A stretch of 64,000 nt of DNA. It comes from an uncultured Bacilli bacterium. GTDB lineage: Bacteria; Bacillota_I; Bacilli_A; RFN20; CAG-826. Below are positions 1 through 64,000 of the stretch, one piece after another. The position numbers and the translations under genes are program-made. The number at the start of each line of letters is the position of its first letter. Within the stretch, counting starts at the first letter, position 1. The notes below the pieces were generated by a model, which was not told where the DNA came from, ran no database searches, and worked only from the letters and a program-made list of their open reading frames with translations. The stretch lies in NCBI GenBank assembly GCA_944358985.1, contig CALVSI010000001.1, positions 13,846 to 77,845 of the forward strand, written 5' to 3'.

Positions 1-41
1 TTATAATTAATTATAAATTATTACAAGTCAAAATTAAAAAA

Positions 42-1322
42 TCAAAATATATAATTTTTATTTTTTAAATATTTTGGAAATATATTTTTTAGTTGATTGT
101 TGGCTGATTTTGCAAATGAAAGCGGGATATTTTGATATGTAAGTAGAATATATTTTGCATTGTTTACATTTGTTAAATGATTGATGTCAATATTTTGTCC
201 TTCTACGTACGTGCGCGCTTGCTTCATACTTAAATCAATAACCGGAAATAATGAAAAATCATTATTCATTTGTAAACTATGGCAGTAGTGGTATTGATAA
301 ATAACTTCTTTTGAATTTTTGATGGTTTTTTTATATTTGACACCATATCTAATAATATTCAAATCATCTATCTTAATTTTATGGTTAATTTTATATATGT
401 AATCTTGATACTTCATTTCATGCGAATTAGTGTTGTTAAAACATAAATTTCCATCTTTAATTAGTATAGCAACGTATTGTCCTTCTCCATCAAATAAATA
501 TGGAAACATATGAAAGCCTAGTTTTGTTTTATAGTCTTGATAAAATTTATCTTTTATTTCAATATCAATATTTTTGAAATCAGTATATTTATTCAAAGCA
601 TACAAAACAATTTCCTCGTTTTCTTCAAAAGAAAAAGAGCAAGTTGAATAAATTAATTTACCACCAGGTTTTAACATGTGATGAGAGATGTCAATTAATT
701 GTTTTTGAATGTTAGAATATCTTATAACTTTATTAAAATTCCAATCATTTCTAATTTCTTCATTTTTTCTAAACATTCCGCTTCCAGAACAAGGAGCATC
801 TAAAATAACAATGTCAAAATATTCGTGATATTTCTGATAAATTTTTGAAAAATCATTATTAGATATTACTACATTATCTAAACCAATTCGCTCAACATTT
901 TCAACAACACTTTGTAAACGAGTAAATGATATGTCATTAGCGATTATTGTAGATTGTGGATTATTTAAAGCAAATTGTATTAGTTTTCCGCCTGGTGCAC
1001 TACAAAGATCGAGAACTTTGTACTGGTTTTGACTTTTGCCTAGCAAAGATGAAACAATCATCGAAGATGGTTCTTGCAAATAATACACTCCCATCTCGTG
1101 AAATATATGCCGATTGAAATCATAATCATTAATATCATAAATAAAACCATTTTCCACGAACGGATGTTGTTTGATTTTAGGGAATAGTTTTATAAATTCT
1201 TCCTTACTCATCTTAAAAGTATTTAAAAACAATCCCTTTTTGCTTTTTGCGTTTAAAGATTTTTTTAATAATTCAATTTGGTCGTGATTTAAATATGTTT
1301 CTAAACTAGTGAAAAAATCCAT
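42..1322 (-). CDS. RsmB/RsmF-family (NOL1/NOP2/Sun) rRNA cytosine-C5 methyltransferase
   Basis: 426-aa ORF. SAM-binding motif DLCSAPGGK. The two catalytic-Cys motifs of m5C RNA methyltransferases are present (DAPCSGSGMFRK and YSTCS). Confidence 0.8.
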   Translation of the reverse strand: MDFFTSLETYLNHDQIELLKKSLNAKSKKGLFLNTFKMSKEEFIKLFPKIKQHPFVENGFIYDINDYDFNRHIFHEMGVYYLQEPSSMIVSSLLGKSQNQYKVLDLCSAPGGKLIQFALNNPQSTIIANDISFTRLQSVVENVERIGLDNVVISNNDFSKIYQKYHEYFDIVILDAPCSGSGMFRKNEEIRNDWNFNKVIRYSNIQKQLIDISHHMLKPGGKLIYSTCSFSFEENEEIVLYALNKYTDFKNIDIEIKDKFYQDYKTKLGFHMFPYLFDGEGQYVAILIKDGNLCFNNTNSHEMKYQDYIYKINHKIKIDDLNIIRYGVKYKKTIKNSKEVIYQYHYCHSLQMNNDFSLFPVIDLSMKQARTYVEGQNIDINHLTNVNNAKYILLTYQNIPLSFAKSANNQLKNIFPKYLKNKNYIF

Positions 1323-1393
1323 AAGAATAATTTACTACTTTTTCTAATTAAAAGCATCCAGTATGTGATAAAATATATATCGAGGTGTTTTTT

Positions 1394-2695
1394 ATGAGAA
1401 TGGTTGATATTATAGTTAAAAAAAGAGATGGTTTTTCATTAACAAAAGAAGAAATTAATTTTGCTATTAATGGTTATGTTAGTGGTGAAGTTCCTGATTA
1501 TCAAATGTCGGCATTAGCAATGGCTATTGTTTTTAAAGGAATGAATAACGAAGAAATAGTTAATTTAACTAGCACAATGCTTCATAGTGGAGACATAATT
1601 GATTTATCTTTAATTAAAGGAGTCAAAGTTGACAAACATTCAACAGGTGGTGTTGGAGATAAGACTTCACTAGTTTTAGGACCATTAGTGGCTTCATGTG
1701 GGGCAAAATTAGCTAAAATGTCAGGTCGAGGACTTGGTCATACAGGCGGAACATTGGATAAGCTTGAATCTATACCAGGTTTTAAAGTCAATTTAGATAG
1801 TAATCAATTTGTCAAACAAGTTAACGATATTGGTATTGCAATAGTAGGACAAACCGCTAATTTGGTACCAGCTGATAAAAAAATGTATGCTTTAAGAGAT
1901 GTTACAGGAACAGTTGAATCAATACCTTTAATTGCCTCATCGATTATGTCTAAAAAATTAGCATCTGGAAGCGACACTATTCTCTTAGATGTTAAATTTG
2001 GTTCAGGTGCATTTATGAAAAATGTTAATGATGCTAAAAAATTAGCTAAAACAATGGTGGATATTGGTAAAAGTTTAAATAAGGACACTCGTGCGATAAT
2101 TACAGATATGACTCAACCATTAGGATTGGCAATCGGCAACGCTTTAGAAGTTAAGGAAGCAATTAATACTCTTCACGGAAATGGTCCAAAAGATTTTGTC
2201 GAATTATGTTTAAGTGCTGGTTCAATTATGCTTCAACAAGCCAAAATTTGTAATAATTTAGATGATGGAAGAAAATTGCTAGAAGAAAAATTAAAAAACG
2301 GTGAAGCATTTAATAAATTTGTTGAATTTGTTAAGGCACAAAATGGTGATATTAACTATATTTTAGATCCAAACAAATTGCAAACAGCAAAACATATTAT
2401 TGAAGTAAAAAGCGAAAACGATGGTTATGTTGATGAAATAAATTGTTTAGAAATTGGTGAAAGTGCAATGAGATTAGGTGCAGGCAGAAAAACAATTAAC
2501 GACACAATTGATATGGCTGCAGGAATCATCTTAAATAAAAAAGTTGGCGATCACGTAAAAAAAGGCGAAATTTTATGCTATGCACATACAAATATAGATG
2601 ATTTCAAAGATATAATTATTGATATTCATGATTCATTTAAAGTCTTACCTGAAAAAGTCGAATTGAAACCTATTGTTCATGATTATATCAAATAA
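1394..2695 (+). CDS. pdp: pyrimidine-nucleoside (thymidine) phosphorylase
   Basis: Family signature DKHSTGGVGDK and SGRGLGHTGGTLDK. GAGG at 1382-1385 favours ATG 1394 over the in-frame GTG 1385 used by the ORF track. Confidence 0.9.
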   Translation: MRMVDIIVKKRDGFSLTKEEINFAINGYVSGEVPDYQMSALAMAIVFKGMNNEEIVNLTSTMLHSGDIIDLSLIKGVKVDKHSTGGVGDKTSLVLGPLVASCGAKLAKMSGRGLGHTGGTLDKLESIPGFKVNLDSNQFVKQVNDIGIAIVGQTANLVPADKKMYALRDVTGTVESIPLIASSIMSKKLASGSDTILLDVKFGSGAFMKNVNDAKKLAKTMVDIGKSLNKDTRAIITDMTQPLGLAIGNALEVKEAINTLHGNGPKDFVELCLSAGSIMLQQAKICNNLDDGRKLLEEKLKNGEAFNKFVEFVKAQNGDINYILDPNKLQTAKHIIEVKSENDGYVDEINCLEIGESAMRLGAGRKTINDTIDMAAGIILNKKVGDHVKKGEILCYAHTNIDDFKDIIIDIHDSFKVLPEKVELKPIVHDYIK

Positions 2696-2734
2696 TAGTC
2701 GAGAATTAGTAAATAACTAGTATTTAATTAGTAT

Positions 2735-3193
2735 ATGAGAGTGATATTAACTACTGTAAAAAACGCGAGTGTAAATGTAAAAAATACTTGCGTAGCTAGC
2801 ATCAATAAAGGATATCTTTTGTTGGTTGGTTTTTGCGATGGCGATAATGAATATATTGCCGATTTAATGGCTCAAAAAATTATAAATCTTCGAGTTTTTG
2901 TTGATGAAAGTGACCAAATTAATTTAAATATTTTTGATGTAGATGGCGAAATATTATCCGTTAGCCAGTTTACTTTATACGCTGATGTTAGGAAGGGTCG
3001 ACGTCCTTCTTTTACATACGCACTTAATCCGCTTCAAGCTCAAGATTTGTATGATTATTTTAATAAACGTCTTACCAATTACTTAAAAAAAGAAGTGCAA
3101 ACTGGCATTTTTGGTGCAAAAATGGAGGTAATATCTAATAATGATGGTCCGTTTACTTTATTATTAGATTCGGAAAAATTATGGCCAAATTAA
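2735..3193 (+). CDS. dtd: D-aminoacyl-tRNA (D-Tyr-tRNA) deacylase
   Basis: 152 aa. Characteristic SQFTLYAD...KGRRPSF and C-terminal NDGPFT motifs. Confidence 0.9.
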   Translation: MRVILTTVKNASVNVKNTCVASINKGYLLLVGFCDGDNEYIADLMAQKIINLRVFVDESDQINLNIFDVDGEILSVSQFTLYADVRKGRRPSFTYALNPLQAQDLYDYFNKRLTNYLKKEVQTGIFGAKMEVISNNDGPFTLLLDSEKLWPN

Positions 3194-4323
3194 AAGTTTT
3201 AATTGGATTGTCTGGTGGTGTTGATAGTGCTGTTGGTGCATATTTATTAATGCAACAAGGTTATGATGTAACCGGGTGTTTTATGCGCAACTGGGATGCT
3301 TTAGCTAATAATGATTATCTTGGAAATCCGACAATTAACGACGATCAATGCCCACAAGAAAAAGATTATGAAGATGCAAAAAAAGTAGCTGAAATTTTAG
3401 GAATAAAATTATTAAGAATAGATTTTATAAAGGAATATTGGGACTATGTATTTTCTTATTTTTTAGATGAATATAAGTTAGGTAGAACTCCAAATCCTGA
3501 TATTTTTTGCAACAAGTATATTAAATTTGATGCTTTTTTAAAATTTGCTAAAGAAAATGGTTTTAATTATATTGCTATGGGACATTATGCAAAAAAAGAA
3601 GAAATTAATGGCGTTTCTTATTTGCTAAAGCCATACGATAAAAACAAGGATCAAACTTATTTTTTGAGTCAAATAAATCAAGAACAATTAAAATCTTGCC
3701 TTTTCCCATTAGCGGACGTAGATAAAAACGAAGTACGCCGTCTTGCTCATAAATTAAACTTATCAAGCGTGATGGATAAAAAAGATTCAACCGGTATATG
3801 TTTTATTGGTGAACGAAATTTTAAAAAATTTCTTAATAATTATTTGCCAGCCAAAAAAGGAAAAGTAGTTGACATTGAAACAGATGAAGTAATCGGTGAG
3901 CATGACGGAGTGTTGTATTATACAATTGGTCAACATAAAGGCATTGGAATTGGTGGTATTAAAAATCATGACAATAGTGGGTGGTTTGTAGTAAAAAAAG
4001 ATGTAAAAAATAATGTGTTATATGTTGCTAGCGGATCAGAAAATCCATATTTATATAGCGATTATTGTTATGTGAGAAAAATAAATTTAATATCGCGAAA
4101 ATTAAAAGAAAAAGAAGAATTAAACGCTAAATTTCGTTATAGACAAAAAGATATGCCAGTAACTGTATCATATGTTGATGAGAATACTTTGCTTGTCGTT
4201 TTTAAAAAGCCATATAAGGCCATCACTCCTGGACAAGCTTGTGTTTTATACGATGGCGATATTTGCCTTGGCGGCGGCATTATTGATGAAGTTTATAAAA
4301 AGCAAAGAAGAGTTGACCAATAA
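3181..4323 (+). CDS. mnmA: tRNA 2-thiouridine(34) synthase
   Basis: N-terminal PP-loop GLSGGVDSAV. Has the conserved TPNPDIFCNKYIKF and KDQTYFL motifs. Typical length of 380 aa. Confidence 0.9.
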   Translation: MAKLKVLIGLSGGVDSAVGAYLLMQQGYDVTGCFMRNWDALANNDYLGNPTINDDQCPQEKDYEDAKKVAEILGIKLLRIDFIKEYWDYVFSYFLDEYKLGRTPNPDIFCNKYIKFDAFLKFAKENGFNYIAMGHYAKKEEINGVSYLLKPYDKNKDQTYFLSQINQEQLKSCLFPLADVDKNEVRRLAHKLNLSSVMDKKDSTGICFIGERNFKKFLNNYLPAKKGKVVDIETDEVIGEHDGVLYYTIGQHKGIGIGGIKNHDNSGWFVVKKDVKNNVLYVASGSENPYLYSDYCYVRKINLISRKLKEKEELNAKFRYRQKDMPVTVSYVDENTLLVVFKKPYKAITPGQACVLYDGDICLGGGIIDEVYKKQRRVDQ

Positions 4324-4374
4324 TTATTTTTTAAAAAAGTATTTATAAAATAAATATTTTTTGTTAACATATAA

Positions 4375-4577
4375 GCGTCGATAAGGAAACTAAGAGAAAT
4401 ATATCTAAATAAAGAGACCGTTAGCGGGTGAAAATACGGATTAGATGATTGCTCACGCCACTTCCTTGATGCTATTAATACTAGCCGTTAGCAGCGTTAA
4501 TGCCTAATTAAGTGCATCGCATGATGAAAAAGGATGGTACCGCGAATATTTCGTTCCTTTGTTGGGACGTTTTTTTA
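4375..4577 (+). promoter_or_regulatory. T-box riboswitch leader (alanine-specific) controlling alaS; 5' boundary approximate
   Basis: Conserved T-box sequence AGGATGGTACCGCG at 4531-4544. AGAGA-type stem I elements at about 4393 and 4423. Ala codons GCT (4451-4453) and GCC (4457-4459, followed by A) lie in the candidate specifier region. A terminator hairpin and U-run sit at 4552-4577, directly upstream of alaS. Confidence 0.8.
4552..4577 (+). terminator. intrinsic terminator of the alaS T-box leader
   Basis: CGTTCC-TTTGTT-GGGACG hairpin (6 bp including one G.U) followed by TTTTTTT. Its 5' arm overlaps the sequence needed for the T-box antiterminator. Confidence 0.7.
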
Positions 4578-4596
4578 TGTTTATGGAGGATGATTT

Positions 4597-7215
4597 ATGA
4601 AAAAAATGACTTCAAATCAAATTAGAAATATGTGGTTAGAATTTTTTAAAGAAAAAGGTCATAAAGTAGAAAAAGGCGCATCGCTTATTCCTCACAATGA
4701 CCCAACTTTATTATGGATTAATTCTGGTGTTGCAGCCTTAAAAAAATATTTTGATGGCAGTGAAATACCTCCTTCTAGACGTATTGTAAATGTTCAAAAA
4801 TCTATTCGAACAAATGATATAGAAAATGTTGGGCATACCGCTAGACATCATACTTTTTTTGAAATGTTAGGTAATTTTTCTATAGGCGACTATTTTAGAA
4901 AAGAAGTTATTGCTTGGGCATATGAAATCTTAACTAGCCCAAAATGGTTCGGTTTTGATAAAAATAATCTTTATGTTACTTACTATAGTAATGATTTAGA
5001 AACTAAAAATTATTGGATTGCACAAGGTTTAGACGAAGACCATTTGATTCCATTAGAAAGTAATTTTTGGCAAATAGGTGAAGGACCATGTGGGCCTAAT
5101 ACTGAAGTATTTTATGATCGTGGTGAAAAATATGACCCAGAGCATTTAGGAATAAAATTGTTGAAAGATGAAATAGAAAATGATCGATATATCGAAATTT
5201 GGGGTATTGTTTTTAGTCAATATAACGCTGTTAATGGTGTAAAAAAGGAAGATTATAAAGAATTACCATCTAAAAATATCGATACAGGTGCAGGATTAGA
5301 AAGAATTTGCTGTATCATGCAAGAAGTTGAAACTAATTTTGATACTGATTTATTTATGCCAATTATCAAAGAATGTGAAAAAACTGCAAAATATCCATAT
5401 GAAGGGCAATATAAAACCTCTTATCGTGTTATTTCTGATCACATTCGTGCATGTACTTTTGCATTAAGCGATGGAGAAATGTTTTCAAATGAAGGACGTG
5501 GCTATGTTTTAAGAAGATTAATAAGACGGGCGATGTTATATGGCCAAAAAATTGGCATAGATGAACCATTTTTATACAAACTTGTTAATGTTGTAGTGGA
5601 AAATATGAAAAGTTTTTATCCAGAACTAGTTAACAACCAATCAAAAATAGAAAAAATGGTAAAATCTGAAGAAGAAAAATTCTTATTAACTCTTAAAAAT
5701 GGTGAAACCATTTTAAATAAATTTTTAAATAATTCTAATTTAAAAACTTTACCAGGCGAAGAAGTTTTCAAATTATATGATACATACGGTTTTCCTTTTG
5801 ATTTAACTAAAGAAATTTGTGAAGAAAAAGGCGTCAGCGTTGATAAAACTAAATTCGATGAATTAATGAAAAAACAAAAAGAACTTGCTCGAAGTGCAAG
5901 AAATAACCTAGAAAGTATGCATCGTCAGTCAAAAGATTTATTACAATTTGTTGAAAAAAGCGAATTTGTATATGATGATAATGATTTAACCGCTCATGTC
6001 ATTGGAATATTTAAAGACGGAGTTAAAGTAGATAGTTTATCCGATGAAGGCGATGTTATTTTTGATATAACAAATTTTTATGCAGAAAGCGGTGGACAAA
6101 TTGCTGATAAAGGCCATATCGAAAATAAAGATTGTTATTGCGTGGTCAACGATGTTAAAAAATGTCCTAATGGTCAACACTTGCACCACGTAGTGATAAA
6201 TTATGGAAATATTAAAAATGGTGATGAATTTAAATTAGTTATAGATAAAAATCGTCGTTTCCAAATTGCAAAAAATCATAGTGCGACTCATTTATTACAA
6301 GCAGCTCTAGATGCAATTTTATCTAGCGATATCCATCAAGCCGGAAGCTTTGTAAGTGATGATTACGTTCATTTTGATTTTAATTATGATAAAAAAATCA
6401 CCAACGAAGAATTAAATGCTATTGAGACAAAAGTTAATCAATGGATTGCTAGTGGTATAAATTGCGAAACTAAGATATTGCCAATCGAACAAGCAAAAAA
6501 AGAAAACGCAAAAGCACTTTTTGATGAAAAATATGGCGATATTGTCCGCGTTGTTTGCTTTGATAATGTATCGAAAGAATTTTGCGGTGGAACACATGTT
6601 AAAAATACTTCCGATATTGGGCTATTTTATATTTGTTTTGAACAAAGCATAGCTTCTGGTGTTCGTAGAATTCAATTTGTTACTTCTTATAAAGCATATG
6701 AAGAAATAAAAAACAAAGAAAATGTTTTAAATGCATTATCTAATAAATTGAACTGCAAATCTTTTAAAGAAAGCACTGATCGTTTGCAATCTTTATTAAA
6801 TGAGAAAGACTCTTTAAAGTTGCAATGTTTATCATTAAATCAAAAAATAGCTAATCTAATTAGCGAACAATTAAAAGATGAATTCTCATTAATAAATGGA
6901 CATTATGTGTTATTAAAAGATATTGATAATTTATCTCGCGATGTTTTAGCAATGGTTGTTGATAATTTAAAAAATCTTTACAAAAATTCTATTATTTTAT
7001 TAATTAGTAAAGGTAAAAACATATCAATGGTTTGCTATTGTAGCGATTTAGCCATCAAAGATAATATTAAAGCAGGGCAATTTTTAAACGGCATTTGCAA
7101 ATCGTTAAATGGTTCTGGCGGTGGTAGAAATGATTTTGCCCAAGGAAGTTTAAAAGATGCATGTAATATTAAAAAGGCCTTAGATTTAGCAAAGGATTTA
7201 ATTATTAATGAATAA
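4597..7215 (+). CDS. alaS: alanine--tRNA ligase
   Basis: 872 aa. Class II AlaRS N-terminal motifs (FFKEKGH, HHTFFEMLGNFS), editing-domain HSATHLL and CGGTHV, and a C-terminal DHHA1-like GGGR segment. GGAGG SD lies 7 nt upstream. Confidence 0.95.
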   Translation: MKKMTSNQIRNMWLEFFKEKGHKVEKGASLIPHNDPTLLWINSGVAALKKYFDGSEIPPSRRIVNVQKSIRTNDIENVGHTARHHTFFEMLGNFSIGDYFRKEVIAWAYEILTSPKWFGFDKNNLYVTYYSNDLETKNYWIAQGLDEDHLIPLESNFWQIGEGPCGPNTEVFYDRGEKYDPEHLGIKLLKDEIENDRYIEIWGIVFSQYNAVNGVKKEDYKELPSKNIDTGAGLERICCIMQEVETNFDTDLFMPIIKECEKTAKYPYEGQYKTSYRVISDHIRACTFALSDGEMFSNEGRGYVLRRLIRRAMLYGQKIGIDEPFLYKLVNVVVENMKSFYPELVNNQSKIEKMVKSEEEKFLLTLKNGETILNKFLNNSNLKTLPGEEVFKLYDTYGFPFDLTKEICEEKGVSVDKTKFDELMKKQKELARSARNNLESMHRQSKDLLQFVEKSEFVYDDNDLTAHVIGIFKDGVKVDSLSDEGDVIFDITNFYAESGGQIADKGHIENKDCYCVVNDVKKCPNGQHLHHVVINYGNIKNGDEFKLVIDKNRRFQIAKNHSATHLLQAALDAILSSDIHQAGSFVSDDYVHFDFNYDKKITNEELNAIETKVNQWIASGINCETKILPIEQAKKENAKALFDEKYGDIVRVVCFDNVSKEFCGGTHVKNTSDIGLFYICFEQSIASGVRRIQFVTSYKAYEEIKNKENVLNALSNKLNCKSFKESTDRLQSLLNEKDSLKLQCLSLNQKIANLISEQLKDEFSLINGHYVLLKDIDNLSRDVLAMVVDNLKNLYKNSIILLISKGKNISMVCYCSDLAIKDNIKAGQFLNGICKSLNGSGGGRNDFAQGSLKDACNIKKALDLAKDLIINE

Positions 7216-7639
7216 AGTATTAGGTTTAGATTTAGGAAGAAAAACACTTGGAATAGCTATTAGTGATGTTTTAGGCATTGCTCATCCATATAAACTGATT
7301 CGATTTAAAAAAGATGATTATCAAAGTTTGATCGAACCAATAATAGAAATCATAAAAGAAAATAATATCAAAGAAGTTGTTTTGGGTTTGCCTTTGCATT
7401 TAAATGGTCAACAAAGCGAAATGTCTAAAACTTGTTTAGAATTTAAACGACTCTTATTAAATCAAATTGCTAACATATCTGTAGAAATGATTGATGAAAG
7501 ATTAACTTCTGTCAGTGCTCATAAAATTCTTACAAATTTAAATATGAATAGCAAAAAACAAAAAGATTATGTTGATATGGTAGCCGCTAGTAATATTTTA
7601 GAAACTTATTTACGAAAGAAGGAAAATAACCATGCTTGA
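7208..7639 (+). CDS. ruvX: YqgF/RuvX-family putative pre-16S rRNA nuclease (Holliday junction resolvase-like)
   Basis: 143 aa. N-terminal GLDLGRKTLGIAISD motif and DERLTS motif. Conserved position immediately after alaS. Confidence 0.85.
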   Translation: MNKVLGLDLGRKTLGIAISDVLGIAHPYKLIRFKKDDYQSLIEPIIEIIKENNIKEVVLGLPLHLNGQQSEMSKTCLEFKRLLLNQIANISVEMIDERLTSVSAHKILTNLNMNSKKQKDYVDMVAASNILETYLRKKENNHA

Positions 7640-7877
7640 TGATGATATTATCGAAGTAATTGACGACAACAATAATCATGTAAGACTTCATATACTATTT
7701 ACTTTTAACGATGACAATACAAACACCGATTATTTATTTTTATATGAAGAAGGCAAAGAAGATGATGTATTTGTTAAGAAATTAAGCAAGGATGATGTTT
7801 TGTTAGATCTTAGCGATGAGGAATTTGAAATGGCAAGTGAAGTTTTTAATGCTTTTAATAATGAAGAGGATAAATAA
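7632..7877 (+). CDS. DUF1292 (YrzB-like) small acidic protein
   Basis: 81 aa and acidic. The pattern (ID.NN..V.L.ILFTF....T..DYLFLYEE) and the position after ruvX match the Bacillus alaS-yrrK-yrzB arrangement. Confidence 0.7.
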   Translation: MLDDDIIEVIDDNNNHVRLHILFTFNDDNTNTDYLFLYEEGKEDDVFVKKLSKDDVLLDLSDEEFEMASEVFNAFNNEEDK

Positions 7878-7883
7878 TAAATT

Positions 7884-9659
7884 ATGTGTGGCATAATTGG
7901 TGGTATAGGAAACAATATTTTTGATGATATAAAGCAAGGATTATATAGATTAGAATATCGAGGATATGATTCTGTAGGTATTTCTTATATTTTTGATAAC
8001 AAAATTGTTGTAAAAAAACGTAGTGGCAATGTTGATGATTTTTTTAATCATTATTCGCAAAATGTTAATTGCAATTTAATCATTGGACATACGCGATGGG
8101 CAACAACAGGTATTGCAAATGATATAAATGCTCATCCACATTTAAGTTTTAACAGTTTTTTTTCAATTGTGCACAATGGAATAATCGAAAATTATAAAGA
8201 AATAAAAAATGAATTAATTAACAAAGGCTATGCTTTTAAAAGCGATACCGATAGCGAAGTTATAGTAAATTTGATTGAAAAATATTATTTAGATGGTAAT
8301 AAAGACGTGTTAGATTGTTTAAAAAAAGTTTCATCCCGTTTAATTGGGAATTTTTCTATTGCTTTAATTGATCTAAACGAACCGAATCGCTTGTATTTTT
8401 ACAAAAGAAAATCTCCGCTTTTGGTGGGTGTTGGTAAAAACAAGAATTATCTTGCAAGCGATATATACGCAATTTCAACTTTTTGTGAAAAATTCATAGA
8501 TATTAGTGATGATGATTATGGTTTTATTACATCAAATGAAGTATTCATATACGATGGAAACGGTTTGAAAAAAATAAAATATTGTAAACAAAATTTTGAA
8601 TATGTAAATAATGATTTATGTGGTTATAAGCATTATATGCTTAAGGAAATCGAAGAAATACCAAATGTTATTCAAACAAATATTGATGAATATACAAAAG
8701 AAAATAATCGTTATTATCCACATGACTTATTAAATAAAATCAACGAATTTGATTGTGTTATTTTTATTGGATGTGGTTCTTCTTATAATGCTGGAAAAAT
8801 CTTATCACGTCTAACAGATTGTTTAAATAAGTCATCATTTGTATTTGTTGCTAGCGAATGGTCTAATTATCCTAAAATTTATGGTAAAAATCCTGTATTT
8901 GTTATTCTTTCCCAATCTGGTGAAACTATGGATGATATAAAATGCATTGACATTCTCAATAAAAAAAGATATCCAACAATTTTATTGACTAATAATGAAT
9001 ATTCAACGTTAGCAAAAAAATCAACATATGTTTTGCCTATTTTTTCAAAAAATGAAGTTGCAGTCGCTTCCACTAAAACATATGTTGCAATGATTACGGT
9101 TTATTTATTATTTATTTTTGCAATAACAAAAGATAAAACAATTTTATCAAATTTAAGAAGTGCTATTGAAGCGATAAATGATATTATCTCAAGAAAAAAT
9201 GAAATCAGAAATATCGCTAATAAAATTAAAGATTTACAATCTGTTATATTTTTAGGTCGTTGTTATGATTATGATATTTGCTTAGAGGCGTCTTTAAAAT
9301 TAAAAGAAACAGCTTATATCAATTCTCAAGCTATTCCAAGTGGAGAATTAAAACATGGTCCGATTGCATTTGTCGATGATAGTGTCGCTATTTTTACATT
9401 TTTCAGTGATATAAATACATTTTTAGCTACTTTAAATAATGTTGAAGAAGTAAAAATTCGTGGTGGTAACATTTATAACATCACTAATAAATCATTAAAA
9501 ACACCTAATGATTCTTTCGCGTGTATGGATACGGATTTAAGAGTTTGTGCACTTGTAAAATCTGTTTTTGCTTTTTATTTAGCATATTATACTGCTGAAT
9601 ATAAAAAATTACCGATTGATAAACCTAGAAATCTTGCTAAATCAGTCACGGTTGATTAA
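7884..9659 (+). CDS. glmS: glutamine--fructose-6-phosphate aminotransferase (isomerizing)
   Basis: 591 aa. Starts MCGIIG (Ntn amidotransferase catalytic Cys2). Has two SIS domains (SQSGET) and a C-terminal KSVTVD-type end. Confidence 0.95.
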   Translation: MCGIIGGIGNNIFDDIKQGLYRLEYRGYDSVGISYIFDNKIVVKKRSGNVDDFFNHYSQNVNCNLIIGHTRWATTGIANDINAHPHLSFNSFFSIVHNGIIENYKEIKNELINKGYAFKSDTDSEVIVNLIEKYYLDGNKDVLDCLKKVSSRLIGNFSIALIDLNEPNRLYFYKRKSPLLVGVGKNKNYLASDIYAISTFCEKFIDISDDDYGFITSNEVFIYDGNGLKKIKYCKQNFEYVNNDLCGYKHYMLKEIEEIPNVIQTNIDEYTKENNRYYPHDLLNKINEFDCVIFIGCGSSYNAGKILSRLTDCLNKSSFVFVASEWSNYPKIYGKNPVFVILSQSGETMDDIKCIDILNKKRYPTILLTNNEYSTLAKKSTYVLPIFSKNEVAVASTKTYVAMITVYLLFIFAITKDKTILSNLRSAIEAINDIISRKNEIRNIANKIKDLQSVIFLGRCYDYDICLEASLKLKETAYINSQAIPSGELKHGPIAFVDDSVAIFTFFSDINTFLATLNNVEEVKIRGGNIYNITNKSLKTPNDSFACMDTDLRVCALVKSVFAFYLAYYTAEYKKLPIDKPRNLAKSVTVD

Positions 9660-10229
9660 TTAAAATACAATTAATCCAAATATGGCTGAAATTATTAACA
9701 TACCAATAGTATTAAAATCTTTTTTGAATACTTTTTTATAAATCAAAACAAAACCAAAAATGATTAAAAATAGGGCAATGGTGGTGCGGTCTATCACAAA
9801 TGGTGATTGAAGAGATGATCCGCCAAAAAAGAAAGTTTTAACCATCAACATTATAACAGTCGAACTTATTAAAGAAATAATGATTGGTTTAACACCATCA
9901 ATAGCGCCACTTAAATATTTACTTTTGGAAAATTTTCTTAGAATAGTAGCTAATAACAATATAACTATAAACGATGGTAGCACAACACCTAACGTGGCAC
10001 ATAATGCACCCAAAAATCCTTGTTGACTAGATCCAATAAATGTCGCGATATTTATCGCAAAAGGACCAGGTGTAACTTCGCTGACAGCAATAAAATCATA
10101 TAAAGCATCAGTGCTAATCCAGCCACGAGAAACTACTTGTGATTCTATTAATGGAATCATCGCGTATCCACCGCCAAAAGTAAAAAGGCCAATCAAAAAA
10201 AAGACACCAAATAATTCTAAAAAAATCAT
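9660..10229 (-). CDS. chromate transporter (CHR) family protein, short-chain half
   Basis: 189-aa polytopic membrane protein with the FGGGYAMIPL CHR signature. Paired with, and overlapping by 4 nt, a second CHR half. Confidence 0.75.
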   Translation of the reverse strand: MIFLELFGVFFLIGLFTFGGGYAMIPLIESQVVSRGWISTDALYDFIAVSEVTPGPFAINIATFIGSSQQGFLGALCATLGVVLPSFIVILLLATILRKFSKSKYLSGAIDGVKPIIISLISSTVIMLMVKTFFFGGSSLQSPFVIDRTTIALFLIIFGFVLIYKKVFKKDFNTIGMLIISAIFGLIVF

Positions 10230-10810
10230 ACTTTTTTCACCTTTTTATTGCTTAAAGCAGTATTTATTATTCCAAATATTAATCCGATGATGATTAAAAT
10301 CAAAGATATCCAAGAAAAATCGCTTAGGAATATACTAAATAAAATCATTATTATTAGAGCAATAGGGAATGCTAAATAAAAATACAGCCCTCTTTCCATC
10401 TTTTTTGCTAATTTTATAACTGTTGTCAATAATAAAACCATGATTCCACATTTAATACCTGAAAAAGCTTTCATTACATATTCGTTTTTAATAAAATCAT
10501 CATAAAATAAAGAAATGATAAAAATGATTACAAAACTAGGTAATACTAATCCGATAGTAGCAAGTGATGAGCCAAGTATTCCTGCGACTTTATAGCCAAC
10601 GTAAGTAGCCACATTAACAGATATAGGGCCTGGTGTAGATTCGGCTATAACAACAACTTCAAAAAACTCGCTTTGTCTAATCCATTTTCTTTTTTCGACT
10701 ATTTCATTTTGAATTATTCCAATCATCGCGTATCCGCCACCAAAAGAAAAGGCACCTATTTTTAGGAAAACAATGAATAATTTTAAACAATTTAGTATTT
10801 TTTCCTTCAT
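10226..10810 (-). CDS. chromate transporter (CHR) family protein, short-chain half
   Basis: 194-aa membrane protein with FSFGGGYAMIG and ESTPGP motifs. The two-gene short-chain CHR arrangement resembles Bacillus ywrA/ywrB. Confidence 0.75.
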   Translation of the reverse strand: MKEKILNCLKLFIVFLKIGAFSFGGGYAMIGIIQNEIVEKRKWIRQSEFFEVVVIAESTPGPISVNVATYVGYKVAGILGSSLATIGLVLPSFVIIFIISLFYDDFIKNEYVMKAFSGIKCGIMVLLLTTVIKLAKKMERGLYFYLAFPIALIIMILFSIFLSDFSWISLILIIIGLIFGIINTALSNKKVKKV

Positions 10811-10904
10811 ACCGGTATATATTATATATTTGTTCTAAAAAAATATATAGAATTTATTTTGACTACTTGATATAATATCAAATCGATAAAAGAGGGTATG
10901 TGAA

Positions 10905-11363
10905 ATGCAAGAAAAAATTCAATTGACAAAAGAAGGATATGACAAATTAGAAGCTGAATTACGAGATTTAATTGAAAACCAACGCGAAGAATATAAACGC
11001 CAATTAGTGGAAGCACGTGCTCAAGGTGACTTGAGTGAAAATGCTGACTATGATGCTGCTAGAGCTAGACAAGCAGAAGTCGAAGGTCGTATTAACGAAA
11101 TTGAACATATAATAAATAATTGTGTAATTATTAACGAAAGTAAAAAACGTGGTAAAAAAATTGGACTTGGCTCAACTGTAACATTTAAAAGATTAGATAC
11201 TAATGAAAAATTTACCTACACAATCACAGGTACGACAGAAGCTAATCCATTTGAAAATAAAATATCAAATATTTGTCCTTTAGGCGAAGCTTTAATGGGT
11301 CAAGAAAAAGGCAATATAGTGACCGTTAAAGGTAAATACGAGTATCAGATTGAAATTTTATAA
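10905..11363 (+). CDS. greA: transcription elongation factor GreA
   Basis: 152 aa. N-terminal coiled-coil with ARAQGDLSENADYDAA signature. C-terminal FKBP-like domain with PLGEALMG. Confidence 0.9.
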   Translation: MQEKIQLTKEGYDKLEAELRDLIENQREEYKRQLVEARAQGDLSENADYDAARARQAEVEGRINEIEHIINNCVIINESKKRGKKIGLGSTVTFKRLDTNEKFTYTITGTTEANPFENKISNICPLGEALMGQEKGNIVTVKGKYEYQIEIL

Positions 11364-11388
11364 ATTTTATTAGAAATTTAATAAATTG

Positions 11389-11419
11389 CCTCCTATTAGT
11401 AAGTGATAGGAGGTTTTTT
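11389..11419 (+). terminator. intrinsic terminator after greA whose 3' arm is the comEA Shine-Dalgarno
   Basis: Perfect 8-bp stem CCTCCTAT / ATAGGAGG (11389-11396 / 11406-11413), a 9-nt loop, then T6 (11414-11419). The comEA ATG is at 11421. Confidence 0.6.
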
Positions 11420-11420
11420 A

Positions 11421-11960
11421 ATGGTAAAACTGTTGATTGGAGTCGTTATCGCGGCTTTTGTCGTCATTGTTGGATTTTTAGTTATTGACCCGAATATTCA
11501 AAGCGCTACTAATCCAAATGTTGTGCTCACCACTGATTCGAATTCAAAATATTCAATCACTATCGAAGGCGAAGTTGAAAAACCCGGTACATATGTTTTG
11601 CAAGATGGCACAACTATGGATCAATTAATATCCGCAGCGGGTGGTTTAACAAGCAATGCAGATCAAAGATGCTTTTTTTCAACGACAATTTTAGAACAAG
11701 GAAATACTTATTATGTTGCACCATTATATGATGAGAGTGATATTTGTAATACGCTAGAAATATCTAAAGTTAACATCAATACTGATAATGCTGACACATT
11801 AATGACAATTAATGGATTTACTTCATCTATTTCCAACGCAATCGTTTCGTATAGAAGCGAAAATGGTCAATTTGAAACTATTGAAGAACTAGAAGAAGTT
11901 TATGGCATAGGGCCTGCAACTTACCAAAAAGTTAGAAATTACGTCATATTGCATGAATGA
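11421..11960 (+). CDS. comEA: ComEA-family competence DNA receptor (helix-hairpin-helix)
   Basis: N-terminal TM helix, SLBB-like segment (GEVEKPGTYVL..GTT..QLI..AGG) and C-terminal HhH (FETIEELEEVYGIGPATYQKV). AGGAGG SD lies 7 nt upstream of ATG 11421. The ORF-track start at 11403 is less likely. Confidence 0.8.
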   Translation: MVKLLIGVVIAAFVVIVGFLVIDPNIQSATNPNVVLTTDSNSKYSITIEGEVEKPGTYVLQDGTTMDQLISAAGGLTSNADQRCFFSTTILEQGNTYYVAPLYDESDICNTLEISKVNINTDNADTLMTINGFTSSISNAIVSYRSENGQFETIEELEEVYGIGPATYQKVRNYVILHE

Positions 11961-13969
11961 TTATATTTATAATTTTTATAGCAGTATGGCTCGCGTTAAA
12001 TTTTGTTAAATTCCCAATTTTGATATCATTACTTGGAGTGGCTATATTTATTTATTTTTTGAAGAAAATAAAATTGAAAAAATCTTTAATTTTCTTTGGC
12101 TCATTTATTCTTATCTCAACATTATCTTTCTATATCAATAAGCCACTTCCAAGTATTGATGAAAATTTTGGAATCGTTATATTAAGCAAAGAAAATTATT
12201 TTATATATTGGAGCAAATTTACAAAATATTATGTTTATAATGAAAATAATCAATTGCAAATAGGCGATATTTTATCGTTAAATGGGAATATTCAAAATAA
12301 TAATTTTGCATTTTTGGAAAGTTCTTTAAATTTTAATGAATATCTTAAAAATAAAGGTGTTTTTTATCAAATCAATAATCCAAAATTTGAGATAATATTT
12401 TCTAATCCTATAAGATTGAACGAGATTAAAAATAATTTTTTAAGCGGATTTTCTACAGAAAATCGTAACTTTATTGATTCGTTATTTTTTGCAAACAGCC
12501 ATTATGATGATCAATTTATATCATTGCTTTCAAGTATGCATTTATATCGATTGATGTCGACATCTGGTTTAATAATATATTCCTTGTTGAACGGACTAAT
12601 TTATATTTTAAGTCTTAAAATAAATGAAAAATATGCAAAAATAGTTGCACTAATAATATTATCTTTTTATTTAATTTTTACCTTGTTTAAATTTTCTATT
12701 TTACGTCTTACGATATTATTTGTTCTACGTTGGATAAATCAATATATTTTAAAAAATAAATTTTCTTACATTACGATATTATCATTTTCCGGATTGCTGT
12801 TTTTGTTGTTTAATCCATTTTTAGCTTATCAAGATGGCTTTACACTAGGTTATTTAATGTCGTTATTAATTTATTTCACTAGAAATTCTTTTTCATTTTT
12901 AAAATCTTTTAAGAAAAAAATATTATTAACTATTGTTATATTCTTATTTTTTATTCCTTTTGAAAGTCAATACTATCATGAAATATCTTTGTTTTCTTTT
13001 GTTATAACCCCATTGTTAACGCCGCTAATTATATTGATAAGTTCGTTTTGTTTGATATCTTTTTATGGCATTAGATTAACAAATATAATTGAAAATCTTA
13101 CTAATTTTCTAAAAACCATTGTTAATTTTATAAACCCATTAATGATAAATATTCATTGTCCTGAAATGAACATATATTTATCGATAATTTTCGAAGGTAT
13201 TTTAATATTATTGCTTTATATTTTTTCAATACGTTTTAAACCATTTTACAAATTGTCTTTTATATATTTAACCTTATTAGTGCTTTATTTTATTCCATTA
13301 AACAATTTTATTTACGACGAGATTAGTTTTATAAATGTCGGGCAAGGCGACTCCACGTATATTAGATACAATAATCAGCATATCTTAATTGATACAGGTG
13401 GTAGTCTATATAATGACATTGCTAAGGAATGTTTAATACCATTTTTTAAAAAAAGAAGAATATATCATCTTGATTATGTAATAACTACTCATAATGATTT
13501 TGATCATGTAGGAGCGCTAGATTCTTTAATTAATAATTTTAAGATCGAAAATTATATAAATTCTGATGAAAATTTTCCATTACAAATTAATGATTTAACC
13601 ATATACAACCTAAACAGCAAAATTTCCTCGCAAGATGATGAAAATGATCGTTCGCTTGTCTTGTATTTTTCATTAAACGAAACAAAAATTATGTTAATGG
13701 GGGATGCATCAACAAAAATAGAAAATAACATCATGAACGAATATTCAAATTTGTCATGTGACATTTTAAAAATAGGTCATCACGGTTCTAAAACATCCAC
13801 TTCAGAAGATTTTATTTCTTTTTTAAATCCAAAAAAAGCAATAATTTCATGTGGTCTAAACAATTATTATGGTCATCCAGACCCATACGTTATTAGTGTT
13901 TTAAAACGATATAATGTCGCTATATTAAGAACAGATTTGATGAACACGATTTCTTTTTATTTTTCCTAA
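11957..13969 (+). CDS. comEC: ComEC/Rec2 DNA internalisation channel with C-terminal metallo-beta-lactamase domain
   Basis: 670-aa polytopic membrane protein. N-terminal OB-like segment, competence membrane domain, and MBL domain (VGQGDS, THNDFDH, GHHGSKTS). Overlaps the comEA stop by 4 nt. Confidence 0.85.
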   Translation: MIIFIIFIAVWLALNFVKFPILISLLGVAIFIYFLKKIKLKKSLIFFGSFILISTLSFYINKPLPSIDENFGIVILSKENYFIYWSKFTKYYVYNENNQLQIGDILSLNGNIQNNNFAFLESSLNFNEYLKNKGVFYQINNPKFEIIFSNPIRLNEIKNNFLSGFSTENRNFIDSLFFANSHYDDQFISLLSSMHLYRLMSTSGLIIYSLLNGLIYILSLKINEKYAKIVALIILSFYLIFTLFKFSILRLTILFVLRWINQYILKNKFSYITILSFSGLLFLLFNPFLAYQDGFTLGYLMSLLIYFTRNSFSFLKSFKKKILLTIVIFLFFIPFESQYYHEISLFSFVITPLLTPLIILISSFCLISFYGIRLTNIIENLTNFLKTIVNFINPLMINIHCPEMNIYLSIIFEGILILLLYIFSIRFKPFYKLSFIYLTLLVLYFIPLNNFIYDEISFINVGQGDSTYIRYNNQHILIDTGGSLYNDIAKECLIPFFKKRRIYHLDYVITTHNDFDHVGALDSLINNFKIENYINSDENFPLQINDLTIYNLNSKISSQDDENDRSLVLYFSLNETKIMLMGDASTKIENNIMNEYSNLSCDILKIGHHGSKTSTSEDFISFLNPKKAIISCGLNNYYGHPDPYVISVLKRYNVAILRTDLMNTISFYFS

Positions 13970-13977
13970 AATATATA

Positions 13978-14006
13978 TTTACATATATATCTATAATAGA
14001 TATAAT
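13978..14006 (+). promoter_or_regulatory. candidate sigma-A promoter for the rex-adhE array
   Basis: TTTACA (13978-13983), 17-nt spacer, TATAAT (14001-14006). It lies 40 nt upstream of the rex ATG. In such AT-rich DNA this is only a candidate. Confidence 0.4.
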
Positions 14007-14045
14007 AATATCGATAAAAAAACATCGATTTGGAAAGGAGGGTAA

Positions 14046-14696
14046 ATGGAGTCAAAAAAAATCATATCATATTCGCTTAATACAATACAAAGAATGCCTG
14101 CGTATTTAAGAGTTTTAAATCAATTAAAAGATGAAAACATCGAGTATGTTTCTTCCAACAAAATTGGCGAATTGTTAAATTTAAAGCCAATTTTGGTAAA
14201 AAAAGATTTGGGCTTGGTGACATCACAACAAGGTAAACCACGACTAGGTTTTAAAATTTCAATTTTAATTAGCGACATCGAGACATTTTTAGGTTATGAT
14301 AATAGTAAAGATGCTCTTATTATTGGTGTCGGTCATTTAGGAAGAGCGTTATTAAGCTATCCAGGATTTAAAAATTATGGTGTTAATATTTGTCTTGGAT
14401 TTGATATTGATAATCAAATAATAGGTAAAACAATAGATGGTGTAACAATTATGCCAATGTCTAAATTAGAAGACTTGACTAATCGATTGCATATTCATAT
14501 TGCTATTATTTGCGTGCCAAAGGAATTTGCTCAAGAAATAGTTGATCGTTTAGCGACGACATGTATCCGTGCAATTTGGAATTGGGCACCGATTGACTTA
14601 AATGTTCCCAGTTATATTGCTGTGAAAAACGAAGACATTGCGACTTCATTAGCCGTTTTGACCAATAAGATGAAAGAAATCATGAAAAGGAAATGA
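14046..14696 (+). CDS. rex: redox-sensing transcriptional repressor Rex
   Basis: 216 aa. N-terminal wHTH (RMPAYLRVL) and Rossmann NADH-binding GVGHLGRAL. GGAGG SD upstream. Confidence 0.85.
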   Translation: MESKKIISYSLNTIQRMPAYLRVLNQLKDENIEYVSSNKIGELLNLKPILVKKDLGLVTSQQGKPRLGFKISILISDIETFLGYDNSKDALIIGVGHLGRALLSYPGFKNYGVNICLGFDIDNQIIGKTIDGVTIMPMSKLEDLTNRLHIHIAIICVPKEFAQEIVDRLATTCIRAIWNWAPIDLNVPSYIAVKNEDIATSLAVLTNKMKEIMKRK

Positions 14697-14700
14697 GAAG

Positions 14701-17313
14701 ATGGAAGAAAGAAAATTAATCGACAGTGTTGAAGCATTAGAAGAAGAAATTAAAAATGTAAGAGCTGCACAGGCAAAATTTTCAACCTATACGCAAGAGC
14801 AAGTTGATGCTATATTTTTTGCCGCTGCAAAGGCCGCTAATCAAGCTAGAATTCCATTAGCAAAATTAGCCGTTGAAGAAACTGGTATGGGTGTTGTGGA
14901 AGATAAAGTTATCAAAAACCATTTTGCCAGTGAATATATCTATAATGCTTATCGTCATAGCCAAACAGTTGGCGTTTTTGAAGAAGACAAAGAATATGGT
15001 ATTAAAAAACTTTACGAACCAATTGGTGTTATAGCGGCTGTTATTCCAACAACCAATCCAACATCAACCGCAATTTTTAAGACACTTATTTCTTTAAAAA
15101 CAAGAAATGGTATTATTATATCCCCACACCCAAGAGCTAAAAAATCTACAATAGCCGCTGCTAAAATAGTTTTAGATGCCGCTGTTAAAGCTGGTGCACC
15201 TGAAAATATTATTTCTTGGATTGACGTTCCAAGTCTTGATATGACCACTCTTTTAATGAAAGAGGCTGATATAATTTTAGCAACTGGCGGTCCTGGTATG
15301 GTTCACGCTGCTTATAGTAGCGGAAAACCTGCTTTAGGAGTTGGTGCAGGTAACACACCTGCTATTATCGATAGCAGTGCTGATATAATTTTAGCGGTTA
15401 ACTCGATTATTCATTCAAAAACATTTGATAATGGCATGATTTGTGCAAGTGAACAATCTTGTATTGTTTTAGATGATGTCTATGATAAAGTTAAAAATGA
15501 ATTTATCAAGCGTGGATGTTATTTCTTAAATCCTGAAGAAACTGAAAAAGTTAGAAAAACTATTATAATAAATGGTGCTTTAAATGCAAAAATTGTCGGA
15601 CAAAAAGCCCACACAATAGCAAAACTTGCAAATGTTGATGTTCCTGAATCAACAAAAATTTTAATAGGTGAAGTGAGTTCTGTTGATATTAGCGAAGAAT
15701 TTGCTCATGAAAAATTATCACCAGTTTTAGCGATGTATCATGCAAAAGATTTTAATGAAGCTATTGATAAAGCAAGCCATTTAGTTGCTGATGGCGGTTA
15801 TGGTCATACATCTTCCTTATATATTAACGTAGTTGCAGGTCAAGATAAAATTGCTATTTTCCAAGAAGCGATGAAAACTTGCCGTATTTTAATTAACACT
15901 CCATCTAGCCAAGGTGGTATTGGTGATTTATATAATTTTAAATTAACACCATCACTGACATTAGGATGCGGTTCTTGGGGTGGAAACTCAGTAAGTGAAA
16001 ATGTCGGTATAAAACATTTATTAAATATTAAAACTGTTGCTGAAAGGAGAAATAACATGTTGTGGTTTAGAACACCAAGCAAAGTTTATATTAAAAAAGG
16101 ATGTTTGCCAGTTGCTTTAAAAGAATTAAAAGATGTATACAACAAGAAAAAAGCTTTTATTGTGACCGATACATTCTTATATAAAAACGGATATACAAAA
16201 ACAATTGAAAATAGCCTAAATGAAATGGGAATCGAGCATCAAACATTTTTCGATGTCGCACCAGATCCAACTTTAAAATGTGCAAAAGAAGGAGCAAAAC
16301 TAATTGATGCTTTTGAACCAGATGTTATCATTGCTGTTGGCGGTGGTAGTGCAATGGATGCTGGTAAAATCATGTGGGTATTATATGAGCATCCAGAAGT
16401 AGATTTCCAAGATATGGCTATGCGTTTTAGTGATATTCGTAAAAGAGTTTATCAATTCCCAAAAATGGGTGAGAAAGCTTTATTTATTGCCGTTCCGACT
16501 AGTGCAGGTACTGGTAGTGAAGTTACACCATTTGCCGTCATCACTGACGAGACAACCGGAACAAAATATCCGTTAGCGGATTATGAATTATTGCCAAATA
16601 TGGCGATAGTTGACGCTGATTTGATGATGAATGCTCCAAAAGGCTTAACTAGTGCAAGTGGTATTGATGCTGTCAGCCACAACTTAGAAGCCTTAGTTTC
16701 AACTATGGCAACTGATTATACTGATAGTATTGCTCTTCAATCATTGAAAATGATTTTTGAATATTTACCTCGTGCATACAATGATGGTCCAAATGACATT
16801 GAAGCTCGTGAAAAAATGGCCAATGCTGCTACTATGGCAGGTATGGCATTTGCAAACGCTTTCTTAGGTGTTTGTCACTCAATGGCTCATAAATTAGGTG
16901 CTTTCCATCATATCGCCCATGGTGTTGCAAATGCGCTAATGTTAGAAGAAGTTATTCGTTTTAATAGTGTGGATGTTCCAACTAAAATGGGCACCTTCCC
17001 ACAATATGATCATCCTTTTGCGAAACATAAATACGCTATGGCAGCGGATGCTTTAGGTTTGAAAGGTAAAAACGATGATGAAAAGGTTGAATCATTAATT
17101 AAAGCTGTGCACGAATTAAAAGAAAAAATCGGAATTAAACCAACGATTAAAGATTATGGCATTGATGAGAAAAATTTCCTTGATCGACTCGATGATATGG
17201 TTGAACAAGCTTTCGATGATCAATGTACAGGTGCTAATCCTCGTTATCCATTGATGAGCGAAATTAAAGAAATGTATTTAAATGCCTATTATGGAAAGAA
17301 AGCAGGTAAGTAA
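14701..17313 (+). CDS. adhE: bifunctional acetaldehyde-CoA / alcohol dehydrogenase
   Basis: 870 aa. N-terminal ALDH domain (catalytic ..MICASEQS..), a linker, and a C-terminal iron-ADH domain (GGGSAMDAGK and the CHSMAHKLG..HHIAHG metal motif). Confidence 0.95.
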   Translation: MEERKLIDSVEALEEEIKNVRAAQAKFSTYTQEQVDAIFFAAAKAANQARIPLAKLAVEETGMGVVEDKVIKNHFASEYIYNAYRHSQTVGVFEEDKEYGIKKLYEPIGVIAAVIPTTNPTSTAIFKTLISLKTRNGIIISPHPRAKKSTIAAAKIVLDAAVKAGAPENIISWIDVPSLDMTTLLMKEADIILATGGPGMVHAAYSSGKPALGVGAGNTPAIIDSSADIILAVNSIIHSKTFDNGMICASEQSCIVLDDVYDKVKNEFIKRGCYFLNPEETEKVRKTIIINGALNAKIVGQKAHTIAKLANVDVPESTKILIGEVSSVDISEEFAHEKLSPVLAMYHAKDFNEAIDKASHLVADGGYGHTSSLYINVVAGQDKIAIFQEAMKTCRILINTPSSQGGIGDLYNFKLTPSLTLGCGSWGGNSVSENVGIKHLLNIKTVAERRNNMLWFRTPSKVYIKKGCLPVALKELKDVYNKKKAFIVTDTFLYKNGYTKTIENSLNEMGIEHQTFFDVAPDPTLKCAKEGAKLIDAFEPDVIIAVGGGSAMDAGKIMWVLYEHPEVDFQDMAMRFSDIRKRVYQFPKMGEKALFIAVPTSAGTGSEVTPFAVITDETTGTKYPLADYELLPNMAIVDADLMMNAPKGLTSASGIDAVSHNLEALVSTMATDYTDSIALQSLKMIFEYLPRAYNDGPNDIEAREKMANAATMAGMAFANAFLGVCHSMAHKLGAFHHIAHGVANALMLEEVIRFNSVDVPTKMGTFPQYDHPFAKHKYAMAADALGLKGKNDDEKVESLIKAVHELKEKIGIKPTIKDYGIDEKNFLDRLDDMVEQAFDDQCTGANPRYPLMSEIKEMYLNAYYGKKAGK

Positions 17314-17315
17314 AG

Positions 17316-18071
17316 ATGGAACAAAAAAGAATTGTTGCGGTTCGTACTGGGAAGACAATTTATCGCGATGGTGATAAATTGTACAAAGTTTTTGAAGAAA
17401 AGTATAAAAAAAGCGACATTTTAAATGAAGCTTTAAATCACGCTCGCATTGAGGAAAGCGGTTTAACTGTTCCTATTTTATATGAAGTAGGAACAATTGA
17501 TGGAAAATGGTCTTTAGTCTATCAATATATTAAGGGAAAGACATTAGAACAATTGATGGATAAAAATCCTGAAAAGATTGATGAATATTTAGATTTATTT
17601 GTTAATATTCAAATGGAAATTCATTCAAAATCCATTCCACATCTAAATAAAATCAAAGATAAAGTCAAAGATCGTATTAGCATATGCTCTGATTTAGATG
17701 CAACAACAAGATATGAACTTCATACACGTTTAGCTTCTATGCCCACACATGATCATGTCATACATGGCGACTTTAATCCTTCTAATGTAATTATTAGTGA
17801 TGAAGATAAAAAGATTTACGTTATTGACTGGTCACACGCTAGTCAAGGAAATTCTTCTTATGATGCTGCTATGACTTATCTTTTATTCCAATTAAGTGGT
17901 AATTTATCATTAGCAGATAAATATCTTGAAGTATATTGCAAAAAAACAAATACGCCATTAAATTATGTTCAAACTTGGATACCATTAGTGGCTGCAGCAC
18001 GTTTAGCAACTTGCAAAAAAGAAGAAGTTGAATTTTTAAAACATGCATTAAATATTTATGATCATGAATAA
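17316..18071 (+). CDS. APH/choline-kinase-fold phosphotransferase (small-molecule or protein kinase, substrate unknown)
   Basis: 251 aa. Catalytic-loop motif HGDFNPSNVII (HxDxxxxN) and metal-binding IDWSHA (the DFG equivalent). N-lobe Lys candidate in KLYKVF. Confidence 0.7.
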   Translation: MEQKRIVAVRTGKTIYRDGDKLYKVFEEKYKKSDILNEALNHARIEESGLTVPILYEVGTIDGKWSLVYQYIKGKTLEQLMDKNPEKIDEYLDLFVNIQMEIHSKSIPHLNKIKDKVKDRISICSDLDATTRYELHTRLASMPTHDHVIHGDFNPSNVIISDEDKKIYVIDWSHASQGNSSYDAAMTYLLFQLSGNLSLADKYLEVYCKKTNTPLNYVQTWIPLVAAARLATCKKEEVEFLKHALNIYDHE

Positions 18072-18083
18072 GGGAGAAAAATT

Positions 18084-18332
18084 ATGGTAAAAGTAACAGT
18101 TTGCATTGGCAGTTCTTGTCATTTGAAAGGTTCAAGACAAGTAGTCGAAGAATTACAATATTTAATAAAAGAAAATAATGTTGGCGATGATGTCAATTTA
18201 AGTGGTGCATTTTGTATGGGCCGTTGCCAAGAAAATGGTGTTAATGTCACAGTTGATGGTCAACATTTTTCTATAACTCCTGATGAAGTCAAAGACTTCT
18301 TTAAAAAGGAAGTATTGTCAAAAATTAAATAA
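18084..18332 (+). CDS. thioredoxin-like [2Fe-2S] ferredoxin (NuoE/HndA-like; hfsA-like position)
   Basis: 82 aa with Cys pattern C7-x4-C12...C44-x3-C48 (CIGSSCH ... CMGRC), typical of thioredoxin-like 2Fe-2S proteins. Confidence 0.65.
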   Translation: MVKVTVCIGSSCHLKGSRQVVEELQYLIKENNVGDDVNLSGAFCMGRCQENGVNVTVDGQHFSITPDEVKDFFKKEVLSKIK

Positions 18333-18358
18333 TTAAAATTACTGATACGGATAAGCAT

Positions 18359-20068
18359 ATGATTAATTTTCTTGAATTTAAACCCGCTAAGTGCAAGGAC
18401 TGCTATAAATGTTTGAAACATTGTCCTGTCGGAGCTATTGAAGTTATTAACCATCAAGCCCAAATCATTTCTCAACGCTGTATTTTGTGCGGAACATGCA
18501 CATTAGTTTGTCCACAAAATGCCAAAAAAGTTCATAATTCAATTGATGAAGTGCTGGAATTACTTAATGGTCAAGAAGTCATAGCTAGTGTTGCACCAAG
18601 TTTTGCTTCTAGTTTTAATATTGAAGATTTTTCGATAATGAATAATGCTTTAAAAGAAATCGGATTTACTAGCAGTGAAGAAACCGCAATTGGTGCATAC
18701 GCTGTTAGTCGAGAATATGAAAAAATGCTTGAAAGTGGTAAATTCAAAAATTTAATTTCATCTGCTTGTCCTGCTGTCAATAAAATGATACAGCTTTATT
18801 ATCACGATGCTTTAAAATATCTTGCTCCTTGTGATTCTCCAATGGTGGCCCACTATAAAATTATCAAAGCCAAACATCCAAACGCTAATGTTGTTTTTAT
18901 TGGACCATGTATTGCTAAGAAAAAAGAAGCATACGAAAATGGTTTGGATGGATCTTTGACTTTTGAAGAGTTAGATCAAATCTTTAAGTCTAAAAACATT
19001 ATGTTGAAAGATGAAAAAAGCAAGACTAATTCCACTGGATTTGTTAATAAAGCAAAATTTTATCCAATTTCTCGTGGTATAATCAAATCTTTTGATTATT
19101 TTGTCAAAGGTTATGAATATATTGCTAGTGATGGTAATGAAAATTGTCGCGAAGTTTTAGAAAACATTAAAGATGTTGAAGGTGTTTTTATTGAATTAAA
19201 TTCTTGTGAACATGCATGTATCAACGGACCTTGTTCATTAATTAAAAAAGGTAGTGCAGTAAAGGCTAATTGTTCTATACGTCGCTATGTTAATAAAGAT
19301 TTAAGAAATGGCGGTTCAGATAAACTTGATATTCCAGAAAACATCGATTTTTCACACACATATAGTCCAATTGATCCAATGGATAGAACACCAAGCGAAG
19401 AGGAAATTCGTCAAATATTAGCACGTACTGGTAAATTTAGCAAAGACGATGAACTCAATTGCGGTGCTTGTGGTTATGATACTTGTCGGAAAAAAGCTTG
19501 GGCGGTAGCAAATGGTTATGCTGATATTGAAATGTGTGTGCCATACATGAGAAAAAAAGCCGAATCAATGTCATATGAAATTATTCAAAATATGCCTAAC
19601 GGTATCATTGTTATTGATAGCAATTATAAAATTAAAGAAATTAATTCTAATGCTTCAAGCTTATTTTTAGTTTCACCAAATGAAGCAAAAAATATGTATG
19701 TTTATGAATTGATGGATTCAAGTGCATTTATAGATGCTTTGGAAAAAAAGAAAAATACTTATCATAAAAAAGTTAATTTACTTAAGACTCATTCTGTAGT
19801 AGAGATGACGGTGGTAGCGTTAAAAGAAGAAAATTCTGCTTTTGCAGTTTTAAAAGATATCACCGAAAAAGAAAAATCAAAAGAAGAATTTAATAAATTA
19901 AGATTAAATACAATAAATACAACAGATGAAGTAATAAAAAAGCAAATGCGTGTTGCCCAAGAAATAGCCTCAGTGTTAGGTGAAACGGTTGCTGAAACTA
20001 AGGTTGCTATTTTGAATTTGAAAAAAAGTTTAGAAAATGAAGACAAAAAAGAGGAAGGAAACGACTAA
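18359..20068 (+). CDS. hydS: sensory-type [FeFe] hydrogenase-like protein with PAS domain (HydS / HfsB-like, group C-like)
   Basis: Two CxxCxxCxxxCP ferredoxin motifs at the N-terminus. H-domain with altered cluster motifs (SSACP, GPCIAKKKE, ELNSCEHACING). An extra Cx2Cx4Cx16C motif (C368-C393). C-terminal PAS-like region and coiled coil. Confidence 0.8.
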   Translation: MINFLEFKPAKCKDCYKCLKHCPVGAIEVINHQAQIISQRCILCGTCTLVCPQNAKKVHNSIDEVLELLNGQEVIASVAPSFASSFNIEDFSIMNNALKEIGFTSSEETAIGAYAVSREYEKMLESGKFKNLISSACPAVNKMIQLYYHDALKYLAPCDSPMVAHYKIIKAKHPNANVVFIGPCIAKKKEAYENGLDGSLTFEELDQIFKSKNIMLKDEKSKTNSTGFVNKAKFYPISRGIIKSFDYFVKGYEYIASDGNENCREVLENIKDVEGVFIELNSCEHACINGPCSLIKKGSAVKANCSIRRYVNKDLRNGGSDKLDIPENIDFSHTYSPIDPMDRTPSEEEIRQILARTGKFSKDDELNCGACGYDTCRKKAWAVANGYADIEMCVPYMRKKAESMSYEIIQNMPNGIIVIDSNYKIKEINSNASSLFLVSPNEAKNMYVYELMDSSAFIDALEKKKNTYHKKVNLLKTHSVVEMTVVALKEENSAFAVLKDITEKEKSKEEFNKLRLNTINTTDEVIKKQMRVAQEIASVLGETVAETKVAILNLKKSLENEDKKEEGND

Positions 20069-21228
20069 TGTCTTTATTTGTTGACTTTGGATACACTTCT
20101 TTAAATCATTTTGGTGAAGAACTTTGTGGTGATAAAGTCGAATACGCTAAAAACGGGGATTATGTTACTCTTGTTTTGGCTGACGGATTAGGAAGTGGCG
20201 TTAAAGCTAATATTTTATCAACGCTGACATCAAAAATATTATGCACTATGGTTTCAAATAATGTTTCTATTAATGAATGTTTAGAAACAATGGTGGCTTC
20301 ATTACCGGTATGTAAAGAAAGAGGCTTAGCTTATTCTACATTTACCGTTATTCATTTAAACCATAGCGGCGATGGCTTTCTTTTTGAATTTGATAATCCA
20401 CAGGCGATTTATATTCATGATGGAAAATGTCTTGATTTAAATAGAAAAAAGCTTTTAATTTCTGGAAAAGAAGTTTATCAAAGTGAACTTAAATTAAAAG
20501 ATAATGATTATATTGTTACAATGTCGGATGGAGCGATACATGCTGGGATAGGTGCGACATTAAATTTTGGTTGGGAAAGAGAAGATATTAAAAAATACTT
20601 AGAATCTATTTATGATAGTAAGTTAAGTGCAAAAGCAATGGCAACCCAACTTGCAAAATCATGTAATGATTTATATTTAGATAAACCTGGTGATGACACG
20701 ACAATTGCCGCGATTAAAATTAGAAAATCTTTAAATGTTCATATTATGGTTGGACCACCTGTTGAAAAAGAAAAAGATGATTATTATGTTGCTAGATTTT
20801 TAGATGGTGCTGATAAAACAATCGTATGCGGAGGAACTTCTTCAACAATTGTTGCTAGATATTTGAAAAAACCAATTGAAGTTGATTTAAATTATTTAGA
20901 AGCTGACGTTCCACCCACAGGAAAAATTGAAGGTATAGATTTAGTAACTGAAGGAGTTTTAACTTTAAGAAGGTTACTAGAATTAAGCGAACAATATTTA
21001 TCTATTGTCGATTTGTCACCAAAAATATTTGTAAGACAAGATGGCGCGACACGTTTAGCGGATTTACTATTTGTTCAAGCTAGTGATGTGGTGTTTTTTG
21101 TCGGTCAATCTATCAATGCTGCCCATCAAGGTCTTCCCATTGATATTACTATGAAACTAAAATTAGTGGAATCTTTAGCAAATAACTTAAAAAAGATGGG
21201 AAAAAATGTTATTGTTAATTATGATTAA
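20068..21228 (+). CDS. PP2C/SpoIIE-family serine phosphatase with extra C-terminal domain (HfsC-like)
   Basis: Motifs EELCGDKVE, LVLADGLGSGVKA, TMSDGAIHAG and GDDTTIAAI. Its start overlaps the hydS stop (TAATG). The roughly 160-aa C-terminal domain is unassigned. Confidence 0.75.
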   Translation: MSLFVDFGYTSLNHFGEELCGDKVEYAKNGDYVTLVLADGLGSGVKANILSTLTSKILCTMVSNNVSINECLETMVASLPVCKERGLAYSTFTVIHLNHSGDGFLFEFDNPQAIYIHDGKCLDLNRKKLLISGKEVYQSELKLKDNDYIVTMSDGAIHAGIGATLNFGWEREDIKKYLESIYDSKLSAKAMATQLAKSCNDLYLDKPGDDTTIAAIKIRKSLNVHIMVGPPVEKEKDDYYVARFLDGADKTIVCGGTSSTIVARYLKKPIEVDLNYLEADVPPTGKIEGIDLVTEGVLTLRRLLELSEQYLSIVDLSPKIFVRQDGATRLADLLFVQASDVVFFVGQSINAAHQGLPIDITMKLKLVESLANNLKKMGKNVIVNYD

Positions 21229-21242
21229 TTAAGGAGTAATCT

Positions 21243-22688
21243 ATGAAAACTAAAAATTTCGATACCAAAGTACAAGATTTAAAATATCGTGTTTTAAAAG
21301 AAGTGGCACGTTTTGCATGGCAAGGAACTCTTTTAGATCATGTGATGGATATACCAAATATTATCGTTCCAGGCAAAAAACCAACAATGCGTTGCTGCAT
21401 ATATAAAGAAAAAGCTATTGCAGCTGAAAGAGTTAAACTAGCAATGGGAGGAAATCCAAATAATCCAAACGTTATAGAAGTAATTGATATTGCTTGTGAT
21501 GATTGTCCAACTGGTGGTTTTCATGTTACCGATGCTTGTCGTGGTTGTTTAGCGCATCGTTGTGAAGAAGCGTGTCGATTAAATGCAATTTATTTTGATG
21601 AAAATCGTCGTGCACATATTGATAAAAGCAAATGTGTCGAATGTGGAATGTGTGCTAAATCTTGTTTTTATAACGCTATTATTTCTTATAAAAGACCATG
21701 TGAAGCATCTTGTAAGATTAAAGCTATTACAATGAGCGAAGATAAGACAGCAAAAATCAACAATGAAGATTGTATTGCTTGTGGTGCTTGTTCCTATCAA
21801 TGCCCATTTGGTGCAATCATGGACAAATCATATATTATTAATGTTATTGATTTTATTAAAAATAGTCAAAATAATACAAAATATAAAGTTTATGCAATTG
21901 TTGCTCCTTCTATATCTAGTCAATTCCGCTACGCTAAACTTGGTCAAGTAATTGCAGGTTTGAAACAATTAGGTTTTTATAGTGTTGTAGAAGTGGCATT
22001 AGGTGCTGATATGGTCTCATATTTAGAAGGTCAAGAGTTAGCACAAAAAGGTTTTTTAACAAGTTCATGTTGTCCAGCTTTTGTTAGTTATATCGAAAAG
22101 AAATTTCCTAATTTAAAAGAACATGTTTCTCATAACTTATCTCCAATGGGAACTATTGCAAAATATATTAAAGAAACTGATCCAACCTGTAAAATTGTTT
22201 TTATTGGACCTTGCACTGCTAAAAAAATGGAAATAAAGCGTGATGAGGTTAAAGGATTAGTAGATGTAGCGATGACTTTTGAAGAATTACAAGCGCTTAT
22301 TGATTCTAAAGATATTGACTTAACAAAATTAGAAGAAGACGTTTTGGATAATGCTTCATATTATGGAAGAATATTTGCTCGTAGCGGTGGATTATCAGAT
22401 GCAGTTAAACAAGCAATCAAAGAACAAAATATTGATTTTGAAGTCAAACCAGAAATATGTAATGGAATTGAAGCGTGTCGTCTTGCTCTTCTTAAAAAGA
22501 CAAAAAATGCTTTGGACGCTAATTTCATTGAAGGCATGGCGTGCGTTGGCGGATGTATTGGCGGTGCTGGAAATATCACTCATGGAATTACAAATGCCGC
22601 GGAAGTTGACAAATATGGTCGTCTTGCTTTAGAAAAAACTATTACTAATGCTGTAAGCGTGTACAATTTAAACAAAAAAGACGAATAA
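21243..22688 (+). CDS. [FeFe] hydrogenase, catalytic-type H-cluster motifs, multi-FeS N-terminus (HfsD-like)
   Basis: H-cluster motifs L1 FLTSSCCPAF, L2 FIGPCTAKKME and L3 IEGMACVGGCIGGAG. At least two CxxCxxCxxxC(P) clusters plus further Cys-rich segments lie in the N-terminal 190 aa. Confidence 0.8.
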   Translation: MKTKNFDTKVQDLKYRVLKEVARFAWQGTLLDHVMDIPNIIVPGKKPTMRCCIYKEKAIAAERVKLAMGGNPNNPNVIEVIDIACDDCPTGGFHVTDACRGCLAHRCEEACRLNAIYFDENRRAHIDKSKCVECGMCAKSCFYNAIISYKRPCEASCKIKAITMSEDKTAKINNEDCIACGACSYQCPFGAIMDKSYIINVIDFIKNSQNNTKYKVYAIVAPSISSQFRYAKLGQVIAGLKQLGFYSVVEVALGADMVSYLEGQELAQKGFLTSSCCPAFVSYIEKKFPNLKEHVSHNLSPMGTIAKYIKETDPTCKIVFIGPCTAKKMEIKRDEVKGLVDVAMTFEELQALIDSKDIDLTKLEEDVLDNASYYGRIFARSGGLSDAVKQAIKEQNIDFEVKPEICNGIEACRLALLKKTKNALDANFIEGMACVGGCIGGAGNITHGITNAAEVDKYGRLALEKTITNAVSVYNLNKKDE

Positions 22689-22690
22689 TT

Positions 22691-23662
22691 ATGATTTATT
22701 TAATTTATGGTGTTCAAAATGTAATGATTAACAATCGAATTAAAAAGATTGTTAAAGAAAGATTACCTTTTACTGACGCCTTAAATTATGTTAATTTTGA
22801 TTTAGATAACGCGACATTAGAAGAAGCTTTAAATGAAGCTAGTTATTTACCGCTTGGTTACGATAATAAATTAGTGGTTATTAAAAATTGCTATTTTTTA
22901 AAATCACAGACTAGAGGTAAAAATAAAAACGATTCTACAAAAGATTCGGCATTACTGTACCGCTATTTAAAAAAAGATAATAGAGAATGCGATTTAATAT
23001 TAGTTTATCCAGATGTTGATTTAAATCTTAATAGCGATTTATTTAAATTGATTCAAGAAAAAGGAAAAATATTTAAATTAACAGTGGAGAAAAATGATTG
23101 GTATCCATATGTTTATCGTTATTTTACCGAAAGTTTGAAAATCAAAATCGATCGTGACGCTATTGAAGAATTAATAGTGCGTGTTAAAGGTGATTTGAAT
23201 ATTTTCGTTAATGAAGCTCAAAAACTTGCGTTATTGACAGATCACGTTCGTTACGAAGACGTTGTTAATATAGTTAGCCGTCCATTAGAAGATAATTTAT
23301 TTAATTTATTTAATTATTTGATGAACAATGATTCTACAAGTGCTTTAAAATTGCTTGATGATTTATATTTTGATGGTGTTGAACCGGTTAATTTAATTTC
23401 AATGCTTGCAAATCAATTTCGCGTGTTGTTAGAAATAATTTATTTGTGTACGAAAAAAATGAGTAACACCGAAATAGCAACCGAACTAAAAATTAATGAA
23501 GTTCGTGTGAAGATTTTAAAAAGGTATTTATATACAATGTCGCTTTCATCATTGATGAATACTTTAGATGAATTATATTGGATTGATTATAAAATAAAAA
23601 GCGGACAAGTTGACCGCTTTATCGCCTTTAAAATGTTTGTAATAAATTTTAAAACAAAATAA
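22691..23662 (+). CDS. holA: DNA polymerase III subunit delta
   Basis: 323 aa. Overall HolA-like pattern (IYLIYG...N..I, LVVIKNCYF). Sits in the conserved position next to a divergently terminated rpsT, as in Bacillus comEC-holA/rpsT. Confidence 0.8.
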   Translation: MIYLIYGVQNVMINNRIKKIVKERLPFTDALNYVNFDLDNATLEEALNEASYLPLGYDNKLVVIKNCYFLKSQTRGKNKNDSTKDSALLYRYLKKDNRECDLILVYPDVDLNLNSDLFKLIQEKGKIFKLTVEKNDWYPYVYRYFTESLKIKIDRDAIEELIVRVKGDLNIFVNEAQKLALLTDHVRYEDVVNIVSRPLEDNLFNLFNYLMNNDSTSALKLLDDLYFDGVEPVNLISMLANQFRVLLEIIYLCTKKMSNTEIATELKINEVRVKILKRYLYTMSLSSLMNTLDELYWIDYKIKSGQVDRFIAFKMFVINFKTK

Positions 23663-23670
23663 TTAAAGAA

Positions 23671-23934
23671 TTAACGAATGCTATTAACTAAATTTGCAAT
23701 TTCAGCTTTTTGTCTTGCAGCAGTGTTTTCGTGTTGAATTCCTTTAGAAACAGATTTGTCAATTAAGGAATATGCTTCCTTTGTTAAAGTTTCAGCAAGA
23801 GCAAGATCTTTTGCTTCAACCGCTTTTTTGACTTTTTTAATTGCTGTTCTTAATGCACTTTTTGCACTTGCATTGCGTTGACGAGCTTTTTCATTTGTTT
23901 TATTGCGTTTTTCTTGTGATTTAATATTTGCCAT
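23671..23934 (-). CDS. rpsT: 30S ribosomal protein S20
   Basis: 87 aa. MANIKSQEKR... is the canonical S20 N-terminus. AAGAGG SD lies 8 nt upstream on the minus strand. Confidence 0.95.
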   Translation of the reverse strand: MANIKSQEKRNKTNEKARQRNASAKSALRTAIKKVKKAVEAKDLALAETLTKEAYSLIDKSVSKGIQHENTAARQKAEIANLVNSIR

Positions 23935-23961
23935 AGTAAAACCTCTTTTATAACGATGTAT

Positions 23962-23990
23962 ATAATATCAAAAAAAGATTGTGCGTTCAA
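23962..23990 (-). promoter_or_regulatory. candidate rpsT promoter (minus strand)
   Basis: On the minus strand: TTGAAC (23990-23985), 17-nt spacer ending in TGA, and TATTAT (23967-23962), giving an extended -10 TGnTATTAT. Confidence 0.5.
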
Positions 23991-24047
23991 CATAAAATGT
24001 TGATATTTTAATATTTTCTACTTATTTTATTATTTTCAATTATAATA

Positions 24048-24992
24048 ATGAATATGGATAAAGAAAATATTCGAATTGTATTTATGGGAACTAGTGAAAT
24101 TTCTAGCTACGTCTTAGAAAAATTGATTAGTAATAAATTTAATATTGTTGGCGTTGTTTCTCAGCCAGATAAAGAAGTTGGAAGAAAAAAAATTATTACA
24201 CCGACACCATGTAAACTTATTGCTAATAAATATGGCATACCATGTTTTCAACCAATTAGAATCAAAAAAGAATTTGAATTTATTAAAGATTTAAATTGTG
24301 ACATTATTGTTACTTTTGCTTATGGTCAAATTATTCCGCAAGAATTGCTAGATATGCCAAGTATTGGTTCAATTAATTTGCATGGATCTATTTTGCCAAA
24401 ATATCGTGGTGCAGCCCCCGTTCAATGGGCTTTAATAAATGGTGAAATAAAAACTGGTGTCACGCTGATGGAAATGACCTATAAAATGGATGCAGGTCGT
24501 ATGTATGCTAAAAAATATGTCGATATTAGTGTCGAAGATAATGCTACAACTCTTTTTGAAAAAATCAAAAAATGTGCAAGTGATGTTATATTAGAATATT
24601 TGCCATTGTACGCTGATGGCAAATTAAAAGGGGAAGAACAAGATGAAGCCAAAGTCAGTTTTGCTAGGATGATTAAAAGTGAAGATGAAAAACTATCATT
24701 AGATTATAATTCTTCTACATTTGTTAATTGGATTAGAGGTTTAAGTGATGTTCCTGGTGGATATTTACTTTTAGATAATCAAAAATTAATTATTTATAAA
24801 GCTAAAATTTCTGATCAAAATTTTTCTGGAAAAATAGGTGAAATTGTAAACGCAGATAAAAATAGTTTAACAATCGCCTTAAAAGATGGATGTGTTGATA
24901 TTTTAGAGTTGAAATTGCAAGGCAAAAATCGATGCGATTACAAATCTTTTGTCAACGGCCATAAAAATTTAAAAGGTAAAATCTTATCATAA
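24048..24992 (+). CDS. fmt: methionyl-tRNA formyltransferase
   Basis: 314 aa. IVFMGTSE N-terminus, the SLNLHGSLLPKYRGAAP-type motif (SINLHGSILPKYRGAAPVQWA), and a C-terminal tRNA-binding domain. The start could also be ATG 24054. Confidence 0.9.
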   Translation: MNMDKENIRIVFMGTSEISSYVLEKLISNKFNIVGVVSQPDKEVGRKKIITPTPCKLIANKYGIPCFQPIRIKKEFEFIKDLNCDIIVTFAYGQIIPQELLDMPSIGSINLHGSILPKYRGAAPVQWALINGEIKTGVTLMEMTYKMDAGRMYAKKYVDISVEDNATTLFEKIKKCASDVILEYLPLYADGKLKGEEQDEAKVSFARMIKSEDEKLSLDYNSSTFVNWIRGLSDVPGGYLLLDNQKLIIYKAKISDQNFSGKIGEIVNADKNSLTIALKDGCVDILELKLQGKNRCDYKSFVNGHKNLKGKILS

Positions 24993-24996
24993 TATT

Positions 24997-27345
24997 ATGT
25001 CGATTTATGAATTAACATTATCTGTTCATCAATTAGTGGATTTTTTATTAAGAAGTGGAGATATTGATAATCGTATTTTTAATCGCGAAGCTATGAACGA
25101 GGGCTCGAGGTTTCATAGTTATTATCAAAACCAGCAAAACGAAAATTATATTAGTGAATATCCTTTAAAACACACTTTTAATTATGAAAATTATAAAATA
25201 ACTCTCCAAGGAAGAGCGGATGGAATAATTTTAGATAAAGGAAATTACATTATTGATGAAATCAAAACGACTGTTGATGATTTAAATGACTTTAAAAATA
25301 AAAATTATATTTGGCATTTAGGCCAAGCAAAATGCTATGGTTTACTTTTTATGATAGAAAGAGAAATTGACTTTGTTCAAATCCGGTTATCATATTTTAA
25401 ACAACAAAGTAAAGAAAAAATGTTCATTGTAGAAGATTTACATTTCAAAGATGCTGAAAAGTTTGTTTTTGATTTGTTTAGGCAATATCTTGATTTTTAT
25501 AACATAATAATAAGAAATCGTAATTTGTTAAACGAAACATCTAAAAAATTGCAATTTCCTTTTAAAAATTATCGAAAAGGTCAAAAAAAGTTAGCAAAAT
25601 TCGTTTATTTTGCAGGAAAAAATGACAAAAAATTATTTGTTGAAGCTCCTACAGGTATTGGCAAAACGATGTCGTGTTTATTTCCTTTTGTTAAACTTTT
25701 AAATGAAAATGAAAGAAGCAAAATTTTTTATCTTACCGCAAAAAATTCTGGTAAAGTCGCCGCTAAAAACGCACTAGGTATTTTACTAAATAGTGGATTG
25801 TCGTGTCATAGCATTATTGTCAGTGCAAAAGAAAAAATGTGTCCATTTAAAAATGCAAATTGCAATCCTGATGAATGTGAACTTACAGTCGGTTATTATA
25901 ACAAATTAGCAAAGGTTTTATCATATTACTTACAAAAAGAACAAACATTCGATAAAGAAATAATTTTAGATATCGCCGCAAAAGAAAAAATGTGTCCATT
26001 TGAATTAAGTTTAGATTTATCGTTGTATTGTGATTTAATTATTTGCGACTACAACTATTTTTTTGATCCATTAGTTTATATGAAACGATATTTTGATGAA
26101 GATGCATCATCTTTTTTAATATTAATTGATGAAGCTCATAATTTAGTTGAAAGAAGCAAAGAAATGTATAGTGCTAAAATAGATTTAAGCGCTATTAAAC
26201 AATATAAAAAAGAAAATAAAAATATTGAAAATGCTAAATTAAAAAGATCAATTAATAAATTAATTAAATTAATTAAAAATTATGATGAAAATTGTCCAAA
26301 TGAAAACAATATTTTACCAGATTTATTAGAAAAAACTTATACTTCATTAAAAAATTTTTATAACACATATCTAGATATATCAAAAAATGATAATAAAGTT
26401 ATAAAAAACGAATTAAATGAAATATTCTTGCAAGTTAATAAATTTTTAAAAATTTATGATTTTTATTCGGATTGTTACTTATTATATTTTCATAAAAAAA
26501 TTAATAAGAAATATAATTCTAATTTTTCTTTGAATTTAAAATGTCTTGATGCATCTAAATTTTTAAAAAGTTTAGAAAATATCGTTAAGTCGTGTGTATT
26601 TTTTAGTGCAACACTGACGCCATTTGATTATTACGCTGATTTATTAGGTGGTGATAAAGATCTCGATCCATATTTATCTTTGCCATCTCCTTTTCCTATG
26701 GATAATTTATTGTTGATGGTTGCTCCTAATATCTCTATAAAATATTCCAATCGTTCACTTACATATCAAATTGTTGTTGATTATATTAAAGAATTTATAT
26801 CACATAAAATTGGAAATTATTTTATTTATGTGCCTAGTTATGAATATTTAAATAATCTTTCATCATATTTATCAATACTGAATGCTGAAATTTATATTCA
26901 AAAGCAAGACATGAATGATGACGAAAAAATAGATTTTTTGGATAAATTTAGTATAAATCCAGTAAAAACTACTATCGGAATAGTTGTTTTAGGAGGGACA
27001 TTTTCAGAAGGAATAGATCTTGTAAGTGATCGATTAATTGGTGCTGTTATTATTGGAGTTGGTTTACCTAAAATAAGCTTTGAACTAGATGAGACAGTGA
27101 AATATTATGATAAAAAAAATATGCATGGTAACGATTATGTTTATGTTAATCCTGGGATGAATAAAGTTATGCAAGCTGTAGGGCGGGTTATACGAAGTGA
27201 AAAAGATCGTGGTGCAGTCTTATTAATAGATGAAAGATATACACTAAATAAATATCAGGACTTATTCAAGAAAGAATGGGCACATTATAAAGTCGTATTT
27301 AATAAAGAAGACATAAAGAAATTAATGAATAACTTTTATAAATAG
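24997..27345 (+). CDS. fusion of N-terminal RecB/Cas4-type PD-(D/E)XK nuclease domain with XPD/DinG-family Fe-S DNA helicase
   Basis: Nuclease motifs GRADG (D75), IDEIK (E88-x-K90) and QAKCY (QxxxY). Helicase Walker A APTGIGKT and DEAH box LIDEAHN. A four-Cys cluster lies between them (CPFKNANCNPDEC ... CPF). C-terminal motifs GTFSEGID and QAVGRVIR. Confidence 0.75.
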   Translation: MSIYELTLSVHQLVDFLLRSGDIDNRIFNREAMNEGSRFHSYYQNQQNENYISEYPLKHTFNYENYKITLQGRADGIILDKGNYIIDEIKTTVDDLNDFKNKNYIWHLGQAKCYGLLFMIEREIDFVQIRLSYFKQQSKEKMFIVEDLHFKDAEKFVFDLFRQYLDFYNIIIRNRNLLNETSKKLQFPFKNYRKGQKKLAKFVYFAGKNDKKLFVEAPTGIGKTMSCLFPFVKLLNENERSKIFYLTAKNSGKVAAKNALGILLNSGLSCHSIIVSAKEKMCPFKNANCNPDECELTVGYYNKLAKVLSYYLQKEQTFDKEIILDIAAKEKMCPFELSLDLSLYCDLIICDYNYFFDPLVYMKRYFDEDASSFLILIDEAHNLVERSKEMYSAKIDLSAIKQYKKENKNIENAKLKRSINKLIKLIKNYDENCPNENNILPDLLEKTYTSLKNFYNTYLDISKNDNKVIKNELNEIFLQVNKFLKIYDFYSDCYLLYFHKKINKKYNSNFSLNLKCLDASKFLKSLENIVKSCVFFSATLTPFDYYADLLGGDKDLDPYLSLPSPFPMDNLLLMVAPNISIKYSNRSLTYQIVVDYIKEFISHKIGNYFIYVPSYEYLNNLSSYLSILNAEIYIQKQDMNDDEKIDFLDKFSINPVKTTIGIVVLGGTFSEGIDLVSDRLIGAVIIGVGLPKISFELDETVKYYDKKNMHGNDYVYVNPGMNKVMQAVGRVIRSEKDRGAVLLIDERYTLNKYQDLFKKEWAHYKVVFNKEDIKKLMNNFYK
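25825..25848 (+). repeat. 24-nt exact direct repeat, copy 1 (GCAAAAGAAAAAATGTGTCCATTT)
   Basis: Identical to 25978-26001, 153 nt (51 codons) downstream and in the same frame. Encodes AKEKMCPF. Confidence 0.9.
25978..26001 (+). repeat. 24-nt exact direct repeat, copy 2
   Basis: Identical to 25825-25848. The flanking bases differ on both sides. Confidence 0.9.
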
Positions 27346-27362
27346 TATAAAATACTAAAAGT

Positions 27363-29177
27363 ATGGAATTTGATCAAAGTAAAATTAGAAATTTTTCAAT
27401 AATTGCTCATATAGATCACGGCAAATCTACGTTAGCGGATCGTATTTTGGAAATGACTGGTGCAGTAGAAGAAAGAGAGATGAAAGATCAACTTCTAGAT
27501 TCGATGGATTTAGAACGCGAAAGAGGAATAACTATCAAATTAAACGCTGTGACATTAAAATATTTTGCTAATGACGGAGTTGAATATGTGTTTAATTTAA
27601 TTGATACACCCGGGCATGTCGACTTTTCGTATGAAGTATCACGTTCTCTTGCCGCTTGTGAAGGAGCGCTTTTAGTTGTTGATGCATCTCAAGGTGTAGA
27701 AGCTCAAACTTTAGCCAATGTCTATCTAGCTATTGACAACGATTTAACGATAATTCCTATTATTAATAAAATAGATTTGCCAAGTGCTCAAATCGAGCTA
27801 GTAAAAGAAGAAATTGAAAAACGAATAGGAATAGATTGCGCTAATGCATGTCTTGTCAGTGCAAAAAAAGGTACTAATATAAAAGATGTTTTAGAAAGTG
27901 TTGTAAAATACATTCCAGCTCCGAAAGGAAACATAAACGAGCCTTTAAAAGCGTTAATATTCGATAGTTTTTATGATTCATATCGTGGTGTAGTAGTTTT
28001 AGTAAGAATATTTGATGGAGAAGTTAATGTTGGTGATAAAATTTATTTATTCAATGCAAAAAAAGAATATCAAGTAACTGAAGTTGGTATAAGAACACCA
28101 AAAGAAATTAAATTAAAAAAATTATATGCTGGTCAAGTAGGATTTATTTGTGCACAAATAAAAGATATTAAAGATGTTCATCCTGGCGATACAATAACTT
28201 TAAAAGATAATATGGCAAATGCTCCATTAAGCGGATATCGAAAGATTAATCCGATGGTTTATTGTGGCTTGTATCCAGTTGATAGTGATGATTATCAAGC
28301 ATTAAAAGAAGCTTTAGAAAAATTATCTTTAAATGATGCTTCTTTATATCATGAAGCTGAATCATCTCAAGCTCTTGGATTTGGATTTAGACTAGGATTT
28401 CTTGGCCTTTTACATATGGATGTCGTTCAAGAACGTTTAGAAAGAGAATATAATTTAAACTTAGTATTAACCGCTCCTAGTGTAATTTATAAAATAAATT
28501 TAACTAACAAAGAAGTTTTGTATTTAGATAATCCAAGCAAATTACCTGATATGAGCAAAGTCGATAGTATAGAAGAGCCATATGTTCTAGCAAAAATTAT
28601 GTCGCCGCAAGAATATATCGGACCAATTATGGAACTATGTCAAGATAAAAGAGGAATATATAAAGATCTTAGTTATTTTGATGATACAAGAACGATTCTT
28701 ACATATGAAATACCTTTATCGGAAATTATTTATAATTTTTTTGATAAATTAAAGTCTGTTACAAAAGGATATGCATCATTAGATTATGAAATTAGCGAAT
28801 ATAAAAAATCAAATTTAGTGAAACTAGACATTTTATTAAACGGGCAAGTTGTTGATGCTTTATCTAGTATAGTTTATAAGCCTAGTGCATATAATCGCGG
28901 TTTAAATATAATTCGTAATTTAAAAAATATAATACCTAGACAGCAATTTGAAGTTCCAGTTCAGGCTTCTATTGGTGGAAAAGTTATAGCACGTGTTGAT
29001 ATTAAAGCAGTCCGAAAGGATGTTTTAGCTAAATGCTATGGTGGGGATATTACTCGCAAAAAGAAATTACTCGAAAAACAAAAAGAAGGCAAAAAAAGAC
29101 TTAAAAAAGTTGGCTCAATTGAGATTCCACAAGAAGCGTTTATGTCAATACTTGCTATTGATGATGAGAATAATTAG
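27363..29177 (+). CDS. lepA: translation elongation factor 4
   Basis: 604 aa. [21 protein letters not shown]1 motif, DTPGH, NKID, and the LepA-specific C-terminal domain (..[23 protein letters not shown]). Confidence 0.95.
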
Positions 29178-29246
29178 TAGATTTTTAGTATTCATATTGA
29201 ATAGTCTATATTTTTTTATATAATAATATAAAAGAGGGAAATATAT

Positions 29247-30689
29247 ATGGCATATGATGGAATACCAATTCGTTTTACCGAAAATAAATACGCGACTAAA
29301 CTAGAAGTCTCTAATGAATTAAAGACTCCGATGATTGATGTTTTTTGGACTAAAATTTTAGAATACAGAAAACAATATTCGCGTGCTTTGCCACTTTTTT
29401 CTATCGATAAAAAAGTATATTTTTATTGTTTAGCTCCTGCAGTTGCAAACAAGATTAACGATTGTGAAATGCGTGTTATTAATTTCTTGAGCAAATATAG
29501 CGGAATTAAAACTAATTATACGAATGATACATCATTATTTACAAACAACTGTTATGTTAATATTTGTGAAAATATTTGTAAAAAATATAACTTTGATGTC
29601 GATGAAAATTATTTGTCTATGCTTGTAAATCATAAAATTCATGATAATAGTAAAGCATATTTTGTTTTAAATAACTATTTATCAGGTTTGCAAGTTGCGA
29701 GCAACTTAATCGATAAAGCAATCAACGAAGATACAATCGCCGAAATATATTCTACAATTACAAATAATTTTGAATTAACTAATTTATATCGCGAAAAAGA
29801 TAATTATATTTCTCATGCTGTGATAAATCCCATTTTTAATGAGGCACCATGCGGAATGATTGAAAAATTGATGGACGATTTTTTTAAATTTATTGATGGG
29901 TTTGAATGCAGTTATTTAGTTAAAGCCGCAGCGACTTATTATTATTTAAATCTCATAAAACCATTTGATGAATATAATCAAGAAATGGCAATTATAATAA
30001 CTAAATTAGTTTTAGCAAAAAATAATCTTAACGATTTAGCTTTCTTGTTGCCCCTTGAAGAAATGTTAACAAGCGATAATCAAAATATTGAAAAAGTATT
30101 GCTAGAAGTTCAAAAAAGCGAAGATTTAACATATTTCTTGTTGTATTTCATTGAAATTATTAACGAAGAAATAGCGTTCTTGTTAAATAAAATGAATAAT
30201 TTGCAAGCATTAGAATTAAAAAATGATTATTATGCTGAATCTTATAAGGAAGCTAATCTTAAAATAGAAGACGTTAAAGAAAATAATATAGAACAAAAAC
30301 AATTAAAAAACGAAATTATTAATCAAAAAGATAATTCATTAGATGTAGAAAAAGAAATTCCTCAAAAAAGCCATAATGTTGAAACAAATAATGAAGTATA
30401 TCAAGGATTAGCAATCCCTGTTTTACCACCTTCATTAAGCGAAAAGGATTTACAAAGATTGGAAGAAAATCTTTTGGAAAGCGATCCGCAGTTAAAACAT
30501 GGCCAAGCTTATTTTTATGTCCGTCATTGTACAATAGGCAAAAGATACACCATTGGACAATATAAAAAAGAATTAGGATGCGCATATGAAACAGCACGCA
30601 CTTCAATGGACCTATTAGCAAAACTTGGCTATTATCGTCAAGAAATGGTAAAAAACAAAAAAGTATATACACCAATTAAAAGAAAGTAG
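29247..30689 (+). CDS. Fic-fold-like protein with degenerate active-site motif and C-terminal winged-helix domain (tentative)
   Basis: The segment YYYLNLIKPFDEYNQEMAIIITKLVL aligns by eye to the Fic core (IHPFxDGNGRxxR), but His, Gly, Gly and both Arg are replaced. The C-terminal YTIGQYKKELGCAYETARTSMDLLAKLGY looks like a wHTH. There is a low-complexity acidic linker. Confidence 0.45.
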   Translation: MAYDGIPIRFTENKYATKLEVSNELKTPMIDVFWTKILEYRKQYSRALPLFSIDKKVYFYCLAPAVANKINDCEMRVINFLSKYSGIKTNYTNDTSLFTNNCYVNICENICKKYNFDVDENYLSMLVNHKIHDNSKAYFVLNNYLSGLQVASNLIDKAINEDTIAEIYSTITNNFELTNLYREKDNYISHAVINPIFNEAPCGMIEKLMDDFFKFIDGFECSYLVKAAATYYYLNLIKPFDEYNQEMAIIITKLVLAKNNLNDLAFLLPLEEMLTSDNQNIEKVLLEVQKSEDLTYFLLYFIEIINEEIAFLLNKMNNLQALELKNDYYAESYKEANLKIEDVKENNIEQKQLKNEIINQKDNSLDVEKEIPQKSHNVETNNEVYQGLAIPVLPPSLSEKDLQRLEENLLESDPQLKHGQAYFYVRHCTIGKRYTIGQYKKELGCAYETARTSMDLLAKLGYYRQEMVKNKKVYTPIKRK

Positions 30690-30691
30690 GG

Positions 30692-30961
30692 ATGAATGTT
30701 ATGATGGTTAATATGTTGATGTCTATAAATGATCCGATTGCGATATTTTTGATAATTCTTGGCTGTGCTATTGTTATCGCAGCAGTAGCCTTGATTATTT
30801 ATAAAGTTCTTCATCCAAAACTAAAACAGGAAGAAAAGAAAATTGATGAAGAAAAAGCAGTGCAAGAAGAATTAAATCGCGTTTTGGAACCAATTGATGA
30901 TGAAAAATTAAGTCAAGATATTCAAAATTATAAATCTGATGAAGATAAACCAAAGAAATAA
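30692..30961 (+). CDS. small single-pass membrane protein with charged C-terminal tail (hypothetical)
   Basis: One hydrophobic helix (PIAIFLIILGCAIVIAAVALIIY) followed by a Lys/Glu/Asp-rich tail. Several alternative ATG starts. No recognisable family. Confidence 0.4.
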   Translation: MNVMMVNMLMSINDPIAIFLIILGCAIVIAAVALIIYKVLHPKLKQEEKKIDEEKAVQEELNRVLEPIDDEKLSQDIQNYKSDEDKPKK

Positions 30962-32078
30962 TAAGATTGAAAGTTTATACATTCACATACCTTTTTGTAA
31001 CAATATATGTACATATTGTGATTTTAGCAAATTTATTTATCGCAAAGATTGGGTAGATAAATATTTAAGAAGTTTAAAACGAGAATTTTTATCATACAAT
31101 ATTAATAAAAACGAGATAAAAACAATTTATTTTGGTGGTGGAACGCCTTCTTCTTTAACTTGTTCTCAAATTAGAAGACTTCTATTAATATTTAAAGATT
31201 ACCTAAAAATTGCAAAAGAAATAACTTTTGAGGCGAATCCAGAATCATTAGATGTTAAAAAACTAAAATTATTATATTCATTTGGAGTAAATCGATTATC
31301 GCTAGGTGTTGAGACATTTAATCCAGATATTTTACGTGAATTAAATCGAAAACATACAAATACACAAGTAAAAAATATCATATCTAAAGCACGTGATGCT
31401 GGATTTAAAAATATTAATATAGATTTAATTTATGGTTACAAAAGTCAAACATTAGCAGATGTAAAAAAAGATGTCGAGGAAGTAATAAAATTAAATGTAG
31501 AACATATTTCTTATTATAGTTTGTTAGTCGAAGAACACACTAAATTATATAATCAAAGTTATAAACCGCTAGATGATGATACATTACGTAATTATTTTGA
31601 CTATATTCATCAAGTATTGAAAAAAAATAAATATATTCATTACGAAGTTTCAAACTTTGCTAAAAAAGGTTACAAAAGCGAACATAATTTAACTTATTGG
31701 AACAATCAGCAATATTATGGAATTGGATTATCGGCATCTGGATATATAGGAAATGTAAGATATAAAAATACAAACAATCTTATGAAATATTTCTCCAATC
31801 AGTATAAATATAGTGAAGAATTAGTAGATATTAAAGATGATTTAACTTATTATCTAATGTTGAAATTGCGTTTAAAACAAGGCTTCAATAAAGACGAATT
31901 CAAAAACAAGTTTCATTTTGATATCAACACGGTAGAGCCTTTGTTAAATAAATTGGAAAATCATAAATATCTTCATAACACAAATAACCAGATATCGCTA
32001 ACTTACAGCGGAATGATGATTTTAGACGATATTGTCAGCGAATTATTATTAGAAATAGAAAAAAATTATTTTATATAA
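30939..32078 (+). CDS. hemW: radical SAM heme chaperone HemW (HemN-like, oxygen-independent coproporphyrinogen oxidase family)
   Basis: SLYIHIPFCNNICTYCDF (CxxxCxxC radical-SAM motif), GGGTPS, and a C-terminal HemN_C domain. Conserved position between lepA and hrcA. Confidence 0.85.
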   Translation: MKINQRNNKIESLYIHIPFCNNICTYCDFSKFIYRKDWVDKYLRSLKREFLSYNINKNEIKTIYFGGGTPSSLTCSQIRRLLLIFKDYLKIAKEITFEANPESLDVKKLKLLYSFGVNRLSLGVETFNPDILRELNRKHTNTQVKNIISKARDAGFKNINIDLIYGYKSQTLADVKKDVEEVIKLNVEHISYYSLLVEEHTKLYNQSYKPLDDDTLRNYFDYIHQVLKKNKYIHYEVSNFAKKGYKSEHNLTYWNNQQYYGIGLSASGYIGNVRYKNTNNLMKYFSNQYKYSEELVDIKDDLTYYLMLKLRLKQGFNKDEFKNKFHFDINTVEPLLNKLENHKYLHNTNNQISLTYSGMMILDDIVSELLLEIEKNYFI

Positions 32079-32103
32079 TAAAATAAAGAAATTTTTGTAA
32101 AAA

Positions 32104-32130
32104 CTAGCACTTTTTTATTGACAGTGCTAT
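32104..32130. promoter_or_regulatory. CIRCE operator 1 (HrcA binding site), overlapping the -35
   Basis: CTAGCACTT-N9-CAGTGCTAT compared with consensus TTAGCACTC-N9-GAGTGCTAA (7 of 9 matches in each arm). Confidence 0.7.
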
Positions 32131-32145
32131 TTTATCGTATATAAT
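32118..32145 (+). promoter_or_regulatory. sigma-A promoter of the hrcA-grpE-dnaK-dnaJ operon
   Basis: TTGACA (32118-32123), 16-nt spacer, TATAAT (32140-32145). Flanked by the two CIRCE elements. Confidence 0.6.
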
Positions 32146-32150
32146 AATTT

Positions 32151-32177
32151 TTAGCACTTGGAAAAAGTAAGTGCCAA
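32151..32177. promoter_or_regulatory. CIRCE operator 2 (HrcA binding site), in the 5' leader
   Basis: TTAGCACTT-N9-AAGTGCCAA compared with consensus TTAGCACTC-N9-GAGTGCTAA. Lies between the -10 and the SD of hrcA. Confidence 0.75.
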
Positions 32178-32188
32178 AGGAGGGAAAT

Positions 32189-33217
32189 ATGACACTTAAT
32201 AGGCGCGATCAAATTCTCAAATATATCGTTGAGCATTTTGTAAAGACCGCTCAGCCTGTTGGTAGCAAAACTCTAATTGAGGAATATCATTTGAAATATT
32301 CTAGTGCAACAATTAGAAATGAAATGTATGCTCTTGAACAATTAGGCTTTTTAGAAAAAACACATTCTTCCAGCGGACGTATTCCAAGCGCTGAAGGATA
32401 TCGCTTTTATTGCGAATATCTAAGAGATAGAAATGTTGATGATGAATTTAAAATTATGGTGGAGGATATTTTCAAGGAAAAAAGTAAATCCATCGATGAA
32501 ATTATTCGTTCCTCTTGCCAAATTCTCTCGCACATGACTAATTTAGCTAGTGTGGTATTAGGACCAGATGTTAATCAAGAAAAATTAGCCTCAATTCAAT
32601 TAATACCGCTTTCTGAGACAAGTGCCAGTGCAGTGTTTGTGACAAATCAAGGATTTGTTCAAAATCGTACATTTGTGATAGATAGCAACATTAGTATGGA
32701 TGATTTAAAGTCTTGTTTGAATTTGTTAAACGAACGTTTAAAAGGAACACCAATATGCAATCTTTTAGATAAGATGGAAGCACTAAAACCTGTTTTGAGC
32801 GATTATATTGTCAACCATGATGTTTTATATAAAGCTCTTATGGAAGCGTTTATAAGATTTGCAAACGATCGATTAACACTTTATGGTCAAAATGAATTAT
32901 TCAATCAGCCAGAATTCGCAAGTAATGCAGATTCTATGAAAAAATTAATTCGTCTTTTAGACTCTCCAAAAGACTTAAAAAATAGAGGGGACAATTCACA
33001 AAGCGACTATAAAGAAGGTAATATCGTAATTCATATTGGCACAAATGTTGAGGATAGTCCTGATGTTTCTATAATATCTACTAAATTTAAGATATCTGAT
33101 ATTCCGGAAGGAACTATCGCGCTAGTGGGTCCAAAAAGAATGGATTATGATAAAGCATTATCCGCACTTGAATTTCTAGTCAAACAATTGCAAGAGCACT
33201 ACAAAAAGGAGGAATAG
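32189..33217 (+). CDS. hrcA: heat-inducible transcription repressor HrcA
   Basis: The N-terminus (L..R...IL..IV..FV.TAQPVGSKTL ... SSATIRNEM..LE..G.L.K.H.SSGRIP) is canonical HrcA. GGAGGG SD precedes ATG 32189. The ORF-track GTG at 32171 lies inside CIRCE 2. Confidence 0.9.
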   Translation: MTLNRRDQILKYIVEHFVKTAQPVGSKTLIEEYHLKYSSATIRNEMYALEQLGFLEKTHSSSGRIPSAEGYRFYCEYLRDRNVDDEFKIMVEDIFKEKSKSIDEIIRSSCQILSHMTNLASVVLGPDVNQEKLASIQLIPLSETSASAVFVTNQGFVQNRTFVIDSNISMDDLKSCLNLLNERLKGTPICNLLDKMEALKPVLSDYIVNHDVLYKALMEAFIRFANDRLTLYGQNELFNQPEFASNADSMKKLIRLLDSPKDLKNRGDNSQSDYKEGNIVIHIGTNVEDSPDVSIISTKFKISDIPEGTIALVGPKRMDYDKALSALEFLVKQLQEHYKKEE

Positions 33218-33222
33218 TTGAT

Positions 33223-33843
33223 ATGGAAAAAGAAAATAAAACAAATGTTAACGAAAACACTGTTAAATCTGATGAAACTGTTTCTAATACAAACGAAATT
33301 ATTGGAAAAAAAGCCTTTAAAGAAAAATTAGCGAAAAAAAACGAAGAAATCGAACAATTAAAACAAGAAGTAGAAAAATGGAAAAACGATTATTATCGTG
33401 CATACGCTGATACGCAAAATTTACGCAATAGTCTTCAAAAAGATTATTCAAACGCCTTGCGATATCGAAGTGAAGGTTTTTTGGAAAAATTGTTACCAGT
33501 TATTGATAGTTTCAATCTAGCTTTGCAAACAAAGCCAAAAGATCAAGCGATGTTAAATTATTTGACTGGATTTGAATATATATATAAAAACATGATGCAA
33601 GCTTTAGAAAGCGAAGGAGTCAATGAAATAAAACCCAATATTGGTGATAAGTTTGATTCTAACATTATGAATGCAATTGATACTGTTGAATCCGATGGTG
33701 AAGAAAATCGTGTAATGCAAGTCTATTGTGTTGCTGTTAAACTTCACGATCGTATTATAAGACACGCCAATGTAGTGGTAAGCAAAAAACCACTACCAAA
33801 AGAAAACAAAGAAAATATAAGCGAAGAAAAACCACAAGCTTAA
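33223..33843 (+). CDS. grpE: nucleotide exchange factor GrpE
   Basis: 206 aa. Coiled-coil N-terminus, then YYRAYADTQNLRN and the LLPVIDSF motif. Confidence 0.9.
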   Translation: MEKENKTNVNENTVKSDETVSNTNEIIGKKAFKEKLAKKNEEIEQLKQEVEKWKNDYYRAYADTQNLRNSLQKDYSNALRYRSEGFLEKLLPVIDSFNLALQTKPKDQAMLNYLTGFEYIYKNMMQALESEGVNEIKPNIGDKFDSNIMNAIDTVESDGEENRVMQVYCVAVKLHDRIIRHANVVVSKKPLPKENKENISEEKPQA

Positions 33844-33848
33844 TATAG

Positions 33849-35684
<1,836 letters not shown>

Positions 35685-35699
35685 AAATTGTAAAAACAT

Positions 35700-35721
35700 G
35701 AAAGGGGCATATGCCCCTTTC
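35700..35721 (+). terminator. perfect 22-nt palindrome between dnaK and dnaJ (attenuator, processing or stabiliser hairpin)
   Basis: GAAAGGGGCATATGCCCCTTTC forms a 9-bp stem with a GC-rich core and a 4-nt loop, 16 nt after the dnaK stop. No contiguous U-run follows, so it is at most a weak terminator. Confidence 0.45.
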
Positions 35722-35750
35722 TAAATGTATTTTAGAGAAAGGAGAACGTT

Positions 35751-36869
35751 ATGGCACAAAAAAGAGATTTGTATGAATGTCTTGGGGTTAAAAAAAATGC
35801 TAGTAAGGACGAAATTAAAAGTTCATATCGTAAATTAGCAAAAAAATATCATCCAGACAACAAAGAAACTGGCGATGAAGCAAAATTTAAAGAAGTTCAA
35901 GAAGCCTACGACATTTTATATGATGATAAAAAGCGTGCTGCCTATGATCAATTTGGTTTCGCTGCATTTGATCAAGCAGGAACAAATCCTGGACAAGGTA
36001 ATCCTTTCAGTGGCTTTAGCCAAGGTTTTGCCTCAGGAAATCCATTTGGCGATGAAGGGATTGATATAGGAGACATTTTTTCTAGTTTTTTTGGCGGTGG
36101 AAGAAGTTCTAGACGTTCTTCTAGCGGTCCAACAAGAGGAAGCGATGTTGTTATGCGTTTAACTATCGATTTCATGGACACAATAAATGGAAAAGATGTA
36201 TCGATTCCTTATACATATGATATGCCATGTCCAGATTGTAATGGCACAGGTGCTAAAACGCCAAACGATGTTAAAACTTGCCCTCAATGTAATGGTAGAG
36301 GATATATTAGAACACAAAAAAGATCATTATTTGGTGTTGTCGAGACACAAGATGTTTGTCCAACATGTGGTGGAAGTGGAAAAATAATTTCTAATCCATG
36401 TTCTAAATGTAATGGCAAAGGATATGTTAGAAGTAAGATTGACTTAAAAATTCACATTCCTGCTGGCATTAATAACGGCCAACAAATTCGTGTCAATGGA
36501 AAAGGAGAACGTGGTAGAAATGGTGGTCCAAATGGTGATTTATACGTCCAAATGGATGTAAAAAAGCATCCAATATTTACAAGGAATGGAAACGACATTT
36601 ATATTGATTTACCAATTTCAATGGTTGATGCTGCTCTTGGAGAGGATATCGAAGTTGATACAGTTTATGGTAAAAAGATTTTGACTATCCCATCTGGAAC
36701 CCAGCCAAACACAACATTAAGAATGCGAGGGTATGGTGTTAAAGATTTAAAAACACAAAAACCTGGTGATCAATATGTTAATGTTAAGATTATCATACCA
36801 ACTTCGTTAAAAAGAAATGAAAAAGACTTGTTAATGCAATTTAAATCTATACGACAAGGAAAAAAATAA
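35751..36869 (+). CDS. dnaJ: molecular chaperone DnaJ (Hsp40)
   Basis: J-domain with KKYHPD, a Gly/Phe-rich region, and four CxxCxGxG zinc-finger repeats (CPDCNGTG, CPQCNGRG, CPTCGGSG, CSKCNGKG). Confidence 0.95.
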   Translation: MAQKRDLYECLGVKKNASKDEIKSSYRKLAKKYHPDNKETGDEAKFKEVQEAYDILYDDKKRAAYDQFGFAAFDQAGTNPGQGNPFSGFSQGFASGNPFGDEGIDIGDIFSSFFGGGRSSRRSSSGPTRGSDVVMRLTIDFMDTINGKDVSIPYTYDMPCPDCNGTGAKTPNDVKTCPQCNGRGYIRTQKRSLFGVVETQDVCPTCGGSGKIISNPCSKCNGKGYVRSKIDLKIHIPAGINNGQQIRVNGKGERGRNGGPNGDLYVQMDVKKHPIFTRNGNDIYIDLPISMVDAALGEDIEVDTVYGKKILTIPSGTQPNTTLRMRGYGVKDLKTQKPGDQYVNVKIIIPTSLKRNEKDLLMQFKSIRQGKK

Positions 36870-36891
36870 TTTAAATATTGCATAAAAAATT

Positions 36892-36940
36892 AGCACTTCT
36901 TAAAAAGATTACCTATAGGTAATTAAGGAGTGCTTTTTTT
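36892..36940 (+). terminator. long compound intrinsic terminator after dnaJ; its 3' arm contains the SD of the next gene
   Basis: Outer 12-bp stem AGCACTTCTTAA / TTAAGGAGTGCT with one G.U. Inner palindrome TTACCTATAGGTAA. Then T6-7 running up to ATG 36941. Confidence 0.6.
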
Positions 36941-38131
36941 ATGTATTTTATAAGACAGTTAAATGATTCAGATTGCGGATTTGCTACTTTAAAAAATTTA
37001 TTGGCAAATATTTATAAAAATAAAAAATATTTATATTTAAAACAAGATTTAAATAAAGAAAAATATTCTTATTACGAATTAATTTTAAAAGCCAAAGATT
37101 TTGGATTATTTTTAAACGGAGTTGAGTTTAATGATGCAAAAGATTTAAAACAATTTAAAGATAAAATGTTTTTAGCATGCTTATCATTAAATAATCAAAA
37201 ACATTTAGTATTAGTAAAAAAACATAAATTATTTTTAACGATATTAGATCCAAACTGTGGAAAATACAAAATGAGCTATAAAAAATTTTATTCAACTTGG
37301 GATAAAACGATTTTATGTATTTTAAATTATAGTGAAAAGGTGGTTAAAAATGATTATTTTTTGGTCAGAAAAAATAATGTGAAATTCAGGACTGTATTTG
37401 CAGTATTATCGCGTATACTATCTATTATTAGTAGTTTTTTAGCACTTTATTTTATAGATAATAATAATTTTATATATATTTCGATTATACTTTTTATTTC
37501 GGCTTTTATATTTGAGGCAATATATCGTATTATGATGATATTTTTGTTAAAAAAAGTTGATGAAAATTTTAATAATTTTTATCAGATCAAAAGTGAGTAC
37601 AAGAAAGATTTTTTTAGTAAATTTCAAAAATATAAAAAAGACAGTGTTTCTATTTGGCCTAATTTTTTTTCTAGCGTTTTATTATCAGGTTTTATTATTT
37701 TATTATTACTTTTAAATAATGTCTTCAGCATATATTTTATATTTTTTACAATGCTAGTTAGTTTTATAAACGTTGCATTTATAAAAAATAGTTTTTTAAA
37801 GGAAGCAAAGCACCTTGCTTTAAAAGAAAAAAATATGTTAGGTGTGGATTATTCTTTTTTAGATCTTAAAAAATTATCTAATGTCTCTTATAAAATTGCC
37901 GCGAAATATTTATTTATTGAATCACTTATCACTGGGTTAATTGTTTTGTTAGTCGTGATAAGCCTTTTAATAAATAATGTGTTTAGCATTCCGTTTATAG
38001 TATTTTATAGTGTTTTATTAATATTTTTTAAAAAGCAATTTGAAGTTATTATTCAAATAAAAAGCGAACAAATTAAACTAAACACTAATTATTGTTTGAT
38101 TTTAAATATGCTTGATGATAATAATGAGTAA
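36941..38131 (+). CDS. C39 (bacteriocin-processing) cysteine peptidase domain fused to a ~6-helix membrane domain, no ABC ATPase domain
   Basis: RQLNDSDCG has Gln6 and Cys12 with the spacing seen in ComA/LagD-type C39 domains. KHLVLV (His88) and ILDP (Asp103) complete the triad. About six hydrophobic segments span residues 150-365. The ORF ends about 30 aa after the last helix, with no Walker motifs. Confidence 0.65.
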   Translation: MYFIRQLNDSDCGFATLKNLLANIYKNKKYLYLKQDLNKEKYSYYELILKAKDFGLFLNGVEFNDAKDLKQFKDKMFLACLSLNNQKHLVLVKKHKLFLTILDPNCGKYKMSYKKFYSTWDKTILCILNYSEKVVKNDYFLVRKNNVKFRTVFAVLSRILSIISSFLALYFIDNNNFIYISIILFISAFIFEAIYRIMMIFLLKKVDENFNNFYQIKSEYKKDFFSKFQKYKKDSVSIWPNFFSSVLLSGFIILLLLLNNVFSIYFIFFTMLVSFINVAFIKNSFLKEAKHLALKEKNMLGVDYSFLDLKKLSNVSYKIAAKYLFIESLITGLIVLLVVISLLINNVFSIPFIVFYSVLLIFFKKQFEVIIQIKSEQIKLNTNYCLILNMLDDNNE

Positions 38132-38212
38132 ATTTTATACAACGTATGGAAATTTCCGTAAATATCTTTTTTTGTTAGCGACTGCACGTTAAGATAAATT
38201 GGAGGCTAACTT

Positions 38213-40288
38213 ATGAAGAATATAAAACATATCAAATTTGCTTTTTTAATTCTTTCTTCGTTTGGACTTATTATGTCTTCGTGTGGTCCTACATCTTCTT
38301 CATCTAACCAAGGCGATTCATCTACGCTTAATTCTTCTATAACTACCACATCTTCTCAAAAATACGACATCATTTCTATCAGTGAAGTTTTAGAAATTGG
38401 TCAAAACGCTCCAAGTGATGGAACAAGTGAAAAATATTATGTTTCTGGGACCATTCAAAATATTGACAATAAAACTTATGGAAATATGACAATCGCCGAT
38501 GATACTGGCGAACTTTATATTTATGGTTTGTATAATTTTGATGGTTCAATTCGATATGATAGTCTTGTTGATAAGCCTATCGTAGGCGATGAAGTAATTC
38601 TTTATGGCGTTATCGCAAATTATAAAGGCACTATCGAGATGAAAAATGCTTGGTTAATTGAACATAAAGTTCAACAGCATCCTCCTGTTACATATGGAAA
38701 TTATACAATCGAAGAAGCTCGAAAGCTTGATGATGGAATTGGTGTCATTTTAAAAGGATATGTCGCATCTATTCGTTTAGGGGGAGGATATTCTCCTGCT
38801 GGATTTATATTAGTAGATGAAAAGTCATCGATATATATTTTTACTAGTGACGCTAGTAAAGTAAGTGTTGGAAATAAAGTTACTATTCAAGGTATCAAGG
38901 ATTATTGGATTTTAGAAGATGAAGTTTCTTCTGCACAAAAATTTGGCTATAAAGGAGCAAATCAAATCGGCAATGCTTCCGTTATTGAAAACGATAATCA
39001 AGTCCACAGTTTACCAATGTCTTGGATTGAAGAAACAACTGTTAAAAACCTACTTAATATTCCAGTAGAAAACGATATAACTAGTTTGGTCTACAAAGTA
39101 AATGCACAAATTATTCGTCAACAGGGGACTGGATTTATTAATTATTATATAAATGATTTTGATGGGACTGGTTCATATATTTACACTAATAATAATGGAA
39201 ACGAACTTGATGATGAATTGTTAGAATACAATGGAAAGCTATGTACACTATATATTACGGCATTGAATGCAAAATGTGATACTAGTGGAACGCTTTATCG
39301 TTTCATGCTTGTCGACATAATAAATGATTCCTATACGATGCCTGAAGAACAATTTCCTGAATTTGCCTTAGATTATTATGTGATTAATCAATTTAACGAA
39401 AAATATCAAAGCGATCCTGCAATTAGTCTGATACAAACTGTTAATAATGACATTTTAAACTTTTCGGGAGTAAACATTTCTTATTCTTCATCTAATAATA
39501 ATATTTTTACGATAACAGAAGAAAATAACGAATTGAAATTCCACTGGACTGGAATTGAAGGTGAGTCAGTTATTACTATGAACGCTACTTACAATAACTA
39601 TCAAGCAACACGCACTTTAACTATCAAAGGTGAAGATATCGGCGACATAGAAACATCAACCGTTGAAGAAGTTATTGAAGGTGATTATGGTGAAACATAT
39701 ACTGTTCGTGGTATAGCAGCAGGTAGTTATCCTCACGCCTTAAATAAAGGTTTTATGCTTGTTGATGAGACAGGAGTTTTAGCTATTATTACAACGGATG
39801 AAATTATGAAAGATATTGCTCAAGGCAACGAAGTTATTTTTAAAGGAGAAAAATATAATTACGGCGAAGCAGGAAATACAAAAGGAACAATTTGTTTAAG
39901 AAATGCCGTACTAGTCCAAAATTTATATGGAGAACACGAATATAGTAAAAACGCTATTAAAAAGGCTAGTGTGAGTGAACTATATAATTTAGATGTCACA
40001 ATTGATCATTCATTTGAATTATATGAAGTTAATGCTATTGTCGAATTTGAACGTGCACAGTACTATACAAATGTAAAAATCAAAAGCGAAGATGGTTCTT
40101 CATCTGTTCGCTTATACACAAATAATGGTGATTCAAATTATGGTTGGGTTGAAAAGTTAGCTAATAAAGTAATCAAACTTCATTTAATTCCAATTAATTG
40201 GAATAGCAAAAATTATTATACTTACGTTCTAATTATGGCAAGTGATGGTGTAACAACTCTTTATAATGAAACTACCTTTGGTCGTTAA
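38213..40288 (+). CDS. large surface lipoprotein with repeated beta-rich modules (possibly OB-fold, nucleic-acid-binding type)
   Basis: Signal peptide plus lipobox (..GLIMSS-C24) and a Ser/Thr-rich linker. A module motif recurs: YYVSGTIQNI..GNMTIADDTGELYIYG; ILKGYVASIR..AGFILVDEKSSIYIFT; YTVRGIAAGS..KGFMLVDETGVLAIIT. There is a weaker fourth copy near the C-terminus. No catalytic motif recognised. Confidence 0.55.
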   Translation: MKNIKHIKFAFLILSSFGLIMSSCGPTSSSSNQGDSSTLNSSITTTSSQKYDIISISEVLEIGQNAPSDGTSEKYYVSGTIQNIDNKTYGNMTIADDTGELYIYGLYNFDGSIRYDSLVDKPIVGDEVILYGVIANYKGTIEMKNAWLIEHKVQQHPPVTYGNYTIEEARKLDDGIGVILKGYVASIRLGGGYSPAGFILVDEKSSIYIFTSDASKVSVGNKVTIQGIKDYWILEDEVSSAQKFGYKGANQIGNASVIENDNQVHSLPMSWIEETTVKNLLNIPVENDITSLVYKVNAQIIRQQGTGFINYYINDFDGTGSYIYTNNNGNELDDELLEYNGKLCTLYITALNAKCDTSGTLYRFMLVDIINDSYTMPEEQFPEFALDYYVINQFNEKYQSDPAISLIQTVNNDILNFSGVNISYSSSNNNIFTITEENNELKFHWTGIEGESVITMNATYNNYQATRTLTIKGEDIGDIETSTVEEVIEGDYGETYTVRGIAAGSYPHALNKGFMLVDETGVLAIITTDEIMKDIAQGNEVIFKGEKYNYGEAGNTKGTICLRNAVLVQNLYGEHEYSKNAIKKASVSELYNLDVTIDHSFELYEVNAIVEFERAQYYTNVKIKSEDGSSSVRLYTNNGDSNYGWVEKLANKVIKLHLIPINWNSKNYYTYVLIMASDGVTTLYNETTFGR

Positions 40289-40373
40289 TATTTAAAAATA
40301 TTATAAAGTTGTTTTGATTATTTGGTCTAGACTTTGAAATTAATATTTTGTGTGTTAAAATAAATTTCCAAGG

Positions 40374-40865
40374 ATGGAATTAGATTTTAGTTCATTTAAA
40401 AAGCAGTACAATCGGTTCAAAAGAAAATATCTTGAAATAATGGATATTACTTTTAAGAAATTAAAGATTAAAGCCGATATTTATCTTAGTGTCGCTATTG
40501 TTGATAATGACTATATCCACACAATTAATCGTGAATATCGAAAAATCGACAAAGAGACCGATGTAATTTCGTTTGCCTTTTTAGATGATAAACATGATTT
40601 TTCTACACTTTATAAAAGAAAAGAAAAAATCATTCTTGGTGAAATTTACATATCATATGATAAAGCTAAACAACAAGCTATTGAATATGGTCATTGTTTT
40701 ACTGACGAAATGATATTTTTATTTATTCATGGCTTGTTACATCTTTTAGGATTTGATCATATGACAAAAAAAGAAGAAGAAATTATGTTTCCTCTTCAAA
40801 AAGAAATCTTAAATTTTTATAAGGAGAAAAACAATGGACAACAAAGAACTAGTCGAAAGAGCTAA
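40374..40865 (+). CDS. ybeY: rRNA maturation endoribonuclease YbeY
   Basis: Zinc motif HGLLHLLGFDH and TDVISFAF. The start is uncertain; the internal ATG at MDITF is an alternative. Confidence 0.85.
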   Translation: MELDFSSFKKQYNRFKRKYLEIMDITFKKLKIKADIYLSVAIVDNDYIHTINREYRKIDKETDVISFAFLDDKHDFSTLYKRKEKIILGEIYISYDKAKQQAIEYGHCFTDEMIFLFIHGLLHLLGFDHMTKKEEEIMFPLQKEILNFYKEKNNGQQRTSRKS

Positions 40866-41235
40866 ATTAGCCCGCAAGTTATCTTATTCGCCGTATTCAA
40901 AATTTGCAGTAGGTGCAGCATTATTGTGTAATGATGGCAGCGTTTATTTAGGAGCAAATATTGAAAATTCGTCTTACCCACTTTCAATGTGTGCTGAAAG
41001 AAATGCTATTTACAACGCTATGTTAAACGGAAAAGGGAAAAATGATTTTGTGGCTTTAGCAATTGTTGCGAATACTCCTGATATTTGTGCACCATGCGGT
41101 GCTTGTCGCCAAGTAATTAGTGAATTAATGCCAAAAGATGCAAAAGTTATTATGGCAAATTTAAATGATTCTATAAAAGCAGTAACAGTGGATGAATTAT
41201 TACCTTTTGCCTTTTCTAGTGAGGATTTAAATTAA
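40834..41235 (+). CDS. cdd: cytidine deaminase
   Basis: 133 aa. CAERNAI (zinc and catalytic Glu) and PCGACRQ motifs. AAGGAG SD. Overlaps the ybeY 3' end by 32 nt. Confidence 0.9.
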   Translation: MDNKELVERAKLARKLSYSPYSKFAVGAALLCNDGSVYLGANIENSSYPLSMCAERNAIYNAMLNGKGKNDFVALAIVANTPDICAPCGACRQVISELMPKDAKVIMANLNDSIKAVTVDELLPFAFSSEDLN

Positions 41236-41237
41236 TA

Positions 41238-42131
41238 ATGAAATCGGGTTTTGTAGCAATCATAGGAAGACCAAATGTAGGCAAGTCTACTTTGTTAAAT
41301 GCAATTTTGCAAACAAAAATTTCTATTGTAACAAATAAAAGTCAAACAACTAGAAACAATATCAAAGGAATTTATACTGAAAAAGATAGTCAGATTGTTT
41401 TTGTTGATACACCAGGTATACATAAATCACATTTTAAACTAGGTGATGAAATGAACAATATGGCGCTAAATAGTTTTAAAGATGTTGATGCTATTTTATA
41501 TATCATAGATTCGAGTAAAGATTTTGATGAATTAGATGAACAGTTATTATCATCAAATAAAATAAATAGCAAAACTCCACTCTTTTTAATCTTTAATAAA
41601 ATTGATTTAACTAACATAATTAAAATTAATAACTTAAAAAAGAAGTATTTGTCTTATTTTCCTAACGCAAAAGTAATTGAAACTGTTGCTATTAAAAATT
41701 TTAATGTTGATGATTTGATTAAAAACATAATAGAAATATTGCCAGAAGGTCCTTTTTATTATCCCGAAGATCAATTATCTGATCGCGATCTTCGTTTTCA
41801 AGCCAAAGAAATTATAAGAGAACAAGCCTTACTTTTGCTAGATAAAGAAGTTCCGCATTCTCTAGCAGTCGAAATAGAAAATTTTAAAGAATTAGAAACC
41901 AAAATCGATATTGATGCATTAATCATTGTTGAAAAAGATAGCCAAAAAGGAATTGTAATTGGAAAAAATGGAACGATGATTAAAAATATAGGAATGCGCT
42001 CTAGAAAAGAACTAGAAAAAATATTACAAACACATGTAATTTTAAATTTATATGTAAAAGTAATTAGGGATTGGCGGAATAAAAACACTATCTTAAAGCA
42101 ATTTGGATACACCAAAAATTCAAATTATTAA
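41238..42131 (+). CDS. era: GTPase Era
   Basis: GRPNVGKSTL (G1), DTPG (G3), NKID (G4) and a C-terminal KH domain (GIVIGKNGTMIK). Confidence 0.9.
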   Translation: MKSGFVAIIGRPNVGKSTLLNAILQTKISIVTNKSQTTRNNIKGIYTEKDSQIVFVDTPGIHKSHFKLGDEMNNMALNSFKDVDAILYIIDSSKDFDELDEQLLSSNKINSKTPLFLIFNKIDLTNIIKINNLKKKYLSYFPNAKVIETVAIKNFNVDDLIKNIIEILPEGPFYYPEDQLSDRDLRFQAKEIIREQALLLLDKEVPHSLAVEIENFKELETKIDIDALIIVEKDSQKGIVIGKNGTMIKNIGMRSRKELEKILQTHVILNLYVKVIRDWRNKNTILKQFGYTKNSNY

Positions 42132-42134
42132 AAT

Positions 42135-42848
42135 ATGAAATTAGTAATTATTAATATTTCTCCATATAAAGATAATGACGCTATTTTGACTTGTTTTAAT
42201 GCGGAAAATAGTTACACACTTATTGCACGAGGATTATTTTCAAATAAAAGCAAAATCTCTTTTTTAAATAACCCTTTAACTTACGCTGATATTGATATTT
42301 CAGTGTCAAAAAGAAATAACTATCAATCGGTAAAAAGTGCAAATTTGATTTTTTCTCCAATGCAAATAATGAACAATTTTAATGACATTATTTATGTAAT
42401 GATTCTGGCTGATGTTATAAAAAGATGTTTATCAGATGAAGAAAGATGTCAAATTTTTAGTGAGTTGTTATATACACTCAGCGCTATAAAAAATAATTCG
42501 AATAAAGAAACATATATATTATCTCTTTTAGCTAAAATATTAAAAATTGCTGGATTTGCGATTTCTATTGATGAATGTTGTATATGTCATAATAAACAAA
42601 ACATAGTCTCATTTTCATTATCTGACGGAGGATTCATATGCAAAAACTGTTTTGACAAAGGCATATATACAAAATATAGCAAAGAACAACTTATAATTTT
42701 TTATAATGTTTTTAAAAACTTTTTATCAGCTAAAAATAATTTTACAATCGGTGATAAAGATTTTTTTATGATTTTAGATGTTATGATTAAATTTATTGAG
42801 GAATCATTTTCAATTAAAATTAAAAATTATCAACTTCTGTTCAAATAA
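42135..42848 (+). CDS. recO: DNA repair protein RecO
   Basis: 237 aa. N-terminal OB-like segment and zinc-finger Cys pairs (CCICHN ... CKNC). Conserved era-recO order. Confidence 0.8.
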   Translation: MKLVIINISPYKDNDAILTCFNAENSYTLIARGLFSNKSKISFLNNPLTYADIDISVSKRNNYQSVKSANLIFSPMQIMNNFNDIIYVMILADVIKRCLSDEERCQIFSELLYTLSAIKNNSNKETYILSLLAKILKIAGFAISIDECCICHNKQNIVSFSLSDGGFICKNCFDKGIYTKYSKEQLIIFYNVFKNFLSAKNNFTIGDKDFFMILDVMIKFIEESFSIKIKNYQLLFK

Positions 42849-42877
42849 AATACAAAAATAATAACACTTATAATGGG

Positions 42878-42906
42878 TTGACAAAATGTGTATAATTACA
42901 TATAAT
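42878..42906 (+). promoter_or_regulatory. consensus sigma-A promoter for glyQS
   Basis: TTGACA (42878-42883), 17-nt spacer, TATAAT (42901-42906). Confidence 0.6.
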
Positions 42907-42945
42907 GTTTGCTTGTCGCGCGCCTAGGCGTGTCGGAGGTAGATT

Positions 42946-44322
42946 ATGGCTAACAAATTTAGTTTTGATAAAATTACGACCCACCTTATCACAAGTGGGT
43001 TTTTCTTTCCAGGTTCAGAAATTTATGGTGGACTTTCAAATACTTGGGATTATGGTCCACTTGGTGTAGAAATTAAAAATAATATTTCTAAAATGTGGTG
43101 GAAAAAATTCGTCCAAGAATCTTCAACAAATGTTGGAATGGATGCAGCAATATTGATGAATCCACGTGTTTGGGAAGCGACAGGACACGTTAATAGATTT
43201 AATGATCCTTTAATCGATTGTAAAAATTGTAAATCTAGACATCGCGCTGATGAATTAATCGCAAATCAATTTAAAGATGTCGATGTAAATAAAATGAGCA
43301 ATGAAGAAATGGATGATTTTATTTCTTCTCATGATGTCAAGTGTCCTATTTGTGGGAAACACGATTTTACAAAGATACGCCAATTCAATATGATGTTTAA
43401 AACTCATATCGGAGTAACGCAAGATTCTTCCAGTGTGGTTTATTTAAGACCAGAAACCGCACAAGGAATGTTTGTTGATTTTAAAAGTGTTTTACGTTCT
43501 ACTAGAAGAAAGTTGCCAATAGGCATATGTAATATTGGTAAGTCGTTTAGAAATGAAATTACTCCAGGACAATTCACTTTTAGAACAAGAGAATTTTCTC
43601 AAATGGAAATGGAATTTTTCTGCGAACCAGGAACAGATTTAAAATGGTTTGATTATTGGAAAAAGTATTGTTTTAATTTTGTTTTATCTTTAGGAATAAA
43701 CGCTGATAATCTTCGTTTCCGCGATCACGAACAAGACGAACTAGCTTTTTATAGCAAGGCTACTTCTGATATAGAATACGAATTTCCTTTCGGATGGGGT
43801 GAAATCTGGGGCATTGCTGATCGAACTGACTACGATTTGAAAAGGCACATGGAATATTCAAAACAATCATTAGAATACTTAGATCCATTGACAAACGAAA
43901 AATATATTCCATATTGTATTGAACCTAGTGTTGGTTTAGATCGTTTGATTTTAATGACACTTTGTGATGCTTACGATGAAGAAGTTTTAGAAAATGGTGA
44001 AACACGTGTTGTCATGCACTTACATCCAAGTATTGCAACTTATAAGATTGCTGTTTTGCCTTTGGTAAAAAAACTAGAAGAAAAAGCTCATGAAATTGAA
44101 ACTATCTTAAGAACATATTTTTCCATAGTTTATGATGAAACTGGAAGTATTGGAAAAAGATATCGTCGTCAAGACGCTATTGGAACGCCATTTTGCTTAA
44201 CTGTTGATTTTGATACATTAGAGGACAATTGTGTCACCATACGTGACAGAGATACCATGCAACAAATTCGTTTGCCAATTAAAGATTTAGTTAATTATTT
44301 TTCAGTTAAAGTGTTTTTTTAG
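42946..44322 (+). CDS. glyQS: glycine--tRNA ligase (single-chain, alpha2-type)
   Basis: 458 aa. Class II motifs ([21 protein letters not shown]) and a C-terminal anticodon-binding domain. Confidence 0.9.
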
Positions 44323-44331
44323 GAGTAAATA

Positions 44332-46119
44332 ATGCCTTTTGATCAAAGCCTTATTAATGATGTTTTAAAACATTGTGATATTGTTGATATTATCTCGCGA
44401 TACATTGATGTAATACAAAAAGGAAGAGAATATGTTGCTCTTTGTCCGTTTCATGATGACAACAATCCATCAATGCAAATTTCTAAATCCAAACAGATTT
44501 TTAAGTGTTTTGTATGTGGAACAGGCGGTAATGCAATTAAATTTGTAGAACTTTATGAACACATCTCGTTTTTTCAAGCTATGCAAAAAGTTGCATATTT
44601 GTCTGGATATGATGATCCAAGATTAAAAGAAAAAGTAGTTGCAAAAGCTAAAAATCCACAAATTGAAAGTCTAGAAAATTGCATTAATGATTTAACAACA
44701 TATTATCAGTATGGTTTAAACACAAATGAAGGGCAAGACGCTTTAAATTATTTGAATAACAGGGGAATTGATGAGAAATTACGAAAGAAATTTTTAATCG
44801 GTTATTCTTTTAAAGATGGTGTTAACACTTGCAAATATTTACTTAGCAAAGGACATTCATATCGTTCTATGGAATTAATTGGCATAGCAAGTGGGAATAA
44901 CAACATATATTCCGATTTAAATCAAGGTAGAATAATTTTTCCAATTTGTGACGAAAATGGTCAAGTTATTGGCTTTTCCTCTCGTCGATATTTACAAGAA
45001 GATGCTTCTCCAAAATATATTAATTCGCCAGAAACAATGCTATTTCATAAAAGCAACGTATTATATAACTTTAATAATGCTAAAAATGATGCTAAAAAAT
45101 ATGGTTATGTTTACGTAGTTGAAGGTTTTATGGATGTTTTTGCTTTAGAAAAAATAAATATAACAAGTGTTGTCGCATTAATGGGAACAGCGTTTACTTT
45201 GCAACATTTGAATATGTTAAGATCACTAGGGGTTGAGATTAGATTTTGTCTTGATGGAGATGAAGCTGGACAAATGGGCCAAATGCGCATCATTAATCTT
45301 TTAAAAAATAATGATGTCAATTGTCGTTTTGTCAAAAAGAAAAATTTTGGTAAAGATTGCGATGAAATATTATCTAATCATGGTGAAGAAACATTAAGAC
45401 TATATTTAAAAGATCTTCTTAGCAGGAGCGATTTTATAATTGATTATTATGAAAATACCTCACAATTATCAACAATAAATGATCGTGAAAATCTAATTAA
45501 ACATTTTCTTCCAATTTTGCTAAATTGTAAATCTAGTCTACAATTTGATGACTATATTTTAAAACTTGCAAAAGTTAGTCGTTTTAACGCTGATTCAATT
45601 CGAAAGATGGTCAATCAAGCACGTCTAGAAAAAGAATATGATCCTGATAAAATCATGTCTAATTTTCATCCTGAAAAACGTTTGTTACGCAAATTCAATC
45701 TAGCAGAAAAAGAAATACTTTTTTATATGTTAAAAGATGTTAACGCTATTGAATTTTACGAAACAAAAATTGAATCTTTTTACAATGATATGTATCGTCG
45801 TATTGCAGATTATATTCTTGATTATTACCACCAAAATAATTCGATTAGTGTAAGTAATCTTCTCAGCAGCATTGAAATAAAGCAAGACAAAAATAATGAA
45901 GAATTAATTCAAACAATAACCAATATTTCTTTTGAACCAAATCATCAAGAAACTGTTGATAATAATTATTTAGAAACCATTCTTAATACAATTAATGAAG
46001 AAAAAAACAAATTATATAGGAAAAAGACGTTAGAGAAAATGTTAAAAGATAAATCTCCAGAAGATAAAGCAAGAATTCTTACCGACTGGAATAAAAAAAT
46101 ACAAAAAGACTTAAAATAG
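44332..46119 (+). CDS. dnaG: DNA primase
   Basis: Zinc finger [11 protein letters not shown]...CFVCG, TOPRIM domain ([14 protein letters not shown]) and a C-terminal helicase-interaction region. Confidence 0.9.
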
Positions 46120-46130
46120 GAGGAAATAAA

Positions 46131-47384
46131 ATGGCTAGAACAAAAGAAAAAACTGTAGAAAAAAATTCTACAAAATCACCAAAAAAAGAAAAAAAGTCGC
46201 CAGTATTGCTTAAAGAAATATCAAGCGTAGATGAAATTAAGCAAGAATTATTAAAAAAAGCAAAAGAAAACGAAAATTATTTAGACCAAAGTGAAATATA
46301 TGATGCATTAAGTAAATATGACATGGACGATTCTCTTATTGATGATTTGATTAAATTTTTTCGAGAGAATAATGTTGAAGTTTCCACTGACGAAGAAGAA
46401 GTCGAAGAAGAAATTGACGATAGCAATATCGAGTTAGATGAAGATAATCTTGATGATGATTTTTTAGAAAGTGATGAAATGAGCGATGAAGATGAAGAAA
46501 TTTCTAGTGCTGATCACTTTGATTCAATCATGGCCGGTGATGTTCGAGTAAACGATTCTGTTAAATTATATTTAAAAGGAATAGGAAAATTTGAATTATT
46601 AAAGCCGGAAGAAGAACCTATTTTAGCACAAAGAATTCTTGAACACGATGAAGAAGCAAAAGAACGATTAATAAACGCTAATTTGCGTCTTGTAGTAAAT
46701 ATTGCAAAGCATTATGTTGGACGAGGACTTCAGTTTTTAGATTTGATAGAAGAAGGAAACCTTGGTTTGATGAAAGCTGTTGATAAGTTCGATTACACTA
46801 AAGGATATAAATTTTCAACATATGCAACGTGGTGGATAAGGCAAGCTATCACAAGAGCAATTGCCGATCAAGCTAGAACAATTAGAATTCCTGTTCATAT
46901 GGTTGAAACAATAAACAAAATGACAAGAACTCAACGTCAGCTAGTGCAAGATTTTGGACGCGAACCAACCGCAGAAGAATTATCTGATGCAATGGATGGA
47001 TTGTTATCTCCTAAAAAAATACGTGAAATTCAAAGAATTGCAATGGATCCTGTATCTTTAGAAACTCCAATTGGCGAAGAAGATGATTCGCATTTAGGAG
47101 ATTTTATTGAAGATAAAGAATCTGTATCGCCAAATGATTTTGCGACACGTCAACTTTTAAAAGAAGAACTATACAATATTTTAAAAGATTTAACCGATCG
47201 TGAAGAAAGAGTCATACGTTTGCGTTATGGATTAGATGATAATCGACCAAGAACGCTTGAAGAAGTTGGAAAAGAATTTGGAGTTACACGAGAAAGAATT
47301 CGTCAAATCGAAGCAAAAGCAATTAGAAAATTGCGTCATCCAACTCGTGCAAAAAAATTAGGGGACTATACTGATAAAGTTTAA
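46131..47384 (+). CDS. sigA: primary RNA polymerase sigma factor (sigma-70/SigA)
   Basis: Acidic region 1. Regions 2-4 with [21 protein letters not shown] and [20 protein letters not shown]. Confidence 0.95.
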
Positions 47385-47386
47385 TT

Positions 47387-48049
47387 ATGATTAAGTTATC
47401 GAAACGTTTACAAAAAATATATGATTTTATCGATGATGGCAGTGTTGTAAAAGATATTGGTGCTGATCATGGAAAATTAATTATTTCTTTGATTGAAAAT
47501 CATAAAGTTAGTCACGCTTACGCTAACGAGAACAAAAAAGGACCTTATAAAAGACTTGAATTAGCTACTAAAGATTATCCAAATATCAACATTTCTTTTA
47601 GTGATGGCCTTGAAAAACTAGCTAAAGATGTCAATACACTTGTTTTAGCCGGGATGGGTGGCCATCTTATTGCTAAAATATTATTGGATAATGCAAAAAA
47701 ATTAGATCAAATTGAATATATTATTATCGATGCACACAATGATAATTCTTTTATTAGAAAAACTATTGCAAATTTAAATTATAAAATCATCGATGAAGAT
47801 ATTGTTTTAGAAAACAAAGTTTATTATGAAATAATAAAATTTCAAAAAACAGACAAAACTAAAATTTATAATGATATAGAATTAAAATATGGTCCGATTC
47901 TTGTAAAAAATAAGCCAGTATTATTTATTCAAAAGTATCAAAAAAGATTAGAAGTAATTGATAAATTATTAGCAATTAAAAGTTTATCTTCTTATAGAAA
48001 AACAAATTTAAAAAAAGAAAGGGATGTTATTAACAATATTTTAAAATGA
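47387..48049 (+). CDS. trmK: tRNA (adenine22-N1)-methyltransferase TrmK
   Basis: LSKRL...DIGADHGKL N-terminal motif and AGMGG. Conserved position after sigA (Bacillus yqfN). Confidence 0.75.
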   Translation: MIKLSKRLQKIYDFIDDGSVVKDIGADHGKLIISLIENHKVSHAYANENKKGPYKRLELATKDYPNINISFSDGLEKLAKDVNTLVLAGMGGHLIAKILLDNAKKLDQIEYIIIDAHNDNSFIRKTIANLNYKIIDEDIVLENKVYYEIIKFQKTDKTKIYNDIELKYGPILVKNKPVLFIQKYQKRLEVIDKLLAIKSLSSYRKTNLKKERDVINNILK

Positions 48050-48816
48050 AAACAAATAGTTTATTGATTAAACTTAGCAAATATTTCCCAAAAAAAATCG
48101 CTAAACAATATCATGATTATGTTGGACTAATGTGTGGTAAGTTAAAAAATGACACAAATAAAGTTTTAATTTGCTTAGATTTTGATGATGAAGTATTGCC
48201 ATATGTCAAATCATTTAAACCAGATATTATATTTACTCATCATCCTTTTATTTATGGAAGAAAAAGTTACGTGTTAAAAAACGATTTGATTAAAAAAAGA
48301 CTATATGATGAAATGTTGTCATTAAATGTTCCTATTTATAGCATGCACACTAATTTTGATGCTGGTAAAGGTGGTATGAATGATACTTTAATGAGACTTT
48401 TAGATGTCAACAATATCCATAGAAGTAGCATTGATCCAATGATGTGTATAGCAAATTTAAATCATCCTTTAAGTGCATTAGAGTTATCTAAACAAATAAA
48501 AAATGCATTTGATGTTGATTATGGTTTACTAGTTTGTAATGATAACAATAAAACCATTAATACAATTGCTTTGATTGCAGGAGGCGGTTCAAGAAGCTGG
48601 CAAATCGCCAAAGAAGAAAATGCTGATATGTATATTTCTGGAGATGCACCACATCATGTTCGTAGAGATATTATTAACAATAATTATTGTTATTTAGATC
48701 TTCCACATGAAATAGAAAAAATATTTATGCCTAGACTCAAAGAAATATTGCTTAAAATAGATGAAAAATTAGAAATATTAATTGTTGATCATGAAAAATT
48801 ACCTTGCGTTATTTAA
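48046..48816 (+). CDS. Nif3-family dinuclear metal-centre protein (YqfO-like, short form)
   Basis: THHPFIY, MHTNFDA and GDAPHH motifs. Start overlaps the trmK stop (ATGA). Confidence 0.75.
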   Translation: MKTNSLLIKLSKYFPKKIAKQYHDYVGLMCGKLKNDTNKVLICLDFDDEVLPYVKSFKPDIIFTHHPFIYGRKSYVLKNDLIKKRLYDEMLSLNVPIYSMHTNFDAGKGGMNDTLMRLLDVNNIHRSSIDPMMCIANLNHPLSALELSKQIKNAFDVDYGLLVCNDNNKTINTIALIAGGGSRSWQIAKEENADMYISGDAPHHVRRDIINNNYCYLDLPHEIEKIFMPRLKEILLKIDEKLEILIVDHEKLPCVI

Positions 48817-49680
48817 TATAAAATTTTTAATATTTTCTAATTGATTAATATGACAACTTGTACCGCCTAAAACAATTATGTGGTGCAAGTTTTTTAATTT
48901 ATCTAAATTGACTTCTTTTTCGTCCTGAACAAATAATATTATACAGTCTGAATATTTATTTAAACACATCTCATATAAACGCATTGTATTAGAAGATTTT
49001 TTAGAACCAACAACAACAATACCATCAACATCTTTTGGTAAATTTAATATTTCTTCTTGACGATTGCGAGTGAATTTACAAATTTCATCAGCGATTGTAA
49101 TTTTGCTTGTAATTTTTTTTAAATCGTTATGTATTTTATATAAATCAATAAAACTCAATGTTGTTTGATTAATGCAAAAATAATTATCATTAGTATTTAT
49201 TTGGTTATAAAATGGTAGTTTATAATCAATAAATATAATATCTTTATTAATAGATAACATTGCATTTGTTTCAGGATGATTCTTAATTCCTATGTATATT
49301 ATTTTTTGATTTTTATTTAAAGCATTTAAAATTAATTTCATACATTGTTGCACCATCGGGCAAATAGCGTCAATCTTAATTAACTTTTTTTCTTTGACAA
49401 TTTTATCAAGATTTATATCATGACCATGTGCTGAAAAAATAATTACAGAACCACATTCTAAGTTTTTAATAGCTTCTTGATATTCATTAAGAGAAACATC
49501 AAGCGTTTCTATGCCGTATTTATTCAAGATGTCCACAACATAATTATTATGAATTAACATACCTAGGACATATATTTTTTTGTTTGGATATTTTTTTCTT
49601 GCATTGATAGCAATATCAATCGCATTTTTAACTCCAAAACAATATCCAGAATTTTTTAAAAGTTCTACTTTCATGCTCAT
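48799..49680 (-). CDS. ispH: 4-hydroxy-3-methylbut-2-enyl diphosphate reductase (MEP pathway)
   Basis: 293 aa. GYCFGVKNAI (Cys ligand 1), SAHGH, AICPMV and NQTT motifs. The 3' end overlaps the convergent nif3-like gene by 18 nt. Confidence 0.85.
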   Translation of the reverse strand: MSMKVELLKNSGYCFGVKNAIDIAINARKKYPNKKIYVLGMLIHNNYVVDILNKYGIETLDVSLNEYQEAIKNLECGSVIIFSAHGHDINLDKIVKEKKLIKIDAICPMVQQCMKLILNALNKNQKIIYIGIKNHPETNAMLSINKDIIFIDYKLPFYNQINTNDNYFCINQTTLSFIDLYKIHNDLKKITSKITIADEICKFTRNRQEEILNLPKDVDGIVVVGSKKSSNTMRLYEMCLNKYSDCIILFVQDEKEVNLDKLKNLHHIIVLGGTSCHINQLENIKNFILNNAR

Positions 49681-49741
49681 ATTTTAACACGTTTGAGTTT
49701 ATTTAAGATTAAAAAATAAATATAATAATGGAGGAGGAAAT

Positions 49742-51094
49742 ATGAATTTTAAAAGTTTTAATTTAAAAGAAGACTTAATTGATGCGTTAGAAAAGTTAGG
49801 TTATACGACAGCGAGTCAAATTCAAGAACTAGTTATTCCAAGAGCGTTAAAAGATAAAAATTTAATAGTTAAATCGATGACAGGTTCAGGAAAAACTCAT
49901 TGCTTTATTATTCCTATTCTTAATAATTTGAACTTTCAATTAAAACAATTACAAGCAATTGTTATTTCTCCAACCAGAGAATTAGCAAAACAAACTTATG
50001 ATTTTTTCTCTCAATTTGAAAATTTTTATAAAGAACTAAATGTTAAACTTCTTATTGGCGGTCATCAAAAAAAAGATGATTTAAATTTAAAAAACAATCC
50101 ACCTCAAATAATAATTGCCACTCCAAAACGTCTAAAGGATATTTTAGTTGAAGAAAGTGTTATAAAACTTGGCTTTGTTAATTATTTGATATTAGACGAA
50201 GTTGATATGATGATGGATTTAGGATATTTTAACGACATTGACACCATTTTAAGTCGTTTAAAAGCCGCTAAAATCATGGTCTTTAGTGCATCATATCCAA
50301 ATAAAATATTACATTTATTAAAAAAATACATTGATTGTGATGAAATAATTTCGTTAGGTAAAGATATTACAAATAATAATGTCGTCCATTATGCAATAGA
50401 TCGAAAACATCAAGATATTAAAAAGGCTACTCTTGATTTTATCAATAAAAACAATCCATATTTTTTGTTAATTTTTTGTAGTTATAAAAAAGATGTCAGC
50501 GAACTTTATGAATATTTGATAAAAAACGGAATTAAATGTGGCATTTTGCATGGAGATTTGACTCAAAGGGAAAGAAAAAATACTTTAAAATTGTTAAAAA
50601 ATGGCAATTATCATATTGTTGTTTGTTCGGATATGGCTTCTCGTGGTCTAGATTTTAAAGATGTCAGCGATGTTTTAAATTATGATTTGCCAAATAATGA
50701 AGAGTTTTATTTCCATCGGGCAGGACGATGTGGAAGAATGAATAATCAAGGAAATTGCTATACTTTTTATAACGTTGATACATTGCCGCAAATCGAATAT
50801 TTTCAAAAGTCAATTCAATTTAATTTTTTAACGTATAAAAATGGTGATTTTATTTCATCAAGTAAAGCAAAAAAAGTTATAAATAAAAAGAAAATGAGCG
50901 AGGAAGAGATTAAATTAAATCGCGATATCAAACTTGCAAAAAGTAAAGCAACAACAAAAAAAGTCAAACCTAATTATAAGAAGAAAGTTAAATTAGCCGT
51001 CGAAAAAGTTGTAAAAAAATATAAAAAAGATAAAATTCGTAAAGAAATACATAAGCAAATTAAAGAAAAATATAGGAAGGGGTCTAATTATTAA
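49742..51094 (+). CDS. cshB: DEAD-box ATP-dependent RNA helicase (motif II is DEVD)
   Basis: Q-motif region, SMTGSGKTH (motif I), PTRELA, LILDEVD (motif II), SAS (motif III), HRAGRCGR (motif VI) and a Lys-rich tail. The symbol comes from synteny with Bacillus yqfR. Confidence 0.8.
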   Translation: MNFKSFNLKEDLIDALEKLGYTTASQIQELVIPRALKDKNLIVKSMTGSGKTHCFIIPILNNLNFQLKQLQAIVISPTRELAKQTYDFFSQFENFYKELNVKLLIGGHQKKDDLNLKNNPPQIIIATPKRLKDILVEESVIKLGFVNYLILDEVDMMMDLGYFNDIDTILSRLKAAKIMVFSASYPNKILHLLKKYIDCDEIISLGKDITNNNVVHYAIDRKHQDIKKATLDFINKNNPYFLLIFCSYKKDVSELYEYLIKNGIKCGILHGDLTQRERKNTLKLLKNGNYHIVVCSDMASRGLDFKDVSDVLNYDLPNNEEFYFHRAGRCGRMNNQGNCYTFYNVDTLPQIEYFQKSIQFNFLTYKNGDFISSSKAKKVINKKKMSEEEIKLNRDIKLAKSKATTKKVKPNYKKKVKLAVEKVVKKYKKDKIRKEIHKQIKEKYRKGSNY

Positions 51095-51095
51095 T

Positions 51096-51986
51096 ATGAA
51101 TGAATTGTTAATTGGATGTCATGTTAGTTTAAATGCGCCTGATTTTTATTTAGGAACAGTTAAAGAAGCATTAAGCTATGGTGCTACAACTTTTATGTTT
51201 TATACTGGCGCACCACAAAATTCTTATCGTCGTGATATTAAAGAAATGAAAATAGATGAAGGTAGGGAATTATTAAAAGCAAATGGAATTGACGAATCTA
51301 AAATTGTAATTCACGCTCCATACATCGTAAATTTAGCTAATGATACAGATAAAAACAAGCACGAAAATGCAAAAGAATTTATCTTAAATGAATTAATTAG
51401 ATGCCAAGCTTTTAATGTTAAAACGATGGTTTTGCATCCTGGAGCACACGTTAATCTTGGTGTGGAAAGAGGTTTAAACAACATTATCAAATCGTTGGAT
51501 GATATTTTTGATAATCTTCCAAATGAAAACAAAGTTAATATTGCATTAGAAACGATGGCAGGAAAAGGGAGCGAATTAGGCACATCTTTTGAACAAATTG
51601 CTTTTATGATTAAAAATAGCAAACATCAAGATAGACTTGGAGTTTGTTTAGATACTTGTCATATTAGTGATGCTGGCTATGATATATTTGATGAGAATAA
51701 AATAATTGAAGAATTTGATAAAATTATCGGCTTAGATAAATTATTAGTCATTCATGTTAACGATTCGAAAAATCCGCGTGGGGCACACAAAGATCGTCAT
51801 GAAAATATTGGCTATGGTGAGATTGGTTATGATGCATTGAGCAAATTTGTTTTTGATGAACGTTTAAGAAATATACCAAAAATTTTAGAAACACCATATG
51901 TCAATGGCAAACCACCATATAAAACCGAAATTGATATGTTTAAAAATAATAAATTTGAAAAAGATTGGAAAAATCAGTTTATTTAA
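51096..51986 (+). CDS. nfo: endonuclease IV (deoxyribonuclease IV)
   Basis: 296-aa TIM-barrel AP endonuclease with HAPYIVNLA, VLHPG, ETMAGKG, CLDTCH, HVNDSKN and ETP motifs. Confidence 0.9.
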   Translation: MNELLIGCHVSLNAPDFYLGTVKEALSYGATTFMFYTGAPQNSYRRDIKEMKIDEGRELLKANGIDESKIVIHAPYIVNLANDTDKNKHENAKEFILNELIRCQAFNVKTMVLHPGAHVNLGVERGLNNIIKSLDDIFDNLPNENKVNIALETMAGKGSELGTSFEQIAFMIKNSKHQDRLGVCLDTCHISDAGYDIFDENKIIEEFDKIIGLDKLLVIHVNDSKNPRGAHKDRHENIGYGEIGYDALSKFVFDERLRNIPKILETPYVNGKPPYKTEIDMFKNNKFEKDWKNQFI

Positions 51987-53037
51987 TCATCTCATTAATT
52001 TCGTTTATTAATTCTTGATAAACATTTTTTTCTTCAATTTTTCGAACTATTTTACCTTTTTTAAAAAGAACAAAATTACCTTTACCACCTGCTATTCCAA
52101 TATCAGCACTTTTTCCTTCGCCAGGACCATTTACTATGCAACCCATAATTGCTACAGTTAGATTGATATTGTTATTTTCTAAATAATTTAATACTTTTTT
52201 GGCAAGATTTGTCACATCGACCATTGTTCTTCCGCAAGTAGGACAAGAAATCATTGTTGGATAATTTGGATATAATCCCAAATCATGAAGCAATCTTTTT
52301 GCCGCTACTATTTCTTGATATGGATTACCGCTTATAGAAATTCGAATCGTATCTCCTAATCCAAGCAATAGCAAAGGTGCTAGACCAGCGCTTGAACGAA
52401 TAAGCGATATTTCATTAATACTTGCTTCGGTAATTCCAATATGCAATGGATAATTGTATTTTTTAGCAGCAGAAATATATGCTGCGATAGTTGTTTTAAT
52501 ATTTGAGCCTTTTAAAGATAAAACAATGTTGTCAAATCCATATTTCTTAAATATTTTTATTTGTTTATTTATAGATTTAATCATATCATTTTCATTGATA
52601 GGTCTTTGATAATCGTTGATTGTTTTATCGATTGATCCAGAATTAACTCCTATTCGAATAGGAATATTTTTTTCTTTAGCGAGAAATAAAATCTCTTTAA
52701 TATGTTCTTCGCTTGATATATTTCCTGGATTAATGCGAATAGCATCAATGCCATTTTTAATAGCTAAAATTGCTAATTTATAATCAAAATGAATGTCACC
52801 AATTAATGGCATGTTAATTTGCTTTTTGATACTTTTTATAGCGTTAGCGTCCCTTTTATCCATAATTGAGACACGCATTAAATCTGCACCTAAATTTTGA
52901 CATTTATTAATTTGCTTAACTACAGAAGAAACATGGCTAGTTTTAATATTGCACATCGATTGAATTAAAACTTTGTCGCTTCCTCCAATAAATATATTTC
53001 CGACTTTAATTTTCTTAGTGTTTTTTCTTGTATACAT
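51979..53037 (-). CDS. ispG: 4-hydroxy-3-methylbut-2-en-1-yl diphosphate synthase (MEP pathway)
   Basis: 352 aa. IQSM, RINPGN, SCPTCGRT and GCIVNGPGE motifs. The 3' end overlaps the convergent nfo by 8 nt. Confidence 0.9.
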   Translation of the reverse strand: MYTRKNTKKIKVGNIFIGGSDKVLIQSMCNIKTSHVSSVVKQINKCQNLGADLMRVSIMDKRDANAIKSIKKQINMPLIGDIHFDYKLAILAIKNGIDAIRINPGNISSEEHIKEILFLAKEKNIPIRIGVNSGSIDKTINDYQRPINENDMIKSINKQIKIFKKYGFDNIVLSLKGSNIKTTIAAYISAAKKYNYPLHIGITEASINEISLIRSSAGLAPLLLLGLGDTIRISISGNPYQEIVAAKRLLHDLGLYPNYPTMISCPTCGRTMVDVTNLAKKVLNYLENNNINLTVAIMGCIVNGPGEGKSADIGIAGGKGNFVLFKKGKIVRKIEEKNVYQELINEINEMIK

Positions 53038-53128
53038 ACAAAAATAATAAATTATTTAATAAAAAAAGTCTATGAAATAGCGTCAACTTATGATAAACTC
53101 TATTTTGCGTAATTAAGGAGAAAAAAAT

Positions 53129-53293
53129 ATGGCAAAAAATAAGGGACGTGAAAGTATTATCTTAAAGTGTACCGTATGTGGTGAAGAGACATATTTAAGT
53201 TCTTCTAACAAGAAAAAACATCCTGAAAGATTAGAAAGAAATAAATATTGTCCTCGCTGTCAAAAAGTTACTGTTCATAAAGAAAAGAAATAG
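53129..53293 (+). CDS. rpmG: 50S ribosomal protein L33 (zinc-ribbon C+ form); absent from the supplied ORF track because it is under 60 aa
   Basis: My translation is MAKNKGRESIILKCTVCGEETYLSSSNKKKHPERLERNKYCPRCQKVTVHKEKK (54 aa). AAGGAG SD lies 9 nt upstream. Contains CxxC...CxxC. Confidence 0.85.
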   Translation: MAKNKGRESIILKCTVCGEETYLSSSNKKKHPERLERNKYCPRCQKVTVHKEKK

Positions 53294-53312
53294 GTTAAGA
53301 ACCTATTTTTTT
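53290..53312 (+). terminator. weak intrinsic terminator after rpmG
   Basis: ATAGGTT-AAG-AACCTAT 7-bp hairpin overlapping the stop codon, followed by TTTTTTT. Confidence 0.4.
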
Positions 53313-53326
53313 GTATTGTTTAAATT

Positions 53327-53944
53327 ATGAAAATTAAAAAATTCGCTGATTTCTTAGCAAATTCATATTTAATTTATGATGATAATAAAGCTATTATTAT
53401 CGATATTGGTCTTTTAAATATCGAGCCATTAATAAAATTCGTTGAATCAAATAATTTAACAGTTTGTGCATTATTTTTAACGCATGGTCATTTTGATCAT
53501 TTTTATGCATTAAATCAACTAATTATGTATTATAAAAATATTAAAATATACATAAGCAAAAAAGATTTTGAATTATTAACAGATCCAACTTTAAATTGTT
53601 CAAAAATGATGATGAACGAAAACATAATCGTTGATTGCGAAAATATAAATTTTCTTTCAGACAATGAAACATATAATATTTTTATCGACCACCCAATGAA
53701 AATTATTGAAACACCATTTCACACAAACGGGAGTGTCTGTTTTTATTTTTATAAAGATAATATTCTTTTTAGCGGTGATACGCTTTTTTATCATGGTGTT
53801 GGGCGTTATGATTTACCAACATCTAATCCATCATTATTAAAATCATCTTTACAAAAATTGATGAAATTACCTGATTGCACAATCGTTTATCCTGGTCATG
53901 GGCAAAATACTTATATCAAAGATGAAAAAGAATTATTTTTCTAA
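53327..53944 (+). CDS. MBL-fold metallo-hydrolase (glyoxalase II / YqgX-like)
   Basis: 205 aa. THGHFDH motif, with downstream GDTLF and PGHG motifs. Confidence 0.75.
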   Translation: MKIKKFADFLANSYLIYDDNKAIIIDIGLLNIEPLIKFVESNNLTVCALFLTHGHFDHFYALNQLIMYYKNIKIYISKKDFELLTDPTLNCSKMMMNENIIVDCENINFLSDNETYNIFIDHPMKIIETPFHTNGSVCFYFYKDNILFSGDTLFYHGVGRYDLPTSNPSLLKSSLQKLMKLPDCTIVYPGHGQNTYIKDEKELFF

Positions 53945-53952
53945 CATTATTA

Positions 53953-53961
53953 TGCTATAAT
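53953..53961 (+). promoter_or_regulatory. candidate extended -10 promoter for nadE
   Basis: TGCTATAAT (TGnTATAAT), 18 nt upstream of ATG 53979. AGGAG SD at 53969-53973. Confidence 0.4.
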
Positions 53962-53978
53962 TATGAACAGGAGTCATT

Positions 53979-56096
53979 ATGCCGAAAATTAAACCGATAA
54001 AAGATTTACGAAACACAAACGAAATTTCAAAAGAATGCCACGACTTAAACGAACCAATTTTTATTACTAAGAATGGTTATCAAGATATGGTTTTAATGTC
54101 AAATGAATATTTTGATTGCCATTTTAATAAATCTAATGGATCGGTCAAAATTTCCAATGAACAAAATAAAAATCAATATTTTTGTTTAAAAAATAAGACA
54201 ACAGAATTTGGCTTTGTACGCGTTGGATGTGCAAATTTTGATATTAGTGTATCAAACGTTTCTAAAAACATCATAAAAATAAAAAAAATCATTGATAAAG
54301 CTAAACAAAACAAAATCCACGTTTTAGTTTTTAGCGAATTATGTTTGACCGGTTATTCTTTAAGAGATTTATTTTTTCAAGATGAAATTTTAAAATCAGC
54401 AAGTTTAGCGTTAATAGATTTAGCTTCGTATACTAAAAATTTAAATATGATAATATTTGTTGGAACACCGCTGATTTATAACAATGGTATATATAATTGT
54501 GCTGTTGGAATATCGAATGGGAAAATATTAGGTGTAGTTCCAAAATCTTATATACCAAATTACAATGAATTTTATGAAGGAAGACAATTTAAAAGCGGAT
54601 TAAATATTAGCGATAAAATTTTAATTGACGACAAATTTTATCCTTTTGGAACTGATATTTTATTTAGATGCGAAAATTATTATGATCTATGTATTGGCGT
54701 TGAAATATGCGAAGATCTTTGGGTTAATTTATCGCCAAGCACGACCCTTTGTCAAAATGGTGCAACACTTATATGTAATTTAAGTGCATCAAATGAACTT
54801 GTGAGTAAGGAAGATTATAGATTAAATCTTGTAAAAATGACTTCTGGACGTTTGATTTGCGGATACGCATACGCTAGTGCTGGAAATGGCGAATCAACAA
54901 CTGATGTAGTTTATAGTGGGCACAATATTGTATGTGAAAATGCTCATTTGCTCACACAATCTAAATTATTCGAGAACTCTTTGATATATTCCGACATGGA
55001 TATAGAAAAATTAGTTAATGAGCGAAGAAAAACCACTACTTTTATTACAAAAGATAATAATTATAGAAACATTGGTTTTGAATTGGATTTAAAAATCGAT
55101 GAATTAAAATATGAAATAAATCCAAATCCATTTTTAATTCCTAACAAAAAAGATTCTCTTTCTAGATACCGCAAAATTTTAAAAATGCAAGCGTTGGGAC
55201 TGAAAAAAAGAGTGGAAGCTAGTAAAAGTGATTGTTTAGTTATTGGTTTAAGTGGTGGATTAGATTCAACACTTGCACTTTTAGTTAGCAAAGAAACATT
55301 TAAGATGATGAATCGTGATTTAAAAAATGTCTATGCTATAACACTTCCTTGCTTTGGAACAAGTAAGCGTACACACGATAATGCATTAGCGTTAGCAAAT
55401 TCTTTAGGCGCATCGTTTAAAGAAATAAATATCAATGAAACAATCAAATCACATTTTTTAGATATTAATCACGATATTAACAATCAAAATTCAACATTCG
55501 AAAACGCCCAAGCACGTGAAAGAACACAAGTATTAATGGATTTTGCTAATGATATTAATGGATTAATGGTTGGAACAGGAGATTTGAGCGAATTATGTTT
55601 AGGCTGGACTACTTATAATGGCGATCATATGTCGATGTATGGAGTTAATGCCTCAATTCCGAAAACATTAGTCATCGAATTAGTCAAAACATATGGCTTA
55701 GATCATCCAGAAGTAGAAGCGATATTAGAAGACATTATCTTGACTCCTATTTCACCTGAATTACTTCCATTAAACAACGGTCAAATCATTCAAAAAACCG
55801 AAGAAAAAATTGGTCCTTATGAATTAGTGGACTTTTTCATTTATTATTTTTTAAGACATAATTTTTCGCCAAAGAAAATCGTTTATCTTGCACAAAATGC
55901 ATATCGTAACAAATATAAAAAAGAAGAAATAGTAAAATGGTTAAAAATATTTTTAAAACGATTTTATCAAAATCAATTTAAACGTTCTTGCCTGCCAGAT
56001 GGTGTAAAAGTTGGCTCTGTATGCATTTCACCAAGAGGAGATTTGAGAATGCCATCAGATGCTGATGTCGATGATATGTTAAATTCTATCGATTAA
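53979..56096 (+). CDS. nadE: glutamine-dependent NAD+ synthetase (CN-hydrolase plus PP-loop synthetase) with an N-terminal Phd/YefM antitoxin-like extension
   Basis: Residues from about 77 on: FGFVRVGCA..., CN-hydrolase triad contexts (FSELCLTGY, VPKSYIP, VEICEDLW) and synthetase PP-loop GLSGGLDST. Residues 1-48 (MPKIKPIKDLRNTNEISKECHDLNEPIFITKNGYQDMVLMSNEYFD) resemble Phd/YefM-type antitoxins. Confidence 0.85.
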   Translation: MPKIKPIKDLRNTNEISKECHDLNEPIFITKNGYQDMVLMSNEYFDCHFNKSNGSVKISNEQNKNQYFCLKNKTTEFGFVRVGCANFDISVSNVSKNIIKIKKIIDKAKQNKIHVLVFSELCLTGYSLRDLFFQDEILKSASLALIDLASYTKNLNMIIFVGTPLIYNNGIYNCAVGISNGKILGVVPKSYIPNYNEFYEGRQFKSGLNISDKILIDDKFYPFGTDILFRCENYYDLCIGVEICEDLWVNLSPSTTLCQNGATLICNLSASNELVSKEDYRLNLVKMTSGRLICGYAYASAGNGESTTDVVYSGHNIVCENAHLLTQSKLFENSLIYSDMDIEKLVNERRKTTTFITKDNNYRNIGFELDLKIDELKYEINPNPFLIPNKKDSLSRYRKILKMQALGLKKRVEASKSDCLVIGLSGGLDSTLALLVSKETFKMMNRDLKNVYAITLPCFGTSKRTHDNALALANSLGASFKEININETIKSHFLDINHDINNQNSTFENAQARERTQVLMDFANDINGLMVGTGDLSELCLGWTTYNGDHMSMYGVNASIPKTLVIELVKTYGLDHPEVEAILEDIILTPISPELLPLNNGQIIQKTEEKIGPYELVDFFIYYFLRHNFSPKKIVYLAQNAYRNKYKKEEIVKWLKIFLKRFYQNQFKRSCLPDGVKVGSVCISPRGDLRMPSDADVDDMLNSID

Positions 56097-56166
56097 AATA
56101 AAATTTTACATTTACATGTAAACCATTAAAGTATTAAAATATTATGGACAAAAGGAGGAGATAATT

Positions 56167-56724
56167 ATGGTTAATGTTACAGAATTAAGACCAGGTAACT
56201 TTTTTGAAGAAGATGGTAATATTTATCGTGTGCTCGATATTTTATTAAACAAAACGGCAATGAGAAAAATGGTTGCTAAGGTTAAAGTAAAAAATTTAAG
56301 AACAGGTGCTGTTACAGAAATTGCACGTAATAGTGGATATCAAATTGAAACGATTCGTTTAGATAAAAAACAAATGCAATATCTTTATGATAGTGGGGAT
56401 GCTTTGGTTTTTATGGATCAAAATACTTTTGAACAAATCGAAATTCCAAAAGAAAGATTACAGTGGGAGTCTCAACTTTTAAAAGGCGATGAAATAGTGG
56501 AAATTATTTCGTATGGAAGTGAAATACTTGGTGTAAACTTACCAGCTAAAGTTGCCTTAAAAGTTACTCAATGTGATCCTGCTACTCGTGGTGATACGAT
56601 TAATAAAGCCATGAAAGAAGTTACACTTGAAACAGGATTAAAAACTAAAGTACCAATGTTTATTGAAGAAGGAGAAGTCGTCATGGTTCGCACTGATAAT
56701 GGTGAATATGACGGCCGTGCATAA
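56167..56724 (+). CDS. efp: translation elongation factor P
   Basis: 185 aa. ELRPGN N-terminus, KPGKG-loop equivalent region and a C-terminal TGEY-type end. GGAGGAG SD. Confidence 0.95.
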   Translation: MVNVTELRPGNFFEEDGNIYRVLDILLNKTAMRKMVAKVKVKNLRTGAVTEIARNSGYQIETIRLDKKQMQYLYDSGDALVFMDQNTFEQIEIPKERLQWESQLLKGDEIVEIISYGSEILGVNLPAKVALKVTQCDPATRGDTINKAMKEVTLETGLKTKVPMFIEEGEVVMVRTDNGEYDGRA

Positions 56725-56730
56725 TCAGAT

Positions 56731-56949
56731 ATGGAACCATGGGCAATTGCACTTTTGTGTATAGGATGTGCATTAGCATCAGCAATACTTACATTCTTTC
56801 TCACACGTTTTCTATTTAAGAAACAATTAAGAGATAACCCACCAATTAACGAAAAGATGATTCGAGCGATGTTTATGTCAATGGGTCGTCCAGCAACCGA
56901 AAAACAAATTCGCGAAATAATGCGAAACGTGAGAAATCAAAATAAATAA
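56731..56949 (+). CDS. UPF0154 (YneF-like) small membrane protein
   Basis: 72 aa. One N-terminal TM helix, then NPPINEKMIRAMFMSMGRPATEKQI, matching the YneF-family pattern NPPI.E.M...M.QMG.K.S.K.I. Confidence 0.7.
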   Translation: MEPWAIALLCIGCALASAILTFFLTRFLFKKQLRDNPPINEKMIRAMFMSMGRPATEKQIREIMRNVRNQNK

Positions 56950-56966
56950 AAACTATTAAATCTATA

Positions 56967-56998
56967 AAGCGGTATGTCAACATATCGCTTTTATTTTT
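56967..56998 (+). terminator. intrinsic terminator after efp-yneF
   Basis: 11-bp stem AAGCGGTATGT / ACATATCGCTT (one G.U), a 2-nt apical loop (probably opening to a larger loop), followed by TTATTTTT. Confidence 0.65.
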
Positions 56999-57199
56999 GC
57001 ACTAAAATTAATTATTTTTTATGGACCATTTTGGTGTGTAAATATTACATACAAACTTTAAAAAATAATAAAGTAGGGGATTTTTTGAGATTTTCATAAT
57101 AAATCAATAATAATTATTTTTTCAGTCAATGTAAAATCTAGACTGGCAGCGGCTAAATCTTTCTATTTTTAAAATGTGGATTATTTATTAACATGTTTA

Positions 57200-57221
57200 A
57201 TATCTACTAAATATCTACTAA
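57200..57221. repeat. exact tandem duplication of an 11-nt unit (ATATCTACTAA x2)
   Basis: 57200-57210 is identical to 57211-57221. Lies 13 nt downstream of the plsY stop (minus strand). Confidence 0.9.
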
Positions 57222-57234
57222 TTTATTACTAAAA

Positions 57235-57972
57235 TTACATCCAAGATATTTTTCTTTCATTGCCATTTTTAATTCGTATGATGTTGTCTTTATGACGAAT
57301 AATTAACACTATCATAGCAAGTGTCATAACTAATGCAAATACCCATCCTGGACATAACGTATTACCATACATTGCAATCAAATCAAAATTAGGAATACAA
57401 GTTAACCAGCTTGCTATTGCAGCAACGATTGAACCCATAATGGAACTTAAAGAAATATATTTTTTAATTTTCAGTGTAACAAAAAAAGTAATAATTGATG
57501 TTATTCCTACAAACCAAGATGAAAATAGTGCACTTGAAAAAGTTATCGCTGCAGCTTTCCCACCTTTAAATTTTGCAAATACTGGATAGCAATGGCCAAT
57601 AACCGCACTTATAATAATTAACCAATATATTGGCCATTTGATTAAATAATTATCAGTGTTTCCATTAATCATCATTTCAGCGGTTGGGATTAGCGGCATA
57701 TTATCAAACATATTAACGTAAGTTAATATAGCCCAAACTGACCAAAGTGGAATCGCTAATTTTATGAAATCCAAAATATAAACGATGATTCCGTATTTGA
57801 AGCCCCATAATCTAGATGCATTCGTGCCGCCAGAATTTTTAGAGCCAAAATGTCGTGGATCTTGTTTAAATAGCAATTTACCAACTATAACGCCACTTGG
57901 AATTGAGCCAAACAAATAACCAATTATTATGATGATAATCGAACAAATTATGTTTACCGCAATCTCATTCAT
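57235..57972 (-). CDS. plsY: glycerol-3-phosphate acyltransferase PlsY (acyl-phosphate dependent)
   Basis: 245-aa polytopic membrane protein. FGSKNSGGTNASR matches the PlsY GSGNxGxTNxxR motif, and KGGKAAA the second motif. Divergent from parE as in Bacillus and Streptococcus. About 40 aa longer than typical. Confidence 0.85.
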   Translation of the reverse strand: MNEIAVNIICSIIIIIIGYLFGSIPSGVIVGKLLFKQDPRHFGSKNSGGTNASRLWGFKYGIIVYILDFIKLAIPLWSVWAILTYVNMFDNMPLIPTAEMMINGNTDNYLIKWPIYWLIIISAVIGHCYPVFAKFKGGKAAAITFSSALFSSWFVGITSIITFFVTLKIKKYISLSSIMGSIVAAIASWLTCIPNFDLIAMYGNTLCPGWVFALVMTLAMIVLIIRHKDNIIRIKNGNERKISWM

Positions 57973-58059
57973 AGGTTTATAAAATTCTTTTTTATTTTAC
58001 TAAAAATAAATATAAATTCAATTTATTTTTGTGTATAATATGAAAGGGTATACAAAATA

Positions 58060-60003
58060 ATGGCTGAAAATATCGATAAAATTAATTATGCCGCTGATGA
58101 CATTGAGTTATTGCGAGGTTTAGAAGCGGTCAGAAAAAGACCAGGAATGTACATAGGAAGTACAAACTCAAGCGGTCTTCATCATTTAGTTTGGGAAATT
58201 GTTGATAACTCGATTGATGAAGCGATGTCTGGCTTTGGCAATAAAATTAGTATAACTATCCACAAAGACGGTTCGATTACTGTCAGCGATGAAGGGCGCG
58301 GAATTCCTACTGGAATTCAAAGCCAAACACATAAACCAGCAATTGAATTAGTATTTGGTGAACTTCACGCTGGAGGAAAATTCAATAATTCTTCTTATAA
58401 AAGTGCAGCTGGTTTACATGGTGTTGGTGCTAGTGTTACTAACGCTTTAAGTAGTTGGCTTGATGTTATTGTCCATCGTGAAGGAAAAATTTTTCATATT
58501 CGTTATAAAGATGGTGGAAAAATTGATATTCCTCTTGAAGTAATTGGAACAACAAATAAGCATGGTACGACAGTAACATTTAAACCAGATCCAACTATAT
58601 TTTCAACTGTGGAATTTAAATGGGACACAATATATAATCATTTACAAGAATCAGCGTTTTTATTAAGAAAAGTTCACTTTTATTTAAAAGACGAACGCTC
58701 AAATTTAAATCAAGAATTTTATTATGAAGATGGTTTAAAAGAATACATTCTTACTGTTAATCAAAATAAAAGACCGCTGACAGATATTATTTATTTTAAT
58801 GGTAACGTCTCTGACATCGAAATTGAAATCGCTATGCAATATTGTTATAGCGATTATAACGAAACGATTTTTTCTTATGCTAATAATGTTAGAACAAGAG
58901 ATGGTGGAACTCACGAAACGGGTTTTAAACTTGGCGTGACGCGTGCTGTTAACGAATTTATTGATAATAACAAATTAGCGAAAGGCAAAAAATTAGAAGG
59001 TGGTGATATTAGAGAAGGATTAACTAGTGTTATTTCTTTAAAAATTCCTGAAAAAAAATTAGAATTTGAAGGACAAACAAAATCTAAGTTAGGTACTCCG
59101 GAAGCTACCAGTGCAGTTAGTAACTTTATTTATGAAAAATTTTCTTATTATTTAACTGAAAATAAAGAGATAGCATTAAATATTATTTCTAAATGCATTG
59201 ATTCGTATAATACTCGTCTTGCTGCTAGAAAAGCAAAAGAAGAAGCTCGAAGTAATAAAAAAGCTAAACAAGAAATTATTTTATCTGATAAATTAACTCC
59301 TGCCCAAAGCAAAGACTATTTAAAAAACGAACTATTTATCGTCGAAGGTGATTCTGCAGGTGGTACTGCAAAAAAAGGAAGAGATAGAATTCATCAAGCG
59401 ATTCTTCCACTCCGTGGAAAACCTTTAAATACTGATTCCATTACCGTAGAAAAATTATTACAAAATGAGGAATTTGCAACAATTATAAACACCATCGGTG
59501 CGGGTTTTGGACAATCTTTTGATATTGATGATATTAAATATGGAAAAATTATTATCATGACCGATGCTGATACTGATGGTGCGCATATTCAAACATTGCT
59601 CCTAACATTTTTTTATAATTACATGCGAAATTTAATTACTACTGGACATGTTTATGTTGCCGCACCTCCTTTATATCGAGTCTATAAAGAAGAAAAAAAT
59701 CATAAAGTAAATGAAAAATATGCTTGGAATGATCAAGATTTGGAAAAAGCCAAAAAAGCAATAGGGCCAGGTTATAAGATTAACCGATATAAAGGTCTTG
59801 GGGAAATGAATGAAGTCCAATTAAAAAAGACAACGATGGATCCTGCTTCTCGTTTGTTGATTCAAGTACGAATCGATGATCCTTTATTTGTGGAAAAGCA
59901 AGTTGGTATTTTAATGGGAAAAGATACTTCTAATCGCCGACGCTGGGTGGAAGAAAATGTTGATTTTAATAAAGTTGATACATTTATTAATGAGGTCAAA
60001 TAA
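58060..60003 (+). CDS. parE: DNA topoisomerase IV subunit B
   Basis: 647-aa GHKL ATPase (GLHHLVWEIVDNSIDEA) and TOPRIM (EGDSAGG, PLRGK, DADTDGAHI). ParE rather than GyrB is inferred from the plsY-parE-parC context and from the partner lacking a GyrA box. Confidence 0.85.
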   Translation: MAENIDKINYAADDIELLRGLEAVRKRPGMYIGSTNSSGLHHLVWEIVDNSIDEAMSGFGNKISITIHKDGSITVSDEGRGIPTGIQSQTHKPAIELVFGELHAGGKFNNSSYKSAAGLHGVGASVTNALSSWLDVIVHREGKIFHIRYKDGGKIDIPLEVIGTTNKHGTTVTFKPDPTIFSTVEFKWDTIYNHLQESAFLLRKVHFYLKDERSNLNQEFYYEDGLKEYILTVNQNKRPLTDIIYFNGNVSDIEIEIAMQYCYSDYNETIFSYANNVRTRDGGTHETGFKLGVTRAVNEFIDNNKLAKGKKLEGGDIREGLTSVISLKIPEKKLEFEGQTKSKLGTPEATSAVSNFIYEKFSYYLTENKEIALNIISKCIDSYNTRLAARKAKEEARSNKKAKQEIILSDKLTPAQSKDYLKNELFIVEGDSAGGTAKKGRDRIHQAILPLRGKPLNTDSITVEKLLQNEEFATIINTIGAGFGQSFDIDDIKYGKIIIMTDADTDGAHIQTLLLTFFYNYMRNLITTGHVYVAAPPLYRVYKEEKNHKVNEKYAWNDQDLEKAKKAIGPGYKINRYKGLGEMNEVQLKKTTMDPASRLLIQVRIDDPLFVEKQVGILMGKDTSNRRRWVEENVDFNKVDTFINEVK

Positions 60004-62610
60004 ATGGCTAAGAAGATAAAAAAAGAAGAAGTAGAAATCAAAGAAAATATATCGAGCGAACCATTAGAAGAGGTAATGGCAGATCGTTATGCCACATACG
60101 CTAAATACGTTATACAAGATCGTGCCATTCCGGATGTTAGAGATGGTTTAAAACCAGTTCAAAGACGTATTTTGTTTGCCATGTATAATAATGGCAACAC
60201 TTTTAATAGACCGACAAGAAAATGTGCTCATAGCGTTGGTGAAGTTATGGGTAAATATCATCCACATGGTGATACATCAATTTATGAAGCTCTTGCTCGT
60301 ATGAGTCAAGATTGGAAAGTGCGAGCTCCTTTAATAGATTTTCAAGGAAACAATGGTAGTATTGATGGCGATTCTCCAGCCGCGTATCGTTATACCGAAG
60401 CAAGATTAAGCCAACTTGCTAATGAAATGTTAAAAGATATTGATAAAAATACTGTTGATATGCAATTAACATTTGACGATAGTGAATTTGAGCCTACTGT
60501 TTTGCCTGCCCGTTTTCCAAATTTATATGTTAACGGTAGTGAAGGTATTGCTGTTGCTTTGGCAACAGAAATTCCAACACACAATTTGCGTGAAGTTATT
60601 GGTGCAACAATTTATCGTATTAACCATCCAAATTGTTTATTAGATGATTTATTAAATATAATTCCTGGACCAGATTTTCCTACAGGTGGAATTATATATA
60701 ATAGTGATGGGCTTAGATCTATTTATGAAAATGGACGTGGGCGAATAGAAATAGCTGCCCGTTATCAAATTGTCGATAACGGCTCTATTAAACAAATAAT
60801 TATTAGCGAAATTCCTTATAAGGTAGTTAAAAAGAATATTGTTTATGAAATTGATAAAATTCGCCATTCCAAATCAATAGATGGAATTATTGAAGTACGA
60901 GATGAAAGCGATTTTAATGGTATACGAATTGTTGTTGATGTTAGGAAAAATGCACCGGTCGATTTGATTGTTTCATATTTGCTAAATAAAACTTCCATGA
61001 AAGTTTCATATAGTGCAAATATCGTTGCAATTGTTGACGGCCGCCCAAAAACACTATCATTAACTGATTATCTTGATGCTTACATTTCTCATCAAGTGGA
61101 TGTTTTAACCCGCTTATTGAAATTTGAATTAGATAAATTATCTGCTCGATTACACATAGTTGAAGGTTTGATTTTAGCAGCTTTAAATATTAATGATGTT
61201 GTCGAAATAATTCGCCATAGTAAAGATAAACAAGATAGTAAATTAAATATTATTGCCAAATATGATTTATCTAACGAACAGGCTGAAGCTATCGTTATGA
61301 TGCCTCTATATAAGTTAAGTCACACTGATATTGAGACTTTACAAAACGAAAAGGAACAATTAATTAATGATATAAATTATCACAAAGAAACTTTAGCGGA
61401 TTCTAAAAAAATTAACAAAGTTATTATTAGCGATTTAAATCAAATTAGTAAAACATATGGTGATGCTAGAAGAACGAGTTTTGAAGATAAAATTGAGCAA
61501 GGTCCAATCGATAAGAGATTTTTAATAAGCAAAGAAAAAATATATTTCTCTATTACAAAAGATGGATATTTTAAACGTTCAAGTCAAAAATCGTATTTAT
61601 CTTCATTAGAAAAAAATCCTTATCCTGAAGTCAAACAAGGTGATGCACTAATTGCAATTGATTGTGCTTATACAACTGATTTTCTTCTTTGTTTTACGAA
61701 TTTAGGAAATTACATGTATGTGCCTATCTTTGAAATTGAAGATAATAAATGGAAAGATAAAGGCGTTCATATTAATTCGCTTATAACTATGAATGGAAAT
61801 GAAAAAATAGTTTCTGTCATAGTCGCAGATAAATTAAGAGATGATTTATTCACTATATTATTAACTAAAAATGGTCAAATTAAGCGAACCCCAACTAATT
61901 TTTATCAAACAAATGTCAGAGCAAGGCCAATTAAATGTATCAAGTTAGCAAATGGTGATGAACTTGTTGATGTTAAATTATCTACTGGAAATGCAAATAT
62001 TATGGTATTTTCTAGTCTTGGATATTATGCAATGTTTAATGAAAACGAATTGCTACCATTATCTTTAAAAGCTTCTGGTGTTAAAGCAATGTCGTTAAAA
62101 GGTGGACAATCCGCGGTTGATTTGGTTATTTCTCAATTGGAAGAAAAAACCAAAATAGTTTTAATTACAGATAAATCATGCTTAAGAATTTTTGATACTA
62201 GCCGTGGGGTAGTTTCAAATCGTTTAAGCAAGAATCAAATCGTTTTCAAATCATTTAAAAGTGATATTCATCACTTAGTTTATGCTCATAAAGTTGTTTT
62301 AGATGATAAAGACAATATGAATGTGTTACTATACGATAACAATTATGATTCAAAAGAACTTATAATTGATGATTTCCATCTAACCGATATTGAAAAATAT
62401 GCCAAGAAAAATATCGATTTAATGCTAGTAAAAGAAAGAATTAGACATGTTTTTGCCAAAGGATGTGATTACATTAATGATGAAATTAAATCACAACCAA
62501 TCGTTCTTAAAAAGGACATTTCAAATTTAGAAAAAGAAGAAATGCAAGAAAGTAATGATGAAAGCAAATCCAATGTTGAACAAATTACTTTATTTGATGA
62601 TTTTGAATAA
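60004..62610 (+). CDS. parC: DNA topoisomerase IV subunit A
   Basis: 868 aa. RDGLKPVQRRIL, the active-site AAYRYTEARL Tyr region and HPHGD. No QRRGGKG GyrA-box in the C-terminal beta-pinwheel region. Confidence 0.85.
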   Translation: MAKKIKKEEVEIKENISSEPLEEVMADRYATYAKYVIQDRAIPDVRDGLKPVQRRILFAMYNNGNTFNRPTRKCAHSVGEVMGKYHPHGDTSIYEALARMSQDWKVRAPLIDFQGNNGSIDGDSPAAYRYTEARLSQLANEMLKDIDKNTVDMQLTFDDSEFEPTVLPARFPNLYVNGSEGIAVALATEIPTHNLREVIGATIYRINHPNCLLDDLLNIIPGPDFPTGGIIYNSDGLRSIYENGRGRIEIAARYQIVDNGSIKQIIISEIPYKVVKKNIVYEIDKIRHSKSIDGIIEVRDESDFNGIRIVVDVRKNAPVDLIVSYLLNKTSMKVSYSANIVAIVDGRPKTLSLTDYLDAYISHQVDVLTRLLKFELDKLSARLHIVEGLILAALNINDVVEIIRHSKDKQDSKLNIIAKYDLSNEQAEAIVMMPLYKLSHTDIETLQNEKEQLINDINYHKETLADSKKINKVIISDLNQISKTYGDARRTSFEDKIEQGPIDKRFLISKEKIYFSITKDGYFKRSSQKSYLSSLEKNPYPEVKQGDALIAIDCAYTTDFLLCFTNLGNYMYVPIFEIEDNKWKDKGVHINSLITMNGNEKIVSVIVADKLRDDLFTILLTKNGQIKRTPTNFYQTNVRARPIKCIKLANGDELVDVKLSTGNANIMVFSSLGYYAMFNENELLPLSLKASGVKAMSLKGGQSAVDLVISQLEEKTKIVLITDKSCLRIFDTSRGVVSNRLSKNQIVFKSFKSDIHHLVYAHKVVLDDKDNMNVLLYDNNYDSKELIIDDFHLTDIEKYAKKNIDLMLVKERIRHVFAKGCDYINDEIKSQPIVLKKDISNLEKEEMQESNDESKSNVEQITLFDDFE

Positions 62611-62615
62611 ATATT

Positions 62616-63134
62616 ATGAATATTAATAAATACGTTCCAACTTATTATCACACATCAATATTTGAATTAAATCCAAATGATGTAATCAATAAAGGATATA
62701 AAATTGTGTTTTCTGATTTAGATAACACTTTAGATTGTTATATTGATAAAACTCCTTCTAAAACAGTTTTTGATAAAGTGAAAGCATTTAAAGAAGTTGG
62801 TATCAAATTTATTATAATTAGCAATAATTATAAAAGAAGGGTAAAACCATACGCTGATAAATTAGGCTTACAATGTATATGGTTATTATTGAAACCATTA
62901 AAGTTCCGTCTTAACCATTTTATTAAAAAAAATAACATTAATAAGAAAGATGTATTAATGATTGGAGACCAATTATTCACCGATATCGCATTAGCTAATA
63001 AGTTGGGTATCGATAGCATATTAGTAAAACCTTTAACTGATAAAGATCAAAAATTTACTTCTTTTAGAAGAAAAAAAGAAAAATTATACTTTAAAAAAAT
63101 TAAAAAAGAAAATAAACTCAAATTGTGGAGGTAA
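62616..63134 (+). CDS. yqeG: YqeG-family HAD-IIIA phosphatase
   Basis: 172 aa. FSDLDNTL (DxDxT), ISNN and GDQLFTDI motifs. Conserved position upstream of yqeH. Confidence 0.75.
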   Translation: MNINKYVPTYYHTSIFELNPNDVINKGYKIVFSDLDNTLDCYIDKTPSKTVFDKVKAFKEVGIKFIIISNNYKRRVKPYADKLGLQCIWLLLKPLKFRLNHFIKKNNINKKDVLMIGDQLFTDIALANKLGIDSILVKPLTDKDQKFTSFRRKKEKLYFKKIKKENKLKLWR

Positions 63135-63143
63135 TGAAATAAT

Positions 63144-64000
63144 ATGGGAAAATTATCGCGCGTCTTACGCTGCAACAATTGTGGTGAAATATTACAAAGT
63201 AATGATAAAACAAAACCAGGCTACATACCAAAACTAGATTTTACCAATGAAACTGATCGAGTTTTATATTGCGAATCTTGTTACCAAAAAAAGATGGTTA
63301 ATAGGGGATTTTTAGCAAAAGAAATTGACGATGATTCATATACAATTTTAAAAAAAGCCGCTATTGAGCGTTGTTTAATTGTTTATGCTATCGATACGTT
63401 TGCTTTTAATGGAATAATTAAGTCACAACTTATAGAATTAATCAAAGATTTACCAATTTTAATTGTCGCAAATAAAAAAGACTTGTTTTTAGCAAAAGAT
63501 AGCGATAATACATTAAAATCGTTTATTTATGATCGTTTTAAAGAATTAAATATCGTTCCAAAAGAAATTATTTTAGTGAGTGCAAATAAAAATTATCAAA
63601 TCGATCTTGTTAAGACAAAAATCGAAGAATATCGAAATCAAAAAGATGTTTATTTTATCGGCGAAAGAGCAAGTGGGAAAACCGCAATCATCAATTGCTT
63701 ATTAAAAAACTATAAAAATAATACAACACGAAATATTACCTCATTTATATATCCAAACACTAATAGTAAACTATTAACAATACCATTAGATGAAAACACT
63801 AATTTATATGAATTACCAGGATTTAACCTTGATGATTCTTGCTTAGGACTAGTTGAAAAAAATATCGCAAATAAATATTTAAGTTTAAAAACGCCTGTAA
63901 AAGCAAAGAAAATTAAACTTTTAGAAGACCAGTGCTTAGTTTTTGGCGGGCTTGCTATGATAGGATTGCATCAAGGAAAATCTTTAGAATTTAAAGCATA
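63144..64000 (+). CDS. yqeH: ribosome biogenesis GTPase YqeH (circularly permuted), 5' partial; runs off the window end
   Basis: My translation from ATG 63144 is MGKLSRVLRCNNCGEILQ...YCESCY (N-terminal zinc-binding CxxC...CxxC). ANKKDL (G4) precedes GERASGKTAIIN (G1), the circularly permuted order. The frame is open to position 64000. Confidence 0.75.
   Translation, partial: MGKLSRVLRCNNCGEILQSNDKTKPGYIPKLDFTNETDRVLYCESCYQKKMVNRGFLAKEIDDDSYTILKKAAIERCLIVYAIDTFAFNGIIKSQLIELIKDLPILIVANKKDLFLAKDSDNTLKSFIYDRFKELNIVPKEIILVSANKNYQIDLVKTKIEEYRNQKDVYFIGERASGKTAIINCLLKNYKNNTTRNITSFIYPNTNSKLLTIPLDENTNLYELPGFNLDDSCLGLVEKNIANKYLSLKTPVKAKKIKLLEDQCLVFGGLAMIGLHQGKSLEFKA

Follow-up and report, generated by a model that had tools for sequence, protein, structure and literature searches.

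Gene content and layout of the locus

The window (the whole stretch of 64,000 nucleotides that was analysed) carries at positions 14046-22688 a cluster of seven genes on the + strand, in the order rex, adhE, APH-fold kinase, 2Fe-2S protein, HydS-type hydrogenase, PP2C phosphatase and group B [FeFe] hydrogenase. The cluster is chromosomal and is flanked by comEC and holA. The features of the region are the following:

11957-13969, + strand: comEC, upstream neighbour and left boundary of the cluster (Pfam Competence and Lactamase_B)
13978-14006, + strand: candidate sigma-70 promoter (TTTACA, 17-nt spacer, TATAAT)
14008-14031, + strand: operator-like dyad ATATCGATAAAAAAACATCGATTT, beginning 2 nt past the -10 element
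14046-14696, + strand: rex, redox-sensing (NADH/NAD+) repressor (NF003994, 247.6 bits, cutoff 130)
14701-17313, + strand: adhE, bifunctional acetaldehyde-CoA/alcohol dehydrogenase (NF010378, 1378 bits, cutoff 951)
17316-18071, + strand: APH/choline-kinase-fold kinase (PF01636, APH, 49.7 bits, cutoff 23.2)
18084-18332, + strand: thioredoxin-like [2Fe-2S] ferredoxin, HfsA-like (PF01257, 28.6 bits, cutoff 24.8)
18359-20068, + strand: HydS/HfsB-type putative sensory [FeFe] hydrogenase (M2f, phosphatase-linked group C)
20068-21228, + strand: PP2C/SpoIIE-family phosphatase (PF07228, 54.8 bits, residues 30-218)
21243-22688, + strand: group B monomeric [FeFe] hydrogenase, R. albus HydA2 orthologue (TIGR04105, 572 bits, cutoff 450)
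22691-23662, + strand: holA, DNA polymerase III delta (TIGR01128, 217 bits), downstream neighbour

A sequence-only reading of this DNA had described seven co-directional genes with very small gaps. The open reading frame list places every one of them exactly where that reading had put it, and its gene identities agree with the Pfam and NCBIfam domain content. The gaps are also as it gave them, with 4 nt between rex and adhE, 2 nt between adhE and the kinase gene, 12 nt between the kinase and 2Fe-2S genes, 26 nt between the 2Fe-2S gene and hydS, 14 nt between the PP2C and hydrogenase genes and 2 nt between the hydrogenase gene and holA, while hydS and the PP2C gene overlap by 1 nt (TAATG). This tight spacing is not due to chance, as the identical gene order recurs in many unrelated genomes.

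The cluster had been read as free of internal terminators and as having one candidate promoter, and the scans agree, with one strong promoter and no convincing internal terminator. Only two weak terminator-like hairpins were found on the + strand (at 14960 and 18486), short and inside coding sequences, and the total of 10 terminator-like hairpins lies within the expectation from shuffled sequence (5.9 +/- 2.7). The promoter at 13978-14006 is the top sigma-70 match between 11500 and 25500, with 11 of 12 positions matching, and promoter-like hexamers within the coding sequences are not above their frequency in shuffled sequence, though some may act as internal promoters. An Rfam scan of the entire window returned no family at its gathering score, so there is no known riboswitch or leader in the 5' UTR. 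Based on the gene spacing and on the precedent of R. albus (see below), we infer that a single transcript spans all seven genes in this organism.

At the left boundary, comEC scores 186.7 bits against TIGR00361, slightly below the cutoff of 190. The comEA-comEC context is kept in the relatives L089-L091, in which the -35 element and the GATATAAT -10 element of the promoter are conserved as well. At the right boundary, a terminator and a promoter are present between the hydrogenase gene and holA in L090 and L091 and absent in L089 and in the window. Functionally, holA is outside the module.

Domain architecture and key residues of the encoded proteins

Rex consists of the winged-helix N-domain Put_DNA-bind_N (Pfam: PF06971) and the Rossmann NADH domain CoA_binding (Pfam: PF02629). 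The 2Fe-2S protein has its four cysteines, C7, C12, C44 and C48, in a Cx4C...Cx3C pattern.

The HydS-type protein has two Fer4 domains, Fe_hyd_lg_C (Pfam: PF02906, 144 bits), a PF04060 domain (40 bits) and a PAS domain (24.6 bits, cutoff 22.6). Its motifs are SSACP, FIGPC and ELNSCEHACINGP, together with ELNSC, and its C-terminal cysteines are arranged as Cx2Cx4Cx16C (C368-x2-C371-x4-C376-x16-C393). The proton-relay cysteine equivalent to C299 is replaced by Ala, and the framing methionines M353 and M497 are replaced by Gly and Asn. Among 82 HydS homologues the relay cysteine is kept in about 50, including the R. albus protein, and is Ala or Ser in about 30. The top match of HydS among GTDB species representatives has 57% identity.

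Two known putative sensory enzymes serve as a comparison, the HydS of Thermotoga maritima (TmHydS; group C, M2f) and the HydS of Thermoanaerobacter mathranii (TamHydS; group D, M2e). Like these putative sensory enzymes, the protein in the window has two N-terminal [4Fe-4S] motifs, the H-domain and the C-terminal Cx2Cx4Cx16C arrangement and is without the relay C299 (PMC8163306). It shares the change of M353 to Gly with TmHydS and has PAS as in M2f; the M497 equivalent is Asn in the window, Ser in TmHydS and Leu in TamHydS. This architecture agrees with the description of M2f/group C enzymes (PMC8163306), and the partner of HydS in the window is a PP2C phosphatase, as in subtype C3, defined in HydDB as 'phosphatase-linked' (PMC5037454). 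From the architecture, the residues and the adjacent PP2C gene, we provisionally assign the protein as a putative sensory hydrogenase of group C (M2f), subtype C3. HydS may nevertheless not be purely sensory, given that the HydS-type enzymes tested so far turn over H2 reversibly and slowly (PMC8163306) and that hfs genes account for the hydrogenase activity of Thermoanaerobacterium saccharolyticum (PMC5707799). The second, group B hydrogenase has the intact H-cluster motifs TSSCCP, FIGPC and EGMACVGGCIGG.

In the PP2C phosphatase, the metal-binding aspartates of the PPM fold (D22, D39, D154, D209 and D210) are invariant. Its AF2 model (pLDDT 83) matches the SpoIIE phosphatase 5mqh in Foldseek (E 1.9e-13); the Foldseek list for the whole model is dominated by the PP2C domain. 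The protein carries an extra conserved C-terminal alpha/beta domain at about residues 221-386. This domain had no Pfam match at E values up to 10, and a profile search against the PDB gave only a weak match to a SIS domain/phosphoheptose isomerase (E 0.014).

The kinase has the catalytic residues K24, E38, H150-G-D152, N157 and D171, which comprise the HGDxxxxN loop and the metal-binding Asp and are invariant in 17 homologues. The top PDB matches of its AF2 model (pLDDT 84) are APH(3')-Ia, APH(4)-Ia and choline kinase-like proteins. Against the Pkinase model (Pfam: PF00069), used as a test for a Hanks-type Ser/Thr protein kinase, it scored 19.8 bits, under the cutoff of 31.7. As the structurally nearest proteins are small-molecule kinases, the kinase may act on a non-protein substrate. 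It is the counterpart of the protein termed 'Ser/Thr kinase' in the R. albus cluster.

Comparison with the R. albus 7 and hfsABCD clusters

The sequence-only reading held the fusion of adhE with an hfs-type module to be uncharacterised. This is wrong, since the region matches gene for gene the already described eight-gene cluster on pRUMAL01 of R. albus 7 (NC_014824.1), which runs rex-adhE-kinase-2Fe2S-2Fe2S-hydS-PP2C-hydA2 from RUMAL_RS17350 to RS17385. As cited in PMC5707799, Zheng et al. (2014, J Bacteriol 196:3840) had already described rex, adhE and the kinase fused to an hfs-type module, and the cluster was the subject of an RNA-seq study by Greening et al. (2019).

The two clusters share gene content, gene order and the use of a single strand, and no gap in R. 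albus exceeds 17 nt. In BLASTP each protein of the window best matches its counterpart over nearly the full length, with identities of 36-74%, namely 36% for Rex (RUMAL_RS17350), 74% for AdhE, 54% for the kinase (RUMAL_RS17360), 64% and 42% for the 2Fe-2S protein against the two R. albus copies, 40% for HydS, 45% for PP2C and 66% for the group B hydrogenase against HydA2, which itself scores 577 bits on TIGR04105. The cross-matches between HydS and HydA2 reach merely 31-32%. An ATCGAT dyad lies in the rex promoter region of both clusters.

There are also differences. The window has one 2Fe-2S gene and R. albus 7 has two, the cluster is chromosomal in the window and on a megaplasmid in R. albus 7, and the HydS motif SSACP, with Ala in place of the relay Cys, corresponds to SSCCH in R. 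albus HydS. The dyad is located just past the -10 element in the window but upstream of it in R. albus. In the window, no terminator separates the cluster from holA.

The R. albus 7 cluster is reported as one transcription unit (PMC10838669, PMC6776011). The presence of an H2 consumer lowers its transcripts about 100-fold, and the entire cluster shifts its expression jointly (PMC6776011). HydA2 is described as a ferredoxin-dependent hydrogenase working alone (PMC10838669), and by orthology the group B hydrogenase of the window is predicted to be ferredoxin-dependent and H2-evolving.

The four-gene core had also been likened to the hfsABCD locus of Thermoanaerobacterium saccharolyticum (Shaw 2009; Eminoglu 2017, PMC5707799; HfsA-D, ACU11594 to ACU11597), and rightly so. 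By comparison of our domain annotation with the description in PMC5707799, the composition and order are the same, with a small Fe-S protein, a PAS-containing hydrogenase-like protein, a PP2C phosphatase and an [FeFe] hydrogenase. The same paper names hfsB as a homologue of R. albus hydS (PMC5707799). The hfsABCD locus is genetically linked to ethanol yield and to the adhE transcript level. In T. saccharolyticum, however, adhE (Tsac_0416) and rex are chromosomal genes outside this locus, and descriptions of the hfs operon mention no kinase.

Distribution across genomes

Among 80 HydS loci the core of 2Fe-2S protein, HydS and PP2C is nearly universal. PP2C is adjacent to HydS in 76 of them, and a group B hydrogenase is nearby in 37. 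The linkage of adhE and the kinase to hfs-type genes, which the earlier reading had suggested to check by neighbourhood, is conserved, with a full-length adhE in 17 and the kinase in 14 of the 80 loci. Look-ups that started from the kinase reached the same cluster in four out of four cases, in other chromosomal contexts.

The full cluster is kept in the GTDB species representatives L009, L015, L020, L027 and L061. Permuted forms were found in L012 and L032, and other linkages of adhE with hydS in L038, L042 and L047-L049. Overall, the combination was seen in no fewer than four arrangements and in several chromosomal contexts. The lineages that carry it include Oscillospiraceae, Erysipelotrichaceae-labelled MAGs, a lineage with one kinase labelled Christensenellales, and others. 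The R. albus arrangement is thus not the oddity of one plasmid but a mobile, widely conserved module of gut Bacillota.

The promoter region and the ATCGAT dyad

In Clostridia and Thermoanaerobacter the canonical Rex operator is TTGTKAA-N4-TTMACAA. Compared with Rex/adhE regulation in these groups, the window is alike in having a Rex-family gene directly 5' of adhE, and an NADH-responsive logic fits; in place of the canonical operator it has a conserved 20-bp dyad. The promoter gap (13970-14045) contains no canonical Rex box with up to three mismatches, and the number of such boxes in the whole window equals that expected by chance (66 vs 58 +/- 7). Within 300 nt upstream of the cluster there is no canonical Rex operator in either the window or R. 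albus. Upstream canonical boxes, with one mismatch each, were found only in L009 and L061.

The core of the dyad, ATCGAT-N8-ATCGAT at 14010-14029, can be written as ATCGATA-N6-TATCGAT. It is the sole ATCGAT-N6-10-ATCGAT site in the window, where 0.03 are expected, and the background frequency of the dyad is one per 30.5 kb. The dyad is present at the 5' end of 17 of the 22 clusters that begin with rex, R. albus 7 included, of two of the 37 clusters that begin with the 2Fe-2S gene and of none of the 25 other clusters. Dyad and Rex are linked by correlation only. In L007 and L008 the dyad occurs with no rex nearby, and in L061 a same-subfamily rex is accompanied by a canonical box, the dyad being absent.

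As a main reading, an RNA hairpin formed by the dyad was rejected because the two altered boxes of L091 (ACCGAT...ATCGAA) do not compensate each other and because the R. albus boxes lie upstream of the -10 element. The NCBIfam subfamily does not separate Rex proteins associated with the dyad from those associated with a canonical box, as all of them match NF003994 best.

One reading of these data is that the Rex of the cluster recognises a non-canonical ATCGATA-N6-TATCGAT operator, often as two to three overlapping boxes at the transcription start, and that signalling by HydS, PP2C and the kinase ends at this Rex or at a partner bound there. We put it forward tentatively and regard it as rather doubtful.

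Proposed function and alternative explanations

We consider it likely that an uncultured gut member of the low-GC Bacillota carries here an orthologue of the pRUMAL01 cluster of R. albus 7, and that this orthologue works according to the H2/NADH scheme set out below. The sequence-only reading had pictured an integrated switch between ethanol and hydrogen that responds to H2 and NADH. The switch itself is reasonable because every protein is orthologous to its counterpart in the R. albus cluster; the novelty of the fusion does not stand, and the window has no canonical Rex operator to go with it.

In the proposed scheme, transcription would start at the one promoter (13978-14006) and run through the seven genes, here probably on into holA. 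Going by the physiology of R. albus, AdhE would re-oxidise NADH via ethanol and the HydA2-type hydrogenase would re-oxidise reduced ferredoxin via H2, and both would be needed once H2 accumulates and the bifurcating hydrogenase route turns unfavourable. HydS would bind H2 at its catalytically poor H-cluster, and its C-terminal [4Fe-4S]/PAS part would relay the signal to PP2C, whose gene is translationally coupled to hydS. The APH-fold kinase would oppose PP2C, and the phosphorylation state of their target would set expression or activity. Rex would add the NADH/NAD+ input, as a best guess by acting at the dyad, which overlaps the transcription start.

The 2Fe-2S protein, HydS and the group B hydrogenase could instead form a multi-subunit, HfsABCD-like catalytic complex with PP2C as an accessory, in which HydS serves chiefly in electron transfer or catalysis rather than as a sensor and the adjacency of adhE reflects only the co-expression of two electron sinks under Rex. 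Deletion of the whole hfsABCD locus lowers hydrogenase activity in T. saccharolyticum (PMC5707799), and the slow reversible H2 turnover of HydS-type enzymes, the relay cysteine retained in most of the 82 homologues and the near-universal 2Fe-2S/HydS/PP2C core, with a group B hydrogenase nearby in far fewer loci, are also in line with such a complex. On the other hand, when hfsB alone is deleted, hydrogenase activity goes up and so do adhE transcripts, and deleting A/B has other phenotypic effects than deleting C/D, from which the authors infer regulation (PMC5707799). Moreover, HydS in the window has a PAS domain and lacks the relay cysteine as well as the two framing methionines, it is not obvious what a phosphatase and a kinase would do in a purely catalytic complex, and R. 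albus HydA2 is described as acting alone. We therefore find a catalytic complex unlikely.

Control could also be post-translational, with the kinase and PP2C switching the activity of AdhE or HydA2, HydS setting the phosphatase, and transcription governed by Rex only. The kinase directly follows adhE in 11 of the 14 loci that contain it, and the two genes stay paired when they are moved to the opposite end of the cluster (L012, L032). In hfs mutants of T. saccharolyticum the NADH-ADH activity is up with no comparable increase in ALDH activity, for which the authors suggest post-transcriptional regulation (PMC5707799). However, the kinase accompanies HydS in L033 and L034, where adhE is absent, and the change of about 100-fold in R. 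albus is at the transcript level, which makes control at the protein level improbable in our view. Two independent modules side by side, Rex-adhE(-kinase) and hfs-type, with separate promoters, no cross-talk and a small-molecule kinase, e.g. for an antibiotic or a metabolite, would suit the aminoglycoside/choline-type structural matches of the kinase, the roughly 60 of 80 HydS loci without adhE or rex nearby and the promoter-like hexamers in coding sequences (though these are not above shuffled), but are very improbable given gaps of 2-26 nt and a 1-nt overlap that leave no space for intergenic promoters, the recurrence of the combination across arrangements, contexts and lineages and the joint expression shift of the R. 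albus cluster.

Implications

The window adds a member to a known system and does not define a new one. The details that are new here are the ATCGAT dyad, the APH/choline-type structure of the kinase, the C-terminal domain of PP2C and the absence of both terminator and promoter from the hydrogenase-holA junction. The kinase fold and the extra PP2C domain should guide the biochemistry, and the conserved dyad is a testable cis-element.

Whether gut and rumen fermenters produce acetate and H2 or divert electrons to ethanol depends on the H2 partial pressure, and the leading candidate for the molecular switch between ethanol and H2 is this cluster. If the non-canonical operator reading were true, one repressor would integrate H2 (via phosphorylation) and NADH/NAD+ (via the Rossmann domain), and the long-sought link from hfs-type sensors to adhE expression would be supplied.

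Gene organisation and family assignments

The cluster consists of seven co-directional genes and is followed by holA. Gene calls come from a mechanical ORF list, and families were assigned with Pfam and NCBIfam:

14046-14696, + strand, rex (NF003994, 247.6 bits, cutoff 130)
14701-17313, + strand, adhE (NF010378, 1378 bits, cutoff 951)
17316-18071, + strand, kinase, APH family (PF01636, 49.7 bits, cutoff 23.2)
18084-18332, + strand, thioredoxin-like 2Fe-2S protein, cysteines Cx4C...Cx3C
18359-20068, + strand, hydS (two Fer4 domains, [FeFe] H-domain, PF04060, PAS)
20068-21228, + strand, PP2C (SpoIIE/PP2C domain)
21243-22688, + strand, hydrogenase (monomeric group B model TIGR04105, 572 bits, cutoff 450)
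22691-23662, + strand, holA (ORF list)

The intergenic gaps from rex to holA are 4, 2, 12, 26, -1, 14 and 2 nt. The sequence-only reading had described seven such ORFs without an internal terminator, and the ORF list returned the same coordinates and gap lengths. Just two terminator-like hairpins, both weak and intragenic, were found on the + strand, and the frequency of such hairpins is not above that of shuffled sequence. A purine-rich ribosome-binding site is clear for five of the seven cluster genes, weaker before the kinase gene and hydS, and poor at holA. The G+C content of the organism is about 29%.

Two relatives sharing the comEA-comEC context, L090 (12323-12375) and L091 (12348-12415), have both a clear intrinsic terminator and a promoter in the hydrogenase-holA interval. 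This segment of 50-65 nt is absent from the window (22686-22693) and from a third such relative, L089, where the two genes are 2 and 1 nt apart, respectively. Because terminator and promoter are missing, transcription of the essential holA seems to be joined to that of a regulated fermentation operon, and in the window holA probably relies on read-through from this operon or on a promoter concealed in the final codons of the hydrogenase gene.

Match to the Ruminococcus albus 7 cluster

A tblastn search of the window HydS protein against plasmids found the R. albus 7 megaplasmid pRUMAL01, whose annotated gene order is rex, adhE, phosphotransferase, 2Fe-2S, 2Fe-2S, [FeFe] H-domain protein, SpoIIE phosphatase and hydrogenase (478 aa). 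These eight genes share a strand and are separated by no more than 17 nt. The best match of each R. albus counterpart is the corresponding window protein, with identities of 74% (AdhE), 66% (hydrogenase, HydA2), 64% (2Fe-2S), 54% (kinase), 45% (PP2C), 40% (HydS) and 36% (Rex). Judged by sequence, the window cluster is an orthologue of the described pRUMAL01 cluster. The sequence-only reading was thus mistaken in calling the adhE-hfs fusion uncharacterised, as the R. albus cluster is already in the literature; its description of the cluster is correct, the type of system being known and the organism new. The R. albus cluster is 111-fold down-regulated in co-culture (PMC6776011), and Zheng et al. 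2014, as cited in PMC5707799, proposed H2 sensing by HydS, with the signal passed through the PAS domain to the neighbouring Ser/Thr kinase.

Conservation across genomes

The HydS alignment was scanned against one genome per GTDB species, which gave 80 loci, and neighbouring genes were mapped by BLASTP with the window proteins. PP2C is adjacent to HydS in 76 of the 80 loci, a group B-like hydrogenase is nearby in 37, rex and full-length adhE in 17 each and the kinase in 14. The whole seven- or eight-gene order is found in L009, L015, L020, L027 and L061, and it is cut by contig ends in L013, L036, L040 and L085. L012 and L032 have the permuted order rex-2Fe2S-hydS-PP2C-hydrogenase-adhE-kinase. 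In L038, L042, L047, L048 and L049, adhE stands immediately before or after the hfs core (2Fe-2S protein, HydS, PP2C and hydrogenase) and the kinase is absent.

A look-up starting from the kinase found four kinases with 58-63% identity, all in the same seven-gene cluster, flanked by ribosomal-protein and aromatic-amino-acid genes and not by comEC and holA. Close relatives (HydS 72-79% identical) share the context comEA-comEC-[7 genes]-holA-rpsT. The linkage of adhE and kinase to hfs-type genes is therefore conserved in both the survey and the look-ups; its absence from related genomes, which would have refuted the sequence-only reading, was not what was found.

The closest HydS among 185,579 GTDB species representatives is only 57% identical, and several metagenome assemblies from ENA and Logan contain near-identical copies (98-99%). 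The GTDB species-representative set seems to be without a close representative of this organism.

In MAGs labelled Bacteroidales (L010, L011, L016-L019, L021, L022, L024-L026, L028-L030 and L083), HydS (46-54% identity) and PP2C (54-64%) are nearer to the window proteins than those of most Bacillota. Some of these MAGs also carry rex and a shorter alcohol dehydrogenase replacing adhE. These copies suggest inter-phylum transfer of the module, or mis-binning.

HydS, a putative sensor protein

HydS has the M2f/group C layout set out by Land et al. (PMC8163306), with two N-terminal [4Fe-4S] motifs, the H-domain, Cx2Cx4Cx16C toward the C-terminus (C368 to C393) and PAS. Its H-cluster pocket has Ala for the proton-relay cysteine (SSACP, L1 motif, 18758-18772), Gly at the M353 equivalent (FIGPC) and Asn at the M497 equivalent (ELNSC). 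This Gly is present in all 82 HydS homologues, and Asn or Ser at the M497 position is nearly universal. At the relay position about 50 of the 82 have Cys, R. albus (SSCCH) among them, and about 30, including the window protein, have Ala or Ser; the PP2C-linked HydS family is not uniformly 'relay-less'. HydDB defines the PP2C-linked enzyme of this kind as subtype C3, "phosphatase-linked (putative)" (PMC5037454), and by this definition the window HydS would be a putative C3 enzyme.

Past the PAS domain, a C-terminal helix (residues 518-558, window 19910-20032; EVIKKQMRVAQEIASxLGETxAETKVA) is among the best-conserved HydS stretches and is kept in R. albus too. This helix may serve in docking PP2C or in signalling to it.

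Kinase, phosphatase and catalytic hydrogenase

On the Pfam Pkinase model the kinase scores just 19.8 bits (cutoff 31.7), and the full catalytic residue set of the eukaryotic-like kinase superfamily is invariant in 17 sequences. Its predicted structure (pLDDT 84) is nearest to APH(3')-Ia, APH(4)-Ia, capreomycin phosphotransferase and choline-kinase-like proteins (E 1e-9 to 1e-6, TM 0.5-0.6), which makes the label "Ser/Thr protein kinase" an assumption. In two Clostridia/Oscillospiraceae MAGs (L033 2298-3044, L034 1617-2363) the kinase gene precedes 2Fe2S-hydS-PP2C-hydrogenase with no adhE, and a PP-loop ATPase gene lies upstream. Since these loci carry kinase and hfs core without adhE, the kinase is tied to the HydS system and not strictly to adhE.

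The metal-binding aspartates of PP2C are invariant, and the N-terminal half of its confident model (pLDDT 83) resembles SpoIIE, RsbU and RsbX. At the C-terminus, residues ~221-386 (window 20728-21228) form a strongly conserved alpha/beta domain with the invariant motifs CGGTSS, VPP, TEGV and AH, found in every HydS-linked PP2C examined, R. albus included. For this domain the Pfam search gave no family and the PDB search no convincing relative.

The catalytic hydrogenase motifs TSSCCP, FIGPC and EGMACVGGCIGG are intact. TIGR04105 (NCBIfam, group B1) scores R. albus HydA2 (11844-13280 of its locus, L087) at 577 bits and the window hydrogenase (21243-22688) at 572 bits, whereas Greening et al. 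2019 label HydA2 "group A1"; the class labels are in conflict.

Promoter and a conserved dyad upstream of rex

The promoter at 13978-14006, already picked out in the sequence-only reading, is the top match within 14 kb (11 of 12 positions). An alignment of the comEC-rex spacer with three relatives showed a conserved -35, a conserved -10 GATATAAT and, directly 3' of the -10, a conserved ATATCGATAAAAAAnnATCGAT element. No canonical Rex operator was found at the window promoter or in R. albus. The 64-kb window has a single ATCGAT-N6-10-ATCGAT site, at 14010-14029 (0.03 expected). The consensus of this cis-element, which differs from the canonical Rex box, is the 20-bp ATCGATA-N6-TATCGAT, often with 2-3 boxes at 14-15 bp spacing:

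14008-14031, dyad in the window
4277-4297, dyad in R. albus (L087)
5666-5701, dyad in the high-GC cluster L092
5541-5574, dyad in L015, a locus with the whole gene order

Further loci carry it as well. It is present upstream of rex in R. albus and the high-GC clusters L092-L095, often with two overlapping copies (three boxes). Across all loci, with one mismatch allowed, the dyad is at the 5' end of 17 of 22 rex-first clusters, 2 of 37 2Fe-2S-first clusters and 0 of 25 others, with a background of one site per 30.5 kb. This correlation suggests a non-canonical operator for the cluster-linked Rex. The dyad also occurs in L007 and L008, where no rex is nearby, L061 has a canonical Rex box and no dyad, and the Rex proteins of these clusters, whether associated with the dyad or with a canonical box, all belong to one NCBIfam subfamily.

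The window has more single TATCGATA boxes than expected (9 observed vs 1.7 expected; 0 of 100 shuffles reach 9), with boxes at 5277, 13179, 15366, 29402, 53398, 58071, 63008 and 63389, mostly within coding sequence.

A model for the cluster

The sequence analysis itself establishes what the genes are, their orthology and conservation, the intactness of the catalytic sites and the presence of the cis-element. Of the models for how the window cluster works, that of R. albus is the best supported. At high H2 the cell would need AdhE as NADH sink and a ferredoxin-only hydrogenase, and the operon would be on; at low H2 it would be off. The cluster would form a single transcript, HydS would sense H2, PP2C and the kinase would relay the signal to a target, and Rex would act at the dyad. 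A catalytic Hfs complex, AdhE under post-translational control and a set of independent modules are possible but less well supported. For the proposed signalling path, the conserved dyad provides a concrete handle.
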